From Spirochaetia bacterium (lineage in GTDB: Bacteria; Spirochaetota; Spirochaetia; SZUA-6; Bin103), in NCBI GenBank assembly GCA_965203905.1, contig CBDBDQ010000005.1, positions 4,320,001-4,384,000 on the forward strand: DNA of 64,000 nucleotides, given 5' to 3'. Positions 1 through 64,000 of this stretch are shown piece after piece; positions within the stretch are counted from its first letter, which is position 1, and each line of letters begins with the position of its first letter. A program made the translations under genes and the position numbers. The notes below the pieces were generated by a model. The model worked only from the letters and a program-made list of their open reading frames with translations, did no database searches and had not been told where the DNA came from.

Positions 1-49
1 CTGCTGGCCCGTCGGCCGCCGCTGCGAGTCGCCATCCCCGCGGTCCGCT

Positions 50-886
50 CTATTCCTTGAGCGAGCCCGCGGTGATTCCGCTTATGATCTTCCGGTGAAA
101 GATGAAATAGAACAGCAACGGCGGGATGGTAGCCATGAACATCGCAGCCAGCATAGGCCCCCAGTCAGCGTTGTACGGACCGCGAAAGCTCATCAACCCG
201 ACCGCAAGTGTCTTGGCGTGATTGTTCTTCATGATCACCAGAGAGAACAAGAATTCATTCCAGATACCGAGAAAGTTGATGATGAGTACGGTCGCTATCC
301 CACCTAAAGATACCGGCATAACGATCCGACCAAATACTTGCAGATGGTTGCCTCCGTCGATCTTCGCAGCTTCCATGATCTCATTCGGAAACTGGCGGAA
401 GTACGTTTGCAGGAGAAGAATCGAGAAGGGAAGAAAGAAGGCGACGTAGGGCAGGATGAGACCCCAGTAGTTGCTCAGTAGCTTGAGCTGCGCAATGAAG
501 TAATAGAGTGGGATGATGAGCGCATGGACCGGGATCCCGAGCATCCCTACGAGTGCTATGAGAATGACGTTCTTGCCCGGACCGTTGAGCTTTGCCATCG
601 CGTAACCGGCGAGGAGCGCGACCATGGTCAGTAGCGCGAGGGTGGTGAGCGTAACTATTGTGCTGTTCAGGAAGTAGACCGAAATCAGGATGCCGCGCTG
701 ATTGAAGAGCCTCAGGTCATAGTTGTTCAGATAGAGAGAAGTCGGCGGAGCGAAAATACGCGACAATATGTCTGCCGTTGGTTTCAGTGTGGAAAGGGCA
801 AGCCACACTACGGGATACAGTTGGAGAATGGCCCAAAGGATCAGCAGAGCATGTATGATGGTGTGTCCGACGCCGGATTTTCTCAA
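50..886 (-). CDS. Carbohydrate ABC transporter permease (MalG/UgpE type)
   Basis: C-terminal part of ORF 50..1891. EAA motif 'EIMEAAKIDG', 'WNEFLFSL', six TM segments. TTG start at 886 overlaps the TGA of the upstream permease. Confidence 0.9.
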   Translation of the reverse strand: MRKSGVGHTIIHALLILWAILQLYPVVWLALSTLKPTADILSRIFAPPTSLYLNNYDLRLFNQRGILISVYFLNSTIVTLTTLALLTMVALLAGYAMAKLNGPGKNVILIALVGMLGIPVHALIIPLYYFIAQLKLLSNYWGLILPYVAFFLPFSILLLQTYFRQFPNEIMEAAKIDGGNHLQVFGRIVMPVSLGGIATVLIINFLGIWNEFLFSLVIMKNNHAKTLAVGLMSFRGPYNADWGPMLAAMFMATIPPLLFYFIFHRKIISGITAGSLKE

Positions 887-1791
887 TTCGGTTCTGCTCG
901 TCTGACTGTTCCTGCGTAGCCGGACACTCGTATGTAGATGAGCGAAAACACGAGCGCAACGAAGAACATGATGCTGGCGATGACTGAGCCATATCCGAAG
1001 CGAACCAAGCGGAACGCGTCCTTGTACAAGTGCGTGCCGAGTACCTCGGTGGCTCCTGCTGGCCCGCCCTGGGTCATGACCCACACCTGATCGAACACCT
1101 TGAAGCTGAAGATGAGCTGGAGCATGATAATGACGGAGAAAACGTGTCGGAGCAATGGAATGGTGATCGAGAATACCGTGCGCAGTCTGGTGGCGCCGTC
1201 GATCATCGCGGACTCGTAGAGTTGAGGGTTGATGCTCTGCATTCCGGCCAGCAGAAAGATCATCGTGAAACCCGAGTATTGCCACACCGCGGTAGCGATG
1301 ATGGCGGACATCGCGGTGGCCCCGTCTCCGAGCCATACTCGTTGCAGGTGTTCCAATCCAATGGCGGCCAGCAACGCGTTGAGTAATCCAAATGGATCCA
1401 GCACCTTCACCCATAGCAGGCCAGTAATGACAACGGAGATCGAGACCGTAAGGAAGAACAGAAACCGGTAGACCGCCCAGAACCGTATCTTGAAGTCTAT
1501 CAGGAGAGCGAGTACGAAGCCGATGCCCACCGTCCCCACGGTGGCAAAAAAAGAAAACAGCAACGAGTTCTTCAGCGCGGTCCAGAAGAACTCGTCCTTG
1601 GTAAACATTGTCGCGAAGTTCTTGAGACCGATAAAGGTGAGCTTTCCGTAACCCTTCCAGCGAAAGAAGGGTAGCACGAGAGACTGAATCATCGGGTAGA
1701 GGATGAACAAGCTGATGAACAGAAGCGCTGGCAACATGAAGCCATAGAACATCATGTACTCGCCGTAGTCCCGTTTCACGGTGCGTGCCAT
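883..1791 (-). CDS. Carbohydrate ABC transporter permease (MalF/UgpA type)
   Basis: 'LYESAMIDGA' EAA motif, 'FKVFDQVWVMTQGGP', 'GLKNF'; multiple TM helices. Confidence 0.93.
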   Translation of the reverse strand: MARTVKRDYGEYMMFYGFMLPALLFISLFILYPMIQSLVLPFFRWKGYGKLTFIGLKNFATMFTKDEFFWTALKNSLLFSFFATVGTVGIGFVLALLIDFKIRFWAVYRFLFFLTVSISVVITGLLWVKVLDPFGLLNALLAAIGLEHLQRVWLGDGATAMSAIIATAVWQYSGFTMIFLLAGMQSINPQLYESAMIDGATRLRTVFSITIPLLRHVFSVIIMLQLIFSFKVFDQVWVMTQGGPAGATEVLGTHLYKDAFRLVRFGYGSVIASIMFFVALVFSLIYIRVSGYAGTVRRAEPN

Positions 1792-1959
1792 CTGGTAGCG
1801 CCCGTACGCCGCCGCACTCTAATGAAGCATCGGTAGCGGACGCTGGACGGCGGCCGCTCCTGGCGCTGAGACTCGCTGCATCTGTTGTCACTAAGTCCCC
1901 GGCTACCGGCAGCCGATCGAGCTCTCCTGGGACGCGGCTGACGGCGCCGGAGGGTTACC

Positions 1960-3264
1960 TCATTCGAGCGAGCCGACCGCCGTCTGATACATCCTCTCGG
2001 CCGCCTCAGCCGGCGAGATATTACCCTCGAAGATACTGGCAATGGTGTCGTAGTAACCCTGCCGGTGCGGTGGGCTTTGCAAAGCATCGATGATCCCGAC
2101 GTCGCCGTGGGTCCTTACGTCTGCTATGATCCTGCGCACGATCGGATGCACGATTTCTGCGAAGTCGGAAGCGCTGACCGCAGTGTTGTCCGGGATCGCA
2201 CCCATCTCGTAGACGACGCGTGCGTACTCCTTTCCAAACGAGGTGTTCAAGAAGTCGATGATCACCGGCAGCTTGTTTTCGTCGACGTAACTCGGAATGA
2301 TCAGACCGTTGTAGCCTGCTGGTATCGATACGTTGCCGTTGATTGGCGGCAGGTTGAAGTAATCGTACTCAAGGTCGGGTGCTTCGCTGGTGAAGATACC
2401 CGGTGTCCAGCTTCCCGAATTGTAGATAGCCGAAGTGCCATCCACGAATAGCGTTCTAGCGGCCCCGTCATCCATCGCGTTGGCGCCCTTGACGAACACT
2501 TCTGCATCAATGAGTCGCTTGATGTAACCCCATGCTTCCACCGCTGCCGGGTGCCGAAAAACCTCGGCGGTAGCCGGGCTTCGATTCGGGTCTCGCTCCC
2601 AGTTCAAGAACTGTTCAAACTGAGCCATGGGCATCACACGGGCGAGAATATCGTTGAATATTCCCCCGATGGGCCAGCGCGTCAGTACTCCGGCGGACCA
2701 AGCCTCATATCCCGCCGACTTCAGCTTTGCCGCCAGCGTGAAGAGCTCGTCCATCGACTCCGGTGGTACCACACCCACTTGCTTGAAGGTGTCGGTCCGG
2801 TAGAAGTAATGGGGCACGGTAACCCAATCGGTGGTGAAATAGAAATTGCCGAGATCGTCTGTCTCGTAGATCTTGGCACCGACATTCTTCTTGTCGTACC
2901 AACCTTGTTCTTTGGTGATCTCGGTCAGATCGAGCAGCAGCCCGTCGCGCGCCCAGGTGTCGATGGCAGCTCCTCCCCAGTAGAAGGTCAGGTCGAGATC
3001 CTCTGCACCGCTCGCCAGCGCAGAGGTCATAACGTCCTGGATTGCCTGCGCCTCATGAGAGGTGATGTTGATCTTTACGTCCGGGTGTTCCGCTTCGTAT
3101 AGCGCCTTCCACTTCTGGTACATCTCGGTTTGCACGCCGGCCAGGCACCAGACGCTCAGCGTGGTCGGGCCGGATGCGTCTTCGGTGCCGGCAGCAGGAA
3201 GGAATGTAGCGACCAGGCAGAGTGTCAGCGCCAGCAGCGCCGACCGGACTGGCTTGCTATTCAT
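1960..3264 (-). CDS. Carbohydrate ABC transporter substrate-binding protein (SBP_bac_1/8)
   Basis: Signal peptide MNSKPVRSALLALTLCLVATFLPAAG; 'YEAEHPDVKINI', 'LLDLT', 'AIYNSGSW'; SD GAGGAG upstream of ATG 3264. Confidence 0.9.
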   Translation of the reverse strand: MNSKPVRSALLALTLCLVATFLPAAGTEDASGPTTLSVWCLAGVQTEMYQKWKALYEAEHPDVKINITSHEAQAIQDVMTSALASGAEDLDLTFYWGGAAIDTWARDGLLLDLTEITKEQGWYDKKNVGAKIYETDDLGNFYFTTDWVTVPHYFYRTDTFKQVGVVPPESMDELFTLAAKLKSAGYEAWSAGVLTRWPIGGIFNDILARVMPMAQFEQFLNWERDPNRSPATAEVFRHPAAVEAWGYIKRLIDAEVFVKGANAMDDGAARTLFVDGTSAIYNSGSWTPGIFTSEAPDLEYDYFNLPPINGNVSIPAGYNGLIIPSYVDENKLPVIIDFLNTSFGKEYARVVYEMGAIPDNTAVSASDFAEIVHPIVRRIIADVRTHGDVGIIDALQSPPHRQGYYDTIASIFEGNISPAEAAERMYQTAVGSLE

Positions 3265-3502
3265 GCAGTTCTCCTCTGGGGTGACATTGCGGGTGGGGCC
3301 CATAGGCCCGATTACGCACTCTATCGCGCCGCTTCCGGGCCGTCAAGCTACGCGACGTTACGCGACGTGACGTGAGTGATCGTGAGTGAGGCAACGTGAG
3401 GGCAAGGACAGTGCCTGCAGGACCGCAGTGCAGCAAGCGCATCGCGTGTGCGGGCAAGAGCGCCTTTGATAGATCGGCTGGAGTCCGCGGGAGCGGCCAA
3501 TG

Positions 3503-3531
3503 CTGACGCGGCCGCATGGATATGCTATATT
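3503..3531 (+). promoter_or_regulatory. Sigma70-type promoter of tRNA-Gln
   Basis: CTGACG-N17-TATATT with TG extension (TGcTATATT), 16 nt before the tRNA. Confidence 0.6.
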
Positions 3532-3547
3532 TGTTGGCGTTCCTCTC

Positions 3548-3618
3548 TGCCCGATGGTGTAACGGTAGCACGACAGACTCTGGATCTGTTCGTCGGGGTT
3601 CGAATCCCTGTCGGGCAG
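3548..3618 (+). tRNA. tRNA-Gln (anticodon CTG)
   Basis: Acceptor stem TGCCCGA/TCGGGCA, D-arm TGGTGTAACGGTAGCA, anticodon arm ACAGA-CTCTGGA-TCTGT, T-loop GGTTCGAATCC, discriminator G. CCA is not encoded. Confidence 0.97.
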
Positions 3619-3700
3619 CATTTGATTGCTGCATAAATAATTACGTCAGATCTGGCGATTCACGAGGCATGCTAGGCGTTCACGCGCCTGACCGTGCGAC

Positions 3701-4651
3701 TCACTTGGTTACTTGCAGATCGGCCGAGACGACGCAGTGGTCCGGGTGGGCACCGTGCCGGGGCCATTCACGGGTCGAATCCGGGACCAGCAGGGCTGCG
3801 GCGGCAGCGTCGAGGACGATATGGTCGATGTGTTCCTCGAAGTCCGGATCGCACTGGTAGTCGATGTCCGCGGTCAGGAGATCCAGCGGGGATGAATCCG
3901 GCGAGAGTGCTCTCCAGGCCCAGTCGTCGCTGACGGCGAGGCGGCGGTTGAAGTCGCCAAGGATGCCGAAAGCGGTCCCCTCGTCCTCCCGGCGGTCGGC
4001 CCAGGCTCTGACCTCGTGAATCTGATTTCTCAGTGTGGTGCAGGTCAGCATGCGCGACTCGTTCGAGTCTTGTTCGGCCGACCAGCATCCGGACTTCAGG
4101 TGCAGGGACAGGAGTCGCAGTCGGCGGTCGCCGAAGGTGACGGTGATGTCCGTTCCCCAGCGATCGGAAGCCGGGTCGCCGAGGGATTGCAGGTCTTCGT
4201 TGCGCTGGTACACGATCTCCTTGCGGATGGCGAGACCGGTCGCCTGATGGTGCAGGTAGTTTCCCGGTATCCTCCAGCACTCGCGCGCCGCAGGTGTTTC
4301 GGGACGAGTGGACACCTCCACGTGCCAGTGGGTTGTGGGGAACACCCTGAGCGCTGCGTCGGCGTTTTCCACTTCCTGGAAGGCCACGACGTCCGGGGCG
4401 ATCTCCCGGATACGGTCGGCGATGGCATCGTAGTCTGCCTGCTCCCTGGGCACGCAGCCTGCCTCGTCGGTGTCGTTCAGGTGCTCCAGGTTCCAGGTGG
4501 CGATGCGCAGGTGCAGAGTTTCGAGCGAGTCTGGAACGATTCCCGGTCCCCGGCAGCCGGCAAGCAGCAACGGCACTCCGAGCAGCACGACCAGCGCGGC
4601 AACGGCGAGCTTCCTGTGCATGCTGCGTTCAGGTTGCGGGTCTTCACTCAT
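3701..4651 (-). CDS. Endonuclease/exonuclease/phosphatase (EEP) family lipoprotein
   Basis: Lipobox LLAGC; motifs ATWN, AFQEV, LHLKSGC, LGDFN, IDHI, PDHC; SD GGAGG. Confidence 0.88.
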   Translation of the reverse strand: MSEDPQPERSMHRKLAVAALVVLLGVPLLLAGCRGPGIVPDSLETLHLRIATWNLEHLNDTDEAGCVPREQADYDAIADRIREIAPDVVAFQEVENADAALRVFPTTHWHVEVSTRPETPAARECWRIPGNYLHHQATGLAIRKEIVYQRNEDLQSLGDPASDRWGTDITVTFGDRRLRLLSLHLKSGCWSAEQDSNESRMLTCTTLRNQIHEVRAWADRREDEGTAFGILGDFNRRLAVSDDWAWRALSPDSSPLDLLTADIDYQCDPDFEEHIDHIVLDAAAAALLVPDSTREWPRHGAHPDHCVVSADLQVTK

Positions 4652-4964
4652 GGGTTACCTCCAGGCGTGTCGCCGTTCGAGGGCTGTTTGGCATAGGACA
4701 AGGATAGTGTCGAAGCGCACCGGGACACAATCAAACCTGTACACTGCGTACAGCTCGTTGGCCGCTGGCGGATGGGTGCGCGTAGTCCTGACTCGGTTGA
4801 TCGAGGACCATCTCGGATACAGCTCGACTTGTCGGGAGGTCGTCGATGCGTGTAACGGAGCGGCGCGGCTGCCGAGACGGTAGGTGCGCGGCGCCGGTGG
4901 CTGCGGCGGATCCGGCGCCCGGCGCACTTGGCGGCGCGTGCGGCTGCTGTATATGTTCGGTTGC

Positions 4965-5432
4965 ATGAGTGACACGGCGTTGCGGGAACATCTGGTGAAT
5001 CTGCTGCAGGGGCGTGGGGCGCACGTGCCGTTCGAGCGCGCGGTGGCGGAGATCCCGGAGCAGTACCGCGGGGTGGCGCCGACCGGAGCGGGTTTCTCTC
5101 CGTGGCAGCAACTGGAGCACTTGCGGCTGGCGCAGTGGGACATCCTGGAGTTCAGCCGTGACCCCGCCCACGTGTCGCCGACCTGGCCTGATGGCTATTG
5201 GCCGGCCTCGGTGTCGCCCCCGCCGGGCGCCTGGAAGAACAGCGTCGACGCATTCCTGGCCGACCGGACTGCGATGGTGGATCTGGTATCCGATCCGCAG
5301 GCTGACCTGTATCAGCCGTTCGCCCACGGCAGCGGTCAGAACCTGCTGCGCGAGGCGCTGGTGCTGGCCGACCACAACTCCTACCACGTCGGTCAGCTCG
5401 TGCTGCTTCGGCGCCTGCTGGGGTGTTGGTGA
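4965..5432 (+). CDS. DinB family protein
   Basis: 'GAHVPFE', 'SPWQQLEHLRLAQWDILEF', 'LREALVLADHNSYHVGQ' (DinB His triad). Confidence 0.85.
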   Translation: MSDTALREHLVNLLQGRGAHVPFERAVAEIPEQYRGVAPTGAGFSPWQQLEHLRLAQWDILEFSRDPAHVSPTWPDGYWPASVSPPPGAWKNSVDAFLADRTAMVDLVSDPQADLYQPFAHGSGQNLLREALVLADHNSYHVGQLVLLRRLLGCW

Positions 5433-5472
5433 CGGTGCCGGGTCTGCGCTTCGTGCGGGCCGCGAGGGCGCG

Positions 5473-6621
5473 GTGCCGAGCATAACGGTTCGCGACCTGA
5501 CCATCCGCTACGACCAGGTGCTGGCCGTGAACAACCTGGCGCTGCACGTGGAGGAGGGCGAGTTCATGGTGCTGCTCGGAGCGTCCGGGAGCGGCAAGAC
5601 CTCCACGTTGCGCGCCATCGCCGGATTGGAGCGGCCTGCCGAGGGTGAGATCACGTTCGGCGACCGGTGCATGTTCTCGGCACCGCTGGCGGTCGACGTG
5701 CCGCCGGCGCGCCGCGGCGTGGGGATGGTATTTCAGAACTACGCGCTGTATCCCCACATGACCGCGATGCAGAACGTTGCGTTTCCGCTCAAGACGCAGC
5801 GCGTGCCGCGGGAGAAGATCGCCCTGGCCGTGGAGCAGGCGCTGGCGCTGGTCGATCTGACCGGACTGGAGGAGCGTTACCCGCGCCAGCTCAGCGGCGG
5901 CCAGCAGCAGCGGGTTGCGCTGGCCCGGATGCTGGTGGGGCAACCCGAGGTGCTGCTGTTCGACGAGCCCCTCTCCAACGTCGACGCCAAGCTGCGGGTG
6001 GCGCTGCGCACCGATCTGAAGCGCCTGCAGCGCAGGATCGGCGCCACTTCACTGTACGTGACCCACGATGTCTCCGAGGCGTTCTCCATGGCCGACCGCA
6101 TCGCCATCATGTTCCACGGCGTCGTGCACCAGATCGGCCGCGCCGACGACCTGTACCACCGTCCGGAGACGCTGCAGGTGGCAGAGATGACCGGGCTCCC
6201 GCAGTCCAACCTGATACCAGTCACGGTCTCGCGCAGCAATTGCCACGTCCTGCTGGCCCCGGAGGCCGACCCGACGCGGCCGTTTCCGCTCCCCACGATG
6301 AAGGGCGTCTTCAACGGGCAGCGGGCGGTGGTGAACGTGCGCGTCGAGGATCTGGAGATCATCGGCACCGGGCAGGCGGAGGGAGCCGGGCCGCTGTTCG
6401 AGGTGTTCGCCGTGCTGCCGCAAGGCGCGGCGACCCTGATTCACCTGCGTTTCGCCGGGCGCCGGGAAGAACTGGTGGCGCGGGTGCCGCGCGCCGCTCC
6501 GGCATGGCGCCACGGTCAACGCGCCCACCTGCGGCTGCGGCGCGGCAACCTCTACGACGCCGCTACCGAGCGCCTGATCGACTCGTTCGACGCCACCGTG
6601 CGGCCGGCGGATTCCGCCTGA
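5473..6621 (+). CDS. ABC transporter ATP-binding protein (MalK/PotA type)
   Basis: Walker A GASGSGKT, 'VFQNYALYPH', LSGGQQQR, LLFDEP, YVTHD; GTG start after GAGGG. Confidence 0.9.
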   Translation: MPSITVRDLTIRYDQVLAVNNLALHVEEGEFMVLLGASGSGKTSTLRAIAGLERPAEGEITFGDRCMFSAPLAVDVPPARRGVGMVFQNYALYPHMTAMQNVAFPLKTQRVPREKIALAVEQALALVDLTGLEERYPRQLSGGQQQRVALARMLVGQPEVLLFDEPLSNVDAKLRVALRTDLKRLQRRIGATSLYVTHDVSEAFSMADRIAIMFHGVVHQIGRADDLYHRPETLQVAEMTGLPQSNLIPVTVSRSNCHVLLAPEADPTRPFPLPTMKGVFNGQRAVVNVRVEDLEIIGTGQAEGAGPLFEVFAVLPQGAATLIHLRFAGRREELVARVPRAAPAWRHGQRAHLRLRRGNLYDAATERLIDSFDATVRPADSA

Positions 6622-8256
6622 TCAAGCGGACGGCGCGGGCCGGGTTGCAGCAGGCTCGGCGGCAGACTTGCGCGCGAGCTGGGCGCGGATGTCCTCGAAG
6701 CTGATCCCGTAACGGCGCGCCACGTCACGGGCGTAGCTGAGGCCGACCGGCGGGCCGGGCCGGATCCGGTAGGTGCGGCGCACTTCGCCGATACCGTCAT
6801 TGCCGGCGCCGTTGGACTCGATCCCCGCCACCATGCTCACCAGCCGGCTGGCGCCTTCCACTTCCCGGTTGATCGCATCGACCCGTTCCCCCAGCTCGTG
6901 CAGGTGGGTGGCGAACACCGCGCGTGCCCCCAGCAGGCGCAGGCCTCGCACCACGTCCTGCGCCAGGTACAGGCTCTCGCTGGGGCTGGTGCTGGCCAGC
7001 GACTCGTTCATCAGGATCAGGCTGTGCTCACTGGCGGCGCCAAAGATGGCGGACAGGCGGCGCGCCTCCTCCGCCAGGCGGCCGCCCTCGGCGTGGCCGG
7101 GCTCATCTACCGGAAAGTGGGTGCCGACCACGTCCGCCGGACTCACGGTTGCCGCTTCGGCGGGCGCGTAGAGACCGGCCTGAGCCAGCACCTGCAGCAA
7201 GCCCACGGCCCGCGTGAAGGTGGTCTTGCCGCCCTGATTGGGACCGGTGAGCACCAGGATCCTGCCGGTGCCGTCCATGTCGAGATCGTTGCCCACGATG
7301 GCCGCCGCACGTTCCTCGGAGCTACCCAGGGCCAGGTTGACGTTGTACAACCGGCTCACCTGCAGGCGGCGCTCGGCGCTGGGTGCCAGCCGCGGGCGGC
7401 AGATCGGCAGTCCGCGCGCCCGGAGCCGCTCGAAGAGCTGTGCCGCGCCCAAATAGAAGGCGATCTCGCGTTCCAACGAGAGCAGGTCCTGGACCTGCAG
7501 GCGCACGTACTGGCCGAGCGCCTTGGCCAGGGGCCGCGCCACGGCACCCAGAATCCGATCCAGATCGCCGAACAGGGTCCCCATCGCCGCCACCCGCTTG
7601 ATGCTGGCCACCGGCTGGTAGGGCGAGGCGGCGCCGAAGATGCGGCTCAGCAGCGGTCGCTCGGCGAATTTTTCTTCGTGTACGGCCAGCAGCGTGGCTT
7701 CCGAGGGCCGGAGCTGGTCGTCCAGGTTGATGCCGATGCTGACGCTGGCGCGCCGCTTCAGGCCGCCGCGCAGCGCCGGCAGCTCCTGCAGCAGCCGCTG
7801 GTACACCGGGTCCGCCTGGCGCCGCCGGACGAATGCCAGCAGCGCCCGCAGCCCCGCCGACTCCAGCTCCGGGAGCTGGGCGGCGTCAGCCAGCCGCTGC
7901 AGACACGCCACGTAGGTCTCCAGCTCGCCCAGGCGCCACACCGCCTGCTGCAGCGGCGCGCTCTGCTCCTTGCGGGTGGTGGTGAAGAACGCCAGCTCGC
8001 GCAGCATCGGCCGCGCCTCGCGCAACACCTCGCGCAGCGGAGCGGAGCCCAGCACGTCGGCCAGCACGCTCTGGCGGTAGTGGATCGTGGCGACGTCCTG
8101 GCACAGCTCGAAGAGCAGCTCTTCCGGCAGTCCGAACTGCTCCCGCAACGCCGCCAGTCCGGTATCGGCGGCGGCCTGCCGGTCGAGCCGCGGGCGGCCG
8201 GGAGCCGTGCCGGCAGAGGGATAGCACAGGCTCACCCTGTCCTGGGCGGGGTCCAT
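6622..8256 (-). CDS. MutS-related ATPase (domain V only, no mismatch-binding domain)
   Basis: TGPNQGGKTT, 'LAQAG', 'GRLAEE', Walker B 'LILMNES', 'FATH', 'SYARDVA'. Confidence 0.85.
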   Translation of the reverse strand: MDPAQDRVSLCYPSAGTAPGRPRLDRQAAADTGLAALREQFGLPEELLFELCQDVATIHYRQSVLADVLGSAPLREVLREARPMLRELAFFTTTRKEQSAPLQQAVWRLGELETYVACLQRLADAAQLPELESAGLRALLAFVRRRQADPVYQRLLQELPALRGGLKRRASVSIGINLDDQLRPSEATLLAVHEEKFAERPLLSRIFGAASPYQPVASIKRVAAMGTLFGDLDRILGAVARPLAKALGQYVRLQVQDLLSLEREIAFYLGAAQLFERLRARGLPICRPRLAPSAERRLQVSRLYNVNLALGSSEERAAAIVGNDLDMDGTGRILVLTGPNQGGKTTFTRAVGLLQVLAQAGLYAPAEAATVSPADVVGTHFPVDEPGHAEGGRLAEEARRLSAIFGAASEHSLILMNESLASTSPSESLYLAQDVVRGLRLLGARAVFATHLHELGERVDAINREVEGASRLVSMVAGIESNGAGNDGIGEVRRTYRIRPGPPVGLSYARDVARRYGISFEDIRAQLARKSAAEPAATRPAPSA

Positions 8257-8373
8257 GCACCAATGCTAACGAGTGCCTCCCCGTCCTCGCAACGCCCCGC
8301 CCGCGGGTGCCGCCCGCGGCGCGGGCGCCGGCACGCTTGCGACGAATCCGCGCCCGGCGCAGAATGCATCGCC

Positions 8374-9258
8374 ATGGAACAGTCCACGTCAGCGAACGGC
8401 TCCTGGAACGACCATCGTCTCGCCCTGGCCGAGGCCGAAGCGTTTGCGCGTGACGGCGTTCTGGTGCTGCCGGACCGCCTTCCGGAGCAGGTGACCGACC
8501 GCCTCGAGGAGGCCTTCGACAAGGTGTGGGCCGCGCAGCGGGCGGCACACAACAAGAGCAAGCTGGACAAGTTCAACATGTACGATTTTCTCAGCCAGGA
8601 CGAGCGCTTCCTGGAGATGATCGACTGGCCGGCCAGCTTCCCCAAGGTGGTGGACATCCTGGGCTGGAACATCCAGATCTACCACACTCACATGATGATC
8701 ACTCCCGGCGCGGGACAGGGCGCCGACCCGGGGAAGCGCGGCTGGCACCAGGACAGCGACCGGCTCAACCGCGAGCTGGAAACCGATCCGCAGCCGCGCG
8801 TATCACTGAAGGTGGCCTTCTTCCTGAGCGATTGCAGCGTTGCCGGACGCGGCAACTTCGGCGCCGTCCCCGGCAGTCACCTGACCAATGCGCTGGTAGA
8901 TCCGGAGCGCCGAGACGTCGACCCGCCGGGCGCCACCGTGGTGCTGGTGCCGCGTGGCGGCATGGTAATGTTCGACCGGCGCATCTGGCACACCGGGACC
9001 GAGAACTACGCCGACTTCCCGCGCAAGGCTTTGTTTTATGGGTACAGCTACCGCTGGCTGCGGCCGCGTGACGACATGCAGGTGACGCACTACCTGGAGC
9101 GCTGCGATCCGATCCGCCGCCAGTTGCTCGGCACCAGTCCGAGCGGCGGCCATGGCTACACCTCGCCGCAGCCGGGGGATGTCCCGTTGCGTGCCTGGCT
9201 GGAGCAGAATCCGACCGATCCCGCGGTCGCCGCGGCGGCCGGCACGCCCACCTCGTAG
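8374..9258 (+). CDS. Phytanoyl-CoA dioxygenase (PhyH) family Fe(II)/2OG oxygenase, copy A
   Basis: 'FARDG', 'GWHQD' (HxD), 'VPGSH', 'FDRRIWH', distal Arg in 'PRKAL'. Confidence 0.9.
   Translation: MEQSTSANGSWNDHRLALAEAEAFARDGVLVLPDRLPEQVTDRLEEAFDKVWAAQRAAHNKSKLDKFNMYDFLSQDERFLEMIDWPASFPKVVDILGWNIQIYHTHMMITPGAGQGADPGKRGWHQDSDRLNRELETDPQPRVSLKVAFFLSDCSVAGRGNFGAVPGSHLTNALVDPERRDVDPPGATVVLVPRGGMVMFDRRIWHTGTENYADFPRKALFYGYSYRWLRPRDDMQVTHYLERCDPIRRQLLGTSPSGGHGYTSPQPGDVPLRAWLEQNPTDPAVAAAAGTPTS
8392..9258 (+). repeat. Direct-repeat copy 1 of an 867-bp gene duplication (partner 10266..11132)
   Basis: Colinear with constant offset 1874 and no indels; 30 of 288 residues differ by manual count. Confidence 0.9.
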
Positions 9259-9313
9259 CCGCCCCGCCGCCGTACTTGCTTTGCAGCGGTGGCCGGCGAC
9301 AGAATGGAGCGTC

Positions 9314-10237
9314 ATGGGTAAATCCACGTTCACCGCGGACGGCAGCGCGCCGTTCGTGTTCGACGACAACTGGGAGAACTTTGGCAATCTGCGGCCGGAC
9401 TCTCGGCGTCTGAGCGAGACCAACGGCGCCGGTCTCCCGGTGGTCCAGCTTACCGAGGAGCAGAAGTTCGCGTTCGATACTCAGGGATGGTTGTGCATCC
9501 CCGGGGTGCTCGACGAAGCGGAACTGGAACCGATGCGGGAGTTCTGCTATCGGCTGAAGGATGATCCCGGATCGCTGCCGCCGCATCAGCGCACTCCCAT
9601 TGCGGGGCCGCTGGAGGTGTTGGTCGATCACCCCGTGGTGGTAGGATTCTGCAACGAGTTCCTCTCCTATCCTCGCCTCGACGGCGCCGACCATTACGGT
9701 TTCCGCTTCGAGACCAGCTTCCTGTACTATCGCGAATTGGGGATGGGAAAGTTCAGCCCGCACAACGGCAACGGAGTGTGGCGGCTGCCCGGCAGCTCGC
9801 ACGAGTATCGCGCCATCCCCGGCAAGGCCTACTCCGGACTGACGCGCTGCGTGTGGGAGCTCAACCCGGTGCTCGCGGGGGACGGCGGCACGCTGTTCGT
9901 GAACGGCAGCCACAAGGCGGCCTACACCTTGCCGCCCTCGATCTACGAGCAGGAGTCGCCGCTGTGGAGCAGCTACTCGTGTCCGGCCGGCTCGGTGGTC
10001 TTCTTCAGCGAGGCCACCACCCACAGCGCCCGTCCCTGGACCAACCCGGAGGTGCCGCGGGTGGCGATCTTCAACCAGTACAACGGTATCGGCAGCCGTT
10101 TCCACTGGTGGGAGCCGCCGCGCGAGCTGCTGGAATCGATGCCCAGAAAGCGCCGCTCCCTGTTCCGTCACGCCTACGGCGAGGCGGCCAACACGGGACT
10201 GGAAACGCGCAACCTGTTCGCCCGTGCGCTGGGTTGA
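9314..10237 (+). CDS. PhyH family Fe(II)/2OG oxygenase with HxG motif
   Basis: 'EEQKFAFDTQGWL', 'SPHNG' at the HxD position, 'GGTLFVNGSHK', 'FFSEATTH', 'PRVAIF'. Confidence 0.85.
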   Translation: MGKSTFTADGSAPFVFDDNWENFGNLRPDSRRLSETNGAGLPVVQLTEEQKFAFDTQGWLCIPGVLDEAELEPMREFCYRLKDDPGSLPPHQRTPIAGPLEVLVDHPVVVGFCNEFLSYPRLDGADHYGFRFETSFLYYRELGMGKFSPHNGNGVWRLPGSSHEYRAIPGKAYSGLTRCVWELNPVLAGDGGTLFVNGSHKAAYTLPPSIYEQESPLWSSYSCPAGSVVFFSEATTHSARPWTNPEVPRVAIFNQYNGIGSRFHWWEPPRELLESMPRKRRSLFRHAYGEAANTGLETRNLFARALG

Positions 10238-10241
10238 CGCG

Positions 10242-11132
10242 GTGCCTTCGGCTGACGGCGGCGCCGCGAACGGCGCCTGGAACGACCACCGCCTGACCCT
10301 GGCCGAGGGCGAGGCGTTTGCCCGTGACGGCTTCCTGGTGCTCCCGGAGCGCCTGCCGGAGCAGGTGACGGACCGCCTCGAGGAGGCATTCGACAAGGTG
10401 TGGGCCGCGGAGCGGGCGGCACGGGGAAAGGGCGAGCTGGAAAAGTTCAACATGCTCGATTTCCTCAGCAAGGACGACCGCTTCCTGGAGATGATCGATT
10501 GGCCGGCCAGCTTTCCCAGGGTGGTCGACATCCTGGGCTGGAATATCCAGATCTACCACACCCACATGATGTTCTCTCCCGGCGCCGGCCAGGGCGCCGA
10601 TCCGGGGAAGCGTGGCTGGCACCAGGACAGCGGCCGCCTCAATCGCGAGCTGGAGACCGATCCGCAGCCGCGCGTATCACTGAAGGTAGCTTTCTTCCTG
10701 ACCGACTGCAGCGTCGCGGGACGCGGCAACTTCGGCGCCGTCCCCGGCAGTCACCTGACGAATGCGCTGGTGGATCCGGAGCGCACCGACGTCGACCCGC
10801 CGGGAGCCACCGTGGTGCTGGTGCCGCGTGGCGGCATGGTGCTGTTCGATCGGCGCATCTGGCACACCGGGACCGAGAACTACGCCGACTATCCGCGCAA
10901 GGCGCTGTTCTACGGGTACAGCTACCGTTGGCTGCGGCCGCGCGACGACATGCAGGTGGCGCACTACCTGGAGCGCAGCGACCCGATCCGGCGCCAGTTG
11001 CTGGGCACCAGTCCGAGCGGCGGCCGCGGCTACACCTCGCCGCAGCCGGAGGATGTTCCGTTGCGCACCTGGCTGGAGCAGAATCCGACCGATCCGTCGG
11101 TCGCTGCCGCCGCCGGCGCGCCACCCTCCTAA
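10242..11132 (+). CDS. PhyH family Fe(II)/2OG oxygenase, copy B
   Basis: About 90% identical to 8374..9258; 'GWHQD', 'VPGSH', 'IWH'. Start uncertain (GTG 10242 or 10224). Confidence 0.88.
   Translation: MPSADGGAANGAWNDHRLTLAEGEAFARDGFLVLPERLPEQVTDRLEEAFDKVWAAERAARGKGELEKFNMLDFLSKDDRFLEMIDWPASFPRVVDILGWNIQIYHTHMMFSPGAGQGADPGKRGWHQDSGRLNRELETDPQPRVSLKVAFFLTDCSVAGRGNFGAVPGSHLTNALVDPERTDVDPPGATVVLVPRGGMVLFDRRIWHTGTENYADYPRKALFYGYSYRWLRPRDDMQVAHYLERSDPIRRQLLGTSPSGGRGYTSPQPEDVPLRTWLEQNPTDPSVAAAAGAPPS
10266..11132 (+). repeat. Direct-repeat copy 2 of the 867-bp gene duplication
   Basis: Colinear with 8392..9258. Confidence 0.9.
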
Positions 11133-11212
11133 CGCCCGTCGCCTTGCCGTCAGCGCAACCGCGCAACCGCACGACTTCACGCGCGGGGGGCGACATCGCC
11201 GAGCCCGCCGAG

Positions 11213-12355
11213 TTGGTGCGTGCGATTCACGCCGCGCCGCAGCAGACGGTGCTGGAGTTGGCCGGCGGCACCCAGGCGCTGGCGTGGCTGCACGCCGTGG
11301 GCGGTTCTTCACGCACGGTGCTGGAGGCCACCGACCGCTACAGCGCGGCCTCGCTTGCCGCGCTGCTCGGCCAACCGCCGGAGAAGGCGGTGACCCGCGA
11401 CGTCGCCGTCGCCATGGCGGCCGCCGCACGCCGCCGGGCGCGGGACCTGGCCGCACCGGGAACCCCGGTGGTGGGGGTGGCGTGCAGCGCGGCACTGGCC
11501 AGCGACCGGCCGCGGCGCGGGGCGCACCACGCGGTGGTGGCGGTGGCCGATGCCCTGGGTGCCGCGGTGTGCGAGTTGGAGTTGGCCAAGGGGACGCGCA
11601 CCCGCCGCCAGGAGGAGGCGGTGGTAAGCCTGCTGCTGCTGACCGAGCTGGCCGCGGCCTGCGGGGTAGCGGTGCCGGAGCCGGCGGCCGCCGCCGCTCC
11701 TGGTGACGCGATACAGCGCGGGTTCCGGCCCGCACCACGGTTCGCCGCTCTCGGGGCCGGCGCCGCCGACTGGCTGCTGCTGGACGCCGCCGGCTGCGTC
11801 GTGGAGCAGGGCAGCGGCTGGGATCGCGTGGCCCTGCTGTCCGGCTCCTACCATCCGCTGCATGGCGGCCACCTGGCGCTGGCCGCAGCCGCCGCCGCGC
11901 TGCTGCGGCGCCGGGTGGTGTTCGAGCTGACCCTGGTCAACGCCGACAAGGCCGCCATCGGCCTGCCGGAGGCGCGGCGGCGTGCCGCCCAGTTCGCCGG
12001 CCGCGCGCCGTTGCTGCTGTCACGCGAGCCGCTGTTCGCGGCCAAGGCGGCGTTGTTTCCGGGGGCGGTGTTCGTGGTCGGCGTGGACACCGCCGCGCGG
12101 CTGGTCGACCGGCGCTTCTACGGCAACTCCGCCACCGCGATGCAGCGGGCGCTGGCGGACGTGGCGCGCTACGGCTGCAGCTTCCTGGTCGCCGGGAGAC
12201 TGGTCGAGGAGCGCTACCGCACCCTGGCCGACCTCGCTCTGCCGCTGCCGCCCGCGCTGCGCGCGCTGTTCCGGGAGCTGCCCGAGGAATCGTTCCGCTG
12301 TGACCTCTCCTCCAGCGAAATCCGTGCCCGCGCTACGCAGCGGGCCACCAGGTGA
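11213..12355 (+). CDS. CinA/PncC-like N-terminal domain fused to a HIGH-motif (NadD-like) nucleotidyltransferase
   Basis: 3' part of ORF 10400..12355. N-domain 'GGTQALAWL...GSSRTVLEA..YS', 'VAVAMA', 'GVACSAALAS'. C-domain 'SGSYHPLHGGH', 'NADK', 'FVVGVDT', 'DLSSSEIR'. Start uncertain (TTG 11213 or ATC 11195). Confidence 0.75.
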   Translation: MVRAIHAAPQQTVLELAGGTQALAWLHAVGGSSRTVLEATDRYSAASLAALLGQPPEKAVTRDVAVAMAAAARRRARDLAAPGTPVVGVACSAALASDRPRRGAHHAVVAVADALGAAVCELELAKGTRTRRQEEAVVSLLLLTELAAACGVAVPEPAAAAAPGDAIQRGFRPAPRFAALGAGAADWLLLDAAGCVVEQGSGWDRVALLSGSYHPLHGGHLALAAAAAALLRRRVVFELTLVNADKAAIGLPEARRRAAQFAGRAPLLLSREPLFAAKAALFPGAVFVVGVDTAARLVDRRFYGNSATAMQRALADVARYGCSFLVAGRLVEERYRTLADLALPLPPALRALFRELPEESFRCDLSSSEIRARATQRATR

Positions 12356-13665
12356 AAACGCGCCAGGCCGGTGCGGCACCGCCGGCCGGACGCATCTACT
12401 ACGGCTGGGTCATCGTCGCCAGCTTCTTCGTGCTCAACATCGCGGGGCAGGCCAGTGGCACCCTCAACTTCGGCCTGTTCGTCATTCCCATCAGCGAGGA
12501 GCTGGGGCTGTCGCGGCAGACGATCGGCTGGGCGCAGACCGGCCGTTTGTGGGCGGGCGGCCTGAGCGGCGTGGCGATCGGCTGGTGGCTGGATCGCTAC
12601 GGGCCGCGGGTGCCGGTGCTGGTGGCGATCGTGGTCGCCACCGTCGGGCTGCTGGTGCTCGCGCGCGCGCAGTCGGCGGCGGTGCTGTTCGGCGTGCTGC
12701 TGGCCCTGGGCGCCAGCGGCTGGACCGCGGCAGGCGGCGGCGCACTGTTCGCCACCGTGCCGGTGGCCAAGTGGTTCATCCGCCTGCGCGGCCGCGCCAC
12801 CGGCATGGTGCAGCTCGGCCTCGGTGTCGGCGGCGCCGTGTTCCTGCCGCTGACCCAGGTGCTGATCAGCAATCACGGCTGGCGCTCGGCCTGGGTCACG
12901 CTCGCCTGGCTGTCGGCTGCCATGCTGCCCCTGGTGCTGTTGCTGCGGCGCCAGCCCAGCGACCTTGGCCTGGAACCGGACGGCGGCCCCGGTGGAGCGT
13001 CGCGCCGGCGCACAGGGAGTCGCGCGCGATCAGCCGGCGAAGCTGGGTGCGCGCCACCCGCGGCCACCCACGCCTGGACCCTGCGCGCCGCCGCGCGCAC
13101 CGCGACCATGTGGCAGCTCAGCGGGGCGTTCGCGATCCTCGCCTGCCTGCTCGGTGCAGCCAGCGTGCACCGGGTTCCACACTGGGTGGAGCTGGGCTTC
13201 AGCCCCGGCACCGTGTCCTTCGCCTTCGGCGTCGATGCCGCTACCGCCACCATCACGGCGCTGGCGGCGGGGTTCCTGGTGGAGCGCCGGCAGCCCCGGA
13301 TCGTCGGCGCGGCTTCCTGCGGCCTGTTCTGTGCCTCCTTGCTGCTGATGGTGCTCGCCCGGGCGTGGCCACCGCTGCTGTTCTCTTCCACCGTGCTGTT
13401 CGGGGCCGGCGTCGGTCTCAACATGGTGGTGCAGGGGGTGATCTGGGCGCAGTACTACGGCTGGCGTTTCGTCGGCACCATCCGCGGCGTGGTGCTGCCG
13501 CTGATCGTGCTTGCCGGCGGGCTGAGCGCCCCGCTGGCCGGCGCTCTGCGCGATGCCAGCGGCAGCTACCGCATCTCCTGGTTGGCCGCGCTGGTGCTGT
13601 GCGCCGTGGCCGGCGTGTTGATCTTCAGCACGCAACCGCCGCGGCCGGCGGCTCGCGCCGGTTGA
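12352..13665 (+). CDS. MFS transporter (OFA/MCT-like)
   Basis: 'RIYYGWVIV', motif A 'GWWLDRYGPR', 'KWFIRLRGRATG', about 12 TM segments; GTGA overlap with the upstream gene. Confidence 0.9.
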   Translation: MKTRQAGAAPPAGRIYYGWVIVASFFVLNIAGQASGTLNFGLFVIPISEELGLSRQTIGWAQTGRLWAGGLSGVAIGWWLDRYGPRVPVLVAIVVATVGLLVLARAQSAAVLFGVLLALGASGWTAAGGGALFATVPVAKWFIRLRGRATGMVQLGLGVGGAVFLPLTQVLISNHGWRSAWVTLAWLSAAMLPLVLLLRRQPSDLGLEPDGGPGGASRRRTGSRARSAGEAGCAPPAATHAWTLRAAARTATMWQLSGAFAILACLLGAASVHRVPHWVELGFSPGTVSFAFGVDAATATITALAAGFLVERRQPRIVGAASCGLFCASLLLMVLARAWPPLLFSSTVLFGAGVGLNMVVQGVIWAQYYGWRFVGTIRGVVLPLIVLAGGLSAPLAGALRDASGSYRISWLAALVLCAVAGVLIFSTQPPRPAARAG

Positions 13666-13738
13666 CCGCGCACCGGGCGGTCGCGGCAGGCGTGCCGCGG
13701 TTGCGGCACAGCGCCGGCCGCGCCACTATGTCGCCGCC

Positions 13739-14737
13739 ATGCCTGAGTTCTCCGACCTGTGCCTGACCACCATCGAGACCCACACCGCGGGCCACCCCAC
13801 GCGGGTGGTGGTGGATGGCCTGCCGGCCTTCGGCGGCGATTCCGTGGCCGCGCAGCGGGCCTGCGCCCGCGCGGAGCACGATGCGTTGCGCACCCTGCTG
13901 TGCCGCGAGCCGCGTGGCCATGAGGCGATGTACGCCGCCTACGTGGTGCCGTCGCGGGTCGCCGACGCGGGCGTGATCTTCTGCAGCCAGGTCGGTTACG
14001 ACGACATGTGCGGCCACGGCACCATCGGCGTGGTTACCGCCCTGCTGCAGGGCGGCCGCCTGCCGCGCCGTGCCGAGGTGCGCCTGGAGACGCCTGCCGG
14101 GGTAGTGACGGCGCAGCCCCGGTGGCAGGGAGAGCGGGTGGCCGCGGTGAGCTTCGACAGCGTGCCCGCGTTCGTGCAGCACCGCGACGTGACGGTGGAG
14201 CTGCCCGGTGTGGGCACCGTGCACGGCGACATTGCCTTCGGCGGCAACTGGTACCTGTACGTGGACGCCACCGAGGTGCAGCAGGAGATTGCGCCGGCCA
14301 GCGTCCCGGCGCTGCTGCGACTGGGCAACACGCTCAAGAAGGCGTGGAACCGCGACGGCCGGCTCCAGCATCCGGAGCAGGAGCACATCGCCCGCGGCCT
14401 GATCGGCGTCTCGTTCTACGGGCCGCCGCGGCGCCGGGCGGACGCCCACCAGGCCAACCTGGTGGTGGAAAGCGCGACCTTCTACGACCGCTCCCCCTGC
14501 GGCACCGGCACTTGCGGGCGCATGGCGGTGCTGCACGCCCGCGGCGCCCTGGCGGTGGGCCAGGAGTTCCGCAACGAGGGCATCACCGGTGGGCTGTTCA
14601 CGGCCCGGATCACCGCCGAGACCAGTGTAGGGCGGCTGCCGGCGGTGCAGCCCCGGCTCACCGGATCGGCGTGGGTGATGGGGCACGCGGAATGGAGCCT
14701 GGATCCGACCGATCCCCTCGGCAGCGCCGGCTGGTAG
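13739..14737 (+). CDS. Proline racemase / hydroxyproline 2-epimerase family protein
   Basis: 'HTAGHPTR', 'EPRGH', 'MCGHG', 'FGGNWY', 'DRSPCGTG'; both catalytic Cys present. Confidence 0.9.
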   Translation: MPEFSDLCLTTIETHTAGHPTRVVVDGLPAFGGDSVAAQRACARAEHDALRTLLCREPRGHEAMYAAYVVPSRVADAGVIFCSQVGYDDMCGHGTIGVVTALLQGGRLPRRAEVRLETPAGVVTAQPRWQGERVAAVSFDSVPAFVQHRDVTVELPGVGTVHGDIAFGGNWYLYVDATEVQQEIAPASVPALLRLGNTLKKAWNRDGRLQHPEQEHIARGLIGVSFYGPPRRRADAHQANLVVESATFYDRSPCGTGTCGRMAVLHARGALAVGQEFRNEGITGGLFTARITAETSVGRLPAVQPRLTGSAWVMGHAEWSLDPTDPLGSAGW

Positions 14738-14781
14738 CGAAGCGGGCGCGCGGCCGGCTCAAGCGGAGTAATGCCGCGGCA

Positions 14782-15360
14782 TCACCCGGCCTGGGACGAG
14801 CCGGTCGCACCGGGCGCCGGCGGTGACAGCGTCCGCAGCCACCGCGAACGGCGCACGAAACGTTCGGCAAACAAGCCCAACAGCAGGGCGGACACGGTCC
14901 CCGTGATCAGGAACGCGGGCGCGATCAGCCAGGCGCTCTCGCCGAAGATCAGCAGGCGCGCGCTGCCGATCTGCGCCAGGTTGCTGGCAAGTGCGCCCAT
15001 GATGCTCACTCCGACCAGGGAGATGTGGGCGCCCAGCGTGCGATGCAACAGCAGCATGGTGGCGCCGCTGGCCACCGAGCCGGCGGCTGAGAACAGCACG
15101 ATGTAGGAAAACAGCGTCCCCTGTACCAGTCCCTGGCCGACGACTTTCAACGCCACAAGGGTGAAGATCTCGCGCGGTCGCAGCACGGTGAGGCCGACCA
15201 GCAGCGGCAGGTTGGCCAGCCCCAGCTTCAGGAACGGCACCGGTTTCGGTATGACGTGCTCGACGGTGGCCAGGAACAGCGCCAGTGCGGCCAGTAGCGC
15301 GACGTGGCGCCGCCGTTCGTCAACCGCTTCGGATCCGGCCGTGTCGGCAGCGCTGCTCAC
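14782..15360 (-). CDS. Gx transporter family protein (heptaprenyl diphosphate synthase component I-like)
   Basis: 'EHVIPKPVPFLKLGLAN', 'SLVGVSIMGALASNLAQ'. Confidence 0.85.
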   Translation of the reverse strand: MSSAADTAGSEAVDERRRHVALLAALALFLATVEHVIPKPVPFLKLGLANLPLLVGLTVLRPREIFTLVALKVVGQGLVQGTLFSYIVLFSAAGSVASGATMLLLHRTLGAHISLVGVSIMGALASNLAQIGSARLLIFGESAWLIAPAFLITGTVSALLLGLFAERFVRRSRWLRTLSPPAPGATGSSQAG

Positions 15361-15382
15361 TGCGAACCCGCCGCCCGCTGCC

Positions 15383-16537
15383 TCATAGCGCCTCTAGGAT
15401 CTCCTCGGCGCGGTCGGTCCGCTCCCACGAAAACCCGTCCCGCCCGAAGTGTCCGTAGGTGGCTGTCGGGCGATAGATCGGCCGGGCGAGATCGAGCGCA
15501 GCGATGATGCCGCCGGGGGTCAGGTCGAAGAGACTGCGCACCACCGTCTCGATGCGCTGCTCCGGCACCTCCCCGGTGCCGAAGGTGTTCACGTAGAGCG
15601 ACACCGGCTCGGCCACCCCGATGGCGTAGGCGATCTGCACCTCGCACTCGCGGCAGATGCCGCTGGCGACGATATTCTTGGCCACGTAGCGCGCCATGTA
15701 CGCCGCCGAACGGTCTACCTTGGAAGGATCTTTGCCGGAGAAAGCGCCGCCGCCGTGGCGCGCCTTGCCGCCGTAGGTGTCCACGATCAGCTTGCGCCCG
15801 GTGAGGCCGGTATCGCCGTGGGGGCCGCCGACCACGAAGCGCCCGGTAGGATTGATCAGGAAGCAGAGGTTGTCGCCGAGCATCTCGACCGGCAGCGCCG
15901 GCTTGATCACCTCCTCCACCAGGCCTTCGCGCAGTTGCTCCTGATCTACGTCCGGCCGGTGCTGGTGGGACAGTACCACCGTCTCGATGGCCGCCGGCCG
16001 GCCATCGCCGTAACGCACCGTCACCTGGCACTTGCCGTCGGGACCGAGGAACGGCAGCACGCGTTGCTTCCGCACCAGCGCCGCGCGCAGCATGATGGCG
16101 TGCGCGAAGTCGATTGGCGCCGGCATCAGGTGCGGCGTATCGGAGCAGGCGTAGCCGAACATCAGCCCCTGATCGCCGGCGCCCTGGGCCCTGGCGGAGC
16201 CGGGGTCGACCCCGCGGGCGATGTCGGGCGACTGCGCGTGCAGCTTGTTGAGCACCTTGCAGGTCTGGTAGTCGATGCCCAGGGCCGAGTCGTCGTAGCC
16301 CGCGTCGCGCAGCACGTCGCGCGCCAGTTGCTCGGGATCGAACGAGCTGCGTGACCTGATCTCGCCGCCCACCAGGATCAGCCCGGTGGTGGCGAACACC
16401 TCGCACGCGACCCGTGCCTCGTGGTCGCCCGCCAACGCGGCGTCCACCACCGCATCGGAGATCTGGTCGCACAGCTTGTCGGGGTGGCCTTCGCCTACGC
16501 TCTCCGAGGTGAACAGGTAGTCGCCGCGCTGGTACAT
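15383..16537 (-). CDS. metK: Methionine adenosyltransferase
   Basis: '[13 protein letters not shown]', 'QGAGDQG', 'GGGAFSGKD'. Confidence 0.97.
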
Positions 16538-16623
16538 GATTCGCGCTCCAGGGTAGCGCCACGCGCCGGGCCGTCGCAAGATGCATCCCCAGCACCCCAA
16601 CTCGCCCCATAGGCAGATCTTCG

Positions 16624-16910
16624 ATACATTTCTGGGACTCTCTCCAGCCGGTGGACGGCGAGATCTACGAGCGTTATTCAGCGAGTGCGGGACCCGCTGC
16701 CGTCGGCGCCGACCGGCGCCTGGAGAGGTACGGTGTCGCGCGAGGACGAAGCGGGCGAGACCTGGGAGCAGGAGTACGTCGTGACCATCAATGCCGATGG
16801 AATGTTCCGCTCCGTCGAGCAGCGAGCGGGTCACTGGAGGAGGGAGTTGGTTGCACAGTGGACCGCCGACGAGCACGAGTAACTACTGGCTGACGCTGGA
16901 GCGCCAACCA
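16624..16910 (+). pseudogene. Fragment of a paralog of the adjacent lipoprotein gene
   Basis: Reads IHFWD...ERYS / [14 protein letters not shown]...TINADG...AQWTADEHE*, which matches MHPWD...RYSRVQDPLPFPLTGTW...SIDAGG...AKWTADREHY of 16984..17934. Frameshift near 16681, TAA at 16880, no 5' end. Confidence 0.7.
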
Positions 16911-16983
16911 TAATCGGAGCTGAGGAGCGGGGCGGTCCGGGCACCCGCGGTCGGGCGGGCCGCCGATCCATACCAAGAAGGAG

Positions 16984-17934
16984 ATGGACGCTATGAAGAA
17001 TCTCGACCGGCGGGCTGGCTCCCGCATGGTCGTCGCGGCAGCGACGCTGACCGTGCTGGCGGCGGCGGGCATGCTGCTCGGCAGTTGCCGCCGCGCGCTG
17101 CCGCCCGTAGCGCAGGAGCCGCCACAGCCCGAACTGCTCGGGACCTGGAAGGCTACCGGAGGCTACTACGTTGCGAATGCCGACGGTGAGCCGGTGCGCG
17201 CGGGCGAGACGATTCATACCCTGACCTTCACCAGGAGCCGCTGGATCCATCACCAAGCGCACGTGCCGGACGATGGCACGACGAGTCACGGGAGGACCGA
17301 CAGCGGCACCTGGGAGGTAGCGGGCGACACGGTCATCCGCAAGAGGACCTACTACGACGGAACGTTGACCAGGGTAGCCAAGACCATCCACTGGATCGAC
17401 GAGGTTGGCGATGTGCTGTTCATGCACCCGTGGGACCTCGACTTCGAGCTGCGAGGCTACTTCGTGCGCTACTCTCGGGTGCAGGACCCGCTGCCGTTTC
17501 CATTGACCGGTACCTGGACCGGTTCCATTGCTGGGGAGCAGGCCGCCCCGTCGAGTCCCGGCGCACCGCCCGTAGGCGACATGAGCATCCCGGAGTTCAC
17601 GCTCAGTATCGATGCCGGCGGTTCGCTGTCATTCAGGGTCCAGGTCCAGGACCGCCAGGTCACCTTCGACCTCACGGCGAAGTGGACCGCGGATCGGGAG
17701 CATTACTTTCTCATCCTCACCGAACCGGTGGCGTTCGCGGAGAGTGGCGGGGAAAGGCATCCGTCCCCTGGCATCGCCCCGGATTTGACGTTGCGCATGG
17801 CCTATGCGCCTACCAACAACTCGCCCGACGAGATCGTGATCTCCGAGGTGTGGAGCGAGGCCGGATGGCCGTTGGACACGCCCGTCTTGCCGGACGCCGG
17901 CCTCTACCGGGTGACGCTGCAGCGCCAGCCGTGA
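16984..17934 (+). CDS. Hypothetical lipoprotein with two lipocalin-like 'GTW' beta-barrel units
   Basis: Lipobox LLGSC; 'LLGTW...SGTWEV' and 'LTGTW...AKWT'; SD AAGGAG. Confidence 0.7.
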   Translation: MDAMKNLDRRAGSRMVVAAATLTVLAAAGMLLGSCRRALPPVAQEPPQPELLGTWKATGGYYVANADGEPVRAGETIHTLTFTRSRWIHHQAHVPDDGTTSHGRTDSGTWEVAGDTVIRKRTYYDGTLTRVAKTIHWIDEVGDVLFMHPWDLDFELRGYFVRYSRVQDPLPFPLTGTWTGSIAGEQAAPSSPGAPPVGDMSIPEFTLSIDAGGSLSFRVQVQDRQVTFDLTAKWTADREHYFLILTEPVAFAESGGERHPSPGIAPDLTLRMAYAPTNNSPDEIVISEVWSEAGWPLDTPVLPDAGLYRVTLQRQP

Positions 17935-18014
17935 CTCGCGCGTCTCGGCGACTCTGCCGCCTTGCAGAAGCTGCCGGCGATCAAGCAACAGTGGGATTCC
18001 GATAGAATAGGCAT

Positions 18015-18299
18015 ATGCACATCTATCTGATCCAGCTGCTGACAGCAAACGCAGCGGTGGGGGAGAGGGTCCAACGGAGCTGCCCCGAAGCCTTCAAGTA
18101 CAACGACACTACGTTCCTGGTTATCGACTCCAGCCCCATCACTGAAAACATCGCTATTCAGGTAGGGATCAAAGGCGACGATCGCGTCGACGATGCTTCG
18201 GGATTCGTTGTCAAGCTTGGCAGCCCTCCCTCGTACTCCGGATACACGAACCGATCCCTGTGGGACTGGCTCGGCGCAGCCGGGGAGAAAGCGCTGTGA
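18015..18299 (+). CDS. Small hypothetical protein, possibly Cas2/VapD-like ferredoxin fold
   Basis: 94 aa; N-terminal 'IYLI' strand, 'TTFLV', C-terminal 'YSGY....LWDWL'; TAGAAT 6 nt upstream of the ATG. Confidence 0.6.
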   Translation: MHIYLIQLLTANAAVGERVQRSCPEAFKYNDTTFLVIDSSPITENIAIQVGIKGDDRVDDASGFVVKLGSPPSYSGYTNRSLWDWLGAAGEKAL

Positions 18300-18657
18300 A
18301 ATCTGGTGTGGTTGGCCATGAGGCCGGTCCCGTGCCGCCGGTTGACGAGAGAGGAGGTGGTGATGGTGGGGGTTTCGACCGTCGCCTGACGCGCCTGGAG
18401 GAGCAAGTGCGCTATCTTTCCGGGATGTCGCTCGGAAAGCTGATATCGAAGCCCTCAAGGCGCAGATTGAGGCCAGCAACACGCGCACTGAGAACGTCAG
18501 AACCGAGGTCGAGTCAGTCAGAACCGAGATCAGCAAGACAAGTGGCGCTCTCACCAAGCAGATCGGCGACAAACAAGACTCCGCGACCAAGTGGACAGTA
18601 GGAACGGGAGCGACTGCGGTGGCCGTAATTGTCGCCTTGCTCAAGCTGCTTCCGTAA
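18296..18657 (+). pseudogene. Frameshifted coiled-coil membrane-anchored protein (DUF1640/CCDC90-like)
   Basis: GGGDGGGFDRRLTRLEEQVRYLS, then a -1 shift at ~18421 to RDVARKADIEALK...KWTVGTGATAVAVIVALLKLLP*. GTGA overlap with the upstream gene. Confidence 0.65.
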
Positions 18658-18788
18658 GCCCGGCGAACCCTGCTCAAAGAGAAACCTGATCAAACTGCGT
18701 GGCAGATAGCGCCCGATGTGGATTTAGCACGTATCAATAAGGACGCGAAAGCAGGGAGATCCCGAATGAACAGAACAGGCACACGGCC

Positions 18789-21700
18789 ATGAGCAAGCGC
18801 AGGCGGCGGCGTCCGGCGTCACGGCGCACTACCACGCCGCCGCCGGGGCAGATTCAGCTTGGGCGTCTCGCGCGCCGCCGCATGGCCGGCTCCGGCGCCA
18901 TGCAGGTTCTCTTGCAGCGCATCGCGGCCGAGGAATTCCCGGTCGCCGTCGAGGGCGTGCACGGCGGGTTTGCCGCGTTGCTGCTGCATTGGCTGCGCGA
19001 GCAGGTCGCGGGGCCGTTGCTGGTGGTGACGCCGACCGAGCAGGAGGCCGACCTGCTGGTGGACGACCTGCGCCTGTTCGCCGGGACGTCCTCCGACGCC
19101 GCGTCCGTCGCTCCCGCGGCTGTCGGAGGGGCGCACGCGGACCCAACCGCTGCCGGCGGCGCTGCGGGTGAGCGCGTGCGGCGCTTCCCCTGGTGGGGGC
19201 TGCTGCCCTATTCCAACGTCGCGCCGCTGCCGGCGGTGTTCGGCGAGCGTGCCGGCGTGCTTGCGGAACTGGTCACCTCGCCCGAGGCCGTCGACGTCGT
19301 GGTCACCTCCCTGCGCGCGCTGCTCACCCCCGTGCCGCCGGCGGACTACCTGGCCCGGCGCGTGCTGGAGCTGGCGGTCGGCACCGAGCTGGATCCGATC
19401 GCGGTCGAGGAGCAGCTCGTCAGCTTCGGCTACGTGCGCGTTCCGCGGGTCTCGATCCACGGCGAGTTCTCGGTCAAGGGTGAGGTGATCGACGTCTACC
19501 CGTACGCCCGCGAGCATGCCGTGCGGGCGGTGCTGGAGTTCGACACCGTCGAGGAGCTGCGCGAATTCGAGCCGGCCACTCAGCGCTCGGTGGCGGCGCT
19601 GCAGCGGGCCGCCGTGTACCCCGCGCGCGAGGTCCACGTCGCCGGCGAGGAGCTAGAGGTGCTGGCCGGCAACCTGGCCCAGGCACACCTGCCGCAGGAG
19701 CAGCGCGAGCTGTTCCTGGAGGGGCTGCGGCGTGACCCCGACGCACGCAGTGCCGAGCTGTTCTTCCCCCTGTGCTTCGCTCAGCCCGCGACGCTGTTGG
19801 AGATCCTGCCCTCCGGCGCGCTGCTGGTGCTGGCCGGCGAGGAACGGTTGGCGGCCACCTTCGCCGCGGTGCGCAAGGAGTACTACGAACTGCACCGTCA
19901 GGCGGGCACCGCGGGTCACTTCGGACCGCTGCCGAAGGCGTTCCTGCTCGACTACGGGCGCCTGGTGCGCGACTGTCCGCGGCGGGTAGCCATTCACGAG
20001 CTGGCGCCCAGCCGCGCAGTCGATGCCGCACCCGAGCCCGCGCGCCTGCGCCTGGGGTGCGAGCCGCCGCGCTCCTTCTTCGGCAACATCCCCTACTTCC
20101 GCGACGAAGTGGCGCGGTTGCGGGACAACGGCAACGATATCGTGATCTTCGCCGTCTACGAGCACCAGGCACAGCGGGTGCAGGCGCTCCTCGGCGAGCT
20201 GGCTCGCGACAGTTCCGTGCGCATCGTACCGCAGACCATCAGCGCCGGGTTCGCGCTGCCGGCGGCGAACATCGTCGTGATCCAGGAGAACGAGATCTTC
20301 GGCCGCAAGCGGCGCATCCCGCGTACCGCCGCCGCCGTACAGAGCGAGGCGATCGACTCCTTCGTCGACCTCAGCGCCGGCGACTACATAGTCCACGTCA
20401 ACTACGGGATCGGGCGCTATCACGGCCTGCAGCGGATGCGCGCGCTCGGCAACGAGCGCGACTACATCGACCTGGAGTTCGGCGGCGAGGAACACGTTTT
20501 CCTGCCGATCGAGCAGGTCAACCTGATCCAGCGCTACGTTGGCAAGGAGGGACGCACGCCGAAGCTGGACCGCATCGGCGGCAAGGCGTGGGACGCGCGC
20601 AAGGCCAAGGTGCGCAAGTCGGTCGAAGAACTGGCCGAGCGCCTGGTGCGGCTGTACGCCAGGCGCAAGCAGGCGCAGGGCACCGCCTTCGACGCCGACA
20701 CCGACTGGCAGGCGCAGTTCGAGGCCGGGTTTCCGTACCAGGAGACCGACGACCAGATCCGCTGCATCGAGGAAGTCAAGGTGGACATGGAAGCGCCCAG
20801 TCCCATGGACCGGCTGGTGTGCGGCGACGTCGGCTTCGGCAAGACCGAGGTCGCACTGCGCGCGGCGTTCAAGGCGGTAATGGGCGGCAAGCAGGTGGCG
20901 GTGCTGACCCCCACCACGATCCTGGCCGAGCAGCACTTCGAGACCTTCAGCGAACGCTTCGGCGCGTTCCCGGTGCAGGTGGAGATGCTGTCGCGGTTCC
21001 GCAGCAGGCAGCAGCAGCGCGCCGTGGTGGCGGCGGTCGCCGGCGGCGGCGTGGACGTGGTGGTGGGCACCCACCGGCTGATCCAGAAGGACGTGACGTT
21101 CAAGAATCTGGGGTTGCTGGTGATCGACGAGGAACAGCGCTTCGGGGTCAAGCACAAGGAGCGGCTCAAGGAGCTGAGGACCAACATCGACTGCCTTACG
21201 CTCACCGCCACGCCGATTCCGCGTACCCTGCACATGTCGCTCACCAAGATCCGCGACATGTCGATCATCACCACCCCGCCGCAGAACCGGCTGCCGATCG
21301 AGACCTTCATTCAGGAGTACGACGAGGAGCTGGTTGCCGACGCCGTGCGCAAGGAGCTGGCACGTGGCGGCCAGGTGTTCTACCTGCACAACCGCGTACG
21401 CTCGATCCAGGAGGTGCGCGGCTTTCTCACCCGGCTGCTGCCGGAGGCCAGCATCGACTTCGCCCACGGCCAGATGGACGAGCGCGAGCTGGAAGACGTG
21501 ATGCACCGCTTCGTGGGCGGCGAGTTCGAGGTGCTGGTGGCCACCTCCATCATCGAGAACGGGCTCGACATCCCCAACGTCAACACCATCGTCATCGACC
21601 GCGCCGACATGTTCGGCATCGCTCAGCTCTATCAACTGCGCGGGCGGGTGGGGCGCTCGGACAAGCCGGCCTACGCCTACCTGTTCTACCCCAGGGAACG

Positions 21701-22379
21701 CGCGCTGAGCGAGCTGGCGATGAAGCGCCTGCGCATCATCTCCGACTTTACCGAGCTCGGCGCCGGCTTCAAGGTGGCGATGAAGGATCTGGAGGTTCGC
21801 GGCGCCGGCAACCTGCTCGGCGGCGAGCAGAGCGGCGACATCCTGGCGGTGGGCTACGACCTGTACGTGCGGCTGCTCGACCAGGCGATCGCGGCGCTGG
21901 GAGCCGACGGCAAGAAGAGCGGCGTGGACCTGGAGGCGCCGGACGTCTACCTGGAGCTGGAATACTCCGGCTACATCCCGAACGACTACATCTCCGAGCC
22001 GGTGGTAAAGATGGAGGTGTACAAGAAGATCGCCGCGGTTACCAGCCCCGACGAGCTGGAACGGATCCACGGTGAGCTGATCGACCGCTTCGGCCCGCTT
22101 CCGGACGTGGTGCTGAGCCTGCTGTCGATCGCGGAGATCCGTATCGCCTGCCGCCGCCTGGCGATCGCCTCGCTGCGCGAGCAGCGCGGCGTGGTACGGC
22201 TGGAGTTCGCGCGCATGCAGCAGGTGTCGGTGGACAAGGTGATGCGGCTGCTCGCCGAGAGCAACGGCAGCGTGCGCCTGGACCCGGCGCGGCCCAACTG
22301 CCTGCTGATCGACAGCGGCGGCATCGGCCTGCGCGAGAAGTCGGAGTTCCTCAGCGAAAAGCTCGGCGCCCTGGTATGA
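18789..22379 (+). CDS. mfd: Transcription-repair coupling factor
   Basis: UvrB-like N-terminus, CarD/RID 'VHVNYGIG', 'CGDVGFGKTE', 'DEEQRFG', 'QLRGRVGR', 'DLEVRGAGNLLG', TRCF C-terminal domain. True start may be slightly downstream. Confidence 0.96.
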   Translation: MSKRRRRRPASRRTTTPPPGQIQLGRLARRRMAGSGAMQVLLQRIAAEEFPVAVEGVHGGFAALLLHWLREQVAGPLLVVTPTEQEADLLVDDLRLFAGTSSDAASVAPAAVGGAHADPTAAGGAAGERVRRFPWWGLLPYSNVAPLPAVFGERAGVLAELVTSPEAVDVVVTSLRALLTPVPPADYLARRVLELAVGTELDPIAVEEQLVSFGYVRVPRVSIHGEFSVKGEVIDVYPYAREHAVRAVLEFDTVEELREFEPATQRSVAALQRAAVYPAREVHVAGEELEVLAGNLAQAHLPQEQRELFLEGLRRDPDARSAELFFPLCFAQPATLLEILPSGALLVLAGEERLAATFAAVRKEYYELHRQAGTAGHFGPLPKAFLLDYGRLVRDCPRRVAIHELAPSRAVDAAPEPARLRLGCEPPRSFFGNIPYFRDEVARLRDNGNDIVIFAVYEHQAQRVQALLGELARDSSVRIVPQTISAGFALPAANIVVIQENEIFGRKRRIPRTAAAVQSEAIDSFVDLSAGDYIVHVNYGIGRYHGLQRMRALGNERDYIDLEFGGEEHVFLPIEQVNLIQRYVGKEGRTPKLDRIGGKAWDARKAKVRKSVEELAERLVRLYARRKQAQGTAFDADTDWQAQFEAGFPYQETDDQIRCIEEVKVDMEAPSPMDRLVCGDVGFGKTEVALRAAFKAVMGGKQVAVLTPTTILAEQHFETFSERFGAFPVQVEMLSRFRSRQQQRAVVAAVAGGGVDVVVGTHRLIQKDVTFKNLGLLVIDEEQRFGVKHKERLKELRTNIDCLTLTATPIPRTLHMSLTKIRDMSIITTPPQNRLPIETFIQEYDEELVADAVRKELARGGQVFYLHNRVRSIQEVRGFLTRLLPEASIDFAHGQMDERELEDVMHRFVGGEFEVLVATSIIENGLDIPNVNTIVIDRADMFGIAQLYQLRGRVGRSDKPAYAYLFYPRERALSELAMKRLRIISDFTELGAGFKVAMKDLEVRGAGNLLGGEQSGDILAVGYDLYVRLLDQAIAALGADGKKSGVDLEAPDVYLELEYSGYIPNDYISEPVVKMEVYKKIAAVTSPDELERIHGELIDRFGPLPDVVLSLLSIAEIRIACRRLAIASLREQRGVVRLEFARMQQVSVDKVMRLLAESNGSVRLDPARPNCLLIDSGGIGLREKSEFLSEKLGALV

Positions 22380-22442
22380 CACCCGCGCAGGCAGCCCGAC
22401 CCGCAGGTTGCCGGTAGGATGACCGGTCGGTAAGGTGAGCCC

Positions 22443-23621
22443 ATGGCTGATCGGACCGACTTTCGCCGCTGGAACGTCACCCGCCTGGAGCTGGAAGCGT
22501 GGCGCAATTTCAGCCGTAAGGCGGAAATCAGACTTCGCGGACGAAATTCCTTCGTTGGACCGAACGCTGCCGGCAAATCCAACATTCTGGATGCGCTCCG
22601 TTTCCTGCGCGACGTTGCCGGCTCGGGACTTGATGAAGCGGTGGCGCTACGCGGTGGCATGCGCGAGGTGCGCTCACTGCATGCGAGGCAGTTTCCCGGC
22701 GTCCGAATCGCCGTCGATGTCGGGCCTCGCGACAGTAGCGCCCTTTGGTCGTACGAACTGCACTTCCGCAATCATCCGAACCGACACCGTCCCGTCGTAG
22801 AGCGCGAGTGCGTGCGCTTGGATGGAGCGCTGATCCTGGACAGACCTGACAAGAGGGATCAGCGGGACGCGGAACGTCTCACTCAGACCCACCTTGAGCA
22901 GGTCAGCGAAAACCAGAAGTTTCGCGTACTGTCCGGCTTCTTCGGCTCCATTCGTTATCTGCACCTCGTTCCACAAGTAGTACGTGAGTTCACCCGTAAC
23001 AGCGACCCGCGCGGCAGAACGCCGCGGGGCGATGATCCCTACGGTTCCGACTTTCTGCAGCGGGTGGCCGACACCAACCAGCGCAGCCGCGAAGCTAGAC
23101 TACGCAAGATTCAGGCCGCCTTACGGTGGGCGGTCCCTCATTTCAACGGCTTCGAGCTTGAGCGTGACAGCAATGGCAAATGGCATCTTAACGCGACTTA
23201 CAACCACTGGCGAGCGCACCGCGCCAGGCAGAGCGAGGCCGCCTTCTCGGACGGCACGTTGCGTTTGTTGGGGTTGTTCTGGGCGCTGGCGGACAGTGGC
23301 GGTCCCCTGTTGCTGGAGGAGCCGGAACTGAGTCTGCACGACGCTCTGGTCTCACGTTTGGCAACCTTGATGGCCCGCATGAACCGCACGTCCGGCCGCC
23401 AGGTGCTGATGACTACGCACTCGGCTGCGCTGCTCAGCGATGAAGGAATCGACCTCGGCGAGGTGTATCTGCTGAAGCCGGGTGACGAGGGCACCGTAGT
23501 GGTATGCGCCGCTGACTTGGACGACGTCAGGGTTCTGGTCGAGGGCAACCTCACACCTGGTGAAGCCATCATGCCACGGGCTGCGCCGAAGGACATCCAT
23601 CGACTCTCGTTCGAATTCTGA
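22443..23621 (+). CDS. ABC-type (AAA_21/AAA_15) ATPase of a putative defence module
   Basis: 'WRNF', Walker A GPNAAGKSN, signature 'FSDGT', Walker B 'LLLEEPE', H-loop 'TTHS'. Confidence 0.88.
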   Translation: MADRTDFRRWNVTRLELEAWRNFSRKAEIRLRGRNSFVGPNAAGKSNILDALRFLRDVAGSGLDEAVALRGGMREVRSLHARQFPGVRIAVDVGPRDSSALWSYELHFRNHPNRHRPVVERECVRLDGALILDRPDKRDQRDAERLTQTHLEQVSENQKFRVLSGFFGSIRYLHLVPQVVREFTRNSDPRGRTPRGDDPYGSDFLQRVADTNQRSREARLRKIQAALRWAVPHFNGFELERDSNGKWHLNATYNHWRAHRARQSEAAFSDGTLRLLGLFWALADSGGPLLLEEPELSLHDALVSRLATLMARMNRTSGRQVLMTTHSAALLSDEGIDLGEVYLLKPGDEGTVVVCAADLDDVRVLVEGNLTPGEAIMPRAAPKDIHRLSFEF

Positions 23622-23622
23622 A

Positions 23623-24221
23623 ATGTACGTGGCGCCGGTACCGTGCCTCGTCGAGGGAACGCTCGACGAGGCAGTAGTACGGAAGATACTGGACACCTCG
23701 TCCCTAACCGCTGGCTCGTTCTACCTCGTGAGCCTCCCGGCCTTCAGGACGCGGCTGAATGCATTCAATCGGGCCGCTCGGCATTCGGCATGGTTCGCCC
23801 TGTGCGATCTCGATGAAGAGGATTGTGCTCCGGCTCGCATACAGAGCTACCCTCCCGACCGGACGATTGGCATGTGCTTCCGCGTCGCCGTGCGGGCAGT
23901 GGAGGCATGGCTGATCGCTGATCGCGCCAACATGGCACGCTTCCTGTGCGTTCCCGTGATATGATGGATCCCCACCCCGAACGGTTGGGGGCACCGAAAT
24001 CTCACATCACCGCGCTCGCCCGACGTTCGAGAAGCCGGGCTATCCGTGACGGACTGGTACCCGCGGCGGGCGACTCAAGAAGGGTTGGACCGGAATACAC
24101 GCTGCTGATGAGCGAGTTCGACCGTGAACGGTGGTGTCCGCAGCGGGCGGCGGAACAGTCGCCGAGCTTGCGTCGAGCCTTGGATCGATGCCGGAGCCTC
24201 GCGGCTACCGGACGTTGGTAG
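23623..24221 (+). pseudogene. DUF4276-like TOPRIM-fold protein, interrupted
   Basis: 'VEGTLD', 'CDLD', 'RAVEAWLIAD' in the first frame (TGA at 23962). 'PERLGAPK...VGPEY...W....AAEQSPSL' continues in another frame. Confidence 0.75.
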
Positions 24222-24253
24222 CCGCCTTCGTCGGCCGGACCTTTGGGCCTGAT

Positions 24254-24306
24254 CCCTTAAAAAACACAACGTCGTTGTTGATTTTTTTCAGGGTGCGGAT
24301 GACATT
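24254..24306 (+). promoter_or_regulatory. AT-rich palindrome overlapping the predicted promoter of the export operon
   Basis: ACAACG-T-CGTTGT (24266-24278) flanked by A6/T7 and CCCT/AGGG; TTGATT-N17-GACATT-N6-ATG. Confidence 0.55.
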
Positions 24307-24312
24307 TCGCCC

Positions 24313-25113
24313 ATGCCAGTGCGGTTCCTGGCCGGTGTAGCTGAGGCGCTGATGGCCCCGGAGCGGCCGTTTGCGGCTCGCTCCACACCCAGGTTCTCGC
24401 TGTTCGCGCTGATGGCGCTGTTGCTGGCCGCCACCGTGGCCGGCGAGACGATGATCCTCTGGCACCTGCGCCATCCGGTGCTGCGCCAGATCGCCCTGGT
24501 GGAGGCGCGCCACGTCGCCGAGCAGCGCGCGCTCTCGTTCGACGATACGGAGGAGGTGGAGCGCATTCAGGCGGTGACCTATCGGCGCCTCACCGCGCCC
24601 TCCGGTGCCGCCGCCAAGACTGCGGCGGTGCTGCTCTCGGGCCTCGTCCTGCCGGCGGCAGTGGTCCTGACCTGGCTGGCGCTGCTGGTGCTGGCACAGT
24701 TCTTCGGCGGCGAAGAGCGGCGCCTGCCCGGCCGGCCGCGTGCCTCCGTCCACCTGGTGGCCACGGCATTTGTGCCGCTGGCGCTGCGGCGGCTGCTGGC
24801 CGGCGGCGTCACGCTGGCCACGGATCCGACGGCGGCGGCCAACGTTACCACCGTGGCGGCCTACCGCGAGCACACCATCGCCCGTTTCGACCTGGCGGCG
24901 CTGGCGCCCTGGGAGCCGCCCGCCTTCGTCGAGCGCGGCGCCTCCCTGGTTACCGATCCGTTCGGCCTGTGGGCGCTGGCGGTGCTCGCCGCCGGGAGCG
25001 CGGCGCTGTTGCGGCTGCCGGCCCCGCGCGCGCTGGCCCTGACCGCCGTCATCGCCCTGCTGTGGACGCTGTTCGATACCGTGACCGGCGGCCGTTGGGC
25101 GTTGCTGGCATGA
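24313..25113 (+). CDS. YIP1-like membrane protein (YknW-like)
   Basis: 'LMAPERPFA', about five TM segments, 'DPFGLW'; first gene of a MacAB-type operon. Confidence 0.7.
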   Translation: MPVRFLAGVAEALMAPERPFAARSTPRFSLFALMALLLAATVAGETMILWHLRHPVLRQIALVEARHVAEQRALSFDDTEEVERIQAVTYRRLTAPSGAAAKTAAVLLSGLVLPAAVVLTWLALLVLAQFFGGEERRLPGRPRASVHLVATAFVPLALRRLLAGGVTLATDPTAAANVTTVAAYREHTIARFDLAALAPWEPPAFVERGASLVTDPFGLWALAVLAAGSAALLRLPAPRALALTAVIALLWTLFDTVTGGRWALLA

Positions 25114-26423
25114 GGCGCCGCGCGAGCCGCCTCCTGCGGCTGGGACTGGCCCTGCTCCTGCTGGCCGGTGCCGGGGCCGTGCTGTGGCGGTTGTTCGCCG
25201 CCGATCCTGGAGCCGACGCCGTCCCGGTGACGCTGGAGGCCGCGCGCATCACCACCTTGCGCTCGCGCGTCGTGGGGAGTTGCGCGTTCCGCCCGCGGCG
25301 CAGCGTCACGGTGGTCAGCGAGACCGGCGGTCGCGTGGCAGCGATTCCGGTGACCGTGGGAACAGCGGTGAGCACCGGCCAGGAGCTGGTGGTGCTCGAC
25401 GATCGCCAGTTGCGGATGGCGCTGGCGCGCGCCGAGGCTGCGCTGGTGGCGGCCGACGCCGTTGCGCGACGCAATCTCGTCAGCCTGCGCGCCACCCTGC
25501 GCAGCGCCCAGGATGGCTGGGAGCGGGCCAGCGACACCCTGGCGCGCAATGAGTTGCTGCACCGAACCGGAGGCGCCACGCAGAGTGAGTTGGAGGATGC
25601 TCGGTACGCGGAGCGCGCCGCGGCCCGGGAACTGCGATCGGCACGGGAGCAGCTAAACCTGGCAACCGGTCGCCCGGCGGCAGCGGAGCCGATCGGCGAC
25701 GCCGGCGCCGACGAAGGCATCGTTGCCGCCGACCCCGAGGTGATCCAGGCCCGGCTGGCGCTGGCTCAGGCGGCCCACGACCTCGCCCAGGCCGTGTTGA
25801 CTGCCCCCCTGGCCGGGACGCTCACCGCGCTCGAGGCATCGCTGGGCAACCAGTTGGCTCCCGGCGCCACGGTCGCCACGGTCGCCGCGCTGGACGATAT
25901 CCTGGCGGAGGTGCAGGTCGACGAGGTGGACATCGGCAAGCTGCAGGTCGGACAGGCGGTGGTGCTGACCACCGACAGCGTGCGCGACGTCGAGCTGCCG
26001 GGCAGGATCTCGCTGCTCCCTCCCACCATGACCGACCACCTGGTTGCGGTGCAGGTGGACGTGGACGTGAGCGGCCTGCCCGCGGACGCCCAACTCCGTG
26101 CCGGCGCCTCCTGCCGGGCGCGCATCGAGGCCGAGCTGAAGCGGGACGTCACGGCGGTGCCGTTCGCGGCGCTCCTGGAGCGTCCGGGCGGCAGCGTGGC
26201 GTTCGTGGCGGTCCCCACCGGGGAGGATGACGGCCTGTACCGGCTGGAGCGGCGGGCCGTGAAGCTGGGCGCATCGAGCATCGACGAGGTGGAGGTGAGC
26301 GAGGGGGTGGAGGAGGGCGAACTGGTCGTGGTCGGCAACCTTTCCCTGCTGCGCGACGACCTGTTGGTTACGCGGGAAGAGGAGCCACCGGAGCCCGAGC
26401 CCGACCCGCAGGCGGCAGAGTGA
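25110..26423 (+). CDS. Efflux periplasmic adaptor (HlyD/MacA family)
   Basis: N-terminal TM, '[13 protein letters not shown]', coiled coil, 'LTAPLAG', '[13 protein letters not shown]', 'GVEEGELVV'; ATGA overlap. Confidence 0.88.
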
Positions 26424-27118
26424 TCCGCCTAGCCGCCATCACCAAGCGCTACCACATGGGAGCCGACGTCACGGTCACCGCGTTGGCGGGTATCGACCTT
26501 GAGATCGACGCCCACGAATTCGTCGCGGTGATGGGGCCCTCCGGCTCGGGCAAGTCGACGCTGATGAACATCATCGGCTGCCTGGACCGTCCCAGCGGCG
26601 GCCGCTACACCCTGGGGGACACCGACGTCGCGCGCATGACCGACCGCGAGCTGGCGCAGGTGCGCAACGCCAACATCGGCTTCATCTTTCAGACCTTCAA
26701 CCTGCTGCCGCGGATGACCGCCCTGCGCAACGTCGAGCTGCCGCTGGTCTACGCCGGTGCCGCGCGCCGCGAGCGCCGCGAACGCGCCGTTGCCGCGCTG
26801 GTCCGCGTCGGCCTGGGCGACCGCGTGCGGCACCGGCCCAACCAGCTCTCCGGGGGGCAGCGACAGCGGGTGGCCATCGCCCGCGCCCTGGTCAATGACC
26901 CTTCCATCGTGTTCGCCGACGAGCCCACCGGCAACCTCGACAGCGCCACCGGCCGCGACATCATGCAACTGCTGGCGCAGCTCCACGGTTCGGGAGCGAC
27001 CATCATCCTGGTGACCCACGAGGCCGAGGTCGCCGCCTACGCCGGCCGCGTGATCCATCTGCGTGACGGCCGGATAACGCGCGACGAGGCGCAGCGGCCC
27101 CTGCGTCCCGGCGTTTAG
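26420..27118 (+). CDS. ABC transporter ATP-binding protein (MacB/LolD type)
   Basis: GPSGSGKST, '[11 protein letters not shown]', 'LSGGQRQR', 'ADEPTGNLD', 'VTHE'. Confidence 0.93.
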
Positions 27119-27128
27119 GAAGCGCGGC

Positions 27129-28343
27129 ATGCGTTTCACCGAGGGCCTGCGCGAGGCATTCGACACCGTGCGCCACAACAAGCTGCGTACCGCGCTGACC
27201 GTCCTCAGCATCGTGATCGGCGTTGCCTCGGTGATCGCGGTAATGGCGACCGGGATCATGGGGCGGCGCGCCATCATGGGCGACCTCGCCGCCCTCGGCG
27301 GGGCGCTGTACTGGATCGAGCCGGCGGATGACGGCCGCGACGAGCGGCGCCGGGACCAGCATCTGCGCCTGGAGCACCTGGAGGCGATAGCCGCGCTGGT
27401 CGCCGACACGAGCTGGGTGAGTCCGATCCTGCGCGGCGACGCCGAGCTGCGCTTCCGCGACCGCGAGGCGCCGGCCAGATTGTTCGGCGTCGGCGCCGAC
27501 TACGCCGAGCTGTGGCCGGCGCCGGTGCAGGCGGGACGCTTCCTGGAGCCGCAGGACCGGCTGCAGCGGCGCAAGGTGATCGTGCTGGGAGACCGCGTCG
27601 CGCACCGCCTGTTCGACGACCCCGGGCGCGCCGTGGGCAGCGTGGTCAGCGCCGGCAGCCTGCAGTTGCAGGTGGTGGGCGTGATGGCGGCGCCCGACGC
27701 GCGCAGCGCCGACGGTTCCGACGAGCGCACCTGCTACCTGCCGCACGAACTCTTCCGCACCATCTACCCGTGGGACGCCGCCATTGGACCCCACGTGCCG
27801 GAGATCACGCTGCGCGCCCGCGACGCGGCGCTGCTCGGCGAGTCGATCGCCCGCGTCCAGCGCTTCCTGGACCGGGTGCTGCCCGGTTCGCCCTCGGTGC
27901 GGCCGTTCGTGGTGAAGACCGACCAGGCGCGGATCGAGACCGAGGCGTCGGTGTTGCGCGTGATCTCCCTGGTGATGACCCTGGTGGCCGGCATCTCGCT
28001 GCTGGTCGGCGGCCTGGGGATCATGAACATCATGCTGGTGAGCGTCAGCGAGCGCACCACCGAGATCGGGCTGCGCAAGGCGGTGGGCGCCCGCGACGGC
28101 GACATCCTGGGCCAGTTCCTGATCGAGGCGGTGGTGATCTGCCTGCTGGGCGGACTGTGCGGAGTGATATTGGGATTCGGCGGCACCCTGGCGGTGGCAC
28201 TGGCGCTGCGCTGGAACCTGGTCTTGCCGGAGGTGGCGGCCGTCGGCCTGGGCGTGGCGCTGGCGACCGGCCTGTTCTTCGGCGTCTATCCGGCAACCAA
28301 GGCGGCGCGGCTGCCGCCGGTGGTCGCCCTGAGCCGCGACTGA
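27129..28343 (+). CDS. ABC permease (MacB_PCD/FtsX)
   Basis: 'NKLRTALTVLSIVIG', 'GIMNIMLVSVSERTTEIGLRKAVGA', 'YPA.KAARL.PV.AL'. Confidence 0.92.
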   Translation: MRFTEGLREAFDTVRHNKLRTALTVLSIVIGVASVIAVMATGIMGRRAIMGDLAALGGALYWIEPADDGRDERRRDQHLRLEHLEAIAALVADTSWVSPILRGDAELRFRDREAPARLFGVGADYAELWPAPVQAGRFLEPQDRLQRRKVIVLGDRVAHRLFDDPGRAVGSVVSAGSLQLQVVGVMAAPDARSADGSDERTCYLPHELFRTIYPWDAAIGPHVPEITLRARDAALLGESIARVQRFLDRVLPGSPSVRPFVVKTDQARIETEASVLRVISLVMTLVAGISLLVGGLGIMNIMLVSVSERTTEIGLRKAVGARDGDILGQFLIEAVVICLLGGLCGVILGFGGTLAVALALRWNLVLPEVAAVGLGVALATGLFFGVYPATKAARLPPVVALSRD

Positions 28344-28351
28344 GGCGCGGC

Positions 28352-29584
28352 GTGGGTCCCGGAGCGCTGCTGCTCGCCGCGTTGACGGCGGTGGCGAGCA
28401 ACCGCTTTCGTACCGTCCTGGCCCTGCTCGGCATCACTATCGGAATCGGCGCGGTGATCGCCATCGTGGGACTCGGCGACGGCGCCAAGCTGGTGGTGCG
28501 CGACTCCATCTCCCGGTTCGGTGCCGGCTCGCTGATGGTGCTGCCCAACTACCAGGTGATCGAGGCGAGTGACGGGCGCTACGACTGGCCGTCGGTGACG
28601 CGCGAGGACATCGCCCGGATCAACGCGCAGGCGGACGCGGTGCGGGCGGTGACCCCGGAGACAACCTGGAGCGGGGTCTCCGCGCGCCACTCGGGCCGCA
28701 CCCGCGAAGTGGAGATCTTCGGAACCCTGCACCACTACCTGCGGGTGAACTCGTCGACCCGCCTGGCGCAGGGACGGTTCCTGCATCCCGAGGATGACCG
28801 GCTGCAGCGCAAGGTGGCGGTGCTCGGCGCGGAGGTTGCCGCCGACCTGTTCCCGGATGACACGGCGCTCGGCGCGCTGATCTCGATCGACAACTGGCTG
28901 GAGCTGGAGGTGATCGGAGTCCTCGCTCCGGAAGAGGACACGTTGCTCCAGGTCGGCGCCGAGATGACCGTCGACGACCGCGTCTTCGTGCCGATCGCAA
29001 CGCTGCAGCGCGTCTCCGACTTCGAGTGGGTGTCGATCCTGTGGGGCGAGGCCAACAGCCTGCGCGAGGTGGAGACCGCCAAGCAGCAGATCCTCGCGAT
29101 CCTGGACGCCAACCACGGCCGTTTCGACGGCGTCCATCACAAGTTCGTGGTGCACGACTGGGCGCAGTTGCTTTCCACCATCGAGTCCACCATCGGCACG
29201 GTTACCGCGCTGGTCTCGATCCTGGGGATCATCGCGCTGGTGGTGGCCGGCATCGGCGTGATGAACATCATGCTGGTGTCGGTACGCGAACGCACCCGCG
29301 AGATAGGCACCCGCAAGGCGCTGGGCGCGCAGCCGGCGGCGATCCTCAACCAGTTCATGGTGGAGGCGGCGCTGGTGTGCGGCGGCGGCGGGCTGGCGGG
29401 GGTCGGCCTGGCGGCGGTCGTCATCGCCGTCGTCGCCGAGGTCACCGGGTGGCCGCGCCTCATTGCTCCGTCCACGGTGCGGCTGGCGTTGCTGCTGGCG
29501 CTCGGCACCGGCCTGGTGTTCGGCCTGCTCCCGGCCAGCCGCGCCGCCCGCCTGCCCCCGGTCGAGGCCCTGCGCCACGAGTAG
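28352..29584 (+). CDS. ABC permease (MacB_PCD/FtsX), second copy
   Basis: 'NRFRTVLALLGITIG', 'GVMNIMLVSVRERTREIGTRKALGA', 'PVEALRHE'. Confidence 0.92.
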   Translation: MGPGALLLAALTAVASNRFRTVLALLGITIGIGAVIAIVGLGDGAKLVVRDSISRFGAGSLMVLPNYQVIEASDGRYDWPSVTREDIARINAQADAVRAVTPETTWSGVSARHSGRTREVEIFGTLHHYLRVNSSTRLAQGRFLHPEDDRLQRKVAVLGAEVAADLFPDDTALGALISIDNWLELEVIGVLAPEEDTLLQVGAEMTVDDRVFVPIATLQRVSDFEWVSILWGEANSLREVETAKQQILAILDANHGRFDGVHHKFVVHDWAQLLSTIESTIGTVTALVSILGIIALVVAGIGVMNIMLVSVRERTREIGTRKALGAQPAAILNQFMVEAALVCGGGGLAGVGLAAVVIAVVAEVTGWPRLIAPSTVRLALLLALGTGLVFGLLPASRAARLPPVEALRHE

Positions 29585-29611
29585 CGTGAGCCTCGCGCTG
29601 CCTGCGCCTCT

Positions 29612-30403
29612 TCAGATGGTGGTGAAGCCGCCGTCCACCATCAGGTTGTGGCCCGTTACGTAGGCGGACGCGTCCGAGGCCAGGAACACCACGGCGCCCT
29701 TCAGGTCCTCGTTGTGCATCAAGCGGCCCAGCGGTACCCGCTTGCGGTAGTTGGCCACGAACGGCTCCGGCTGGTCCGCGGCATAGCCGCCGGGAGAGAT
29801 GCAGTTCACCCGCACGCCCGCCTTGCCGTAGTAGTTGGCGACGTAGCGGGTGAAGTTGATCATCCCGGCCTTGACGAAGTTGTAGGTCGGGGCCGGCGTC
29901 ATGTCGGTGCCCTCGTACAGTGAAGGGTCGTTGCCGACCACGCCGTAGATGCTGGCGATGTTGATGATGCTGCCGCCCCCGGCCGCGGCCATCGAGCCCA
30001 CGAACGCCTTGCTGATGGCGTACAGCCCCACCATGTCCCCGGCCGCCGAGCGGCGCCAGTGATCGATGGTCTGGGTCTCGAAGCTGCCGTTGTTCGCATC
30101 ACGCACCAGGGCGCTGTTGACCAGCACCTCGACGCGGCCGAAGCGTTCCAGCACCTCGCGGTGAAAGCGTGCAATCGCATCGGCGTCGCCGATGTCGAAC
30201 TGCATGCCGTGGACCTCCGCGCCGGTGCGCGCGGCCAGCGTCGCCGCGAACTCCCGGTTGCGGGCCAACGATCGCGAGGCGGTGATCACGCGGGCGCCCG
30301 CCTCCGCCAGCGCCTCGGCGATGCTGCTGCCGAACAGCGGGCCGGCTCCGGCGGTCACCACGGCGGTCTTGCCGGCCAACGAGAACCTCTCGAGTATCCC
30401 CAT
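29612..30403 (-). CDS. SDR family oxidoreductase
   Basis: 'FSLAGKTAVVTAGAGPLFG', 'LVNSA', 'INIASIYG', YxxxK 'YNFVK', 'GHNLMVDGG'. Confidence 0.9.
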   Translation of the reverse strand: MGILERFSLAGKTAVVTAGAGPLFGSSIAEALAEAGARVITASRSLARNREFAATLAARTGAEVHGMQFDIGDADAIARFHREVLERFGRVEVLVNSALVRDANNGSFETQTIDHWRRSAAGDMVGLYAISKAFVGSMAAAGGGSIINIASIYGVVGNDPSLYEGTDMTPAPTYNFVKAGMINFTRYVANYYGKAGVRVNCISPGGYAADQPEPFVANYRKRVPLGRLMHNEDLKGAVVFLASDASAYVTGHNLMVDGGFTTI

Positions 30404-30462
30404 GGCGTCAGGATGCGCGGTCCGCGGACATCCGGCAAGCGGCGCCCGCATCCCACTTCCGG

Positions 30463-32208
30463 TCAGGCGCCGCCGGCAGCCGCCGGGTGAGCCGCTGCGG
30501 CCACCTGCACGATGGCGTCCAGCTTGGCCCGTATCTCCGGGTCGATCTCCGCTTCCGGCACGTGTTCGGCCAACTCCGGCAAGGCGCCGTTGGCCGGCGG
30601 GTGCGGCTGTCCCAGCGCCGTGAAGTAGGCGTGGAACAGGGGCCGCAACACCTCGTCGCTGGCGTCCAGGTCGGCGCTCCACGGTGAACCCGCGCCGCGC
30701 CGCTGCAGCGTCGACCGGATTTTGTCGATGGCGTGGCGCATGGCCAGCCGGCGCGTCTCTCCCTCCGCCGGCGAGAACAACGGACCCAGTTCGTCCGCCG
30801 CCACCGATGCCGCCGCATACGCTTCCAGCGTCGCCTGCGAGCACACGTAGTTGGCGAGCTGGCGCCGGCCCCAGCGCAGGGTGTGGAACTGCGGGGGGTC
30901 CTCCTCGCCGCCGGCTCCGCGCTCGAACAGGGCGACGGCATGCACCTCCGGATGGGCCTCCCGCAACCCCAGGAAATGGCGCCTGGCGGCTGCGGGCTGG
31001 TGGGCCACGTAGTGCACCAGCGGCCGCCGCAACGCCTCCATGGCGGCTGCGTGGCCAATGCGCCGCGCCAGCGTGCGCAACACCGCCAGCTCGGCGGCGT
31101 TCCCCAGGTAGAGTGCCCAGCCGGTCTCGTGGGCCTGGGCATAGTGCTCGAATCCGATCTCGCGCAACGCCTTCAGGACCTGGCTGCCGCGGTCGTCCAC
31201 CCGGTGCGGCCGGCCGACGAAGGCGACCACGGTGTCCCGGTCCACGGCTTCATGCAGCAGCACCTCGGAGTGGCTGGCCACGACGATCTGGCTGCCGTTG
31301 GCGTTGGCCACCTCGCGCAGCAGGTGGTAGGTCTGACGCTGGCGCAGGACTTCGAGGTGGGCGTCGGGCTCGTCCAGCAGCAGCACGGCGCCCGGGTTGG
31401 CGTACAGGTAGGCCAGCAACAGCAGCGTCTGCTGCAACCCGCGCCCGGCCGAGGAGAGGTCGAGGGTGCCGCCGCGCTCGCGGTACGCCATCACGATTTC
31501 GCCGCGTTCGACCAGGTAGCGGGGTGGCAGGAGCTGCACCCGGAACAGGAACTGCATACGGCTGACGAGCTGCCGCCAGCGGTCTTCCGACGCCTCGTGG
31601 ATCTGGTAGCACAGGTTGCGCAGCACCTCCGCGGTGCGCCCCTCGCCGATGCGCACGTTGACCGCGCCGGAGTCGAGGCGGGTCTCGGTGGTCGCCAGAC
31701 CCGACAGCGGCGGCAGCAGGGCAACGCGCAGCCGCTGCGCCTGCTCCGGAATCTCCATCCGCGCACCGGCCTGGGCCGGGTCCAGGCGCAACGGCCGGCA
31801 GTAGAACGACTCCTCGTTGGCGTAATCGAACTCCAGACCGCAGCGCCAGGCGCGACCCCTGCTCATTCCATCGACGACGATCTCGATGCGGATGTTGCGG
31901 GTGCTGCGCTCGCCCGTGTCGCGGGCGCGTACGTCCCGCACCCGCAGATCGCGCCACAACAGGTTCGCCTCCGGTACCGGAAGCGTGACCAGATCGCGCC
32001 GATTCACGGTGATGCCGGGACGCACCTCCGGCATCTTCCCGTGGCGCTTCTCGTGCCAGCGCTTCAGCCCGACGTCCCACAGCGCGAGCGCCTGCAGCGC
32101 CGACGTCTTGCCCGAGTTGTTGGGGCCGATGAAGACCACCGGGTTGCCCAGCTCGATGACAACTTCGTCGAAGCGTTTGAAATTGCGAACGGTCAGTCTG
32201 GTCAGCAT
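30463..32208 (-). CDS. OLD-like ABC ATPase with a degenerate C-terminal TOPRIM domain
   Basis: 'MLTRLTVRNFKRF', GPNNSGKT, 'AGRGLQQ', 'LLLDEPD', 'ASHS'. C-domain 'LYLGNAAE...ALFER...RRQLANY'. Confidence 0.82.
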   Translation of the reverse strand: MLTRLTVRNFKRFDEVVIELGNPVVFIGPNNSGKTSALQALALWDVGLKRWHEKRHGKMPEVRPGITVNRRDLVTLPVPEANLLWRDLRVRDVRARDTGERSTRNIRIEIVVDGMSRGRAWRCGLEFDYANEESFYCRPLRLDPAQAGARMEIPEQAQRLRVALLPPLSGLATTETRLDSGAVNVRIGEGRTAEVLRNLCYQIHEASEDRWRQLVSRMQFLFRVQLLPPRYLVERGEIVMAYRERGGTLDLSSAGRGLQQTLLLLAYLYANPGAVLLLDEPDAHLEVLRQRQTYHLLREVANANGSQIVVASHSEVLLHEAVDRDTVVAFVGRPHRVDDRGSQVLKALREIGFEHYAQAHETGWALYLGNAAELAVLRTLARRIGHAAAMEALRRPLVHYVAHQPAAARRHFLGLREAHPEVHAVALFERGAGGEEDPPQFHTLRWGRRQLANYVCSQATLEAYAAASVAADELGPLFSPAEGETRRLAMRHAIDKIRSTLQRRGAGSPWSADLDASDEVLRPLFHAYFTALGQPHPPANGALPELAEHVPEAEIDPEIRAKLDAIVQVAAAAHPAAAGGA

Positions 32209-32387
32209 GAGGCGGCGCCGCGCGCGTGCCGACGAATCGTGCAGCCTGGCGCAGCCCGCGTCAACCGACCGGGTAAGTGGCGTGAGTGGCAGCGGCGGCC
32301 CACGCATCGACTCGCAGCACGCGCAGGTGAGCCGCCAAGCCCCCGCTCGGTGTCAGGCGTCGGTAACGGCCGGCTTACGTTGCTGCG

Positions 32388-33551
32388 TCAACGCGCTGCA
32401 GCCAGCGACTCGGGGGCCAGCTCGCCGATCGAGGTGCTCAACTCGTCGTCGCGGGCCGGCGTGGCGGCGCGGCGCCGGGGCACCGGGGTGTCGAACTGGT
32501 AGCCGGGATCCTGCTGCTGCCGGCGCCAGATGTCGCGCATCTCCCGCCAGGCGCCGATCAGGGTGCGCGGCTGCGGCATGTCGTCGGCGATCACCCGGTA
32601 CAGCTTCTTCAGGTTGTAGCACGGCACGCCGGCGTACATGTGATGCTCGGTATGCCAGTTCATCCGCCAGTAGAGGAAGGTAGAGATCGGGTCCAGGGTG
32701 ATCGAGCGGACGCACTTCCTGAAGTCGGGAACATTGTCGCGCAGGCCGCAGTGCATCGGAAGCCCGACGACCAGGGTCCAGCCCTTGAAGTAGAACCCCG
32801 TCAACGTCACCAGCACCGGCAGCAACCACCACTGGAAGACGATCGCGACGGCAATCACCGCGCCGTGGAACAGCAGCAGCAGCCGGGCCCAGTTGGTCGC
32901 CTTTTTCCGTTCTTCCGGCAGGTCGGCGAAGATGTCGTAGACCCAGGTCTCGTCCTGGGTCCCGAACGTGGACGACGTACGGAAGTCGCCGCGCGCGATC
33001 TTGATGGTGTGCAGCACCACCGGTATCAGGCCGCTGTGACCGCGCCACAGCATGAACCCGAACAACTGCGCAATGTCGATCAGCTTGAGCATCGGGTTCT
33101 GTGGCAGCACCAGTTCACGGTCGCCGTCGGGGTACAGGGTGTAGCGGTGATGGTAGGTGTGGCTCACCCCGTAGATGTGGTGATTGTTCCAACTGATCAG
33201 GCTGAACAGGCGCAGGAACGCACGATTCAGCCACTTGGTCCGGAACACGGTGCCGTGTCCCAGCTCATGGGTGGCGAGCCCCTTGAAGAACGCGCCTACG
33301 GTGCCGTGCACGACGAGCGCCAGCGCAAAGCCGAGCCAGATGCCGTTGGCGAACAGCAGGTAGGTGAGGGTGCCGGTAGCGAGGAACAGCAGCAGATGGC
33401 CGCCAGCCTGGAACCAGCCCTGCAGGTCGCTGCGCTGCATCAGCCGGCGCAGCGTGGCCGGTTCGACCGGGCACCGGTACCACTTGATTCGCAGACTGTT
33501 GCGCACCTCCGCCAGTGACCGTGGTTGCGCCGCGGGTTGAGCCGTACTCAT
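32388..33551 (-). CDS. Membrane fatty-acid desaturase family protein
   Basis: His boxes HELGH, HTYHH, HTEHH; SD GGAGG. Confidence 0.9.
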   Translation of the reverse strand: MSTAQPAAQPRSLAEVRNSLRIKWYRCPVEPATLRRLMQRSDLQGWFQAGGHLLLFLATGTLTYLLFANGIWLGFALALVVHGTVGAFFKGLATHELGHGTVFRTKWLNRAFLRLFSLISWNNHHIYGVSHTYHHRYTLYPDGDRELVLPQNPMLKLIDIAQLFGFMLWRGHSGLIPVVLHTIKIARGDFRTSSTFGTQDETWVYDIFADLPEERKKATNWARLLLLFHGAVIAVAIVFQWWLLPVLVTLTGFYFKGWTLVVGLPMHCGLRDNVPDFRKCVRSITLDPISTFLYWRMNWHTEHHMYAGVPCYNLKKLYRVIADDMPQPRTLIGAWREMRDIWRRQQQDPGYQFDTPVPRRRAATPARDDELSTSIGELAPESLAAAR

Positions 33552-33659
33552 CCGTTGTCCTCCCCGGTTTTCTTACCACCGGCGTGTCGAGCTGTCCAGG
33601 CACCGCGGAGTGCCGACCGCGGCGGTCGCGGCGTGCTATACTGAGCGAGGTGCCTGGCG

Positions 33660-34292
33660 ATGCCGCAACCTGAGCAGATCCTGCCGCTGTTCCCCCTCAA
33701 CGTGGTGCTGTTCCCGCGTGCGCCGCTGCCGCTGCACATCTTCGAAGAGCGCTACAAGCAGATGGTGGCGGCGGCACTCGAGGGCGAGGGCCTGTTCGGG
33801 GTGATCTGCGCCGATGGCGGAGGAGCCGCACGCACCGGCTGCTGCGCCAAGATCGTGAAGGTCGTCAAACGCTACGACGACGGCCGCATGGACATTCTGA
33901 CCGTCGGCGTGCGCCGCTTCCGCATCGCTCGGCTGCTGCGGGAAGAGTCCTATCTGCAGGCCCAGGTGCGCTACTTCGGGGACGACGCCGCGGACGACCT
34001 TCCCGAGCTCGTCGAGCGCTGCCTGCGGTTGTTTCACGACATCTACGACACCACGCCGGGCAATCTCCCCCACGCCGAGCTGGAGCGTTCCTCCGCCACC
34101 GTGGTTTCCTTCTACGTGGCCTACTTCAGCGACCTCGCCCTGAAGCAGAAGCAGCGGCTGCTGGAGCTTACCAACCCCGAGGCGCGCCTGCGCCAGGTCC
34201 ACGCCGCACTGCGGACGCGGCAGCGCGAACGGCGCGAGCGTCTGGAGCGGTCCCGACTGGTCCAGGGAAACGGGCACATACCTCCGGGCTGA
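33660..34292 (+). CDS. LON peptidase N-terminal substrate-binding domain protein
   Basis: 'LPLFPLNVVLFP..PLPLHIFEERYKQM', 'DDGRMDI', 'KQRLLE'; TGcTATACT upstream. Confidence 0.88.
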   Translation: MPQPEQILPLFPLNVVLFPRAPLPLHIFEERYKQMVAAALEGEGLFGVICADGGGAARTGCCAKIVKVVKRYDDGRMDILTVGVRRFRIARLLREESYLQAQVRYFGDDAADDLPELVERCLRLFHDIYDTTPGNLPHAELERSSATVVSFYVAYFSDLALKQKQRLLELTNPEARLRQVHAALRTRQRERRERLERSRLVQGNGHIPPG

Positions 34293-34364
34293 CACCGTCC
34301 TTGACCATGGAGTTGTGTCGCGCCGGTCAGGCACGCTACCCTGGACCGCAGGGGGAGGGGAGCG

Positions 34365-36812
34365 GTGCTGGACCAGGTCCTGGCAGACCTGCGGGCCGAT
34401 CCGCGTTTCATGGGCGCGGTCTATCATTGGCAGGTGCTGCCGGCGCAGAGTGCGCGTCCGGTGCCGTTTCCGCGCACCGTCGACCCCCGCCTGCGCGCCG
34501 CGTGCCGGCAGCGCGGAGTCACCACGCTCTACACCCACCAGGCGCGTTGCTACGAGCGGGCCCGTGCCGGCTGCAACGTGGTGCTGGTTACTCCCACCGC
34601 ATCCGGCAAGACGCTGGCCTACAACCTGCCGATCCTGCAGAGCTGTCTCGAGGATGACGCCGCGACCGCACTGTATCTGTTCCCCACCAAGGCCCTGGCC
34701 CAGGATCAGCGCCACGAGCTGAGCGCGATGCTGGAAGCCGCCCGCCTGGCGCTGCCGGCATTCACCTTCGACGGCGACACCCCCGCCTCGCTGCGCACCA
34801 CGGTGCGTGCGGAGGGCCGCCTGGTGATCACCAATCCCGACATGCTGCATACCGGCGTGCTGCCCAATCACCCCACGTGGGCGCGCTTCCTGCGCGCGCT
34901 GCGCTTCGTGGTGATCGACGAGCTGCACACCTACCGCGGCATCTTCGGCTCACACCTGACCAACGTGGTACGCCGCCTGCGCCGCGTGGCCGCGTTCTAC
35001 GGCGCGGGTCCTCGATTCCTCTGCTGCTCGGCAACCATCGGCAATCCGCGCCAGCTCGCGCAGCGCATCCTGGAGCAGGAGGTGGAACTGATCGACGACA
35101 ACGGCGCGCCGGCCGGAGAGCGCCACTTCGTGCTCTACAACCCGCCGCTGGTGGACCGCTCCCAGGGAATCCGCCGCAGCGTCGTGCTGGAGGCGCAGGC
35201 GGTCGCCACCCGCCTGCTGCTGCACGGTGTCAAGACCATCGTCTTCGCACGCTCGCGGGGGCGTACCGAGCTGATCGCCTCCTACATCCGCGAAGCGCTG
35301 GACGGTGCGCGTGATGACCGCGCCGGGCGCACTGCCGGCGGCTCCATCCGCGTGGCCGCCTATCGCGGCGGCTACCTGCCGCGGGAGCGGCGCGCCATCG
35401 AGCACGGTCTGCGGGCCGGCGAGCTGGCGGGGGTGGTCGCCACCACCGCCCTGGAGCTGGGCATCGACATCGGCGACCTGGACGCCTCGATCCTGGCCGG
35501 ATTCCCCGGCACCATCGCGGGGAGTTGGCAGCAGGCCGGACGCGCCGGGCGCCGCACCGGCACCTCGCTGTCGCTGCTGATCGCATCGGCGTCGCCGATC
35601 GACCAGTTCATCATCCGCCATCCGCAGTACTTCTTCGAGCGTTCGCCCGAGAGCGGCTGGGTCGATCCCGACAACATCTACGTCCTGTTGGATCAGCTCA
35701 AGTGCGCGCTGTTCGAGCTCCCATTCGCCGACACCGAACTGGCCGGCGCCGACACCGACCCGGTTGCGGAGCCGGGAGCGGCGCCGCCGCCGGCGTTCGG
35801 GCCCGAGGTGGACGCCCTGTTGCGCCACCTGGAGCAGAGCGGGACCGTGCGCCACGCGGCCGACCGCTGGTACTGGGCGGACCGTACCTACCCGGCCGAG
35901 CACGTTTCTCTGCGCACCTCCGGCGCCGCCAACGTGGTAATCGTCGAGCAACGCGCAGGGATCCGGCGCGCGATCGGGGAGATGGACCTGCCCTCCGCCA
36001 AGACCCTGCTCCACGACGGGGCGGTCTACCTGCACCGTGGCGCGCAGTACCTTGTCGACCGGCTCGACGTGGTCAACCGGCGCTGCTACGTGGAGCAGGC
36101 GGACGGCAACTACTTTACCGAAGCCGTCGTCCAGTCGGAATTGAGGATTCTGCAGCGCGACCTGGAGCGCGAGGCTGCCGGGCTGTACCTGCTGCTGGGG
36201 GACATCCTGGTGCGGCGCGAGGCCACGAAGTTCAAGAAACTGCGCTTCCGCACGCACGAGAACCTCGGTTACGGGGATATCGACCTGCCGCCGGAGGAGA
36301 TGCACACCCGGGCGCTGGTGCTGTGCTTCCCACCCGCCACCGCGGCCGGCGCCTGGCTGGCGCAATGCGGTGCGGCGCAGCGGTCGTTCATCGTCGACCG
36401 GCTGGGGGTGCTGGTGCGCAACGTGGCCCCGGTGTTCCTGCTGTGCGATCCGCACGACCTGGGGGTTGCAGCGCGGCTCCGGGATCCCGAGCTGGACTGT
36501 CCCGCGGTATACGTCTATGACGCCCATCCGGGAGGCTCCGGGCTCGCCGAGGGGCTGCATCAGCGGGTGGCGCAGGTGCTGGCCGGCTGCCGCGAACTGG
36601 TGGCCGCCTGCGAGTGCGTCGCGGGCTGCCCCTCCTGCATCGGGCCGCCGGCGGCGCACGCGCCGGGCGGCGAGGTGCCGGACCGGGGACCCGCCGTCGG
36701 CGGCTCCAGGCAGGAGCTGCTGGAGGCGCTGCAGCACCTGGCCCCGGCGCTTCAGCTCGAAGCCGCGGCTTCCGGGGAGGGTGCGACCGCGGCGGCGCGG
36801 GGACGGTCATGA
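34365..36812 (+). CDS. mrfA: DEAH-box helicase with DUF1998 Zn domain (MrfA/YprA/SftH/Hrq1 family)
   Basis: 'TPTASGKT', 'PTKALAQDQ', 'DELH', 'SATIGNP', 'QQAGRAGR', C-terminal 'CECVAGCPSC'. Confidence 0.88.
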   Translation: MLDQVLADLRADPRFMGAVYHWQVLPAQSARPVPFPRTVDPRLRAACRQRGVTTLYTHQARCYERARAGCNVVLVTPTASGKTLAYNLPILQSCLEDDAATALYLFPTKALAQDQRHELSAMLEAARLALPAFTFDGDTPASLRTTVRAEGRLVITNPDMLHTGVLPNHPTWARFLRALRFVVIDELHTYRGIFGSHLTNVVRRLRRVAAFYGAGPRFLCCSATIGNPRQLAQRILEQEVELIDDNGAPAGERHFVLYNPPLVDRSQGIRRSVVLEAQAVATRLLLHGVKTIVFARSRGRTELIASYIREALDGARDDRAGRTAGGSIRVAAYRGGYLPRERRAIEHGLRAGELAGVVATTALELGIDIGDLDASILAGFPGTIAGSWQQAGRAGRRTGTSLSLLIASASPIDQFIIRHPQYFFERSPESGWVDPDNIYVLLDQLKCALFELPFADTELAGADTDPVAEPGAAPPPAFGPEVDALLRHLEQSGTVRHAADRWYWADRTYPAEHVSLRTSGAANVVIVEQRAGIRRAIGEMDLPSAKTLLHDGAVYLHRGAQYLVDRLDVVNRRCYVEQADGNYFTEAVVQSELRILQRDLEREAAGLYLLLGDILVRREATKFKKLRFRTHENLGYGDIDLPPEEMHTRALVLCFPPATAAGAWLAQCGAAQRSFIVDRLGVLVRNVAPVFLLCDPHDLGVAARLRDPELDCPAVYVYDAHPGGSGLAEGLHQRVAQVLAGCRELVAACECVAGCPSCIGPPAAHAPGGEVPDRGPAVGGSRQELLEALQHLAPALQLEAAASGEGATAAARGRS

Positions 36813-37972
36813 GACGGCCACTGGGAGAGCGGCTCGACGTCGCGGCCGCCGCCGGCGGCCTGGCGGCGGCCCCGCCGCTGCCCGCGGCACCGGCCCCGGC
36901 GCCACGCCTCGCCGGTCAACTGGAGCACGCCGGCTGGCGCGCCGTGGCACCCTTCGTGTACTGCCGGGACAGCGACGTGCCGAGCCCGATCGGGTTGGCG
37001 GCCGGGCGTCTGCAGGGCCATCTGCTGCCGGACGCGTGCGAGTTGCAGCAGTGCCTGTTCTGGGATACCGAAACCACCGGTCTGGCGGGGGCCGGCACGG
37101 TCATCTTCCTGGTGGGACTCGGTTGGCTGGAGGGTGCACGGCTGCGCTTTCGCCAGGTGTTCCTGACCGACTTCCCCGGTGAGCGCGCCTTCCTGGAGTA
37201 CATCCGCGACATCATCTCGCGTTACGAGGTGTTCGTGTCCTACAACGGCAAGGCATTCGACTCCACCATCCTCAAGACCCGGCTGGTGCTCTCCGGCATG
37301 ACCATGGCGTTCGGTTACCAGCTCGACCTGCTGTACCTGGCGCGGCGCTTCTGGCGGCGCGTGGCCGACAACTGCCGCCTGGCCACCATCGAACGCCAGG
37401 TGCTGGGACTGGAACGCACCGGCGACGTACCCGGCTGGATGGTGCCGGAGATCTACTTCGACAGCCTGCGCCGCGGCGTGTTGGGCGAGTTGCCGGTGGT
37501 GTTCCGGCACAACCAGGAGGATGTCGTCACCCTGGCGCGGCTGCTGGCGGTGGTCGGGCAGATCCTGAGGTGCGGGCCGGAGGAAGATCGTCCGGTGCCC
37601 GTTGATCTGACCGCCGTCGGTGCCTTTCTGCTGCAGCGCGGCGACGGCGCCGGCATTGCCCTGCTGCGCCGGGCGTACGCCGCCGGCGACGCGGAGGCGG
37701 GCCGCTTGCTGAGTCTGCACCTCAAGCGCGGCGGCGCATGGTCCGACGCGGTGGCCCTGTGGGAGGACATGCGGCTGGTCCACGGCAGCTGCTTCGCGGC
37801 GGTGGAGTTGAGCAAGTTCTACGAGCACCGGGCGCGCGACCCGGCGGCGGCGCTGGACTGCATCGCGCCGTTTCGCGGCGAACCGGCCGATCCGGACCTG
37901 GAGCATCGCGAGGCACGGCTTCGCGCCAAGCTGGAGCGCTGCGCTGAACGGGGCGTGACTCAGGCGCGGTAG
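36809..37972 (+). CDS. mrfB: RNase H-like DEDD exonuclease with TPR C-terminus (MrfB/YprB)
   Basis: 'WDTETTGL', 'YNGKAFD', 'HNQEDV', 'ELSKFYEH'; ATGA-coupled to the helicase. Confidence 0.85.
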   Translation: MRRPLGERLDVAAAAGGLAAAPPLPAAPAPAPRLAGQLEHAGWRAVAPFVYCRDSDVPSPIGLAAGRLQGHLLPDACELQQCLFWDTETTGLAGAGTVIFLVGLGWLEGARLRFRQVFLTDFPGERAFLEYIRDIISRYEVFVSYNGKAFDSTILKTRLVLSGMTMAFGYQLDLLYLARRFWRRVADNCRLATIERQVLGLERTGDVPGWMVPEIYFDSLRRGVLGELPVVFRHNQEDVVTLARLLAVVGQILRCGPEEDRPVPVDLTAVGAFLLQRGDGAGIALLRRAYAAGDAEAGRLLSLHLKRGGAWSDAVALWEDMRLVHGSCFAAVELSKFYEHRARDPAAALDCIAPFRGEPADPDLEHREARLRAKLERCAERGVTQAR

Positions 37973-38805
37973 TAGCAGATGCGATAGCCGTCCCGTGCCA
38001 CGAAGCCGAGGTCCTCGTAGAGCCGGATCGCCATGGTGTTGTCCAGCTTGACGAACAGCGCCGCCGACTTGCCGGCGGCGAACAGGTGCTGCAGCAGTGC
38101 GCTCAGCACGGCGCCGCCGTAACCGCGGCGCCGGCGCGCCGCCTCGGTGAACACGCCGCCGATCTGATCCACCGCGAAGCCACGGGCGTTGGTGCCCGCC
38201 TTGGCTACCGGGTGTCCGTGGATGGTCCCGAAGTAGACCAGCTCGCGCTGCAGACTGCGGCGCAGCAAGTTCCGGCACAGCTCGGCGTCGAAGCGGCTGG
38301 CGTCCAGGATCACCTCCTCCAACTCGTACGCGCGCTGCAGCTCGAACAGTCTGCGGGCATCGCGCGGCCGGGCGCGGTGAATCTGCAGTTCGGGCGGCAG
38401 CGGCGGGGGCTGGAAGCTGGCGGCGGCCACCGTCATCAGGCTGTAGTCGACCGTGGCATAGCCGCGTCCGAGCAGTTCCTGAATCCGCAGCACGTCGCCG
38501 CGCGTGCCCATGACCGACTGCGGGCTGCGGCAGTAGCGCCGGATCAGCGGCCGCAGCGCCGGCGGCAGCGGGCGCCCGTCTCGCAGTGCCGGGAGCACCA
38601 GGCCGGTCCGCGTCACCAGCACCGCCGAGGGATGCTCGGCGGCGCCCTGTTCCAGCACCACGGTCCAGGCCCGGCGCTGCCAGCGGTGCCACCAGCCGCC
38701 GCCGGTGAGGCGCGCGCTGAACGGCACGTAGGCCCACTCGCGCCGGCGCAGGCTGCGCACCACCCGTTCCAGGTCGGTGGCCTCCGCGTAGCGCCAGCCC
38801 ATCAT
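37960..38805 (-). CDS. GNAT family N-acetyltransferase
   Basis: 'QIGGVFT...RRRGYG', 'LFVK..N..A.RLYEDLGF'. Confidence 0.88.
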   Translation of the reverse strand: MMGWRYAEATDLERVVRSLRRREWAYVPFSARLTGGGWWHRWQRRAWTVVLEQGAAEHPSAVLVTRTGLVLPALRDGRPLPPALRPLIRRYCRSPQSVMGTRGDVLRIQELLGRGYATVDYSLMTVAAASFQPPPLPPELQIHRARPRDARRLFELQRAYELEEVILDASRFDAELCRNLLRRSLQRELVYFGTIHGHPVAKAGTNARGFAVDQIGGVFTEAARRRRGYGGAVLSALLQHLFAAGKSAALFVKLDNTMAIRLYEDLGFVARDGYRICYYRA

Positions 38806-40598
38806 GGTGCCGCGGCGGTGGCAACGGTGGCGGCGGCTGGCGTGACGATGCCGAAGTCGAGCGGCAACCGGCCGGTGGCCCGGTAATCGCCGGCGAGCAC
38901 GGCAAAGCCGGCGTCGAACGAGGCGGCGCTGGTGCCGTACACCGCGATCGCGGTGCGTACCCACGGCACCCGGCGCAGATACACGGGGGTCAACGCGGAC
39001 ACCACTACGACCCGTTCGGCCAGCGGCTCCAGCCGCTCCAGGATGTCGAGGCTGTTGTAGTTGGCCAGCTCGAAGATCACCGTGTCGTAGTCGCGGGCGA
39101 GGGAGGGGATCAGGCTGAGGTGCGGTTCGCGGGCGTAGTAGAACGGTGAATAGGGGATGGTCGCTACACGGGCTTGCGGATAGCGGCGGACTCCCGCGTC
39201 CACGAAGGCGTGGTGCTGGCCCACCAGCAACATGTCACCGCGCTCCTGCGGCAGCGGCAGGGAGCCGCCGTTGCGGACCACGGTGACCGCGCGCGCGGCG
39301 CTGGCGAAGAAGAACTCCCGCGCTCCCGGCGCCGGCACCAGCTCCTCCGGCCGCCCGCCGGTCGGTCCCAGCGGCGCCGGGGGAGTCGCGGTCACGGCCA
39401 GCCGCTTGCCTTCCAGCACCCGTTGCGCCGCATCCAGGACCCGGAGCCGGAAGTCGGCGTCGTCGCGCATGCGCCGCCGCGCCAGCTCCCAGGCACGGCG
39501 TTGCCAGTCGGGCGTGTGCGCGATCATCACCAGGTCGTTGCCGGCGTTCAGCGCCGCCACGGCCGCCTGTGCCGGCGACCCGGCGGCTTCCACGGCGCCG
39601 TACATCTCCAGGTCGTCCGTAATCACGATCCCCGTGAATCCCAGCCGTTCGCGCAGCAGGTCGCGCACGAACAACGGCGAGAGCGACGCCGAGTCATCGT
39701 TCCCCGTGATCTTGGGAAAGGCGAGGTGACCGGTCATGACCGCCGGCAGTCCCTCGCGCGCCAGGAACCGGTAGGGAACCAGCTCGCGCTGCCACAGCTG
39801 CTCCAGATCGGCAGCGACCCGTGGCAACACCAGGTGTGAATCGCGGTCGGCCGCGCCGTGGCCGGGGAAGTGCTTGGCGGTAGCCATGACACCGGCGCTG
39901 CGGAGTCCGCGGAAGAACGCCACCGCCAGCAGCCCGGTCTGCACCGGGTCGGAGCTGAAGGCGCGCGGCCCGATCACCGTGGCGTCGGGGTCGGAGTACA
40001 CGTCGACGGTCGGCGCGAAGTTCATGTTGATGCCGAGCGCCGCCAGCTCGGCACCGAGGTAGCGGCCGGTCTGGAAGGCGTCCGCCGCGAGCCCGGTGGC
40101 GCCGAGGGCGAGATTGCCCGGCGTCTGCGACGCGGAGTGCTTGATGTGACGGATCCAGCCTCCTTCCTGGTCGGTGGCGATGAGCAACGGAATCTGCCGC
40201 GGCTGCCGGCGCGCCGCCTCCTGGAGCGCGGCCGTGGTGGTGGCGAGCTGCTGCAGGCTCGCCACGTTGCGGGGAAAGATCTTCACGCCGCCAAGGCTGC
40301 GCTCCTCGATCCAGCGCCGCAGGTAGGGTGGAATGGCGGTGTCCGGGTAGCCGAGCATGAACACCTGCCCCAGGAGCTCGTCGTCGCTCAGGGAGGACGC
40401 CAGCGCGCGCATCGCCGCCGGCGCGGAGAGCGCGTCCCAGAAGGTGGCAGGTGCGGTCCCGGCGGTGCGCTCCTGCGCGGGGGCCGGGAGCGGGCCGACC
40501 CAGGCGGCGCTCGCCAGCAGCAGCACGGCGGCGAGCGGCCGGCAACCGGCGCGCAGGGCCGCGGCCGGACCAGCCTGCGGTCGCCGGTCGCGCGTCAT
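38802..40598 (-). CDS. nagZ: Glycoside hydrolase family 3 beta-N-acetylhexosaminidase, exported
   Basis: 'DQEGG', 'KHFPGHG...DSH', 'ITDDLEM'; signal peptide; C-terminal GH3 domain. Confidence 0.85.
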   Translation of the reverse strand: MTRDRRPQAGPAAALRAGCRPLAAVLLLASAAWVGPLPAPAQERTAGTAPATFWDALSAPAAMRALASSLSDDELLGQVFMLGYPDTAIPPYLRRWIEERSLGGVKIFPRNVASLQQLATTTAALQEAARRQPRQIPLLIATDQEGGWIRHIKHSASQTPGNLALGATGLAADAFQTGRYLGAELAALGINMNFAPTVDVYSDPDATVIGPRAFSSDPVQTGLLAVAFFRGLRSAGVMATAKHFPGHGAADRDSHLVLPRVAADLEQLWQRELVPYRFLAREGLPAVMTGHLAFPKITGNDDSASLSPLFVRDLLRERLGFTGIVITDDLEMYGAVEAAGSPAQAAVAALNAGNDLVMIAHTPDWQRRAWELARRRMRDDADFRLRVLDAAQRVLEGKRLAVTATPPAPLGPTGGRPEELVPAPGAREFFFASAARAVTVVRNGGSLPLPQERGDMLLVGQHHAFVDAGVRRYPQARVATIPYSPFYYAREPHLSLIPSLARDYDTVIFELANYNSLDILERLEPLAERVVVVSALTPVYLRRVPWVRTAIAVYGTSAASFDAGFAVLAGDYRATGRLPLDFGIVTPAAATVATAAAP

Positions 40599-41401
40599 CG
40601 CGACCAGGTCCACCGGGGACAGGCGTAGCGGGTCGCTTCCAGCTCTCGCGCCAGCCGCGCTTCGGCGGCGGACAGCTGCGACCGGCGCACCTGCAGTTGG
40701 GCCGCCGCGGCGGTGGCCAGCAACTGCAGGGCCTCTTCGTGGCTGCGGTAGGAAGCGGTTTCCTGCGCTACCGAGGTGGCGGCGGCGAGCTGCCCGGGTC
40801 GGGCCACGGGACGTGGACGGAGGTAGCGCGCGATCCCGGTGTAGGCGGCGGAGAGCGGTATGCTACCGTGCTGCAGGGCCGCGTTTCGGGTGGTGGTCTG
40901 GGCGCTGCCCACCAGCTTCTTCCGTCCGGCGGTGATCTCGTACTCGGCGGTAGACCGGAAACAGTCGGGATCGGGCTCGCGCGGCGCCGTTCCCGCGGCA
41001 CCCGGCTGCACCGCGCCCCGGATACCGAGGGCTGGCAGCAGGCGCAGCAGAATCGCCGCCGAGGCGCGATACGCGGCACGCTTCCCGAACGGCTCCAGGT
41101 GATGGTGTCCGAGGACCACGGCGTAGGTAACCTCGTCGTCGTGCAGCACCGCGCGTCCTCCGGTGGGCCGGCGTACCAGTCCGACCCCGTCCCGTTGGCG
41201 CATCCCGTCGTCGCCCAGGTCGCCGGCGGACTGGAACCGGCCCAGGGACACGCAGGGCGGGGCGAATCCGTACAGCCGCAGCACCGGATCGTCGCCGGCG
41301 GACATGCACTGCAGCAACGCCTCGTCCACCGCCATGTTGCGAGGCCCAGGCTGGCGTGGATCGACCAGCAGCCGAAAGGAAAGATGGGGAAGGGGTAACA
41401 T
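40595..41401 (-). CDS. Lipoate-protein ligase / LipM-like octanoyltransferase
   Basis: 'NMAVDEAL', 'SLGRFQ', 'RRPTGGRAVLH', 'KKLVGSAQ', 'QHGSI'. Confidence 0.88.
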   Translation of the reverse strand: MLPLPHLSFRLLVDPRQPGPRNMAVDEALLQCMSAGDDPVLRLYGFAPPCVSLGRFQSAGDLGDDGMRQRDGVGLVRRPTGGRAVLHDDEVTYAVVLGHHHLEPFGKRAAYRASAAILLRLLPALGIRGAVQPGAAGTAPREPDPDCFRSTAEYEITAGRKKLVGSAQTTTRNAALQHGSIPLSAAYTGIARYLRPRPVARPGQLAAATSVAQETASYRSHEEALQLLATAAAAQLQVRRSQLSAAEARLARELEATRYACPRWTWSR

Positions 41402-41528
41402 CGCCGTGGGACCGGGAGGCAACCGCGCAAGGACCGCGGTGCCGCGCGGCCGGTGCAGCCGGTCGGCACGACGGCAGCGCCGTCGTGGCGTGACGCCAGC
41501 GTCCTGCCGTGGTAGTGTGTAACGGAAC

Positions 41529-42440
41529 ATGCGTGCTGCGCAACCTCACGCCCTGCTCATTGCCCTGGTGCTGGCGCTCGTGCCCGCCCTGTCGGTGCTC
41601 GCACAGGACCACCGGACCGGCGCCGGCCACCTGACCCACGAGCTGTGCCCGGAACGGGATTGCGGCTCCTCCGTGGTGCGGTTTCTGGAGGCTTTCCGGA
41701 GTGACGACGATGGTGACCTGGCGCGCCTGATCGACTTTCCCGTGTTTCGCGGGTATCCAGTCGTCGCACCGATTCAGCGCGACCAGTTCAGCGCACGATT
41801 CGACGACTTGTTCGATTCGGAGTTGGCGCATTTCATCATCGCGTCCGACCTCGAGGACTGGGAGATGGGCGGCTGGCGGGGGATCGTGCTGCGGGGGCCG
41901 AGAGGCGCCCACGTATGGTTGCATCACGACGGCTCGTTGCGCGGCGTGTACGGCGGTTGGAAACCCGCCTGGATCGCGGAGTGGCACCGGCTCATCAACC
42001 TGGAGCGGAGTCAGCTGCACCCCAGTCTGCACGAGTACGCGCGACCGATTCTGGACTGGGAGACGCAGAGTCACCGCATCCGCATCGACAGTCTGGCCGG
42101 CGGCAGCTACCGCTACGCTTCCTGGAAACTCGGCGCTCCGCGCAGAGCCAGGCCGGATCTGGTGCTCCAGGACGGCAGACTGTTCGGCCACGGAGGCTGC
42201 GGCAATCACCAGTACGACTTCGTTATCGGCCAGTACCTGTATCAGGTAATGATCCATAGCTGCGATGGCAGCGCCACGCCCGGAGAGTTGCTCGTGTATC
42301 GCCTCCCGGGAGGGACCGCGGCCCCCTCCTTCGGCGCGGCGCCGCCGGAGGGCTACGAGTTGCTGCGCCGGGAACCCTTCACCAGGACGCCGAACACCCT
42401 CGAAGAGCTGGCCATCGGCGCCCGCCGCAGAACCGAGTAG
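41529..42440 (+). CDS. Hypothetical secreted protein
   Basis: Signal peptide ending VLA-Q; normal codon usage; 'GWRGIVL', 'YRYASW', 'PDLVLQDG', 'GNHQYDF'. Confidence 0.75.
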   Translation: MRAAQPHALLIALVLALVPALSVLAQDHRTGAGHLTHELCPERDCGSSVVRFLEAFRSDDDGDLARLIDFPVFRGYPVVAPIQRDQFSARFDDLFDSELAHFIIASDLEDWEMGGWRGIVLRGPRGAHVWLHHDGSLRGVYGGWKPAWIAEWHRLINLERSQLHPSLHEYARPILDWETQSHRIRIDSLAGGSYRYASWKLGAPRRARPDLVLQDGRLFGHGGCGNHQYDFVIGQYLYQVMIHSCDGSATPGELLVYRLPGGTAAPSFGAAPPEGYELLRREPFTRTPNTLEELAIGARRRTE

Positions 42441-42444
42441 AGGT

Positions 42445-42672
42445 AGCCCACTTCCCGCAGTTTCGTCGATGTCCGACTGTCGGCATAAGCGTAGGCGATC
42501 CCCGGCGTACTCACAGCGGTAGGGGCGGGTGCTCCGCTCCTCCCTATCGTATCCGACCAGATGTGCACTATCTGAACTCGCAACCCTTGCGGTACGTCGT
42601 CGTACACGTATACATCCGCAAAATCGCCTCGAAGTTGCTTCTGGCGCTTCGAGAAATGTTGACTACAGCCAA
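42445..42672 (-). pseudogene. 5' relic of an STM4504/CBY_0614-type (AbiJ-related) gene
   Basis: TTG at 42672: MAVVN(I), one base short, then FSKRQKQLRGDFADVYVYDDVPQGLRVQIVHIWSDTIG. The rest of the gene is lost. Confidence 0.65.
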
Positions 42673-43952
42673 TTGGATGCCCCCTTATGCAGCGATCTGG
42701 GTGCAGCGTAGATGGTGAGCCTGGTGGCGTCGCCGATCTGTTCCAGGAGGGGGCGGCGGCCGGACAGGCGTTCGCTGTCGCGGACCAGTTTCAGGAAGCC
42801 CTCGCCGCGCGCCTCCATGTAGCTGGCGCCGCTGAGCGGGCTCTTGAAGTCGCGCATGAAGCCGGCGAGGAACTGGTTGCGGCGAGCCGGCTGGCACCCG
42901 GCGTACAGGTTCTCGATGGTGAGGGTGTTGTAAAGCGCGCCGGGGTTCTGGAATTCGATGCGGTCGGGGAACAGGCGGATGATGATCTGCGACCCGCGCG
43001 CCTCGTAGTCACGGTGGACGACGGCGTTTACCACCGCTTCCTGCAGCGCGGTCTGGGCGTAGCTCGGGTAGTCGTGGCGGCCGTCCCAGTCCTTTCTCGA
43101 TGCGGTCGGCACCAGGGCGGAGGATCGGAAGTAGGTGAGTGTCTGTGCGATCTGCTCCGGCAGCGGTCCGGTGATGCGTCTGCTGTCGACAGTCTCTCCG
43201 TCGGCCGTAGCGCCGTGGTAGGCGGCGATGTCGACGTAGGCACCGGGCAGGAATCGCTCCGGGTGCTCCGTGAACAGGAGGACTCCCAGGTGGGTCGGTG
43301 TCACGCCCGCGTCGGTGGAGATGGCGAGCTTGTGTGCGCGGAGGATGCGATCCCACTCCTCGGGGCTGGACCAGTCCGGGAAGCGGTCGCGGAAGTAGTG
43401 TTCCAGCCGCAAATCGTGCAGGTCTTCGAGCGTGCTGCCGAACACGGGCCGCTCCTCGATAGGGTTGCTCATGCGCCGGACGCTCAACATGCGCGCCAGC
43501 CGCTCGGCCGGAATCAGACGCCGGTGACTGCCGATGCGCTGCAGAAAGCGGCCGTCGCTGGTCTGGTGCAGTTCGTGGAGCGATCGCGGGATCTCGACGA
43601 TCAGGCACAGTGCAGAGGTCTCTGCCGCTCCCGGGAGATACTCCCAGTTCAGGACTGGCACGATCATCGGCACGCAGTTCTCCGTAGCGGCGTTGACCAC
43701 CAGTTGCTCGACGAGTTCCCGCCGATCAGGGTCGATCCCCACCGGTGATCGGTCACTGTCACGCACTCCCAATACCACGCGGCCGCCGTTGGTATTCGCC
43801 ATGCTCACGAACACCTCGGCAAGCCGCGCCGGGGCTCGCCCCTCGCCGGATCCGAACGAGACCCGGTTCCCCCGAAACAGGACTTCCTTCAGTTCGAGCT
43901 CGCTGTCCTCTCCGGCCCGTATGGAGTCAAGGAGTGCCGTTACGTCGACCAT
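42663..43952 (-). CDS. Schlafen/AlbA_2 domain plus HATPase_c_4 ('RecG C-terminal') protein
   Basis: 'GEDSELELKE', 'SMANTNGGRVVLGV.D', 'ALQEAVVNAVVHRDY', 'NPGAL', 'RN', 'EARGEG'. No C-terminal wHTH. Confidence 0.87.
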   Translation of the reverse strand: MVDVTALLDSIRAGEDSELELKEVLFRGNRVSFGSGEGRAPARLAEVFVSMANTNGGRVVLGVRDSDRSPVGIDPDRRELVEQLVVNAATENCVPMIVPVLNWEYLPGAAETSALCLIVEIPRSLHELHQTSDGRFLQRIGSHRRLIPAERLARMLSVRRMSNPIEERPVFGSTLEDLHDLRLEHYFRDRFPDWSSPEEWDRILRAHKLAISTDAGVTPTHLGVLLFTEHPERFLPGAYVDIAAYHGATADGETVDSRRITGPLPEQIAQTLTYFRSSALVPTASRKDWDGRHDYPSYAQTALQEAVVNAVVHRDYEARGSQIIIRLFPDRIEFQNPGALYNTLTIENLYAGCQPARRNQFLAGFMRDFKSPLSGASYMEARGEGFLKLVRDSERLSGRRPLLEQIGDATRLTIYAAPRSLHKGASNWL

Positions 43953-43998
43953 TCACCACGTCGCCCGTCCGTATCGTACCGTGATGCGGCGCAACCGG

Positions 43999-45021
43999 TC
44001 AGCCGCCGCCGTACTCATTGGCCGGGTTGCGGTAGATGGAGTGGTAGTGGCCGGCATTGGTTCCAACCCCTCCCCGGGTCGCGAATTCGACGATCAGCGT
44101 CGGACCCTGGATCCGGTAGTAGATGGAGCCGGCCGCGTCGAGCGGGCCGTTCCAGGCGAAGCGCAGTCGGGCGAGATCCGCTTCGATCTCCGCCAGCCGG
44201 CGCGCCGCGGCTGCCGGCGGCATCACTCTGACCCAGAGGCCGATCAGTTCCAGCAGCTGCCGCTGCCGCGCAGCCGGCCAGTCGGCCACGCGGCTCCCTT
44301 CGAGAGGGGGGATCTCGCCATCCGCGCCCGCGCCGGCATACAGCTCACGGGGACGGTTGCTGACCATCGCGGCCCCACGCTGGGCGTCGGGCAAGGCTGC
44401 CACCAAGGCGACGCCGCCGGTGACGTGATCGGCCAGCGGCGTCAGCTCGGCTCCGTCCACCGCGAAGGTGGCGGGTTCGATGCCGACGAAAGTGGGTGAC
44501 ATGCTGATGGCGCCTGCGCCCAGAGATACGTAGAGCGCGAGGTGGTGGCCGCCAAACTGCCAGCTCCAGTTCTGCGATTTCGCCGGCTCACCGAAGAACG
44601 CCAGCCAGTAGTTGTCCGCGCTCCAGCCCAGCCGCGATGCCCGCGGCGCAGCGGCCAGTGCGTTTTCCGCGGCCAGCACGCCCGCAATCAGATGGTAGCC
44701 GTGACCGCTCGCCGCCGCCGCGAGGAAGTCGAACAGAGCCGCGCGCTGCCGATCGCTCAGGTCGCCGACGCGTATACCGTTGCGCTCGAACCGCAGCATC
44801 CCGGCGGGCAGGTTCGACCAGTTGACTTTGAGCGGCGAGTCCGGTGGCAGCACGACCGCCGCGGACTGAGTTGTGTCGAGGGTCTCGAGGAACCGCGTGG
44901 CGGCGCTGGTGGCCGCCTCGATCTCTGCCCGGATCGCGGTATCGGCGCCCGTGGCAAGCGCCGCCGCCAGCATGGCTCCGATCGCGAACGGGCGTGCGAC
45001 AGCACGGATGGTAGTCTGCAT
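43999..45021 (-). CDS. DUF3500 domain protein, exported
   Basis: 'WSNLP', 'WSWQFGGHHL', 'SPTFVG.EP', 'YYRIQGP', 'HYHSIYRNPANEYG'; SD AGGAGG. Confidence 0.85.
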   Translation of the reverse strand: MQTTIRAVARPFAIGAMLAAALATGADTAIRAEIEAATSAATRFLETLDTTQSAAVVLPPDSPLKVNWSNLPAGMLRFERNGIRVGDLSDRQRAALFDFLAAAASGHGYHLIAGVLAAENALAAAPRASRLGWSADNYWLAFFGEPAKSQNWSWQFGGHHLALYVSLGAGAISMSPTFVGIEPATFAVDGAELTPLADHVTGGVALVAALPDAQRGAAMVSNRPRELYAGAGADGEIPPLEGSRVADWPAARQRQLLELIGLWVRVMPPAAAARRLAEIEADLARLRFAWNGPLDAAGSIYYRIQGPTLIVEFATRGGVGTNAGHYHSIYRNPANEYGGG

Positions 45022-45211
45022 CTCTCCTCCTGCGCCGGGAGCTACGGGCGGTCGGCTTTACTCCGCGGGGCGGTTTCAGTAGGTTGAGAACATACCAAGC
45101 AATAGCCCGGTTTCTCTGCCGCCTGTGCGTTGATCGGCCGCGCGTATTGATTGGCTGCGCGTCGTTGAGCACGGTGGCAATGACAGCGTAACCGGGAACT
45201 CGCGGAGGTGC

Positions 45212-46216
45212 ATGAACGTGATCACGGTGGAGGGTGTCTCCAAGCGCTACGGCCAGCATCTCGCGGTCGACAACATCAACTTCCGCGTCGACGACGGCGA
45301 GATCGTCGGCTTTCTTGGCCCCAATGGCGCCGGCAAGTCGACCACCATGAACATCATCACCGGCTATCTGTCGGCGACCGCGGGCAAGGTCACGGTGGAT
45401 GGCTACGACGTGCTGGAAGATCCGGATCGGGTGAAGCGGCGCGTCGGCTACCTGCCGGAACTGCCGCCGCTCTACGTCGACATGACGGTGCGCGAATACC
45501 TGCGCTTCGTGGCGCGGCTGAAGAAGGCGGACCGCAGCACCTGGGCCGCCCACCAGGAGCGCATCCTGGAGCTCGCCGGCATCACCCACGTGCGCGACCG
45601 CCTGATCAAGAACCTGTCCAAGGGCTACCGGCAGCGCGTCGGCTTGGCGCAGGCGCTGGTCGGCAACCCCAAGGTGCTGATTCTGGACGAGCCCACCATC
45701 GGCCTCGATCCGCACCAGATCATAGAGATCCGCAACCTGATCCGGGAGCTGGGTCACGAGCACACCATCATCCTGAGCTCGCACATCCTGCCGGAGGTGA
45801 GCGCGGTGTGCGACCGCGTGGTCATCATCAACCGCGGCCGGCTGGTGGCCTCGGATACCACCGAGAACCTCGGCAAGCGCCTGCACGACAGCAGCCAGTT
45901 CCGGCTGCGGGTAGCCGGCAGCGAGGCGGATGCGCTCACCGCCCTGAGCGGCGTGGAGGGCGTCAACGAGGTGAGCGCCCAGGGCTCCGTGGAGCAGGGC
46001 ACCGTGGACCTGCGGGTGGAGACCACCGCCGGCGCCGACCCGCGCCGTGCCATCTTTCACGCACTGAGCAAGGCCGATCTGCCGATCTACCTGATGACGG
46101 CCATGGACTACACCCTGGAAGAGATCTTCCTGCAGCTCACCACCGAAGACGCGGCCGCGGAGGCCGATGCGGATGCTACCGCCGGCGCCGTGGCCGCCGC
46201 CGAGGAGGCCGACTGA
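45212..46216 (+). CDS. ABC transporter ATP-binding protein (GldA-like)
   Basis: GPNGAGKST, 'LSKGYRQR', 'ILDEPT', 'SSHIL'. Confidence 0.92.
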   Translation: MNVITVEGVSKRYGQHLAVDNINFRVDDGEIVGFLGPNGAGKSTTMNIITGYLSATAGKVTVDGYDVLEDPDRVKRRVGYLPELPPLYVDMTVREYLRFVARLKKADRSTWAAHQERILELAGITHVRDRLIKNLSKGYRQRVGLAQALVGNPKVLILDEPTIGLDPHQIIEIRNLIRELGHEHTIILSSHILPEVSAVCDRVVIINRGRLVASDTTENLGKRLHDSSQFRLRVAGSEADALTALSGVEGVNEVSAQGSVEQGTVDLRVETTAGADPRRAIFHALSKADLPIYLMTAMDYTLEEIFLQLTTEDAAAEADADATAGAVAAAEEAD

Positions 46217-47079
46217 TGCTCGCGGTGCTGCTGCGCGAGCTGCGCGCCTACTACTTCTCGCCGATCGGCTACATCTTCATGGGCTTCTTCCTGCTGCTGG
46301 CGGGGTTCTTCTTCGCCACCGACAACGTGCTGCGCTCAAACCCGCAATTCCAGGGCGTGCTGAGCTCGATCATCTTCGTGTTCCTGGTGATCGTGCCGAT
46401 TCTCACCATGCGCCTGTTCGCGGACGAGAAGCGCCAGCGCACCGATCAGCTGCTGATGACGGTACCGGTGAGCGTGACCGGCATCGTGCTGGGCAAGTAC
46501 TTCGCCGCCGTGGGCGTGTTCCTGTTCACGCTGCTGGTCACCGTTCTCTATCCCGTGACCATGAGCTTCTTCGGGCGCCTGCCCGGCTGGGAGATCCTGG
46601 GCGGCTACATCGGGTTCTTCCTGCTCGGCTGCACCTTCATCGCCGTAGGGATGCTGATGTCCTCGCTCACCGACAACCAGGTGATCGCCGCGGTTTCCAC
46701 GTTCGCCGCCCTGTTGCTGATGTGGATCATCGACTTCGTCCAGAACGGGGTCCCGGCGGGCACCGTGCCGGGCATCGTGTTCGCCTCGGCCCTCGGAGCG
46801 CTGGTGGCACTGTGGGTCTATCTCGCCACCCGCAACCTGGTGATCACCGCGGCGATGGTGGTGATCCTGGCGGCCGCCATCGTGCTGGTCGCCTTCTCCG
46901 TGCAGGGCTTCTTCGAGACCTTCATCATCGATTTTCTGGCATGGTTCTCCCTCACCAGCCGGTTCCAGCGCTTCATGGGCGGGGTCCTGGCGCTGAGCCC
47001 GATCGTCTATTACGTCTCGTTCTCGGCCGTGCTGGTGTTTCTCACCGTGCGCGTGATCGAACGCACCAGGTGGACTTGA
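46216..47079 (+). CDS. ABC-2 permease (GldF-like)
   Basis: 'RELRAYYFSP.GY', 'PILTMRLFADEKRQRTDQLL', 'SLTDNQ'. Confidence 0.9.
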   Translation: MLAVLLRELRAYYFSPIGYIFMGFFLLLAGFFFATDNVLRSNPQFQGVLSSIIFVFLVIVPILTMRLFADEKRQRTDQLLMTVPVSVTGIVLGKYFAAVGVFLFTLLVTVLYPVTMSFFGRLPGWEILGGYIGFFLLGCTFIAVGMLMSSLTDNQVIAAVSTFAALLLMWIIDFVQNGVPAGTVPGIVFASALGALVALWVYLATRNLVITAAMVVILAAAIVLVAFSVQGFFETFIIDFLAWFSLTSRFQRFMGGVLALSPIVYYVSFSAVLVFLTVRVIERTRWT

Positions 47080-47080
47080 T

Positions 47081-48517
47081 ATGAGCGACAGTTTCCTCAA
47101 CTCACAGATACGCCGCCTGCGTGAGAGCAAGCAGGTGCGCTACGGCGGCTACGCCCTGCTGACCTCGCTCGGAGCGGTGGCGGTCCTGGTACTGGTCAAT
47201 CTGCTGGTGGACCAGTTCGCGGTGGAGGTGGATCTCACCGAGAACCGCCTGTTCACCCTGTCGGACCAGACCTTCCAGGTGTTGGACGACCTCGCCAGCG
47301 ACGTCACGGTCTACCAGATCGCCACCACCGGGCGCGAGAACCAGCTCGTCGACTCGGTGCTGGAGCGCTATGCGCGGCGCAGCAAGCACGTCAAGCTGGC
47401 CACCCTCGATCCGGAGCGCAACCCCGGTCTGGCGAGCAAGTACGAGGAGGAGGGCCAGGTGCGGCCGGGTGGCCTGATCGTGGACGGCGGCGACCGTTTC
47501 CGGCAGATCAGCCAGTTCGACATCTTCAACGTCAACATGCAGACCCGGCAGGCGACCTCACTCTCCCTGGAGCAGGAGTTGACCGCAGCGATGCTGTACG
47601 TCACCACCGGCGACCTGCCCACGGTCTACGTGCTGGAGGGACACGGCGAGATGTCGCTGTTCCAGCTTGGCCTGCCGGGGCTCAGCGTGCGCGACCTGCT
47701 GGAGAACGAGAACTACGAGGTGGAGACGCTCGACCTGGTCTCGCGCGACGAGATTCCGGAAGGCGTCGACGTGCTGCTGGTGGTCGAGCCGGAGCAGGAT
47801 CTGACCAGCGACGAGGTTCAGCGCCTGGACACCTGGCTGCGCGACGGCGGGCGCGCCGTGTTCGCCCTGCAGGGAGCGCGCCGCACCCCGCTGCCCAACC
47901 TGGCGGAGCTGCTCGCCGGCTTCGGCGTCGAGCTGACCCACGGCATCATCGTGGAGGAGTCCGGCCGCCACACCCCAGACAGCCCCGCGTTCCTGGTGCC
48001 GGAGATGACCAGCCACGAGATCGTGTCGCCGATGCGCTCGGCGCGCCTGTTCACGGTGCTGCCGGCGGCCAGCCCCATCGCGGAGCTGGAGACCAAGCGC
48101 CGCACGCTCAAGGTGGAGTCGTTCCTCGACACCTCGGAGGGTTCGTTCCTGCGCACCGACTTCAACATCAACTCGGTGGAGCAGCAGGAGGGGGAGCCCA
48201 ACGGCCCGTTCTCCGTGGGTGTGGCGATCACCGATAACGACCTCGACGGCTACGTCAAGTCGCGCCTGGTGGTGTTCTCGTCGGTGCTGTTCCTGACCCA
48301 GCCCTACCAGGCCAACTACGACATGCTGCTCAACAGTCTGAGCTGGGCACGCAGCCGCGAGGAGTCGATCTCCATCCGCGCCAAGTCGCTGCGCACCTTC
48401 CCGCTGCGCATCACCCGTCTGGCGGCCCTGATCATCTCCGGCGTCGCCGTGCTGATCATACCGTTGGGCGTGCTGGGGGGCGGCCTGGCGGTGTGGCTGC
48501 GGCGGCGTCACCTGTAA
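47081..48517 (+). CDS. GldG family protein (ABC_transp_aux)
   Basis: 'DLTENRLFTLS..T', 'EQELT', 'GHGE', C-terminal TM ending 'WLRRR'. Confidence 0.88.
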   Translation: MSDSFLNSQIRRLRESKQVRYGGYALLTSLGAVAVLVLVNLLVDQFAVEVDLTENRLFTLSDQTFQVLDDLASDVTVYQIATTGRENQLVDSVLERYARRSKHVKLATLDPERNPGLASKYEEEGQVRPGGLIVDGGDRFRQISQFDIFNVNMQTRQATSLSLEQELTAAMLYVTTGDLPTVYVLEGHGEMSLFQLGLPGLSVRDLLENENYEVETLDLVSRDEIPEGVDVLLVVEPEQDLTSDEVQRLDTWLRDGGRAVFALQGARRTPLPNLAELLAGFGVELTHGIIVEESGRHTPDSPAFLVPEMTSHEIVSPMRSARLFTVLPAASPIAELETKRRTLKVESFLDTSEGSFLRTDFNINSVEQQEGEPNGPFSVGVAITDNDLDGYVKSRLVVFSSVLFLTQPYQANYDMLLNSLSWARSREESISIRAKSLRTFPLRITRLAALIISGVAVLIIPLGVLGGGLAVWLRRRHL

Positions 48518-48530
48518 CGGAGGCGGCTCG

Positions 48531-49979
48531 ATGGCGAATGAGCTTGCGGACCAGGCCCGGACACGAAAGGGCGGGCCGCGGCGCCTGATCGTTCTGGCGG
48601 CGATCGTGGTCGGGGTGGCGGCCCTGGTGGTGCTGCTGATCGTGGTGCAGCGGCGCCCGCCGCCGGTGCCCGAAGCGGACCCGACGCCGCCCAAACCGCA
48701 GATTTCGCGGGTCGAGATCGAGCGCATCGTGGCGGTGTCGTTGACCGGCCCGGGGCGCGAGCAGCCGTTCGGCATGCGGCGCACCGAGTCCGGCTGGGAG
48801 GTGGCCGGGGCGAGCAGCGCGATCCCGATCAAGGAGTCGCGCATCAGGGACATACTGTACAGCTTCGGCAGCCTGTACGCGGAGCGGGTCATCGAGGAGG
48901 AAGCGGCCGATCTGGCTCAGTACGGCCTCGATCCGCCCGCGGTGGTGGCGGTGGCCACGCTGGACGACGACTCCACGATCGAGGTGTACCTCGGCAACCG
49001 CACGCCCGCGGGCAACACCTGGTACCTGGGGCTGCCCGGGAAGCGCATTGTATACTCGGTGTGGACCAATCACGGCAACCACTACTACTACACGGTGGCC
49101 GACCTGCGCGGCGACGAGCTGCCCACGATCAACGCCGAGGCGCTCAGCTACCTGCGGCTGCGGGGGCCGGAGGTGCCCACGATCGAGGTCGTCGAGACCA
49201 ATCCGGTGGACGTGCGCTTCGCCAACCTGCTGACCCGGCTGGCGGTGGTGCAGCCGTACGCGAGTCCGCGCGCCATTGATTCCGAGAAGTTCGCCGAGGT
49301 GCAGTCGCTGGTGGTGCAGCCGCGTATCGACCGCATCGTGAGCGATGATCCGGCGGCGGCCGCCGAGTACGGCCTGGCCCCGCCGCGCATGGAGCTGCTG
49401 GCGCGCGACGCCGAGGGCGCGGTGTTCGAGCTGCTGATTGGCGACGAGGCCGACGACGAGGTGTTCTTCCAGGTGCCGGGCCGCGCCACGGTGTACGCCA
49501 CCAAGCGCTCGCGGACCAGGATCCTCGACCTGCGGCCCTTCGAGCTGGTGGACAAGTTCGTGCTGATCCTCAACATCGAGTTGGTGGATGCGATCGAGAT
49601 CGAGCATCCCGGAGGGGTCAACCGGCTCACCATCGAGCGCACCGGTTCGGGGGACGACCTGGTGGAGTCGTTCGCCGTCGACGGCGCCGCCATCGAGGAC
49701 AAGCCGTTCCGGCAGCTCTATCAGCTTATCATCGGGTTGCTGGCGGACGCCGAGCTGCCGGCGGCCGACCGCGAGGCGATTTTGGCGGCGGCCCCGGAAG
49801 TGCGCATCACCTACCTCATGAACTCACCGCCCGACGCGCGGATGTCGGCGGCGCTGGTGCCCTACGACCGCCAGTTCTTCGCCGCGGTCCGCGACGACAC
49901 CGCGGAGTTCATGGTGTCACGCGCCCAGGTGGCGCGGCTACTGGACGGCCTCGCCGCCCACACCGACAGCGGCGGCTGA
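48531..49979 (+). CDS. DUF4340 domain protein
   Basis: N-terminal TM; two 'YGL..P' repeats (YGLDPP, YGLAPP); follows gldG-like gene. Confidence 0.85.
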   Translation: MANELADQARTRKGGPRRLIVLAAIVVGVAALVVLLIVVQRRPPPVPEADPTPPKPQISRVEIERIVAVSLTGPGREQPFGMRRTESGWEVAGASSAIPIKESRIRDILYSFGSLYAERVIEEEAADLAQYGLDPPAVVAVATLDDDSTIEVYLGNRTPAGNTWYLGLPGKRIVYSVWTNHGNHYYYTVADLRGDELPTINAEALSYLRLRGPEVPTIEVVETNPVDVRFANLLTRLAVVQPYASPRAIDSEKFAEVQSLVVQPRIDRIVSDDPAAAAEYGLAPPRMELLARDAEGAVFELLIGDEADDEVFFQVPGRATVYATKRSRTRILDLRPFELVDKFVLILNIELVDAIEIEHPGGVNRLTIERTGSGDDLVESFAVDGAAIEDKPFRQLYQLIIGLLADAELPAADREAILAAAPEVRITYLMNSPPDARMSAALVPYDRQFFAAVRDDTAEFMVSRAQVARLLDGLAAHTDSGG

Positions 49980-49993
49980 CGCCGGCCACCGCG

Positions 49994-50017
49994 CCGCGGC
50001 GCCGGCTGGTGCCGCGG
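49994..50017. terminator. GC hairpin between convergent genes
   Basis: CCGCGGCGCC-GGCT-GGTGCCGCGG; no U-tract. Confidence 0.4.
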
Positions 50018-50018
50018 G

Positions 50019-50717
50019 TCACCCCGGCGGTGGTGTCCGGTCCGCTTGCACGGAGATGCCCAGCTCGGCCTCGCTGCGGCGGAGGTACAGAGGGGTCAGG
50101 TCGGCGGCCGCGGTGGGGACGCCGCGGGCGGTGAGCTCCAGCAGGCTGGGGGCGGCCGCGGCGGGCAGTTCCCGGTCTACCAGCCAGTCGTTTCCCGGCC
50201 CGCCCGCGAGCCTGGCGGCGAACAGGGCGGCGGCCGGTCCCGTCAGCAGTACCGGCTCGCCGGGCGTGGCCGCGGCCTGCACCGTGGCGGCCAGCGCGCC
50301 GGGGCCCTGGTCGACGTAGGGAGTGACGCGGCGCCCCTGCCGGTAGCAGGCGGCGTAGAAGCGGCGCTTGCGGGCGTCGATCAGCGGCACCACCAGCCCG
50401 GCCGCGTGGCGCCGGGTGTAGGCCAGGGCATCAAGACCGCAGATCCCCACCAGCTTGGCGTTGCCGGCCGCGGCCATCCCCTTGGCGGTGGCGAGCCCGA
50501 TGCGCACCCCCGTGAACGACCCGGGCCCGATGCCGACGCCGATCAGCTCCACCCCGGCGGCCGTCACCCCGAGCTCCGCGGTAACGCGGGCGATCCACGG
50601 TGCGAGCTGCGACGCATGACGCAGCCCGCAGTGAGCATAGTGGGCGGCCCAGGAGTCGCCATCGGCGGCCGCCACCACCAGCGTCTCGGTGGCGGTGTCG
50701 AGGGCCACGAGGGTCAA
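50019..50717 (-). CDS. tsaB: t6A biosynthesis protein TsaB
   Basis: 'ALDTAT', 'GIGPGSFTGVRIG', 'DARK', 'PLYLR.SEAE'; TTG start overlaps the tsaE stop. Confidence 0.93.
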   Translation of the reverse strand: MTLVALDTATETLVVAAADGDSWAAHYAHCGLRHASQLAPWIARVTAELGVTAAGVELIGVGIGPGSFTGVRIGLATAKGMAAAGNAKLVGICGLDALAYTRRHAAGLVVPLIDARKRRFYAACYRQGRRVTPYVDQGPGALAATVQAAATPGEPVLLTGPAAALFAARLAGGPGNDWLVDRELPAAAAPSLLELTARGVPTAAADLTPLYLRRSEAELGISVQADRTPPPG

Positions 50718-51190
50718 GCCTGCTCTCCTGCCGGCTCGACGATTTCCAGCCGGCGGCTCAGGTCGTCGGCGATCTCGATGCGTACCTGGACGGTCTCTTC
50801 GGGAAGCGCGTCGCCGGCGTGCTCGGGCCATTCCACGAGCGCCACGCCCGCGCCATGGATGAAGTCGTCCAACGCCAGGGACGCCAGTTCCGCGGACGAG
50901 TCCACGCGGTACAGGTCGATATGGTAGAAGGTGACCGGAACGCCGCCTTCGAGCGTCCCATCGTATTCCAGCACCAATTGGTAGGTGGGACTGGTAACCG
51001 CCTCCGCAATGCCCATTCCCCGCGCCACGCCCCGGGCGAACGTCGTCTTGCCGGCGCCGAGGGTTCCCTGCAGCGCGATCACGGCACCGTTCCCGGCGGC
51101 CAGCCGGCGGTGCAGGCGGCGCGCAAGCCGCGACCCCGCCGCGACCGTGTCGGCATCGGTGCGGCACACCAGTCGAGTGACTCGCTTCAT
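50714..51190 (-). CDS. tsaE: t6A biosynthesis ATPase TsaE
   Basis: 'GTLGAGKT', 'VTSPTY', 'HIDLYR', 'VEW'. Confidence 0.93.
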   Translation of the reverse strand: MKRVTRLVCRTDADTVAAGSRLARRLHRRLAAGNGAVIALQGTLGAGKTTFARGVARGMGIAEAVTSPTYQLVLEYDGTLEGGVPVTFYHIDLYRVDSSAELASLALDDFIHGAGVALVEWPEHAGDALPEETVQVRIEIADDLSRRLEIVEPAGEQA

Positions 51191-52263
51191 GCGTGCGCCG
51201 CGGGCAGCGCGGCACGAAACTGCTCGACGAAGCCGTACAGCTCGCGCAGGTGGCGCTGCGAGAGCCAGGTGAGCTGAACCTGCATCACTCCGCCCGCGGC
51301 GGGACGGCGCGGGCTGCGCACCACCTTGCCGTACAATGGGATGCGCGCGCTGGAACCGGGCTCGATCTCCAGTCTCACCAGACTCCCGGCGCGAAGCGGC
51401 GCAGTGCTGCGGATGGCGGCCCGCCCCGCCACCACCGATACCAGGGTACCGCGACACTGCTGTTCATCGAGCAGCACCGCTCGCTGGCGCTGCTCTCCGC
51501 CGGCAACCGAGAGCCGCGCAATCACCCGCGTCAACACGCAATGGCGCGGCGGCCGCTGCACTCGTGGTGCCGCCGGCGGCACGGCGCGGGACAGGAGCAG
51601 CGCCTGTCTGCCGCCGACCCAGCCATAGCCGAGTACCGTGGTGAACACGGGAGCGGCGGCTGTCGCCGGCGCTCCCACCCGCACCGTCACCAGCGCACCG
51701 CGATGCCAGCGCACCTCGCCGCCGGCATCGTCGCCGGGGATGCGGCACGCGATCTCGTCGGGCAGGCCGGCAATGACCTCCGACTCGTGGCTGCCGAGCA
51801 ACGCCGGCGTCACCACGATCCTGGTCCCGGCCCCGAGAGACGAGGACGACCCGATCGTGGCCTCGCCGCGCGCCTCGACGCGCGCCTTGATCGACAGCAG
51901 GAGCGCCAGCCGACCGAGGTGGCGGGAGCGGAGCACCGCGGGCAACGCCGCCCGGCCGCGCAGCAACACGCCATCCAGCAGGGCGCGGTTGCGAAACAGA
52001 TCCGTCTCCTGGTGAAAGTGGCCGCCGCCCACCAGGGTCCGCAGCACGCGCAATTCGCGTCCCGTCAGCCGGCAGGCGCGTCCCGCGCGCCGCACTACGC
52101 GAGCGCTGCCGGAAACGGGCTGAGCGCCGGCGCTCCGCTGGTGGCTGCCGAGCGCGACCAGCACCACGATCAGCGTGCCGAACACCGCCACGACCACCCA
52201 GACGGTGCCCGGATCGTGAACCGTCAGGGCCGCAATCAAGACTTCCCGGGTCCGCAGCAGCAT
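51187..52263 (-). CDS. Membrane-anchored protein with a degenerate PilZ-like C-terminus
   Basis: N-terminal TM; C-terminal beta-barrel pattern ('GTLVSV..G.AAI', 'GKVVR', 'VQLT'); position upstream of tsaE. Confidence 0.55.
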   Translation of the reverse strand: MLLRTREVLIAALTVHDPGTVWVVVAVFGTLIVVLVALGSHQRSAGAQPVSGSARVVRRAGRACRLTGRELRVLRTLVGGGHFHQETDLFRNRALLDGVLLRGRAALPAVLRSRHLGRLALLLSIKARVEARGEATIGSSSSLGAGTRIVVTPALLGSHESEVIAGLPDEIACRIPGDDAGGEVRWHRGALVTVRVGAPATAAAPVFTTVLGYGWVGGRQALLLSRAVPPAAPRVQRPPRHCVLTRVIARLSVAGGEQRQRAVLLDEQQCRGTLVSVVAGRAAIRSTAPLRAGSLVRLEIEPGSSARIPLYGKVVRSPRRPAAGGVMQVQLTWLSQRHLRELYGFVEQFRAALPAAHA

Positions 52264-52278
52264 TCCAGGTCCGCGTCG

Positions 52279-53445
52279 CTACGCCCCGGGTAGGGCCCCG
52301 AGCTGGTCCAGGTACTTGGGCGCGAGCGGATCGTTCGGATCCAGCTCCCGGATGGTCTCGAAGTAGCGCCGTGCTTCCTCCAGCAAGCCGCGCTTCATCG
52401 CCAGAATGCCCATATTGGACATGATCTTGGTGTTTTCGGGGTCGAGTTGCAGCGCCGACCTCAGGTTGCGCTCGGATTCCGCGTACTCGCGCAGCTCCAG
52501 GTTGCAGATGGCCAGCTCGTTGTAGGTGTCTGCCATGCCGGCCTGGTCCGCCGCGGTGGCGTGCGTCAGAACCGTCTCGAAGGCACTCTTGGCCGCGGCG
52601 TAGGAACCGGTCCGGCGTAGCGCCCAGCCGCGGACGAAGTGTGCTTGCCACACGTCCGGATGGGCGGCCAGAAAGCTCTCGATCTTGCGCAGCCCTTCAC
52701 GTTCGGAGCCATCGCGCACCAGCTCGTACGCGCGCCGAAAGCTCTCCTCTTCCAGGCCGTCGGCCGTCATCCGGCGCAGGAGATCCTCGGTCTCGGTTCG
52801 GCGCTTCGCGTCAGCTCCATGCTTTACGTACACCTGCAAGTGCGGCCGCGCATCACCGAAACGCCGTTGAGTCAGGTAGAAGTGGGCGAGATTGAGATGC
52901 GCGTCGGCGTGCAGCGGATCCAACTCCAGCACCCGCCGGTAGGCCTGCTCCGCGCTCTGCCGTAGCCGTGCCGCCGCCTCCGGTTCCTCGTTGCGCTCGG
53001 CGGCCGCGGCATGTTCCTCGTAGGCGAAGGCCAGGTTGAGGGCGGTGCCGACATCCTCGGGATTGAGACCCGTGAGGGCCAGGAACAGTTCCTCCGCCAT
53101 CGAGAAGTCGCCGTTGTGGGCCTTGATGATGCCCGCTTCGGTGAGCTCTTCCCTGATGCTGGGCTTGGCGGCACGGATGAAGCTGCGGTAGTACGCCGCG
53201 TCGTGATGCTGCGGCTGGTAGGCGAGAATCTTGAGCATGGCGGCGACGGTGGCGTCCCAGGTCAGATCCTCCGTACTCACCGAGTCGGCGTCCGGTGCCA
53301 GTTCGATGGGGAGCGCCACCTCGGGGTCGACCTTGAACGCTGCCATCCGGTAGTCGAAGTCGCCGGGCAATGAGATGTAGGCCATGCGCGCCAGCGGATC
53401 CCGTGCGCCGTTGTCCACCATGTCGGCAACGATACTACTATCCAT
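52279..53445 (-). CDS. Tetratricopeptide repeat protein
   Basis: Multiple TPRs ('ALQLDPENTKIMSNMG', 'LDPLHADAHLNLA'). Start may be 53421. Confidence 0.85.
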   Translation of the reverse strand: MDSSIVADMVDNGARDPLARMAYISLPGDFDYRMAAFKVDPEVALPIELAPDADSVSTEDLTWDATVAAMLKILAYQPQHHDAAYYRSFIRAAKPSIREELTEAGIIKAHNGDFSMAEELFLALTGLNPEDVGTALNLAFAYEEHAAAAERNEEPEAAARLRQSAEQAYRRVLELDPLHADAHLNLAHFYLTQRRFGDARPHLQVYVKHGADAKRRTETEDLLRRMTADGLEEESFRRAYELVRDGSEREGLRKIESFLAAHPDVWQAHFVRGWALRRTGSYAAAKSAFETVLTHATAADQAGMADTYNELAICNLELREYAESERNLRSALQLDPENTKIMSNMGILAMKRGLLEEARRYFETIRELDPNDPLAPKYLDQLGALPGA

Positions 53446-53638
53446 GTCGCGGAGTCGCCACCGGCCGCGCCGGACCGCAGGCGGGCTCCTCCTGGTGCCA
53501 GCCTCACCGTTCGCTCCCTGCGCCCGAAGACCGTCGCCGGCCGGCACCGCTCTTCGCCCGTCGGGTGAACCCGACAAGCTCCTTGCGGGGCGGCGCGCGG
53601 CCACGTAGGATGCGCCCGGCGCGGCGCAGGAGCGAGCG

Positions 53639-54679
53639 GTGTATTCGGTTGTGGGAATAGGCTACGCGATCATGGATTTCATCGCCCACGTGCCGGCGGC
53701 CGAGGTGCGCGCCAGCGGCGCGCGGCCGGGCACCATGCAGCTGGTCGATCACCGGCGGAGTCGTGCACTGCGCCGCCCGCTGACTCCGGCGCGCATCCTG
53801 CCCGGCGGAAGTTGCGCCAACACGATGCGCGGTCTGGGCTGGCTGCGGGCCGCTCTGGGGGGCGATCTGAAGCCCCCGCTGTTCGTCGGCGTGGTGGGAC
53901 GCGACGAGGAGGGTCGGGCCTACGCCCGTGCGCTTCGGTGCGGGGGCGTAGCGACCGCGGTGCAGCGCCGCTCCGGTGCCACCGCCACCTCCACGGTCCT
54001 GGTCACGCCGGACGGCGAACGTACCATGTTCACCTGTCTTGCCGTGAGCCCCCGGTTCGAGTTGCCGCTGGTGCCTGCGGAGGTGTGGCCCGCGGCTCGC
54101 GCCTGTTACGCCACCGGATTCCTGTGCGACGCTGCCACCAGTCTCGATGCCCTCCGCCGCTGCGCGGCCGAGGCGGTGCGTTGCAGGGTGCCGGTAGTGT
54201 TCGACATCGCCGATCCCCTGGTGGCGGAACGCCATCGTCGCCTCCTGTGTGACTGGATCCCCGGCACCGTAACGGTGCTTCTCGGCAACCGCGAGGAACT
54301 GCAGGTGTTGACCGGCCGCAACGACGACGACGGCGCGCTCGCGGCGGCGGGCGAGCTGGCGCCGGTCGTGGTGATGAAGGTGGGAGCGGCCGGTGCACTG
54401 GTGTGGGAGCCGGGTGGCGTCGAGGCCGTGGCCGGGGTCCCGGTAGCTGCCGTCGACACCACGGGCGCCGGCGATGCGTTCGCCGCCGGATTCCTGTTCC
54501 GCTGGCTGGGGGGGAGCCTCCCGCCGGTCGCGGCCGCCATGGGCAACCTGCTGGCCGCTGCGGTGGTCGCGGTGGAGGGCTGTGACTACGCGCGCCTCGC
54601 CGGCGCCGTCGTGAGCACGGGACGGGCTGCTAAGGGTCAGGTGGCTCCGGGTCGAGGACGCGGTCGATCTGGGCGATGA
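53639..54679 (+). CDS. PfkB family carbohydrate/nucleoside kinase (adenosine kinase-like)
   Basis: 'GGSCANT', 'VGRDEEG', 'DGERTM', 'N.EE', 'DTTGAGDAF'. Confidence 0.88.
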   Translation: MYSVVGIGYAIMDFIAHVPAAEVRASGARPGTMQLVDHRRSRALRRPLTPARILPGGSCANTMRGLGWLRAALGGDLKPPLFVGVVGRDEEGRAYARALRCGGVATAVQRRSGATATSTVLVTPDGERTMFTCLAVSPRFELPLVPAEVWPAARACYATGFLCDAATSLDALRRCAAEAVRCRVPVVFDIADPLVAERHRRLLCDWIPGTVTVLLGNREELQVLTGRNDDDGALAAAGELAPVVVMKVGAAGALVWEPGGVEAVAGVPVAAVDTTGAGDAFAAGFLFRWLGGSLPPVAAAMGNLLAAAVVAVEGCDYARLAGAVVSTGRAAKGQVAPGRGRGRSGR

Positions 54680-54941
54680 GCCGACTCGTGATCTCGCCGG
54701 CCTGACGGGCGTCCTCGGCCGCGGCACCGGTGGCGATGCGTTGCTTGAACAACTCGTCTACGACGTTGAGAGCGACTACGATCGATACCTTGAGCGGATC
54801 GGTCATCGCAATCTTGGCGGCAGTCTCGTCGACGCGTTTGCGAAAGTACTCAATGACGTCACCGAGATAGGCGGGATCTTCCTGGGTGCGGATGGTGAAG
54901 GAGGTGCCCAGCAACTCGATCCTGGTCAGATGTTCGGCCAT
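54630..54941 (-). CDS. zapA: Cell division protein ZapA
   Basis: 'IELLGTSFTI...DP.YL', 'DPLKVSIVVALNVVDEL'. Confidence 0.85.
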   Translation of the reverse strand: MAEHLTRIELLGTSFTIRTQEDPAYLGDVIEYFRKRVDETAAKIAMTDPLKVSIVVALNVVDELFKQRIATGAAAEDARQAGEITSRLIAQIDRVLDPEPPDP

Positions 54942-54988
54942 TGCCTCGTCAACCGCTGCCGTGCCGCCATCGCCCCCGGGCGCCACCG

Positions 54989-55537
54989 CTAAAAAATGTC
55001 GAGCTCCGCACCCTCTCGACTCGGCGGCGCCTCTTCCTCGGTAGTGGCCCTTTCTTCGGTAGTGGGCCCCTCGTCGGTAGTGGCCGCTGCATCCGCTTCG
55101 CCGGATTGTTCCTCGCCGGCGGCGTCCTGCTGCGGCGCTGCCACGTCCTGCTGCGGCGCTGCCCGCTCCGCCGGATCGCCCGCAAGCGGGTGTGCGGCCG
55201 GCGCAGCGGCAGCGGGGGCCGCGGCCACGTCGGGTGCCGGCGGAGAGTCCACCTCCGGGGCCGACAGGTCGACCTCCAACTCTTCCAATTGGTGCAGAGT
55301 ACGGTTGATGGTCGCCTCGATCTCCTCCTGGTCGGTGCGAAGCTGGCTCAGCTTCTGCTCGGCTGCGAGCCGCGCGCTCTCGGACTCCTCCAGCTTGCGC
55401 GCGGTCTCCACGGCGTCGGCGTTGGCGGCCTGCAACTGCGAGGTCAGGGAGGCATTCGTTTCCCGCAACTCCGCCAGCATGCCCAGGGCACGCTCGATTC
55501 TGTTTTCGAGGCGGTGAATCTGCTCTACGCTGATCAT
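54989..55537 (-). CDS. ZapB-like coiled-coil protein
   Basis: 'MISVEQI..LE.RI..A...L..L..N', coiled coil, acidic tail ending 'ELDIF'; lies between rplT and zapA. Confidence 0.75.
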
Positions 55538-55917
55538 GATGCGGCGGCGCCTTCTTCCTGGTGCGCGTGCACGGCTGCGCGTGAGATCTCGACCAGTTTG
55601 GAGAACGCTTCCGGATCCTGGATCGCCAGGTTCGACAGAGCCTTCCGATCCAGGCCTATCTGCGCCAGTGCCAATCCGTGCATGAACACCGAATAGCGCG
55701 TCCCGTGCGCCCGGCAGGCCGCCGAAATGCGTGCGATCCACAGCGACCGGAAGTCTCGCTTGCGCCGGCGGCGGTCGCGGTAGGCGTAGACCAGGGCCTT
55801 GGCCACCGCATCCTTGGCCGGACGGAACAGCTTGCTGCGTCGCCCCCAGTAGCCCTTGGCGGACTTGATGATCTTGCGCCGGCGTGCATGACGCCGCCCG
55901 CTCCCGGCTCTCGGCAT
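55534..55917 (-). CDS. rplT: 50S ribosomal protein L20
   Basis: 'AKGYWG.RS', 'YAYRDRR..KRDFR.LWI.RI', 'DRKALS.LA'. Confidence 0.97.
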
Positions 55918-55956
55918 GGATTACCTCTCCGTTATGTCTGTCGAGTGGGCGGGACC

Positions 55957-56154
55957 CTATCCGTACGGAATGAGCTGCCGGGCGCGCTTCACCTCGGCTG
56001 AACTCAACGTCGCCGGACGGCGCAGCTTCCGTTTGCGCTTGCGGCTCTTCTTGGTGAGGATATGCCGCAGTCCCTGTTTCTTGTACTTCACCTTGCCGCT
56101 GCCGGTCAAGGCGTACCGCTTGGCGGCGCTCTTACGTGTCTTTATTTTTGGCAC
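55957..56154 (-). CDS. rpmI: 50S ribosomal protein L35
   Basis: 'MPKIKT.K.AAKR', 'HILTKK'. Confidence 0.96.
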
Positions 56155-56740
56155 GGGCTGTCTCTCGCTTTGGCTGACTTGCAGCTTGCGCCGCGGATCG
56201 CGCGGCGGCCTTGGCCACCGCTTTGGCGGCGGGTCCTGGGCTCAGAAACATCGACATGAAGCGCCCTTCCATCTGCGGCCTCCTCTCCAACACCGCGGCG
56301 TCGACGAGGATCTCGAGAATCCGTCCCAGGACGTCGCGGCCGATCTCGGTGTGTGCCAACTCGCGTCCCCGGAAGCGAATCGTAACCTTGACCTTGTTGC
56401 CTTCCTCCAGGAACTGACGCACCTGCCGCGCCTTGAACTGCAGGTCGTGGGTCTCGATCTTGGGTTGCATGCGAATCTCCTTGAGCTTGCCAAGCTTCTG
56501 CTTGCGCTTCGACTCCTTGATTCGCTTCTCCTGCTCGAACTTGTACTTGCCGTAGTCGAGGATCTTGCACACCGGTGGCCGCGCCATCGGGGAAACCTCG
56601 ACCAGATCCAGGCCGTTCTCGCGAGCCAACTCCATGGCCTGGTCGGTGCTCACGACCCCAGCCTGCCTGCCGTCGGCGCTGATGAGGCGTACTTCCGGCA
56701 CGCGGATCATGTCGTTAATTCTGAGTCTGCGTTCGGCCAA
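56132..56740 (-). CDS. infC: Translation initiation factor IF-3
   Basis: 'RIN..I...EVRLI', 'LDLVEV...PPVCKI.DYGKY', 'FRGRE'; TTG start after AGGAGG. Confidence 0.96.
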
Positions 56741-56868
56741 TCGACCTCCTCATAGGCATCGGTGGTGGAGACGACCCCGCCACCAACGTCGGAATATCAT
56801 CCTATTTCGCCCGCAACGGAAGCACCGCCTTCGACTGTCGGTGCCGGCCCCTGCAGGTGTCGGTCATG

Positions 56869-56897
56869 AGTATAGCAAGGTGTCGGCACGCGGTCAA
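56869..56897 (-). promoter_or_regulatory. Sigma70 promoter of the infC operon
   Basis: TTGACC-N17-TATACT with TG extension on the minus strand. Confidence 0.75.
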
Positions 56898-56953
56898 AGT
56901 ACCGTACGCGGCAACGGGGCAGGCGGCACGGCACCCGTGGCGGCTGGCGGACG

Positions 56954-57574
56954 TCAAGCCCGCCGCGGTGCACTGGACAACACGAACAGTACCTCCGCGG
57001 CGAGCCAGTTGGCCAGCCGGCGACCGATCGTACGCCGCTTCGAGATGTCGATCTCCTGGAGTATGGTGACCTCCTCGGCGACACAGTAGTCGATGAAATC
57101 CTTGCGCGTACAGAGGTGGATATTGGGCGTGTCGTACCAGGAGTAGGGGAGATCACGGGTGACCGGCATGCGGCCGGTTGCCAGGAACTGCAGACGTACC
57201 TTGAAGTAGCCGAAGTTGGGGAAGGACACGATCACGCGCTGGCCGACCCGCAGCATCTCGGCCAGGAGCAACATCGGCCGGTGGATCATCTGCAAGGTCT
57301 GGTTGAGGATCACGTAGTCGTAGCTGCCGGTGGCGTAGTCGCGGAGGCCTTCGTCAAGGTCTCCCTGAAACACCGAGATCCCCCTTGAGATGCTCTCGAT
57401 GATCATCGACTCCTGCAGTTCCACGCCGCGCCCGCGCACCTGCTTGGTGGCGGTCAGGCGCGCCAGGAGCTCACCGTCACCACAGCCCAGATCGAGCACG
57501 CTGCTGCCGGGCTCGACCAGCTTGACGATCTCGTCGTAGTCGATGTGGGGCCGGTCGGAGGCTTCCGCTGGCAT
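56954..57574 (-). CDS. metW: Methionine biosynthesis protein MetW
   Basis: 'VLDLGCGDG', 'VILNQTLQ', 'SFPNFG', 'WYDTPNIH'; downstream of metX. Confidence 0.93.
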   Translation of the reverse strand: MPAEASDRPHIDYDEIVKLVEPGSSVLDLGCGDGELLARLTATKQVRGRGVELQESMIIESISRGISVFQGDLDEGLRDYATGSYDYVILNQTLQMIHRPMLLLAEMLRVGQRVIVSFPNFGYFKVRLQFLATGRMPVTRDLPYSWYDTPNIHLCTRKDFIDYCVAEEVTILQEIDISKRRTIGRRLANWLAAEVLFVLSSAPRRA

Positions 57575-57579
57575 CGCCG

Positions 57580-58782
57580 TTACGACCCGACGCTGGCCAG
57601 AAAGGAGCGGATGATGCGGGTTTGGCGCTCGGTCTCGATGAGGAACGAATCATGCCCGTGGGGGCTGTCGATCTCGACGTAGGAGACGTCCTTGTCGGCC
57701 TGCATCAGCGCGCTGACGATACCCTTCGACTGGGCTGAAGGATAGAGCCAGTCGGAGGTGAAGGAGACCAGCAGGAACTTTGCCTGGCAGGGCGCGAAGG
57801 CGGCAGCCAGGCCACCGTCGCGGCCGTTCAGGTCGTAGTAGTCCATCGCCTTGGTGATGTAGAGGTAGGCGTTGGCGTCGAACTCCTCGGCGAAGCGGGT
57901 ACCCTTGTAGTCGAGGTAGCTCTCGACCTCGAACTCGTGCGAGAAGCCGTACTCGAACTGGTCTCGTTCCTGCAGCTTGCGGCCGAAGCGCTTGCCCAGT
58001 GACTCGTCCGAAAGGTAGGTCAGATGGCCGACCATGCGCGCGGTAGCCAGGCCGCTGCGGGGTTGGTCGCGACCGTAGTAGGCGCCGTCGTGCCAAGCAG
58101 GGTCGGTAGTGATGGCATTGCGGCCGATGGCGTGAAAGGCGATGCCCTGGGCCGAGATGGTTGCCGTCGAGGCGAGGATGATGGCCGAACGCACCAGCTC
58201 CGGAAAGCGCACGGTCCACTCCAGCGCCTGCATGCCTCCCATGGAGCCGCCGGCCACGCAGTAGAGCCCCGGCAGGTCCAGGTGGCGTACCACCTCGCGC
58301 TGTGCCTGCACCATGTCGCCGATGGTGATCACCGGGAAGCTGAGCCCGTACGGCTTGCCCGTAGCGGGGTTGATCGATGCCGGGCCGGTGCTGCCATGAC
58401 AGCCGCCGATGAAGTTGGTGCACACGACGAAGTAGCGCTCGGTGTCGAACGCCTTGCCGGGTCCGATCATGGGGTCCCACCAGCCGGGACGCCGATCGCC
58501 GGGCGCATGGTAGCCGGCGGCATGATGGCTGCCGGAGGTCGCGTGAAACACCAGCACCGCGTTGCTGCGTGCCGCATTCAGTTCGCCGTAGGTCTCGTAG
58601 CGGATGGTGATCGGGCCGAGCCGTCGGCCGCTCTCCAGCACCAGCTCCTCGGGCGGCGCGGCGAAGGTGAAGTCGTTGGGCTGCACCAGACCCACCGATC
58701 CCGGTTCCTGCCACGGCGCCGCCGCAGAGGATCCGGCGGAATGCTGCACCGCCGCGGAACTGGGTCTCGAACTGCTGCTCAT
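57580..58782 (-). CDS. metX: Homoserine O-acetyltransferase
   Basis: 'YETYGELN', 'GWWD..IGPG', 'GGSMGG', 'HGHDSFL'. Confidence 0.93.
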   Translation of the reverse strand: MSSSSRPSSAAVQHSAGSSAAAPWQEPGSVGLVQPNDFTFAAPPEELVLESGRRLGPITIRYETYGELNAARSNAVLVFHATSGSHHAAGYHAPGDRRPGWWDPMIGPGKAFDTERYFVVCTNFIGGCHGSTGPASINPATGKPYGLSFPVITIGDMVQAQREVVRHLDLPGLYCVAGGSMGGMQALEWTVRFPELVRSAIILASTATISAQGIAFHAIGRNAITTDPAWHDGAYYGRDQPRSGLATARMVGHLTYLSDESLGKRFGRKLQERDQFEYGFSHEFEVESYLDYKGTRFAEEFDANAYLYITKAMDYYDLNGRDGGLAAAFAPCQAKFLLVSFTSDWLYPSAQSKGIVSALMQADKDVSYVEIDSPHGHDSFLIETERQTRIIRSFLASVGS

Positions 58783-58884
58783 GCTACTGGATTGGGCTCG
58801 ACGAGGAGTGGCGCGGAAAGCGCCGCGCGGACAGCGCCGCCCCGGTGATGCGGATGGCGCTTCCAACGACCGAGAGGTGGAGGT

Positions 58885-58914
58885 ATTGTACGGCCATCAT
58901 TCCGCACCTGTCAA
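58885..58914 (-). promoter_or_regulatory. Sigma70 promoter of metXW
   Basis: TTGACA-N18-TACAAT on the minus strand. Confidence 0.7.
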
Positions 58915-59020
58915 ACCGGGACTTCCCGAACCGGTGCTCGAGCGGCGGGCGGCGGCAGCGGACATTTGGTGGGGTAACTTGGCAAACGACGGATCTAGGC
59001 AACCGCGAGGCGGGAGTGGA

Positions 59021-59989
59021 GTGCTGCTAGGGTGGTGGCTGGTCATCGCTGCAGCGCCACTGGTGACGGCATGTGCGTCAGGCGCCGCGGTGCGGCTGCC
59101 ACCGGCGGTGGTGGGACCGGCTCCGGCCGACGCCCAGCTCGTGGTGACGCTGCGCCAACCGCTGGTGAGCGACGTGATGGCCCGCCTGCATGCGGCCGGC
59201 GCGCTGCCGTCGCAACTCACCGAGGACGCTGACTCGATTGGCCGCGCGACCGAACGGATCGTGTTCAGCCTGCTCCCCGCGCGGCGCGGAGCGGTGCTGG
59301 CGTTCCTGCCCCGCACGAACTACCCGGCGGAGCTGATCGGCTGGCATCTGAATGTCAGCGACCTGCACTACTTCGCCGGTGGCGGCAGCGGGGTGCGCCA
59401 CTACTGGAGCGATCCCGACATCGGCTTCGGCATCCTCGTGTTCCCCAACCTCATCTTCAGTTTCTGGCTCGATCCCTACGACTTCGCTGCGGGGTCCACG
59501 GATGACGCTCCGGGGCCGGCGGTACGGGAGATGATCCGGATCGCGCAGGAGGGGTCCAGCGTGCCGCTCCACCCGATCGCGGCGCCGCTCAGCGAGGCCC
59601 CCATGTTCGCCTACCTGCAGGACGTTGCCGGCTTTGCGGCGGAGTTGAGTGCGACCACCCCGAACACCGCGCGGGCCATGGTGCGGCTGCCCGCGGACGC
59701 CGCCTGGGCAGCAGGGGAGCTGGCGGATCCTGGGCCCGATGGGCCGGTGCAGCTGCAGGCCGGAGTGGCGCTGCAGGCGGATGACCTCGATCCTTACCTG
59801 GCCCTGATAAGGCTGGTGGTGGTGACGCTCCTGGTGCAGCTCGAGCTGCTCGGCGCAGAGTCGCTGCGCGGGGTGCAGGTGGGAGAAGGTGCGCCCGGCA
59901 CCATTGCGGTAAGCGGCCTGCGGATACCGCGGCCGGCCCTGGTCGAGTTGCTGGGTACGGTGGTGAGAGATGAAGATGAAACGTCGTGA
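59021..59989 (+). CDS. Hypothetical lipoprotein
   Basis: Lipobox 'LVTAC'; overlaps the hisH start region. Confidence 0.6.
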   Translation: MLLGWWLVIAAAPLVTACASGAAVRLPPAVVGPAPADAQLVVTLRQPLVSDVMARLHAAGALPSQLTEDADSIGRATERIVFSLLPARRGAVLAFLPRTNYPAELIGWHLNVSDLHYFAGGGSGVRHYWSDPDIGFGILVFPNLIFSFWLDPYDFAAGSTDDAPGPAVREMIRIAQEGSSVPLHPIAAPLSEAPMFAYLQDVAGFAAELSATTPNTARAMVRLPADAAWAAGELADPGPDGPVQLQAGVALQADDLDPYLALIRLVVVTLLVQLELLGAESLRGVQVGEGAPGTIAVSGLRIPRPALVELLGTVVRDEDETS

Positions 59990-60599
59990 CGAGGTGGTGA
60001 TTGTCGACTACGAGGCCGGCAACCTGCGCAGCGTGGAGCTGGCGGTGGCACACCTGGGGGCCGCGGCCGTGACCAGCGCGGACCCGGAGCGGGTACGGAC
60101 CGCGGAGCGGGTGATCTTCCCCGGCGTGGGGGGCGCGGATGCCGCCATGGCGGTGTTGCGCAACCGTGGGCTCGATGCCTCCTTGCGTGAGGTGCATCGG
60201 GCGGGGCGGCCGATGTTGGGTATCTGCGTGGGCTGCCAGGTGATCTTCGACTCCTCCGAGGAGGGGCCGACCGATTGTCTCGGGCTGGTGCCCGGACGCG
60301 TCGTCCGGATCCGGCCGGCCGCGGGACGCAAGGTCCCACACATGGGCTGGAACGTGGTGCATCGGCGGCGCCGGCACCCGCTCGTCGCTGGGATCGCCGA
60401 CGGCGCGCGCTTCTACTTCGTGCACTCCTACTGCGTGCTGCCGGAAGATCAGGGCTCCACGGTCGGCGCCACCCGCTACGGCACCGAGTTCGCCGCGATC
60501 ATCGCCGCCGGCAACATAGTGGCGACCCAGTTCCACGCCGAGAAGTCGGGCCGCTGGGGGCTGCAACTGCTGGCGAACTTCCTGTCCTGGACGCCGTGA
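59970..60599 (+). CDS. hisH: Imidazole glycerol phosphate synthase subunit HisH
   Basis: 'DYEAGNL.SV', 'PGVG', 'GICVG.Q', 'VPHMGWN', 'FYFVHSY', 'QFHAEKS'. Confidence 0.95.
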
Positions 60600-61378
60600 T
60601 GGTTGGGGAAGGGCTGGCCAAGCGCGTCATCGTGTGTCTGGACGTGCGCGACGGCAAGACCACCAAGGGGGTGCGCTTCCTGGACAACCGGGTAGTAGGC
60701 GATCCGGTGGCGATGGCCGAGCGCTACTACCAGGACGGGGTGGACGAGCTGGTGTTCTACGACATCACCGCCTCCGCCGAAAGGCGCGGCATCATGCTCG
60801 ACGTGGTGCGCAGGGTGGCCGAGCAGATCTTCATCCCGTTCGCCGTGGGCGGCGGCATCAGGTCGGTGGCCGACATGCGCGCCGTGCTGCTGGCCGGCGC
60901 CGAGAAGGTGTCGGTGAACTCGCAGGCGGTGCGCAATCCGTCGATCATCAGCGAGGGGGCGGCCGCATTCGGGACCCAGTGCATCGTGCTGGGCCTGGAT
61001 GCGAAGCGCGATGCCGCCATGCCCAGCGGCTACCGCGTGATGATCGATGGCATGCGCCGCTCCACCGAGTTGGATGCCCTGGAGTGGGCGCTGCGGGCCC
61101 AGGAGCTGGGCGCGGGCGAGGTGGTGCTCAACGCCATCGACACCGACGGCGTGCAGGAGGGATACGAGCTGACCGTTACCCGGCTGCTCGCCGACACCCT
61201 GACCATCCCGGTGGTGGCCTCCGGCGGCGCCGGCACGCCGGACCACTTGTACGAGGTGCTGCGGGAGGGTCACGCCCACGCCGCCCTGGTCGCCTCCATG
61301 GTCCACTTCGGCACCTATACCGTGCGCGACATCAAGCGCAGCCTGGCCGCGCGGGGGATCTGCATCCGCGACGACTGA
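60599..61378 (+). CDS. hisF: Imidazole glycerol phosphate synthase subunit HisF
   Basis: 'KRVIVCLDV', '[11 protein letters not shown]', 'GGGI', 'DTDG', 'ASGGAG'. Confidence 0.95.
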
Positions 61379-61422
61379 CCGGAATCGAAAGCACGCCGGA
61401 GCGGCGGCCGTTAGTGGTGGAC

Positions 61423-63021
61423 ATGACACGTGTTTACGTGATGGTGTGCCGCTGGACGGCACTGGCCGTAGTCGCGGTGCTGGCGCTGGCCGGCTGCGAC
61501 GACTGGTTCCTGGGAGGGATGCCGGGCTCCGGCACCCGTGAGATCGCGGACTTCGAAACGCCGCGGTCGCGCTACGAGACCACTTCGATCACGGTGCGGG
61601 CTGCGACCCCGCTCAGGGCTGCCGCGGCTGCCGGCAGCCACGCCGACGTGGCGTCGGTCGAGGTGACGGTGGCCGGCAATGACCCCAACGACGTGTATCA
61701 GGATCCGCTCGCGGAGACGGAGTTGACCAAGGACGACAACGGGTGGAGCGGCTCCCTGTCCGGGTTGACCATCGGGACGCCGCTCACCTTCAGCGCCGCG
61801 GCACTCTCCGCCGCCGAGACGGCGCTGTTCAAGGGTACCATGACCGCCACCCTCGACGACGAAAGCGACACGGTGACCATCGGCCTGAGCGCGGTCGACG
61901 ACGGCGCGTCCAATCGCATTCCGGTGGTCACCGGCATTACGGTGGCAACGGTGGTGACCGACGCCGAGGCCGCGGTGCGAGTCACGGTTACCGGCAGCGG
62001 CAGCGAGGCTCTCGACTACGAGTTCAGCGGCGGAACGTTCACGCCGGCCACGGGGAGCGTCACCCTGACGAACGGCTCCGGCACCATCACCAGCAGCTAC
62101 ACGGCACCGGCGAACGCCGGAACCTACAGCGCGCAGTTGCGGGTGGCCAACGCCCAGGGACACCGCGTCGAGGTGGAGTTCGAGATTGCGGTGGGAAAGG
62201 GTGCCGCGGCGCAGAGCGGTGCGATCGCGCTCGATACCGCCCTCGGACCGGTAGTGACGGCGCTGGTGGGCAAGCGTACTCCGGGCGGCGTGCGCTGGAC
62301 CGCGGAGGTCTCCACGCAGGGCAAGGCGAGCTTCGTCTGGAGCTTCAGCGGGTCCGGCGGCAGCTTCACCGACGCGACCGCCAATCCCACCGTGCTGACC
62401 GGCTACACCGAAGCCACCACCGGCACGCTGCAGGTGACCGTGACCGACGCCGCCGGGCTGGAGACCACCGCCAGTGTCGTGGTCGCCGCCGGGATGTTTC
62501 CTGACGCCCTGGCACCCGCGCCCGCGGTGCTGGTGATCAACGAGATCGACTACGACACTCCGGACGGTGGCGATCCGTACGAGTTCGTCGAGATCTACAA
62601 CTCCGGGGGCTCGACCGTCGACCTGAGCGGCTACCGCTTCGAACTGGTGAACGGCACTGACGGCAGGCCCTACGGCTCCTACGACGGCACCGGCTCGCTT
62701 GCCGCCGGCGGCTACTTTCTGTTCGCGAAGCAAGCCGTAATCGACAGCAGTCCGCCGGTGACGCCGGTGCTGCTCACCGACAGCGTGCAGAACGGCCCGG
62801 ACGGGATCCGCATCGTCGAGAAGGCAACCGGACGGGTGATCGACAGCGTGCACTACAAGGGGATGGTCCCCGGCTCCGGCGAGGGCACCCCCGCGCGCAC
62901 CGACTCGGGATCTGCCTCAAGGTCGATCGGGCGCTGTCCGGACGGCTTCGACAGCAACGACAACGGGCTCGACTTCACGCTCATGGCAGCCACGCCGGGC
63001 GCGGCCAACACCTGCTCGTAG
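61423..63021 (+). CDS. Lipoprotein with Ig-like domains and a C-terminal lamin-tail domain
   Basis: Lipobox LAGC; Thr/Ser-rich beta-sandwich segments; LTD 'VINEIDYD...EFVEIYN....VDLSGY', 'SIGR.PDG.D..DN', 'ATPGAAN'. Confidence 0.8.
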   Translation: MTRVYVMVCRWTALAVVAVLALAGCDDWFLGGMPGSGTREIADFETPRSRYETTSITVRAATPLRAAAAAGSHADVASVEVTVAGNDPNDVYQDPLAETELTKDDNGWSGSLSGLTIGTPLTFSAAALSAAETALFKGTMTATLDDESDTVTIGLSAVDDGASNRIPVVTGITVATVVTDAEAAVRVTVTGSGSEALDYEFSGGTFTPATGSVTLTNGSGTITSSYTAPANAGTYSAQLRVANAQGHRVEVEFEIAVGKGAAAQSGAIALDTALGPVVTALVGKRTPGGVRWTAEVSTQGKASFVWSFSGSGGSFTDATANPTVLTGYTEATTGTLQVTVTDAAGLETTASVVVAAGMFPDALAPAPAVLVINEIDYDTPDGGDPYEFVEIYNSGGSTVDLSGYRFELVNGTDGRPYGSYDGTGSLAAGGYFLFAKQAVIDSSPPVTPVLLTDSVQNGPDGIRIVEKATGRVIDSVHYKGMVPGSGEGTPARTDSGSASRSIGRCPDGFDSNDNGLDFTLMAATPGAANTCS

Positions 63022-63060
63022 GCTGCGGCGCGGCTCGGTGCGGGCCGCTGGCCGCGTTGC

Positions 63061-63104
63061 CGGAACTGCCGCCGGGCGTCCACCGACGTACGGCGGCAGT
63101 TCCG
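63061..63104. repeat. Perfect 14-bp inverted repeat (extended hairpin)
   Basis: CGGAACTGCCGCCG ... CGGCGGCAGTTCCG with inner CGTC-CACC-GACG. Confidence 0.7.
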
Positions 63105-63274
63105 CTCCCAGCGCCACCCCCTCCGTTGTCATCCGGTGGTGCGAGTCGATCCGTTGGAGCCGCTTCATGCGTCATACGACGGAGATCAGTTAATCGAGCT
63201 GACAAATTGCCTTGCGGCACTCTCCTTGGCTATAGTAAGGCCACTCAGTAAAGGCGATTCCAAGAGAGGTATGC

Positions 63275-63613
63275 ATGCCCACTTACGACTATGAGTGCTC
63301 GAACGGTCACCAGTTCGAATACCTGCAGTCGATCACCGCCGAGCCGCTGTCGGAGTGCATCACCTGCGGCGGGCCGGTGCGCCGGCTCATCGGCGGCGGC
63401 ACCGGTATCATCTTCAAGGGATCGGGCTTCTACGTGACCGATTCCAAGAACGGCAAGCACGCAAAGCAGCCCGCGAAGAAGGAAGAGGGCAGCGCCGACA
63501 CCGCCACCAAGGACGGTTCCGCGAAGAGCGGCGAGAAGGGCAGCGACAAGAAGCCCGCCGAGTCCTCGAAGTCGAGCGGCGACAAGGCGACCAAGTCAGC
63601 GGCCGCTACCTGA
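63275..63613 (+). CDS. FmdB family zinc-ribbon protein
   Basis: 'MPTYDYEC..GH.FE..Q', 'CITCGG', 'FKGSGFYVTD', low-complexity tail. Confidence 0.92.
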   Translation: MPTYDYECSNGHQFEYLQSITAEPLSECITCGGPVRRLIGGGTGIIFKGSGFYVTDSKNGKHAKQPAKKEEGSADTATKDGSAKSGEKGSDKKPAESSKSSGDKATKSAAAT

Positions 63614-64000
63614 TCCAGTCGCCGTCGAAGCGGGTGGTCTGCGCCGTCGCGGTCGCTTCCTCCACCAGCGATCCCATTGCGAGCCGCTCATAGGAAGCGC
63701 GCAGTTCCGGCACTTCGGGATTGATCACCGGATGCCGCGGCGCGAACAAGGTGCAGCAATCGGGGTACGGCAGCGTAGAGATGGCGAAGGTGCCGATCGC
63801 GCGCGCCAGCGCTATGATCGCCTCCTTGGACTGGCCGATGAGGGGACGCAGCACCGGCAGCGCGGCGTAGCTGCCGGTGAGGTGCAGGCTCGGTACCGTC
63901 TGACTGGCAACCTGGCCGAGGCTCTCTCCGGTGACCAGGCACCCGTGACCCTGCTCGCGGGCGATGATGCTGGCGATCTGCATCATGGCGCAGCGCATCA
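63606..64000 (-). CDS. thiI: tRNA 4-thiouridine synthase ThiI, 3' part (runs off the window)
   Basis: 'TGESLGQVASQT', 'LRPLIG..K..II..A..IGT..IS..PY.DCC'. Confidence 0.9.
   Translation of the reverse strand, partial: MRCAMMQIASIIAREQGHGCLVTGESLGQVASQTVPSLHLTGSYAALPVLRPLIGQSKEAIIALARAIGTFAISTLPYPDCCTLFAPRHPVINPEVPELRASYERLAMGSLVEEATATAQTTRFDGDWIR

Follow-up and report, generated by a model that had tools for sequence, protein, structure and literature searches.

The six co-oriented genes at positions 8374–14737 of the window, meaning the whole 64,000-nucleotide stretch of Spirochaetia DNA that was analyzed, appear to form a genus-specific, probably co-transcribed mosaic and not a dedicated pathway (estimated probability ~ 0.5). 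According to this reading, three functional units would share one transcription unit by chance in a genus of sponge-associated Spirochaetia: the PhyH dioxygenases encoded by g1, g2 and g3; the two-domain protein encoded by g4; and the MFS transporter g5 together with the Cys/Cys racemase homologue g6. Outside a single genus of Spirochaetia MAGs, the core gene order PhyH-fusion-MFS-racemase is not conserved.

All six genes were placed on the + strand by third-position GC frame analysis combined with open reading frame and start listings. The intergenic gaps from g1 to g6 are 55, 4, 11 (or ~ 80 if g4 starts at 11213), −4 and 73 nt, in agreement with the original prediction of gaps under ~ 85 bp and one overlap. 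The gene types that it assigned to all six proteins were likewise borne out by Pfam, AlphaFold2/Foldseek and alignments. Judging from the gene layout, the promoter of the array likely lies in the divergent intergenic region at 8257–8373, between a MutS-like gene on the − strand and g1 on the + strand. Six co-oriented genes are, in themselves, ordinary for a bacterial genome. The G+C content of g4–g6 is 0.73–0.77 vs 0.66–0.69 for g1–g3; third-position GC is similar, and foreign origin was not read from this difference. A defence-system interpretation of the array was dropped since PADLOC assigned none of the six proteins to a defence-system family. ESM Atlas look-ups repeated the family names and added nothing further.

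The dioxygenase g3 (10242–11132, +, 296 aa) occupies the position conserved in the genus, and g1 (8374–9258, +, 294 aa) is an additional paralogous copy. Both are PhyH-family Fe(II)/2OG dioxygenases by Pfam (PF05721; 50.0 bits for g3 and 44.1 bits for g1, cut-off 22). The two proteins are 89% identical (258/289 residues) with DNA likeness limited to the coding sequence, and a second copy of this type was found only in genome G000 and in G003, the genome closest to it; g1 arose from g3 by recent duplication. Residues H127, D129, H208 and R219 of g3 are invariant in 36 aligned sequences, an Arg of the R219 type being the 2OG-binding residue. The translation of g1 contains the same facial triad (H125-x-D127, H206) and Arg residues. 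An AlphaFold2 model of g3 (pLDDT 86.3) displayed the DSBH fold, with Foldseek E values of 1e-12 to 1e-14 against FtmOx1, AndA, H11, EctD and KanJ. The fold matches include the free-amino-acid hydroxylases H11 (a proline hydroxylase, PDB 7e08), GriE and EctD; all of the matches score alike, and no substrate class was singled out by Foldseek.

Like EctD (3emr), H11, GriE (5nch) and KanJ, g1 and g3 combine the DSBH fold with an H-x-D...H triad, the Arg and a similar size, and source annotations name g3 homologues "ectoine hydroxylase-related". The sequence relation to EctD is, however, marginal (E 0.0025), and no ect genes are located nearby. In contrast to known PhyH hydroxylases, g3 belongs to a conserved family of its own, ~ 280 aa in length, with 3339 database homologues at E ≤ 1e-10 and ~ 51–58% identity in named MAGs from outside the phylum (Poribacteria, Latescibacteria, Gemmatimonadota and a Caldilineaceae bacterium). 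With a complete H-x-D...H triad and Arg, g3 and its duplicate g1 would most likely hydroxylate a small polar metabolite derived from an amino acid or a peptide.

The third oxygenase, g2 (9314–10237, +, 307 aa), is also a PhyH-family protein (30.6 bits, cut-off 22) and has the metal motif H150-N-G152 ... E233-x3-H237, which is kept in all four orthologues examined and in the two closest paralogues. Fe/2OG halogenases of the SyrB2, WelO5 and BesD type carry H-x-A/G and lack a protein carboxylate ligand, which opens a site for halide. The replacement of H-x-D/E by a conserved H150-x-G152 would fit such an enzyme in a halogenating natural-product cluster, but the concurrent E233-x3-H237 corresponds, as judged from the motif, to the relocated carboxylate of HygX. 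HygX, the hygromycin B orthoester-forming Fe/2OG oxygenase (4xc9, 4xca, 4xcb), is described as an oxidative cyclase, not a halogenase, having the unusual motif H-X-G ... E-X3-H (PMC13374393) within a PhyH fold, and it is the best solved relative of g2 by sequence (4xc9/4xcb, E 7e-9 to 9e-9). Because g2 carries this motif, its standing as a halogenase is unclear. Genes for a carrier protein, NRPS/PKS or tailoring enzymes are not present nearby, and g2 is missing from three of the six genus loci, which makes a halogenating cluster extremely unlikely. The earlier suggestion of halogenation is accordingly weakened: g1 and g3 have H-x-D, and g2 has the HygX motif with its relocated carboxylate.

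The match between g2 and HygX spans only ~ 195 residues at low identity. Furthermore, the aminoglycoside or orthosomycin biosynthetic context of HygX is absent around g2, whose neighbours are PhyH paralogues, g4, the MFS, the racemase homologue and housekeeping genes. Orthologues were found in five of ten genus genomes, and one further genome (G001) contains an 80%-identical remnant covering residues 1–70. Dispensable within the genus, g2 is an accessory gene, read here as an enzyme of the HygX type whose carboxylate ligand has been relocated.

The fourth gene, g4, is annotated at 11144–12355 (+), although the start is probably 11213 or 11216 because homologues begin near residue 22–25. Pfam returned only a sub-threshold CTP_transf_like match (18.4 bits vs 21). 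Foldseek analysis of the AlphaFold2 model (pLDDT 88.2) identified the N-terminal half as a CinA/PncC fold (2a9s, 4ct8, 6mr3 and 5kol) and the C-terminal half as a NadD fold, with E values of 2e-5 to 2e-4. The PncC-like/nucleotidyltransferase fusion, the hardest of the original gene assignments, was thereby upheld. The fold of the N domain resembles that of AtCinA (2a9s) and T. thermophilus CinA (4ct8) at a Foldseek E of 2e-5 and a TM score to target of 0.67, and equivalents of the conserved Gly46/Ser48 and Tyr58 are retained at the same spacing. In contrast, the catalytic Ser31/Lys63 dyad of AtCinA is replaced by Leu39 and Leu71, and these positions are hydrophobic in all 38 aligned members, as mapped by their distances to the conserved Glu, Gly-x-Ser and Tyr and not by structural superposition. 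Unlike PncC/CinA proteins, the domain is fused to a nucleotidyltransferase and not to a MocF/COG1058 domain. No match to Pfam CinA (PF02464) was obtained in g4 at E ≤ 0.01, a profile of the g4 family recovered PDB chains for the nucleotidyltransferase half and none of CinA, and hhalign found nothing between this profile and the genome's own CinA (probability 0.1).

The C domain shares the fold of NadD/NMNAT (3dv2, 1kaq), with conserved G-S-Y-H-P-L-H-G-G-H and C-terminal SS(S/T)xIR motifs that also align to NadD and PPAT chains. In the 38-sequence alignment, H240 and G242-H243 of the H240-G-G-H243 motif are invariant, as are S389, S390 and R394. Unlike NadD, it invariably comes joined to the PncC-like domain: the family comprises 685 50%-cluster representatives at E ≤ 1e-30, all with the same two-domain architecture. 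A housekeeping NadD function was rejected. The NCBIfam NadD equivalog scored at best 17.5 bits on g4 (cut-off 214), and the genome encodes a canonical NadD elsewhere (139.7 bits vs 112.45) along with CoaD, RibF and a full-length CinA; since canonical NadD and full-length CinA are supplied elsewhere, g4 is an extra enzyme. The NadD-like domain would most likely adenylylate a pyridine-type mononucleotide with ATP, and the PncC-fold domain, missing the Ser/Lys dyad, probably binds nucleotide without deamidating it. The family is widespread and unnamed, and a PncC-like domain devoid of the dyad would, on alignment evidence, be a new point at the protein level.

The transporter g5 (12352–13665, +, 437 aa), which shares its first 4 nt with the end of g4, was assigned to Pfam MFS_1 (105.9 bits vs 33.4). 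NCBIfam scores were 87.7 bits for SfMCT (cut-off 320) and 56.4 for the oxalate/formate antiporter family, and the MFS subfamilies that come closest to g5 are those for lactate and oxalate/formate (organic anions). As an organic-anion-type transporter, g5 may import a substituted proline-like imino acid.

The final protein, g6 (13739–14737, +, 332 aa), belongs to the proline racemase superfamily (Pfam Pro_racemase, 320.5 bits vs 27). Its Cys91 and Cys254, within MCGH and DRSPCGTG motifs, align with the catalytic residues of solved proline racemases, confirming the Cys/Cys state noted originally. Scores fell below every NCBIfam equivalog cut-off, including those for ProR (276.9 vs 556) and 4-hydroxyproline 2-epimerase (257 vs 376). 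TcPRAC (1w61), AsProR (7pb3) and PaHyPRE (2azp) share the fold family and both catalytic Cys residues with g6, but the pocket differs. Alignments to 7pb3, 6j7c, 6r76 and 1w61 placed Tyr65, Gly223 and Glu244 of g6 at the sites that distinguish proline racemases from hydroxyproline epimerases. Tyr65 stands in place of Phe in ProR (R1, F102 of TcPRAC) and Val/Ser in HypE, Gly223 in place of Cys/Leu in ProR and His in HypE (R2), and Glu244 in place of Phe in ProR (F290), Cys/Tyr in HypE and Trp in TlProR. By these residues g6 does not fit a proline racemase (EC 5.1.1.4), with Tyr65 and Glu244 where Phe is expected at R1 and F290, nor a 4-hydroxyproline 2-epimerase, with Tyr65 and Gly223 where Val/Ser at R1 and His at R2 are expected. 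It also does not fit the class in which the second catalytic Cys is changed to Thr, as Cys254 is retained (NCBIfam 305.9 vs cut-off 540). Among 114 homologues of g6, 78 share the residue pattern Y-C-G-E-C. The enzyme may invert the alpha-carbon of a substituted proline-like imino acid.

In the reference genomes, the close relatives of g6 comprise six same-genus loci and one 40%-identical protein from a Tepidanaerobacteraceae bacterium MAG, and neighbourhoods were readable only for these. No D-proline reductase or hydroxyproline-catabolic genes were found around g6. A 40% relative, in L044, does adjoin genes assigned by Pfam to Gly_reductase, the family that includes D-proline reductase.

The PhyH-g4-MFS-racemase order was kept in all six genus loci examined, between the MutS-like gene and HepI/MetK. 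The unrelated flanking genes (DinB, ABC, MutS-like, HepI, MetK and Mfd) are equally syntenic in those loci. In the sister genus, g4 is located between YmdB and HlyD/MacB in 10/10 loci, and the other five genes are all absent from its surroundings. The PhyH orthologue (71–79% identity, 10 of 13 genomes) instead belongs to an operon of overlapping genes, its partners being an M14 peptidase and an Eis-like GNAT, and g4, MFS or racemase genes were near it in none of nine loci. The MFS orthologue (66–73% identity, 13/13 genomes) has PfkB, GH4, sulfatase, ThuA and TauD genes as neighbours, and no g4, racemase or g3-type orthologue was found near it in six loci. A racemase orthologue was detected in none of the 13 genomes. 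Likewise, 80 metagenome loci of the g4 family contained no PhyH, no racemase and two MFS genes of 31–32% identity, and their 121 immediate neighbours were heterogeneous. The original prediction of a single undescribed pathway therefore found no support in these comparisons, with linkage restricted to the genus, flanks equally syntenic and orthologues at three other loci in the sister genus. Genes unlinked in related genomes, which that prediction had named as telling against it, are very nearly what the sister genus presents, while co-transcription within the genus is plausible. The two genera have broadly reshuffled gene orders, so the sister-genus arrangement does not reveal the ancestral state; as distances from ~ 50 kb to megabases separate the MutS-like gene from MetK there, insertion and dispersal give the same picture. 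In genome G005 (90% complete), g4, the MFS and racemase genes and the MutS-like gene were not found at the thresholds used, and no comparison was drawn from it.

The six genes are probably co-transcribed within the genus. The g4 and MFS genes overlap in four of the six genus loci according to heuristic gene calls, with a conserved overlap of 4–10 nt. Assembled metatranscriptome contigs from four RNA libraries of relatives (at least 88% alike) bridge PhyH/g4, g2/g3 and MFS/racemase; such contigs fall short of proving a single transcript and may include DNA carry-over. Internal promoters, raised earlier as a sign of a loose aggregate, were not recovered: 8000–15500 contains no sigma-70-like sites (0.3 expected from shuffles), with a consensus that may not fit the organism. 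The single terminator-like site in the same scan is within shuffle expectation.

Several observations run counter to the mosaic. The tight co-directional packing and conserved g4/MFS overlap have the look of a functional operon, co-regulation could have been selected for when four genes from different places were joined, and a PhyH-fold hydroxylase of free proline exists in H11, one of the g3 fold matches. It is possible, though on balance doubtful, that the PhyH dioxygenase(s), the transporter and the racemase homologue share a substrate class, with g4 as a bystander; for example, a host proline or pipecolate-like imino acid would be imported, hydroxylated and epimerised at C-alpha for catabolism or synthesis of a D-hydroxy-imino acid. 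Such a partial pathway would agree with the close packing and co-orientation of the genes, the bridging RNA-library contigs (MFS/racemase and PhyH/g4), the free-amino-acid hydroxylases among the g3 matches, and the polar Tyr65 and Glu244 of g6, which, set against Phe in ProR, fit a substituted polar proline analogue. Host collagen is a source of proline and hydroxyproline, and DNA runs with small shares of the stretch (< 0.2 of words) were labelled sponge or coral metagenome, a habitat lead only. Weighing against it, the sister-genus PhyH has no racemase orthologue to accompany it and is paired with peptidase and acetyltransferase genes, the sister-genus MFS is found among sugar and sulfatase genes, and the g3 fold matches do not discriminate substrates. 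The usual hydroxyproline-catabolic partners, namely DAAO, a DHDPS-like protein and aldehyde dehydrogenase (PMC4113996), are also absent from the cluster.

Extending the pathway to all six genes, with g4 using NTP to activate a phosphorylated intermediate and yield a nucleotide-conjugated oxidised cyclic amino acid, is very unlikely. The overlap of the g4 stop with the MFS start, the intact HxGH and SSxxxR motifs and the distinction of g4 from housekeeping NadD are compatible with it, but the two-domain architecture is fixed in the 685 representatives, and at 80/80 metagenome and 10/10 sister-genus loci the genes around g4 bear no relation to oxygenases or racemases. A family with so fixed an architecture and such unrelated company most likely serves a separate function. 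The mosaic reading keeps the gene-type calls, Cys/Cys state and layout of the original prediction and sets aside its inference of one pathway.

As a pathway candidate the array has little weight, its linkage being local with no shared substrate indicated. It points to three large, testable protein families: the ~ 280 aa dioxygenases, the PncC/NadD fusions and a racemase subfamily with a pocket that, by published rules, suits neither proline nor 4-hydroxyproline. Many uncultured genomes from sea and soil would be better annotated once any one of these families had a function assigned. Novelty would reside at the level of single proteins, predicted from residue patterns: the dyad-less g4, the Tyr/Gly/Glu g6 and the HygX-motif g2. 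A more speculative and improbable combination is that the g4 family is a new pyridine-nucleotide enzyme, with a catalytically silent PncC-like domain capturing or gating a mononucleotide for the adenylyltransferase fused to it, and that Tyr/Gly/Glu racemases epimerise a polar or cationic proline analogue. If so, the adjacent PhyH hydroxylase and MFS would supply the analogue in this genus and the core four genes would make up a new imino-acid pathway.

A PhyH paralogue of 35–36% identity adjoins the MFS orthologue, or lies within 5 kb of it, in three of six sister-genus loci, which hints at a recurring link between oxygenase and transporter.

Third-position GC frame analysis combined with ORF and start listings placed six genes, g1 to g6, on the forward strand at 8374–14737, in exact agreement with the original prediction. 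The PhyH paralogues g1 (8374–9258) and g3 (10242–11132) enclose a HygX-like PhyH gene, g2 (9314–10237), and are followed by g4 (11144–12355), a PncC-fold/NadD-fold fusion, the MFS gene g5 (12352–13665) and the proline-racemase homologue g6 (13739–14737). The start of g4 more likely lies at 11213 or 11216 because its aligned homologues begin near residue 22–25. Successive intergenic distances are 55, 4, 11 (or about 80), −4 and 73 nt, and G+C content is high across the region (0.66–0.77). PhyH (g1, g2 and g3), MFS_1 (g5) and Pro_racemase (g6) matches were all above their Pfam gathering scores and, together with a fold match for g4, bore out the predicted type of every gene. The flanks hold housekeeping genes unrelated to the array, namely DinB-like, ABC ATPase and divergent MutS-domain-V genes upstream and convergent heptaprenyl diphosphate synthase component I (HepI) and MetK genes, then Mfd, downstream; domain annotation identified the remainder of the window as assorted housekeeping genes. 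The MutS-domain-V gene (6622–8256, reverse strand) encodes a 544-residue protein containing that domain only and is not a canonical MutS. A 35–39% paralogue of it was present in each of 4 genomes examined from the sister genus (13 genomes).

The g1 and g3 proteins are 89% identical (258/289 residues), their DNA likeness begins and ends at the coding sequence borders, and two copies of this type occur only in the genome carrying the window (G000) and its closest relative (G003). Residues H127, D129, H208 and R219 of g3 were invariant in a 36-sequence alignment. An AF2 model of g3 (pLDDT 86.3) matched the PhyH-fold oxygenases 8zyb, FtmOx1, AndA, SptF, proline hydroxylase H11, GriE, KanJ, EctD and HygX at Foldseek E values of 1e-12 to 1e-14, with no single one set apart from the others. 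g2 shows only about 25% identity to g1, over about 100 residues, and its closest solved relative by sequence search is HygX (E 7e-9). Its metal-site motif, H150-N-G152 and E233-A-T-T-H237, is retained in 4/4 orthologues and the 2 closest paralogues and is the H-X-G...E-X3-H variant described for HygX in the available portion of a 2026 review (PMC13374393). The PhyH family is strongly expanded in G000 (for example C5:7130393-7131178, C5:4034765-4035475, C5:7700759-7701535 and C5:564096-564785), where 15 sequences matched g3 at E ≤ 1e-10 and 5 matches to g2-type paralogues were obtained at E ≤ 1e-30; the 22 relatives of the family with any match to g3 have 2–17 each at E ≤ 1e-10.

Pfam returned only a sub-threshold cytidylyltransferase-like match for g4. 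In an AF2 model built from 38 homologues (pLDDT 88.2, pTM 0.85), the N-terminal half resembled the CinA/PncC structures 2a9s, 4ct8 and 6mr3 (Foldseek E 2e-5 to 4e-5) and the C-terminal half the NadD structures 3dv2, 3e27 and 1kaq (E 5e-5 to 2e-4), so the predicted PncC-like/nucleotidyltransferase fusion was confirmed. The motif G-S-Y-H-P-L-H-G-G-H and the C-terminal S-S-x-x-I-R of the second half are conserved family-wide. The first half has equivalents of Gly46/Ser48 and Tyr58 of AtCinA at identical spacing but, as mapped by spacing rather than superposition, carries Leu39/Leu71 at the positions of Ser31 and Lys63, the catalytic residues of AtCinA in the available text of PMC5384747; these positions are hydrophobic throughout the alignment. 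Because a canonical NadD (TIGR00482, 139.7 bits versus a cut-off of 112.45), CoaD, RibF and a full-length CinA are encoded elsewhere in G000, g4 is an additional enzyme. Its family is large and of fixed architecture, with 685 representatives of 50%-identity clusters (E ≤ 1e-30), nearly all about 380 residues long and matched end to end; the 371 matches among scored candidates all bear "hypothetical" or generic names. A literature search, with most subscription journals outside its coverage, found no published account of such a fusion among titles and abstracts, and the consulted portion of PMC3855486 mentions only MocF-CinA and N-terminal extensions among CinA architectures. This dyad-less fusion family is a variant deserving biochemical study.

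The solved structures nearest to g6 (E 1e-64 to 4e-56) are the proline racemases 7pb3, 6j7c and 1w61 together with 6r76. Although labelled a proline racemase, 6r76 when aligned with g6 carries Tyr at R1, and its second catalytic residue is Thr, a state described for trans-3-hydroxy-L-proline dehydratases in the accessible part of PMC4113996. The catalytic pair of g6 is complete (Cys91 and Cys254), and its scores fell under every NCBIfam equivalog cut-off (t3HypD, 305.9 versus 540; ProR, 276.9 versus 556; 4HypE, 257 versus 376). Discriminating sites taken from the available portions of PMC1964878 and PMC4364671 were mapped onto g6 by alignment, and g6 matched none of the characterised types at the sites published there. 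At R1, or site 1 (TcPRAC Phe102), g6 has Tyr65 where ProR and TlProR have Phe and HypE has Val/Ser; at R2, or site 4 (TcPRAC Cys270), it has Gly223 in place of Cys/Leu (ProR), His (HypE) or Leu (L221 of TlProR); and at site 5 (TcPRAC Phe290) it has Glu244 in place of Phe, Cys/Tyr or Trp, respectively. According to Goytia et al. (PMC1964878), R1 is occupied by Tyr or His in proteins with neither activity. The pattern Tyr-Cys-Gly-Glu-Cys was found in 78 of the 114 homologues among the best 120 matches that measured 300 residues or more (21/22 at ≥60% identity, 14/16 at 48–60% and 43/76 below 48%) and therefore marks a subfamily rather than a peculiarity of G000. That subfamily has no assigned function and deserves biochemical study. 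A 40% relative of g6 in a Tepidanaerobacteraceae bacterium MAG (locus L044, 3846–11454) directly follows three Pfam Gly_reductase genes, the family to which D-proline reductase belongs, and precedes TauE and SNF transporter genes; this neighbourhood is the one classically seen for true proline racemases in Stickland metabolism.

PhyH, g4, MFS and racemase genes lay between the MutS-like gene and HepI/MetK in 6/6 loci from same-genus relatives (G001, G004, G007, G008, G009 and G010). The flanking DinB, ABC, MutS, HepI, MetK and Mfd genes are equally syntenic in these loci, so conservation of the array is not above background. g2 was present in 3/6 of the loci and, by whole-genome search, in 5/10 genus genomes. 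G001 retains an 80%-identical remnant of g2 residues 1–70 within a 101-residue open frame beside its PhyH gene (L015, about 11655–11912), which indicates that g2 was lost from that lineage.

Gene order is generally scrambled between the two genera, and counterparts of the sister-genus partner genes are scattered in G000. The g4 orthologue was found in 13/13 sister-genus genomes (about 46–54% identity), flanked in 10/10 loci by a YmdB-like gene on one side and an HlyD/MacB efflux set on the other, beside LptA/LptC, RpoN and HprK, with none of the other five array genes nearby (0/10). A g3-type PhyH orthologue, present in 10/13 genomes at 71–79% identity and in one further genome at 50%, forms an overlapping operon with M14 carboxypeptidase and Eis-like GNAT genes (L029, 5018–10236; L032, 6696–10426), and in L029, the sole locus scanned at that position, an FGGY kinase gene comes next; g4, MFS or racemase genes occurred within about 9.5 kb in 0/9 loci. 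The MFS orthologue (13/13 genomes, 66–73% identity) neighbours PfkB kinase, GH4 glycosidase, sulfatase, ThuA and TauD genes, and a 35–36% PhyH paralogue adjoins it or lies within 5 kb in 3/6 loci. In one sister-genus genome (G021; L129, 4005–12860) it belongs to a block with genes for a sulfatase, two PhyH paralogues, ThuA, a Meth_synt_2-like protein, TauD and PfkB, and the block has the look of a region for using sulfated sugars or organosulfonates. No racemase orthologue was detected at E ≤ 1e-20 in the 13 sister-genus genomes or in 17 genomes representing seven further families of the order.

The proteins of the window were compared by tblastn with 80 metagenomic g4-family loci, 46 of which extend 2.5 kb or more beyond the g4 gene on one side; PhyH was found in none, racemase in none and a 31–32% MFS in 2. 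By Pfam, the 121 immediate neighbours were heterogeneous (Hexapep transferase, HD domain, PMT_2, UbiA, UbiD, L25 and GyrA), with an OB domain accompanying the HD domain in five cases, and included one MFS_1, no PhyH and no Pro_racemase.

The internal promoters suspected in the original prediction were not recovered, as a consensus scan of the array region, using a consensus that may not fit this organism, found no sigma-70-like site. The sole terminator-like hairpin lies inside g5, a count within shuffle expectation, and g4 and the MFS gene overlap by 4–10 nt in 4/6 genus loci according to heuristic gene calls. Assembled contigs from four metatranscriptome libraries (≥88% likeness) covered all six genes, and single contigs bridged three junctions: PhyH/g4 (X19, from a relative with one PhyH copy), g2/g3 (X22 and X18) and MFS/racemase (X20). 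Such bridging hints weakly at co-transcription, since the contigs show neither strand nor a single transcript and RNA libraries can hold DNA.

The analysis does not show a new kind of system, and the proteins of the array are new members of known superfamilies whose substrates can be proposed only by inference. The favoured reading, at even odds (probability about 0.5), is a mosaic of co-transcribed genes that make up three functional units, namely the PhyH oxygenases (g1–g3), g4, and the MFS transporter with the racemase homologue (g5 and g6). The single pathway proposed for all six genes is unlikely in an obligatory form because in the sister genus three of the four core genes have orthologues with other partners and the fourth is missing, and because the g4 family occurs by itself almost everywhere. 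A smaller shared module of oxygenase, transporter and epimerase that acts on a substituted proline-like compound is a less likely but reasonable alternative to the mosaic, best supported by the polar Tyr and Glu in the pocket of g6 and by the fact that proline hydroxylases of the PhyH fold exist. The earlier hint of halogenation rests on the variant motif of g2, which in HygX, the nearest characterised relative, is that of an oxidative cyclase; a halogenating natural-product cluster is very improbable.

Elsewhere in the window, G+C content is 0.54–0.57 over positions 1–3000, which contain ABC permease genes, compared with 0.62–0.77 over the next 20 kb. An AAA_15/AAA_21 ATPase (30463–32208) and a Schlafen AlbA_2 protein with HATPase_c_4 (42663–43952), both on the reverse strand, represent domain types frequent in defence or mobile contexts.
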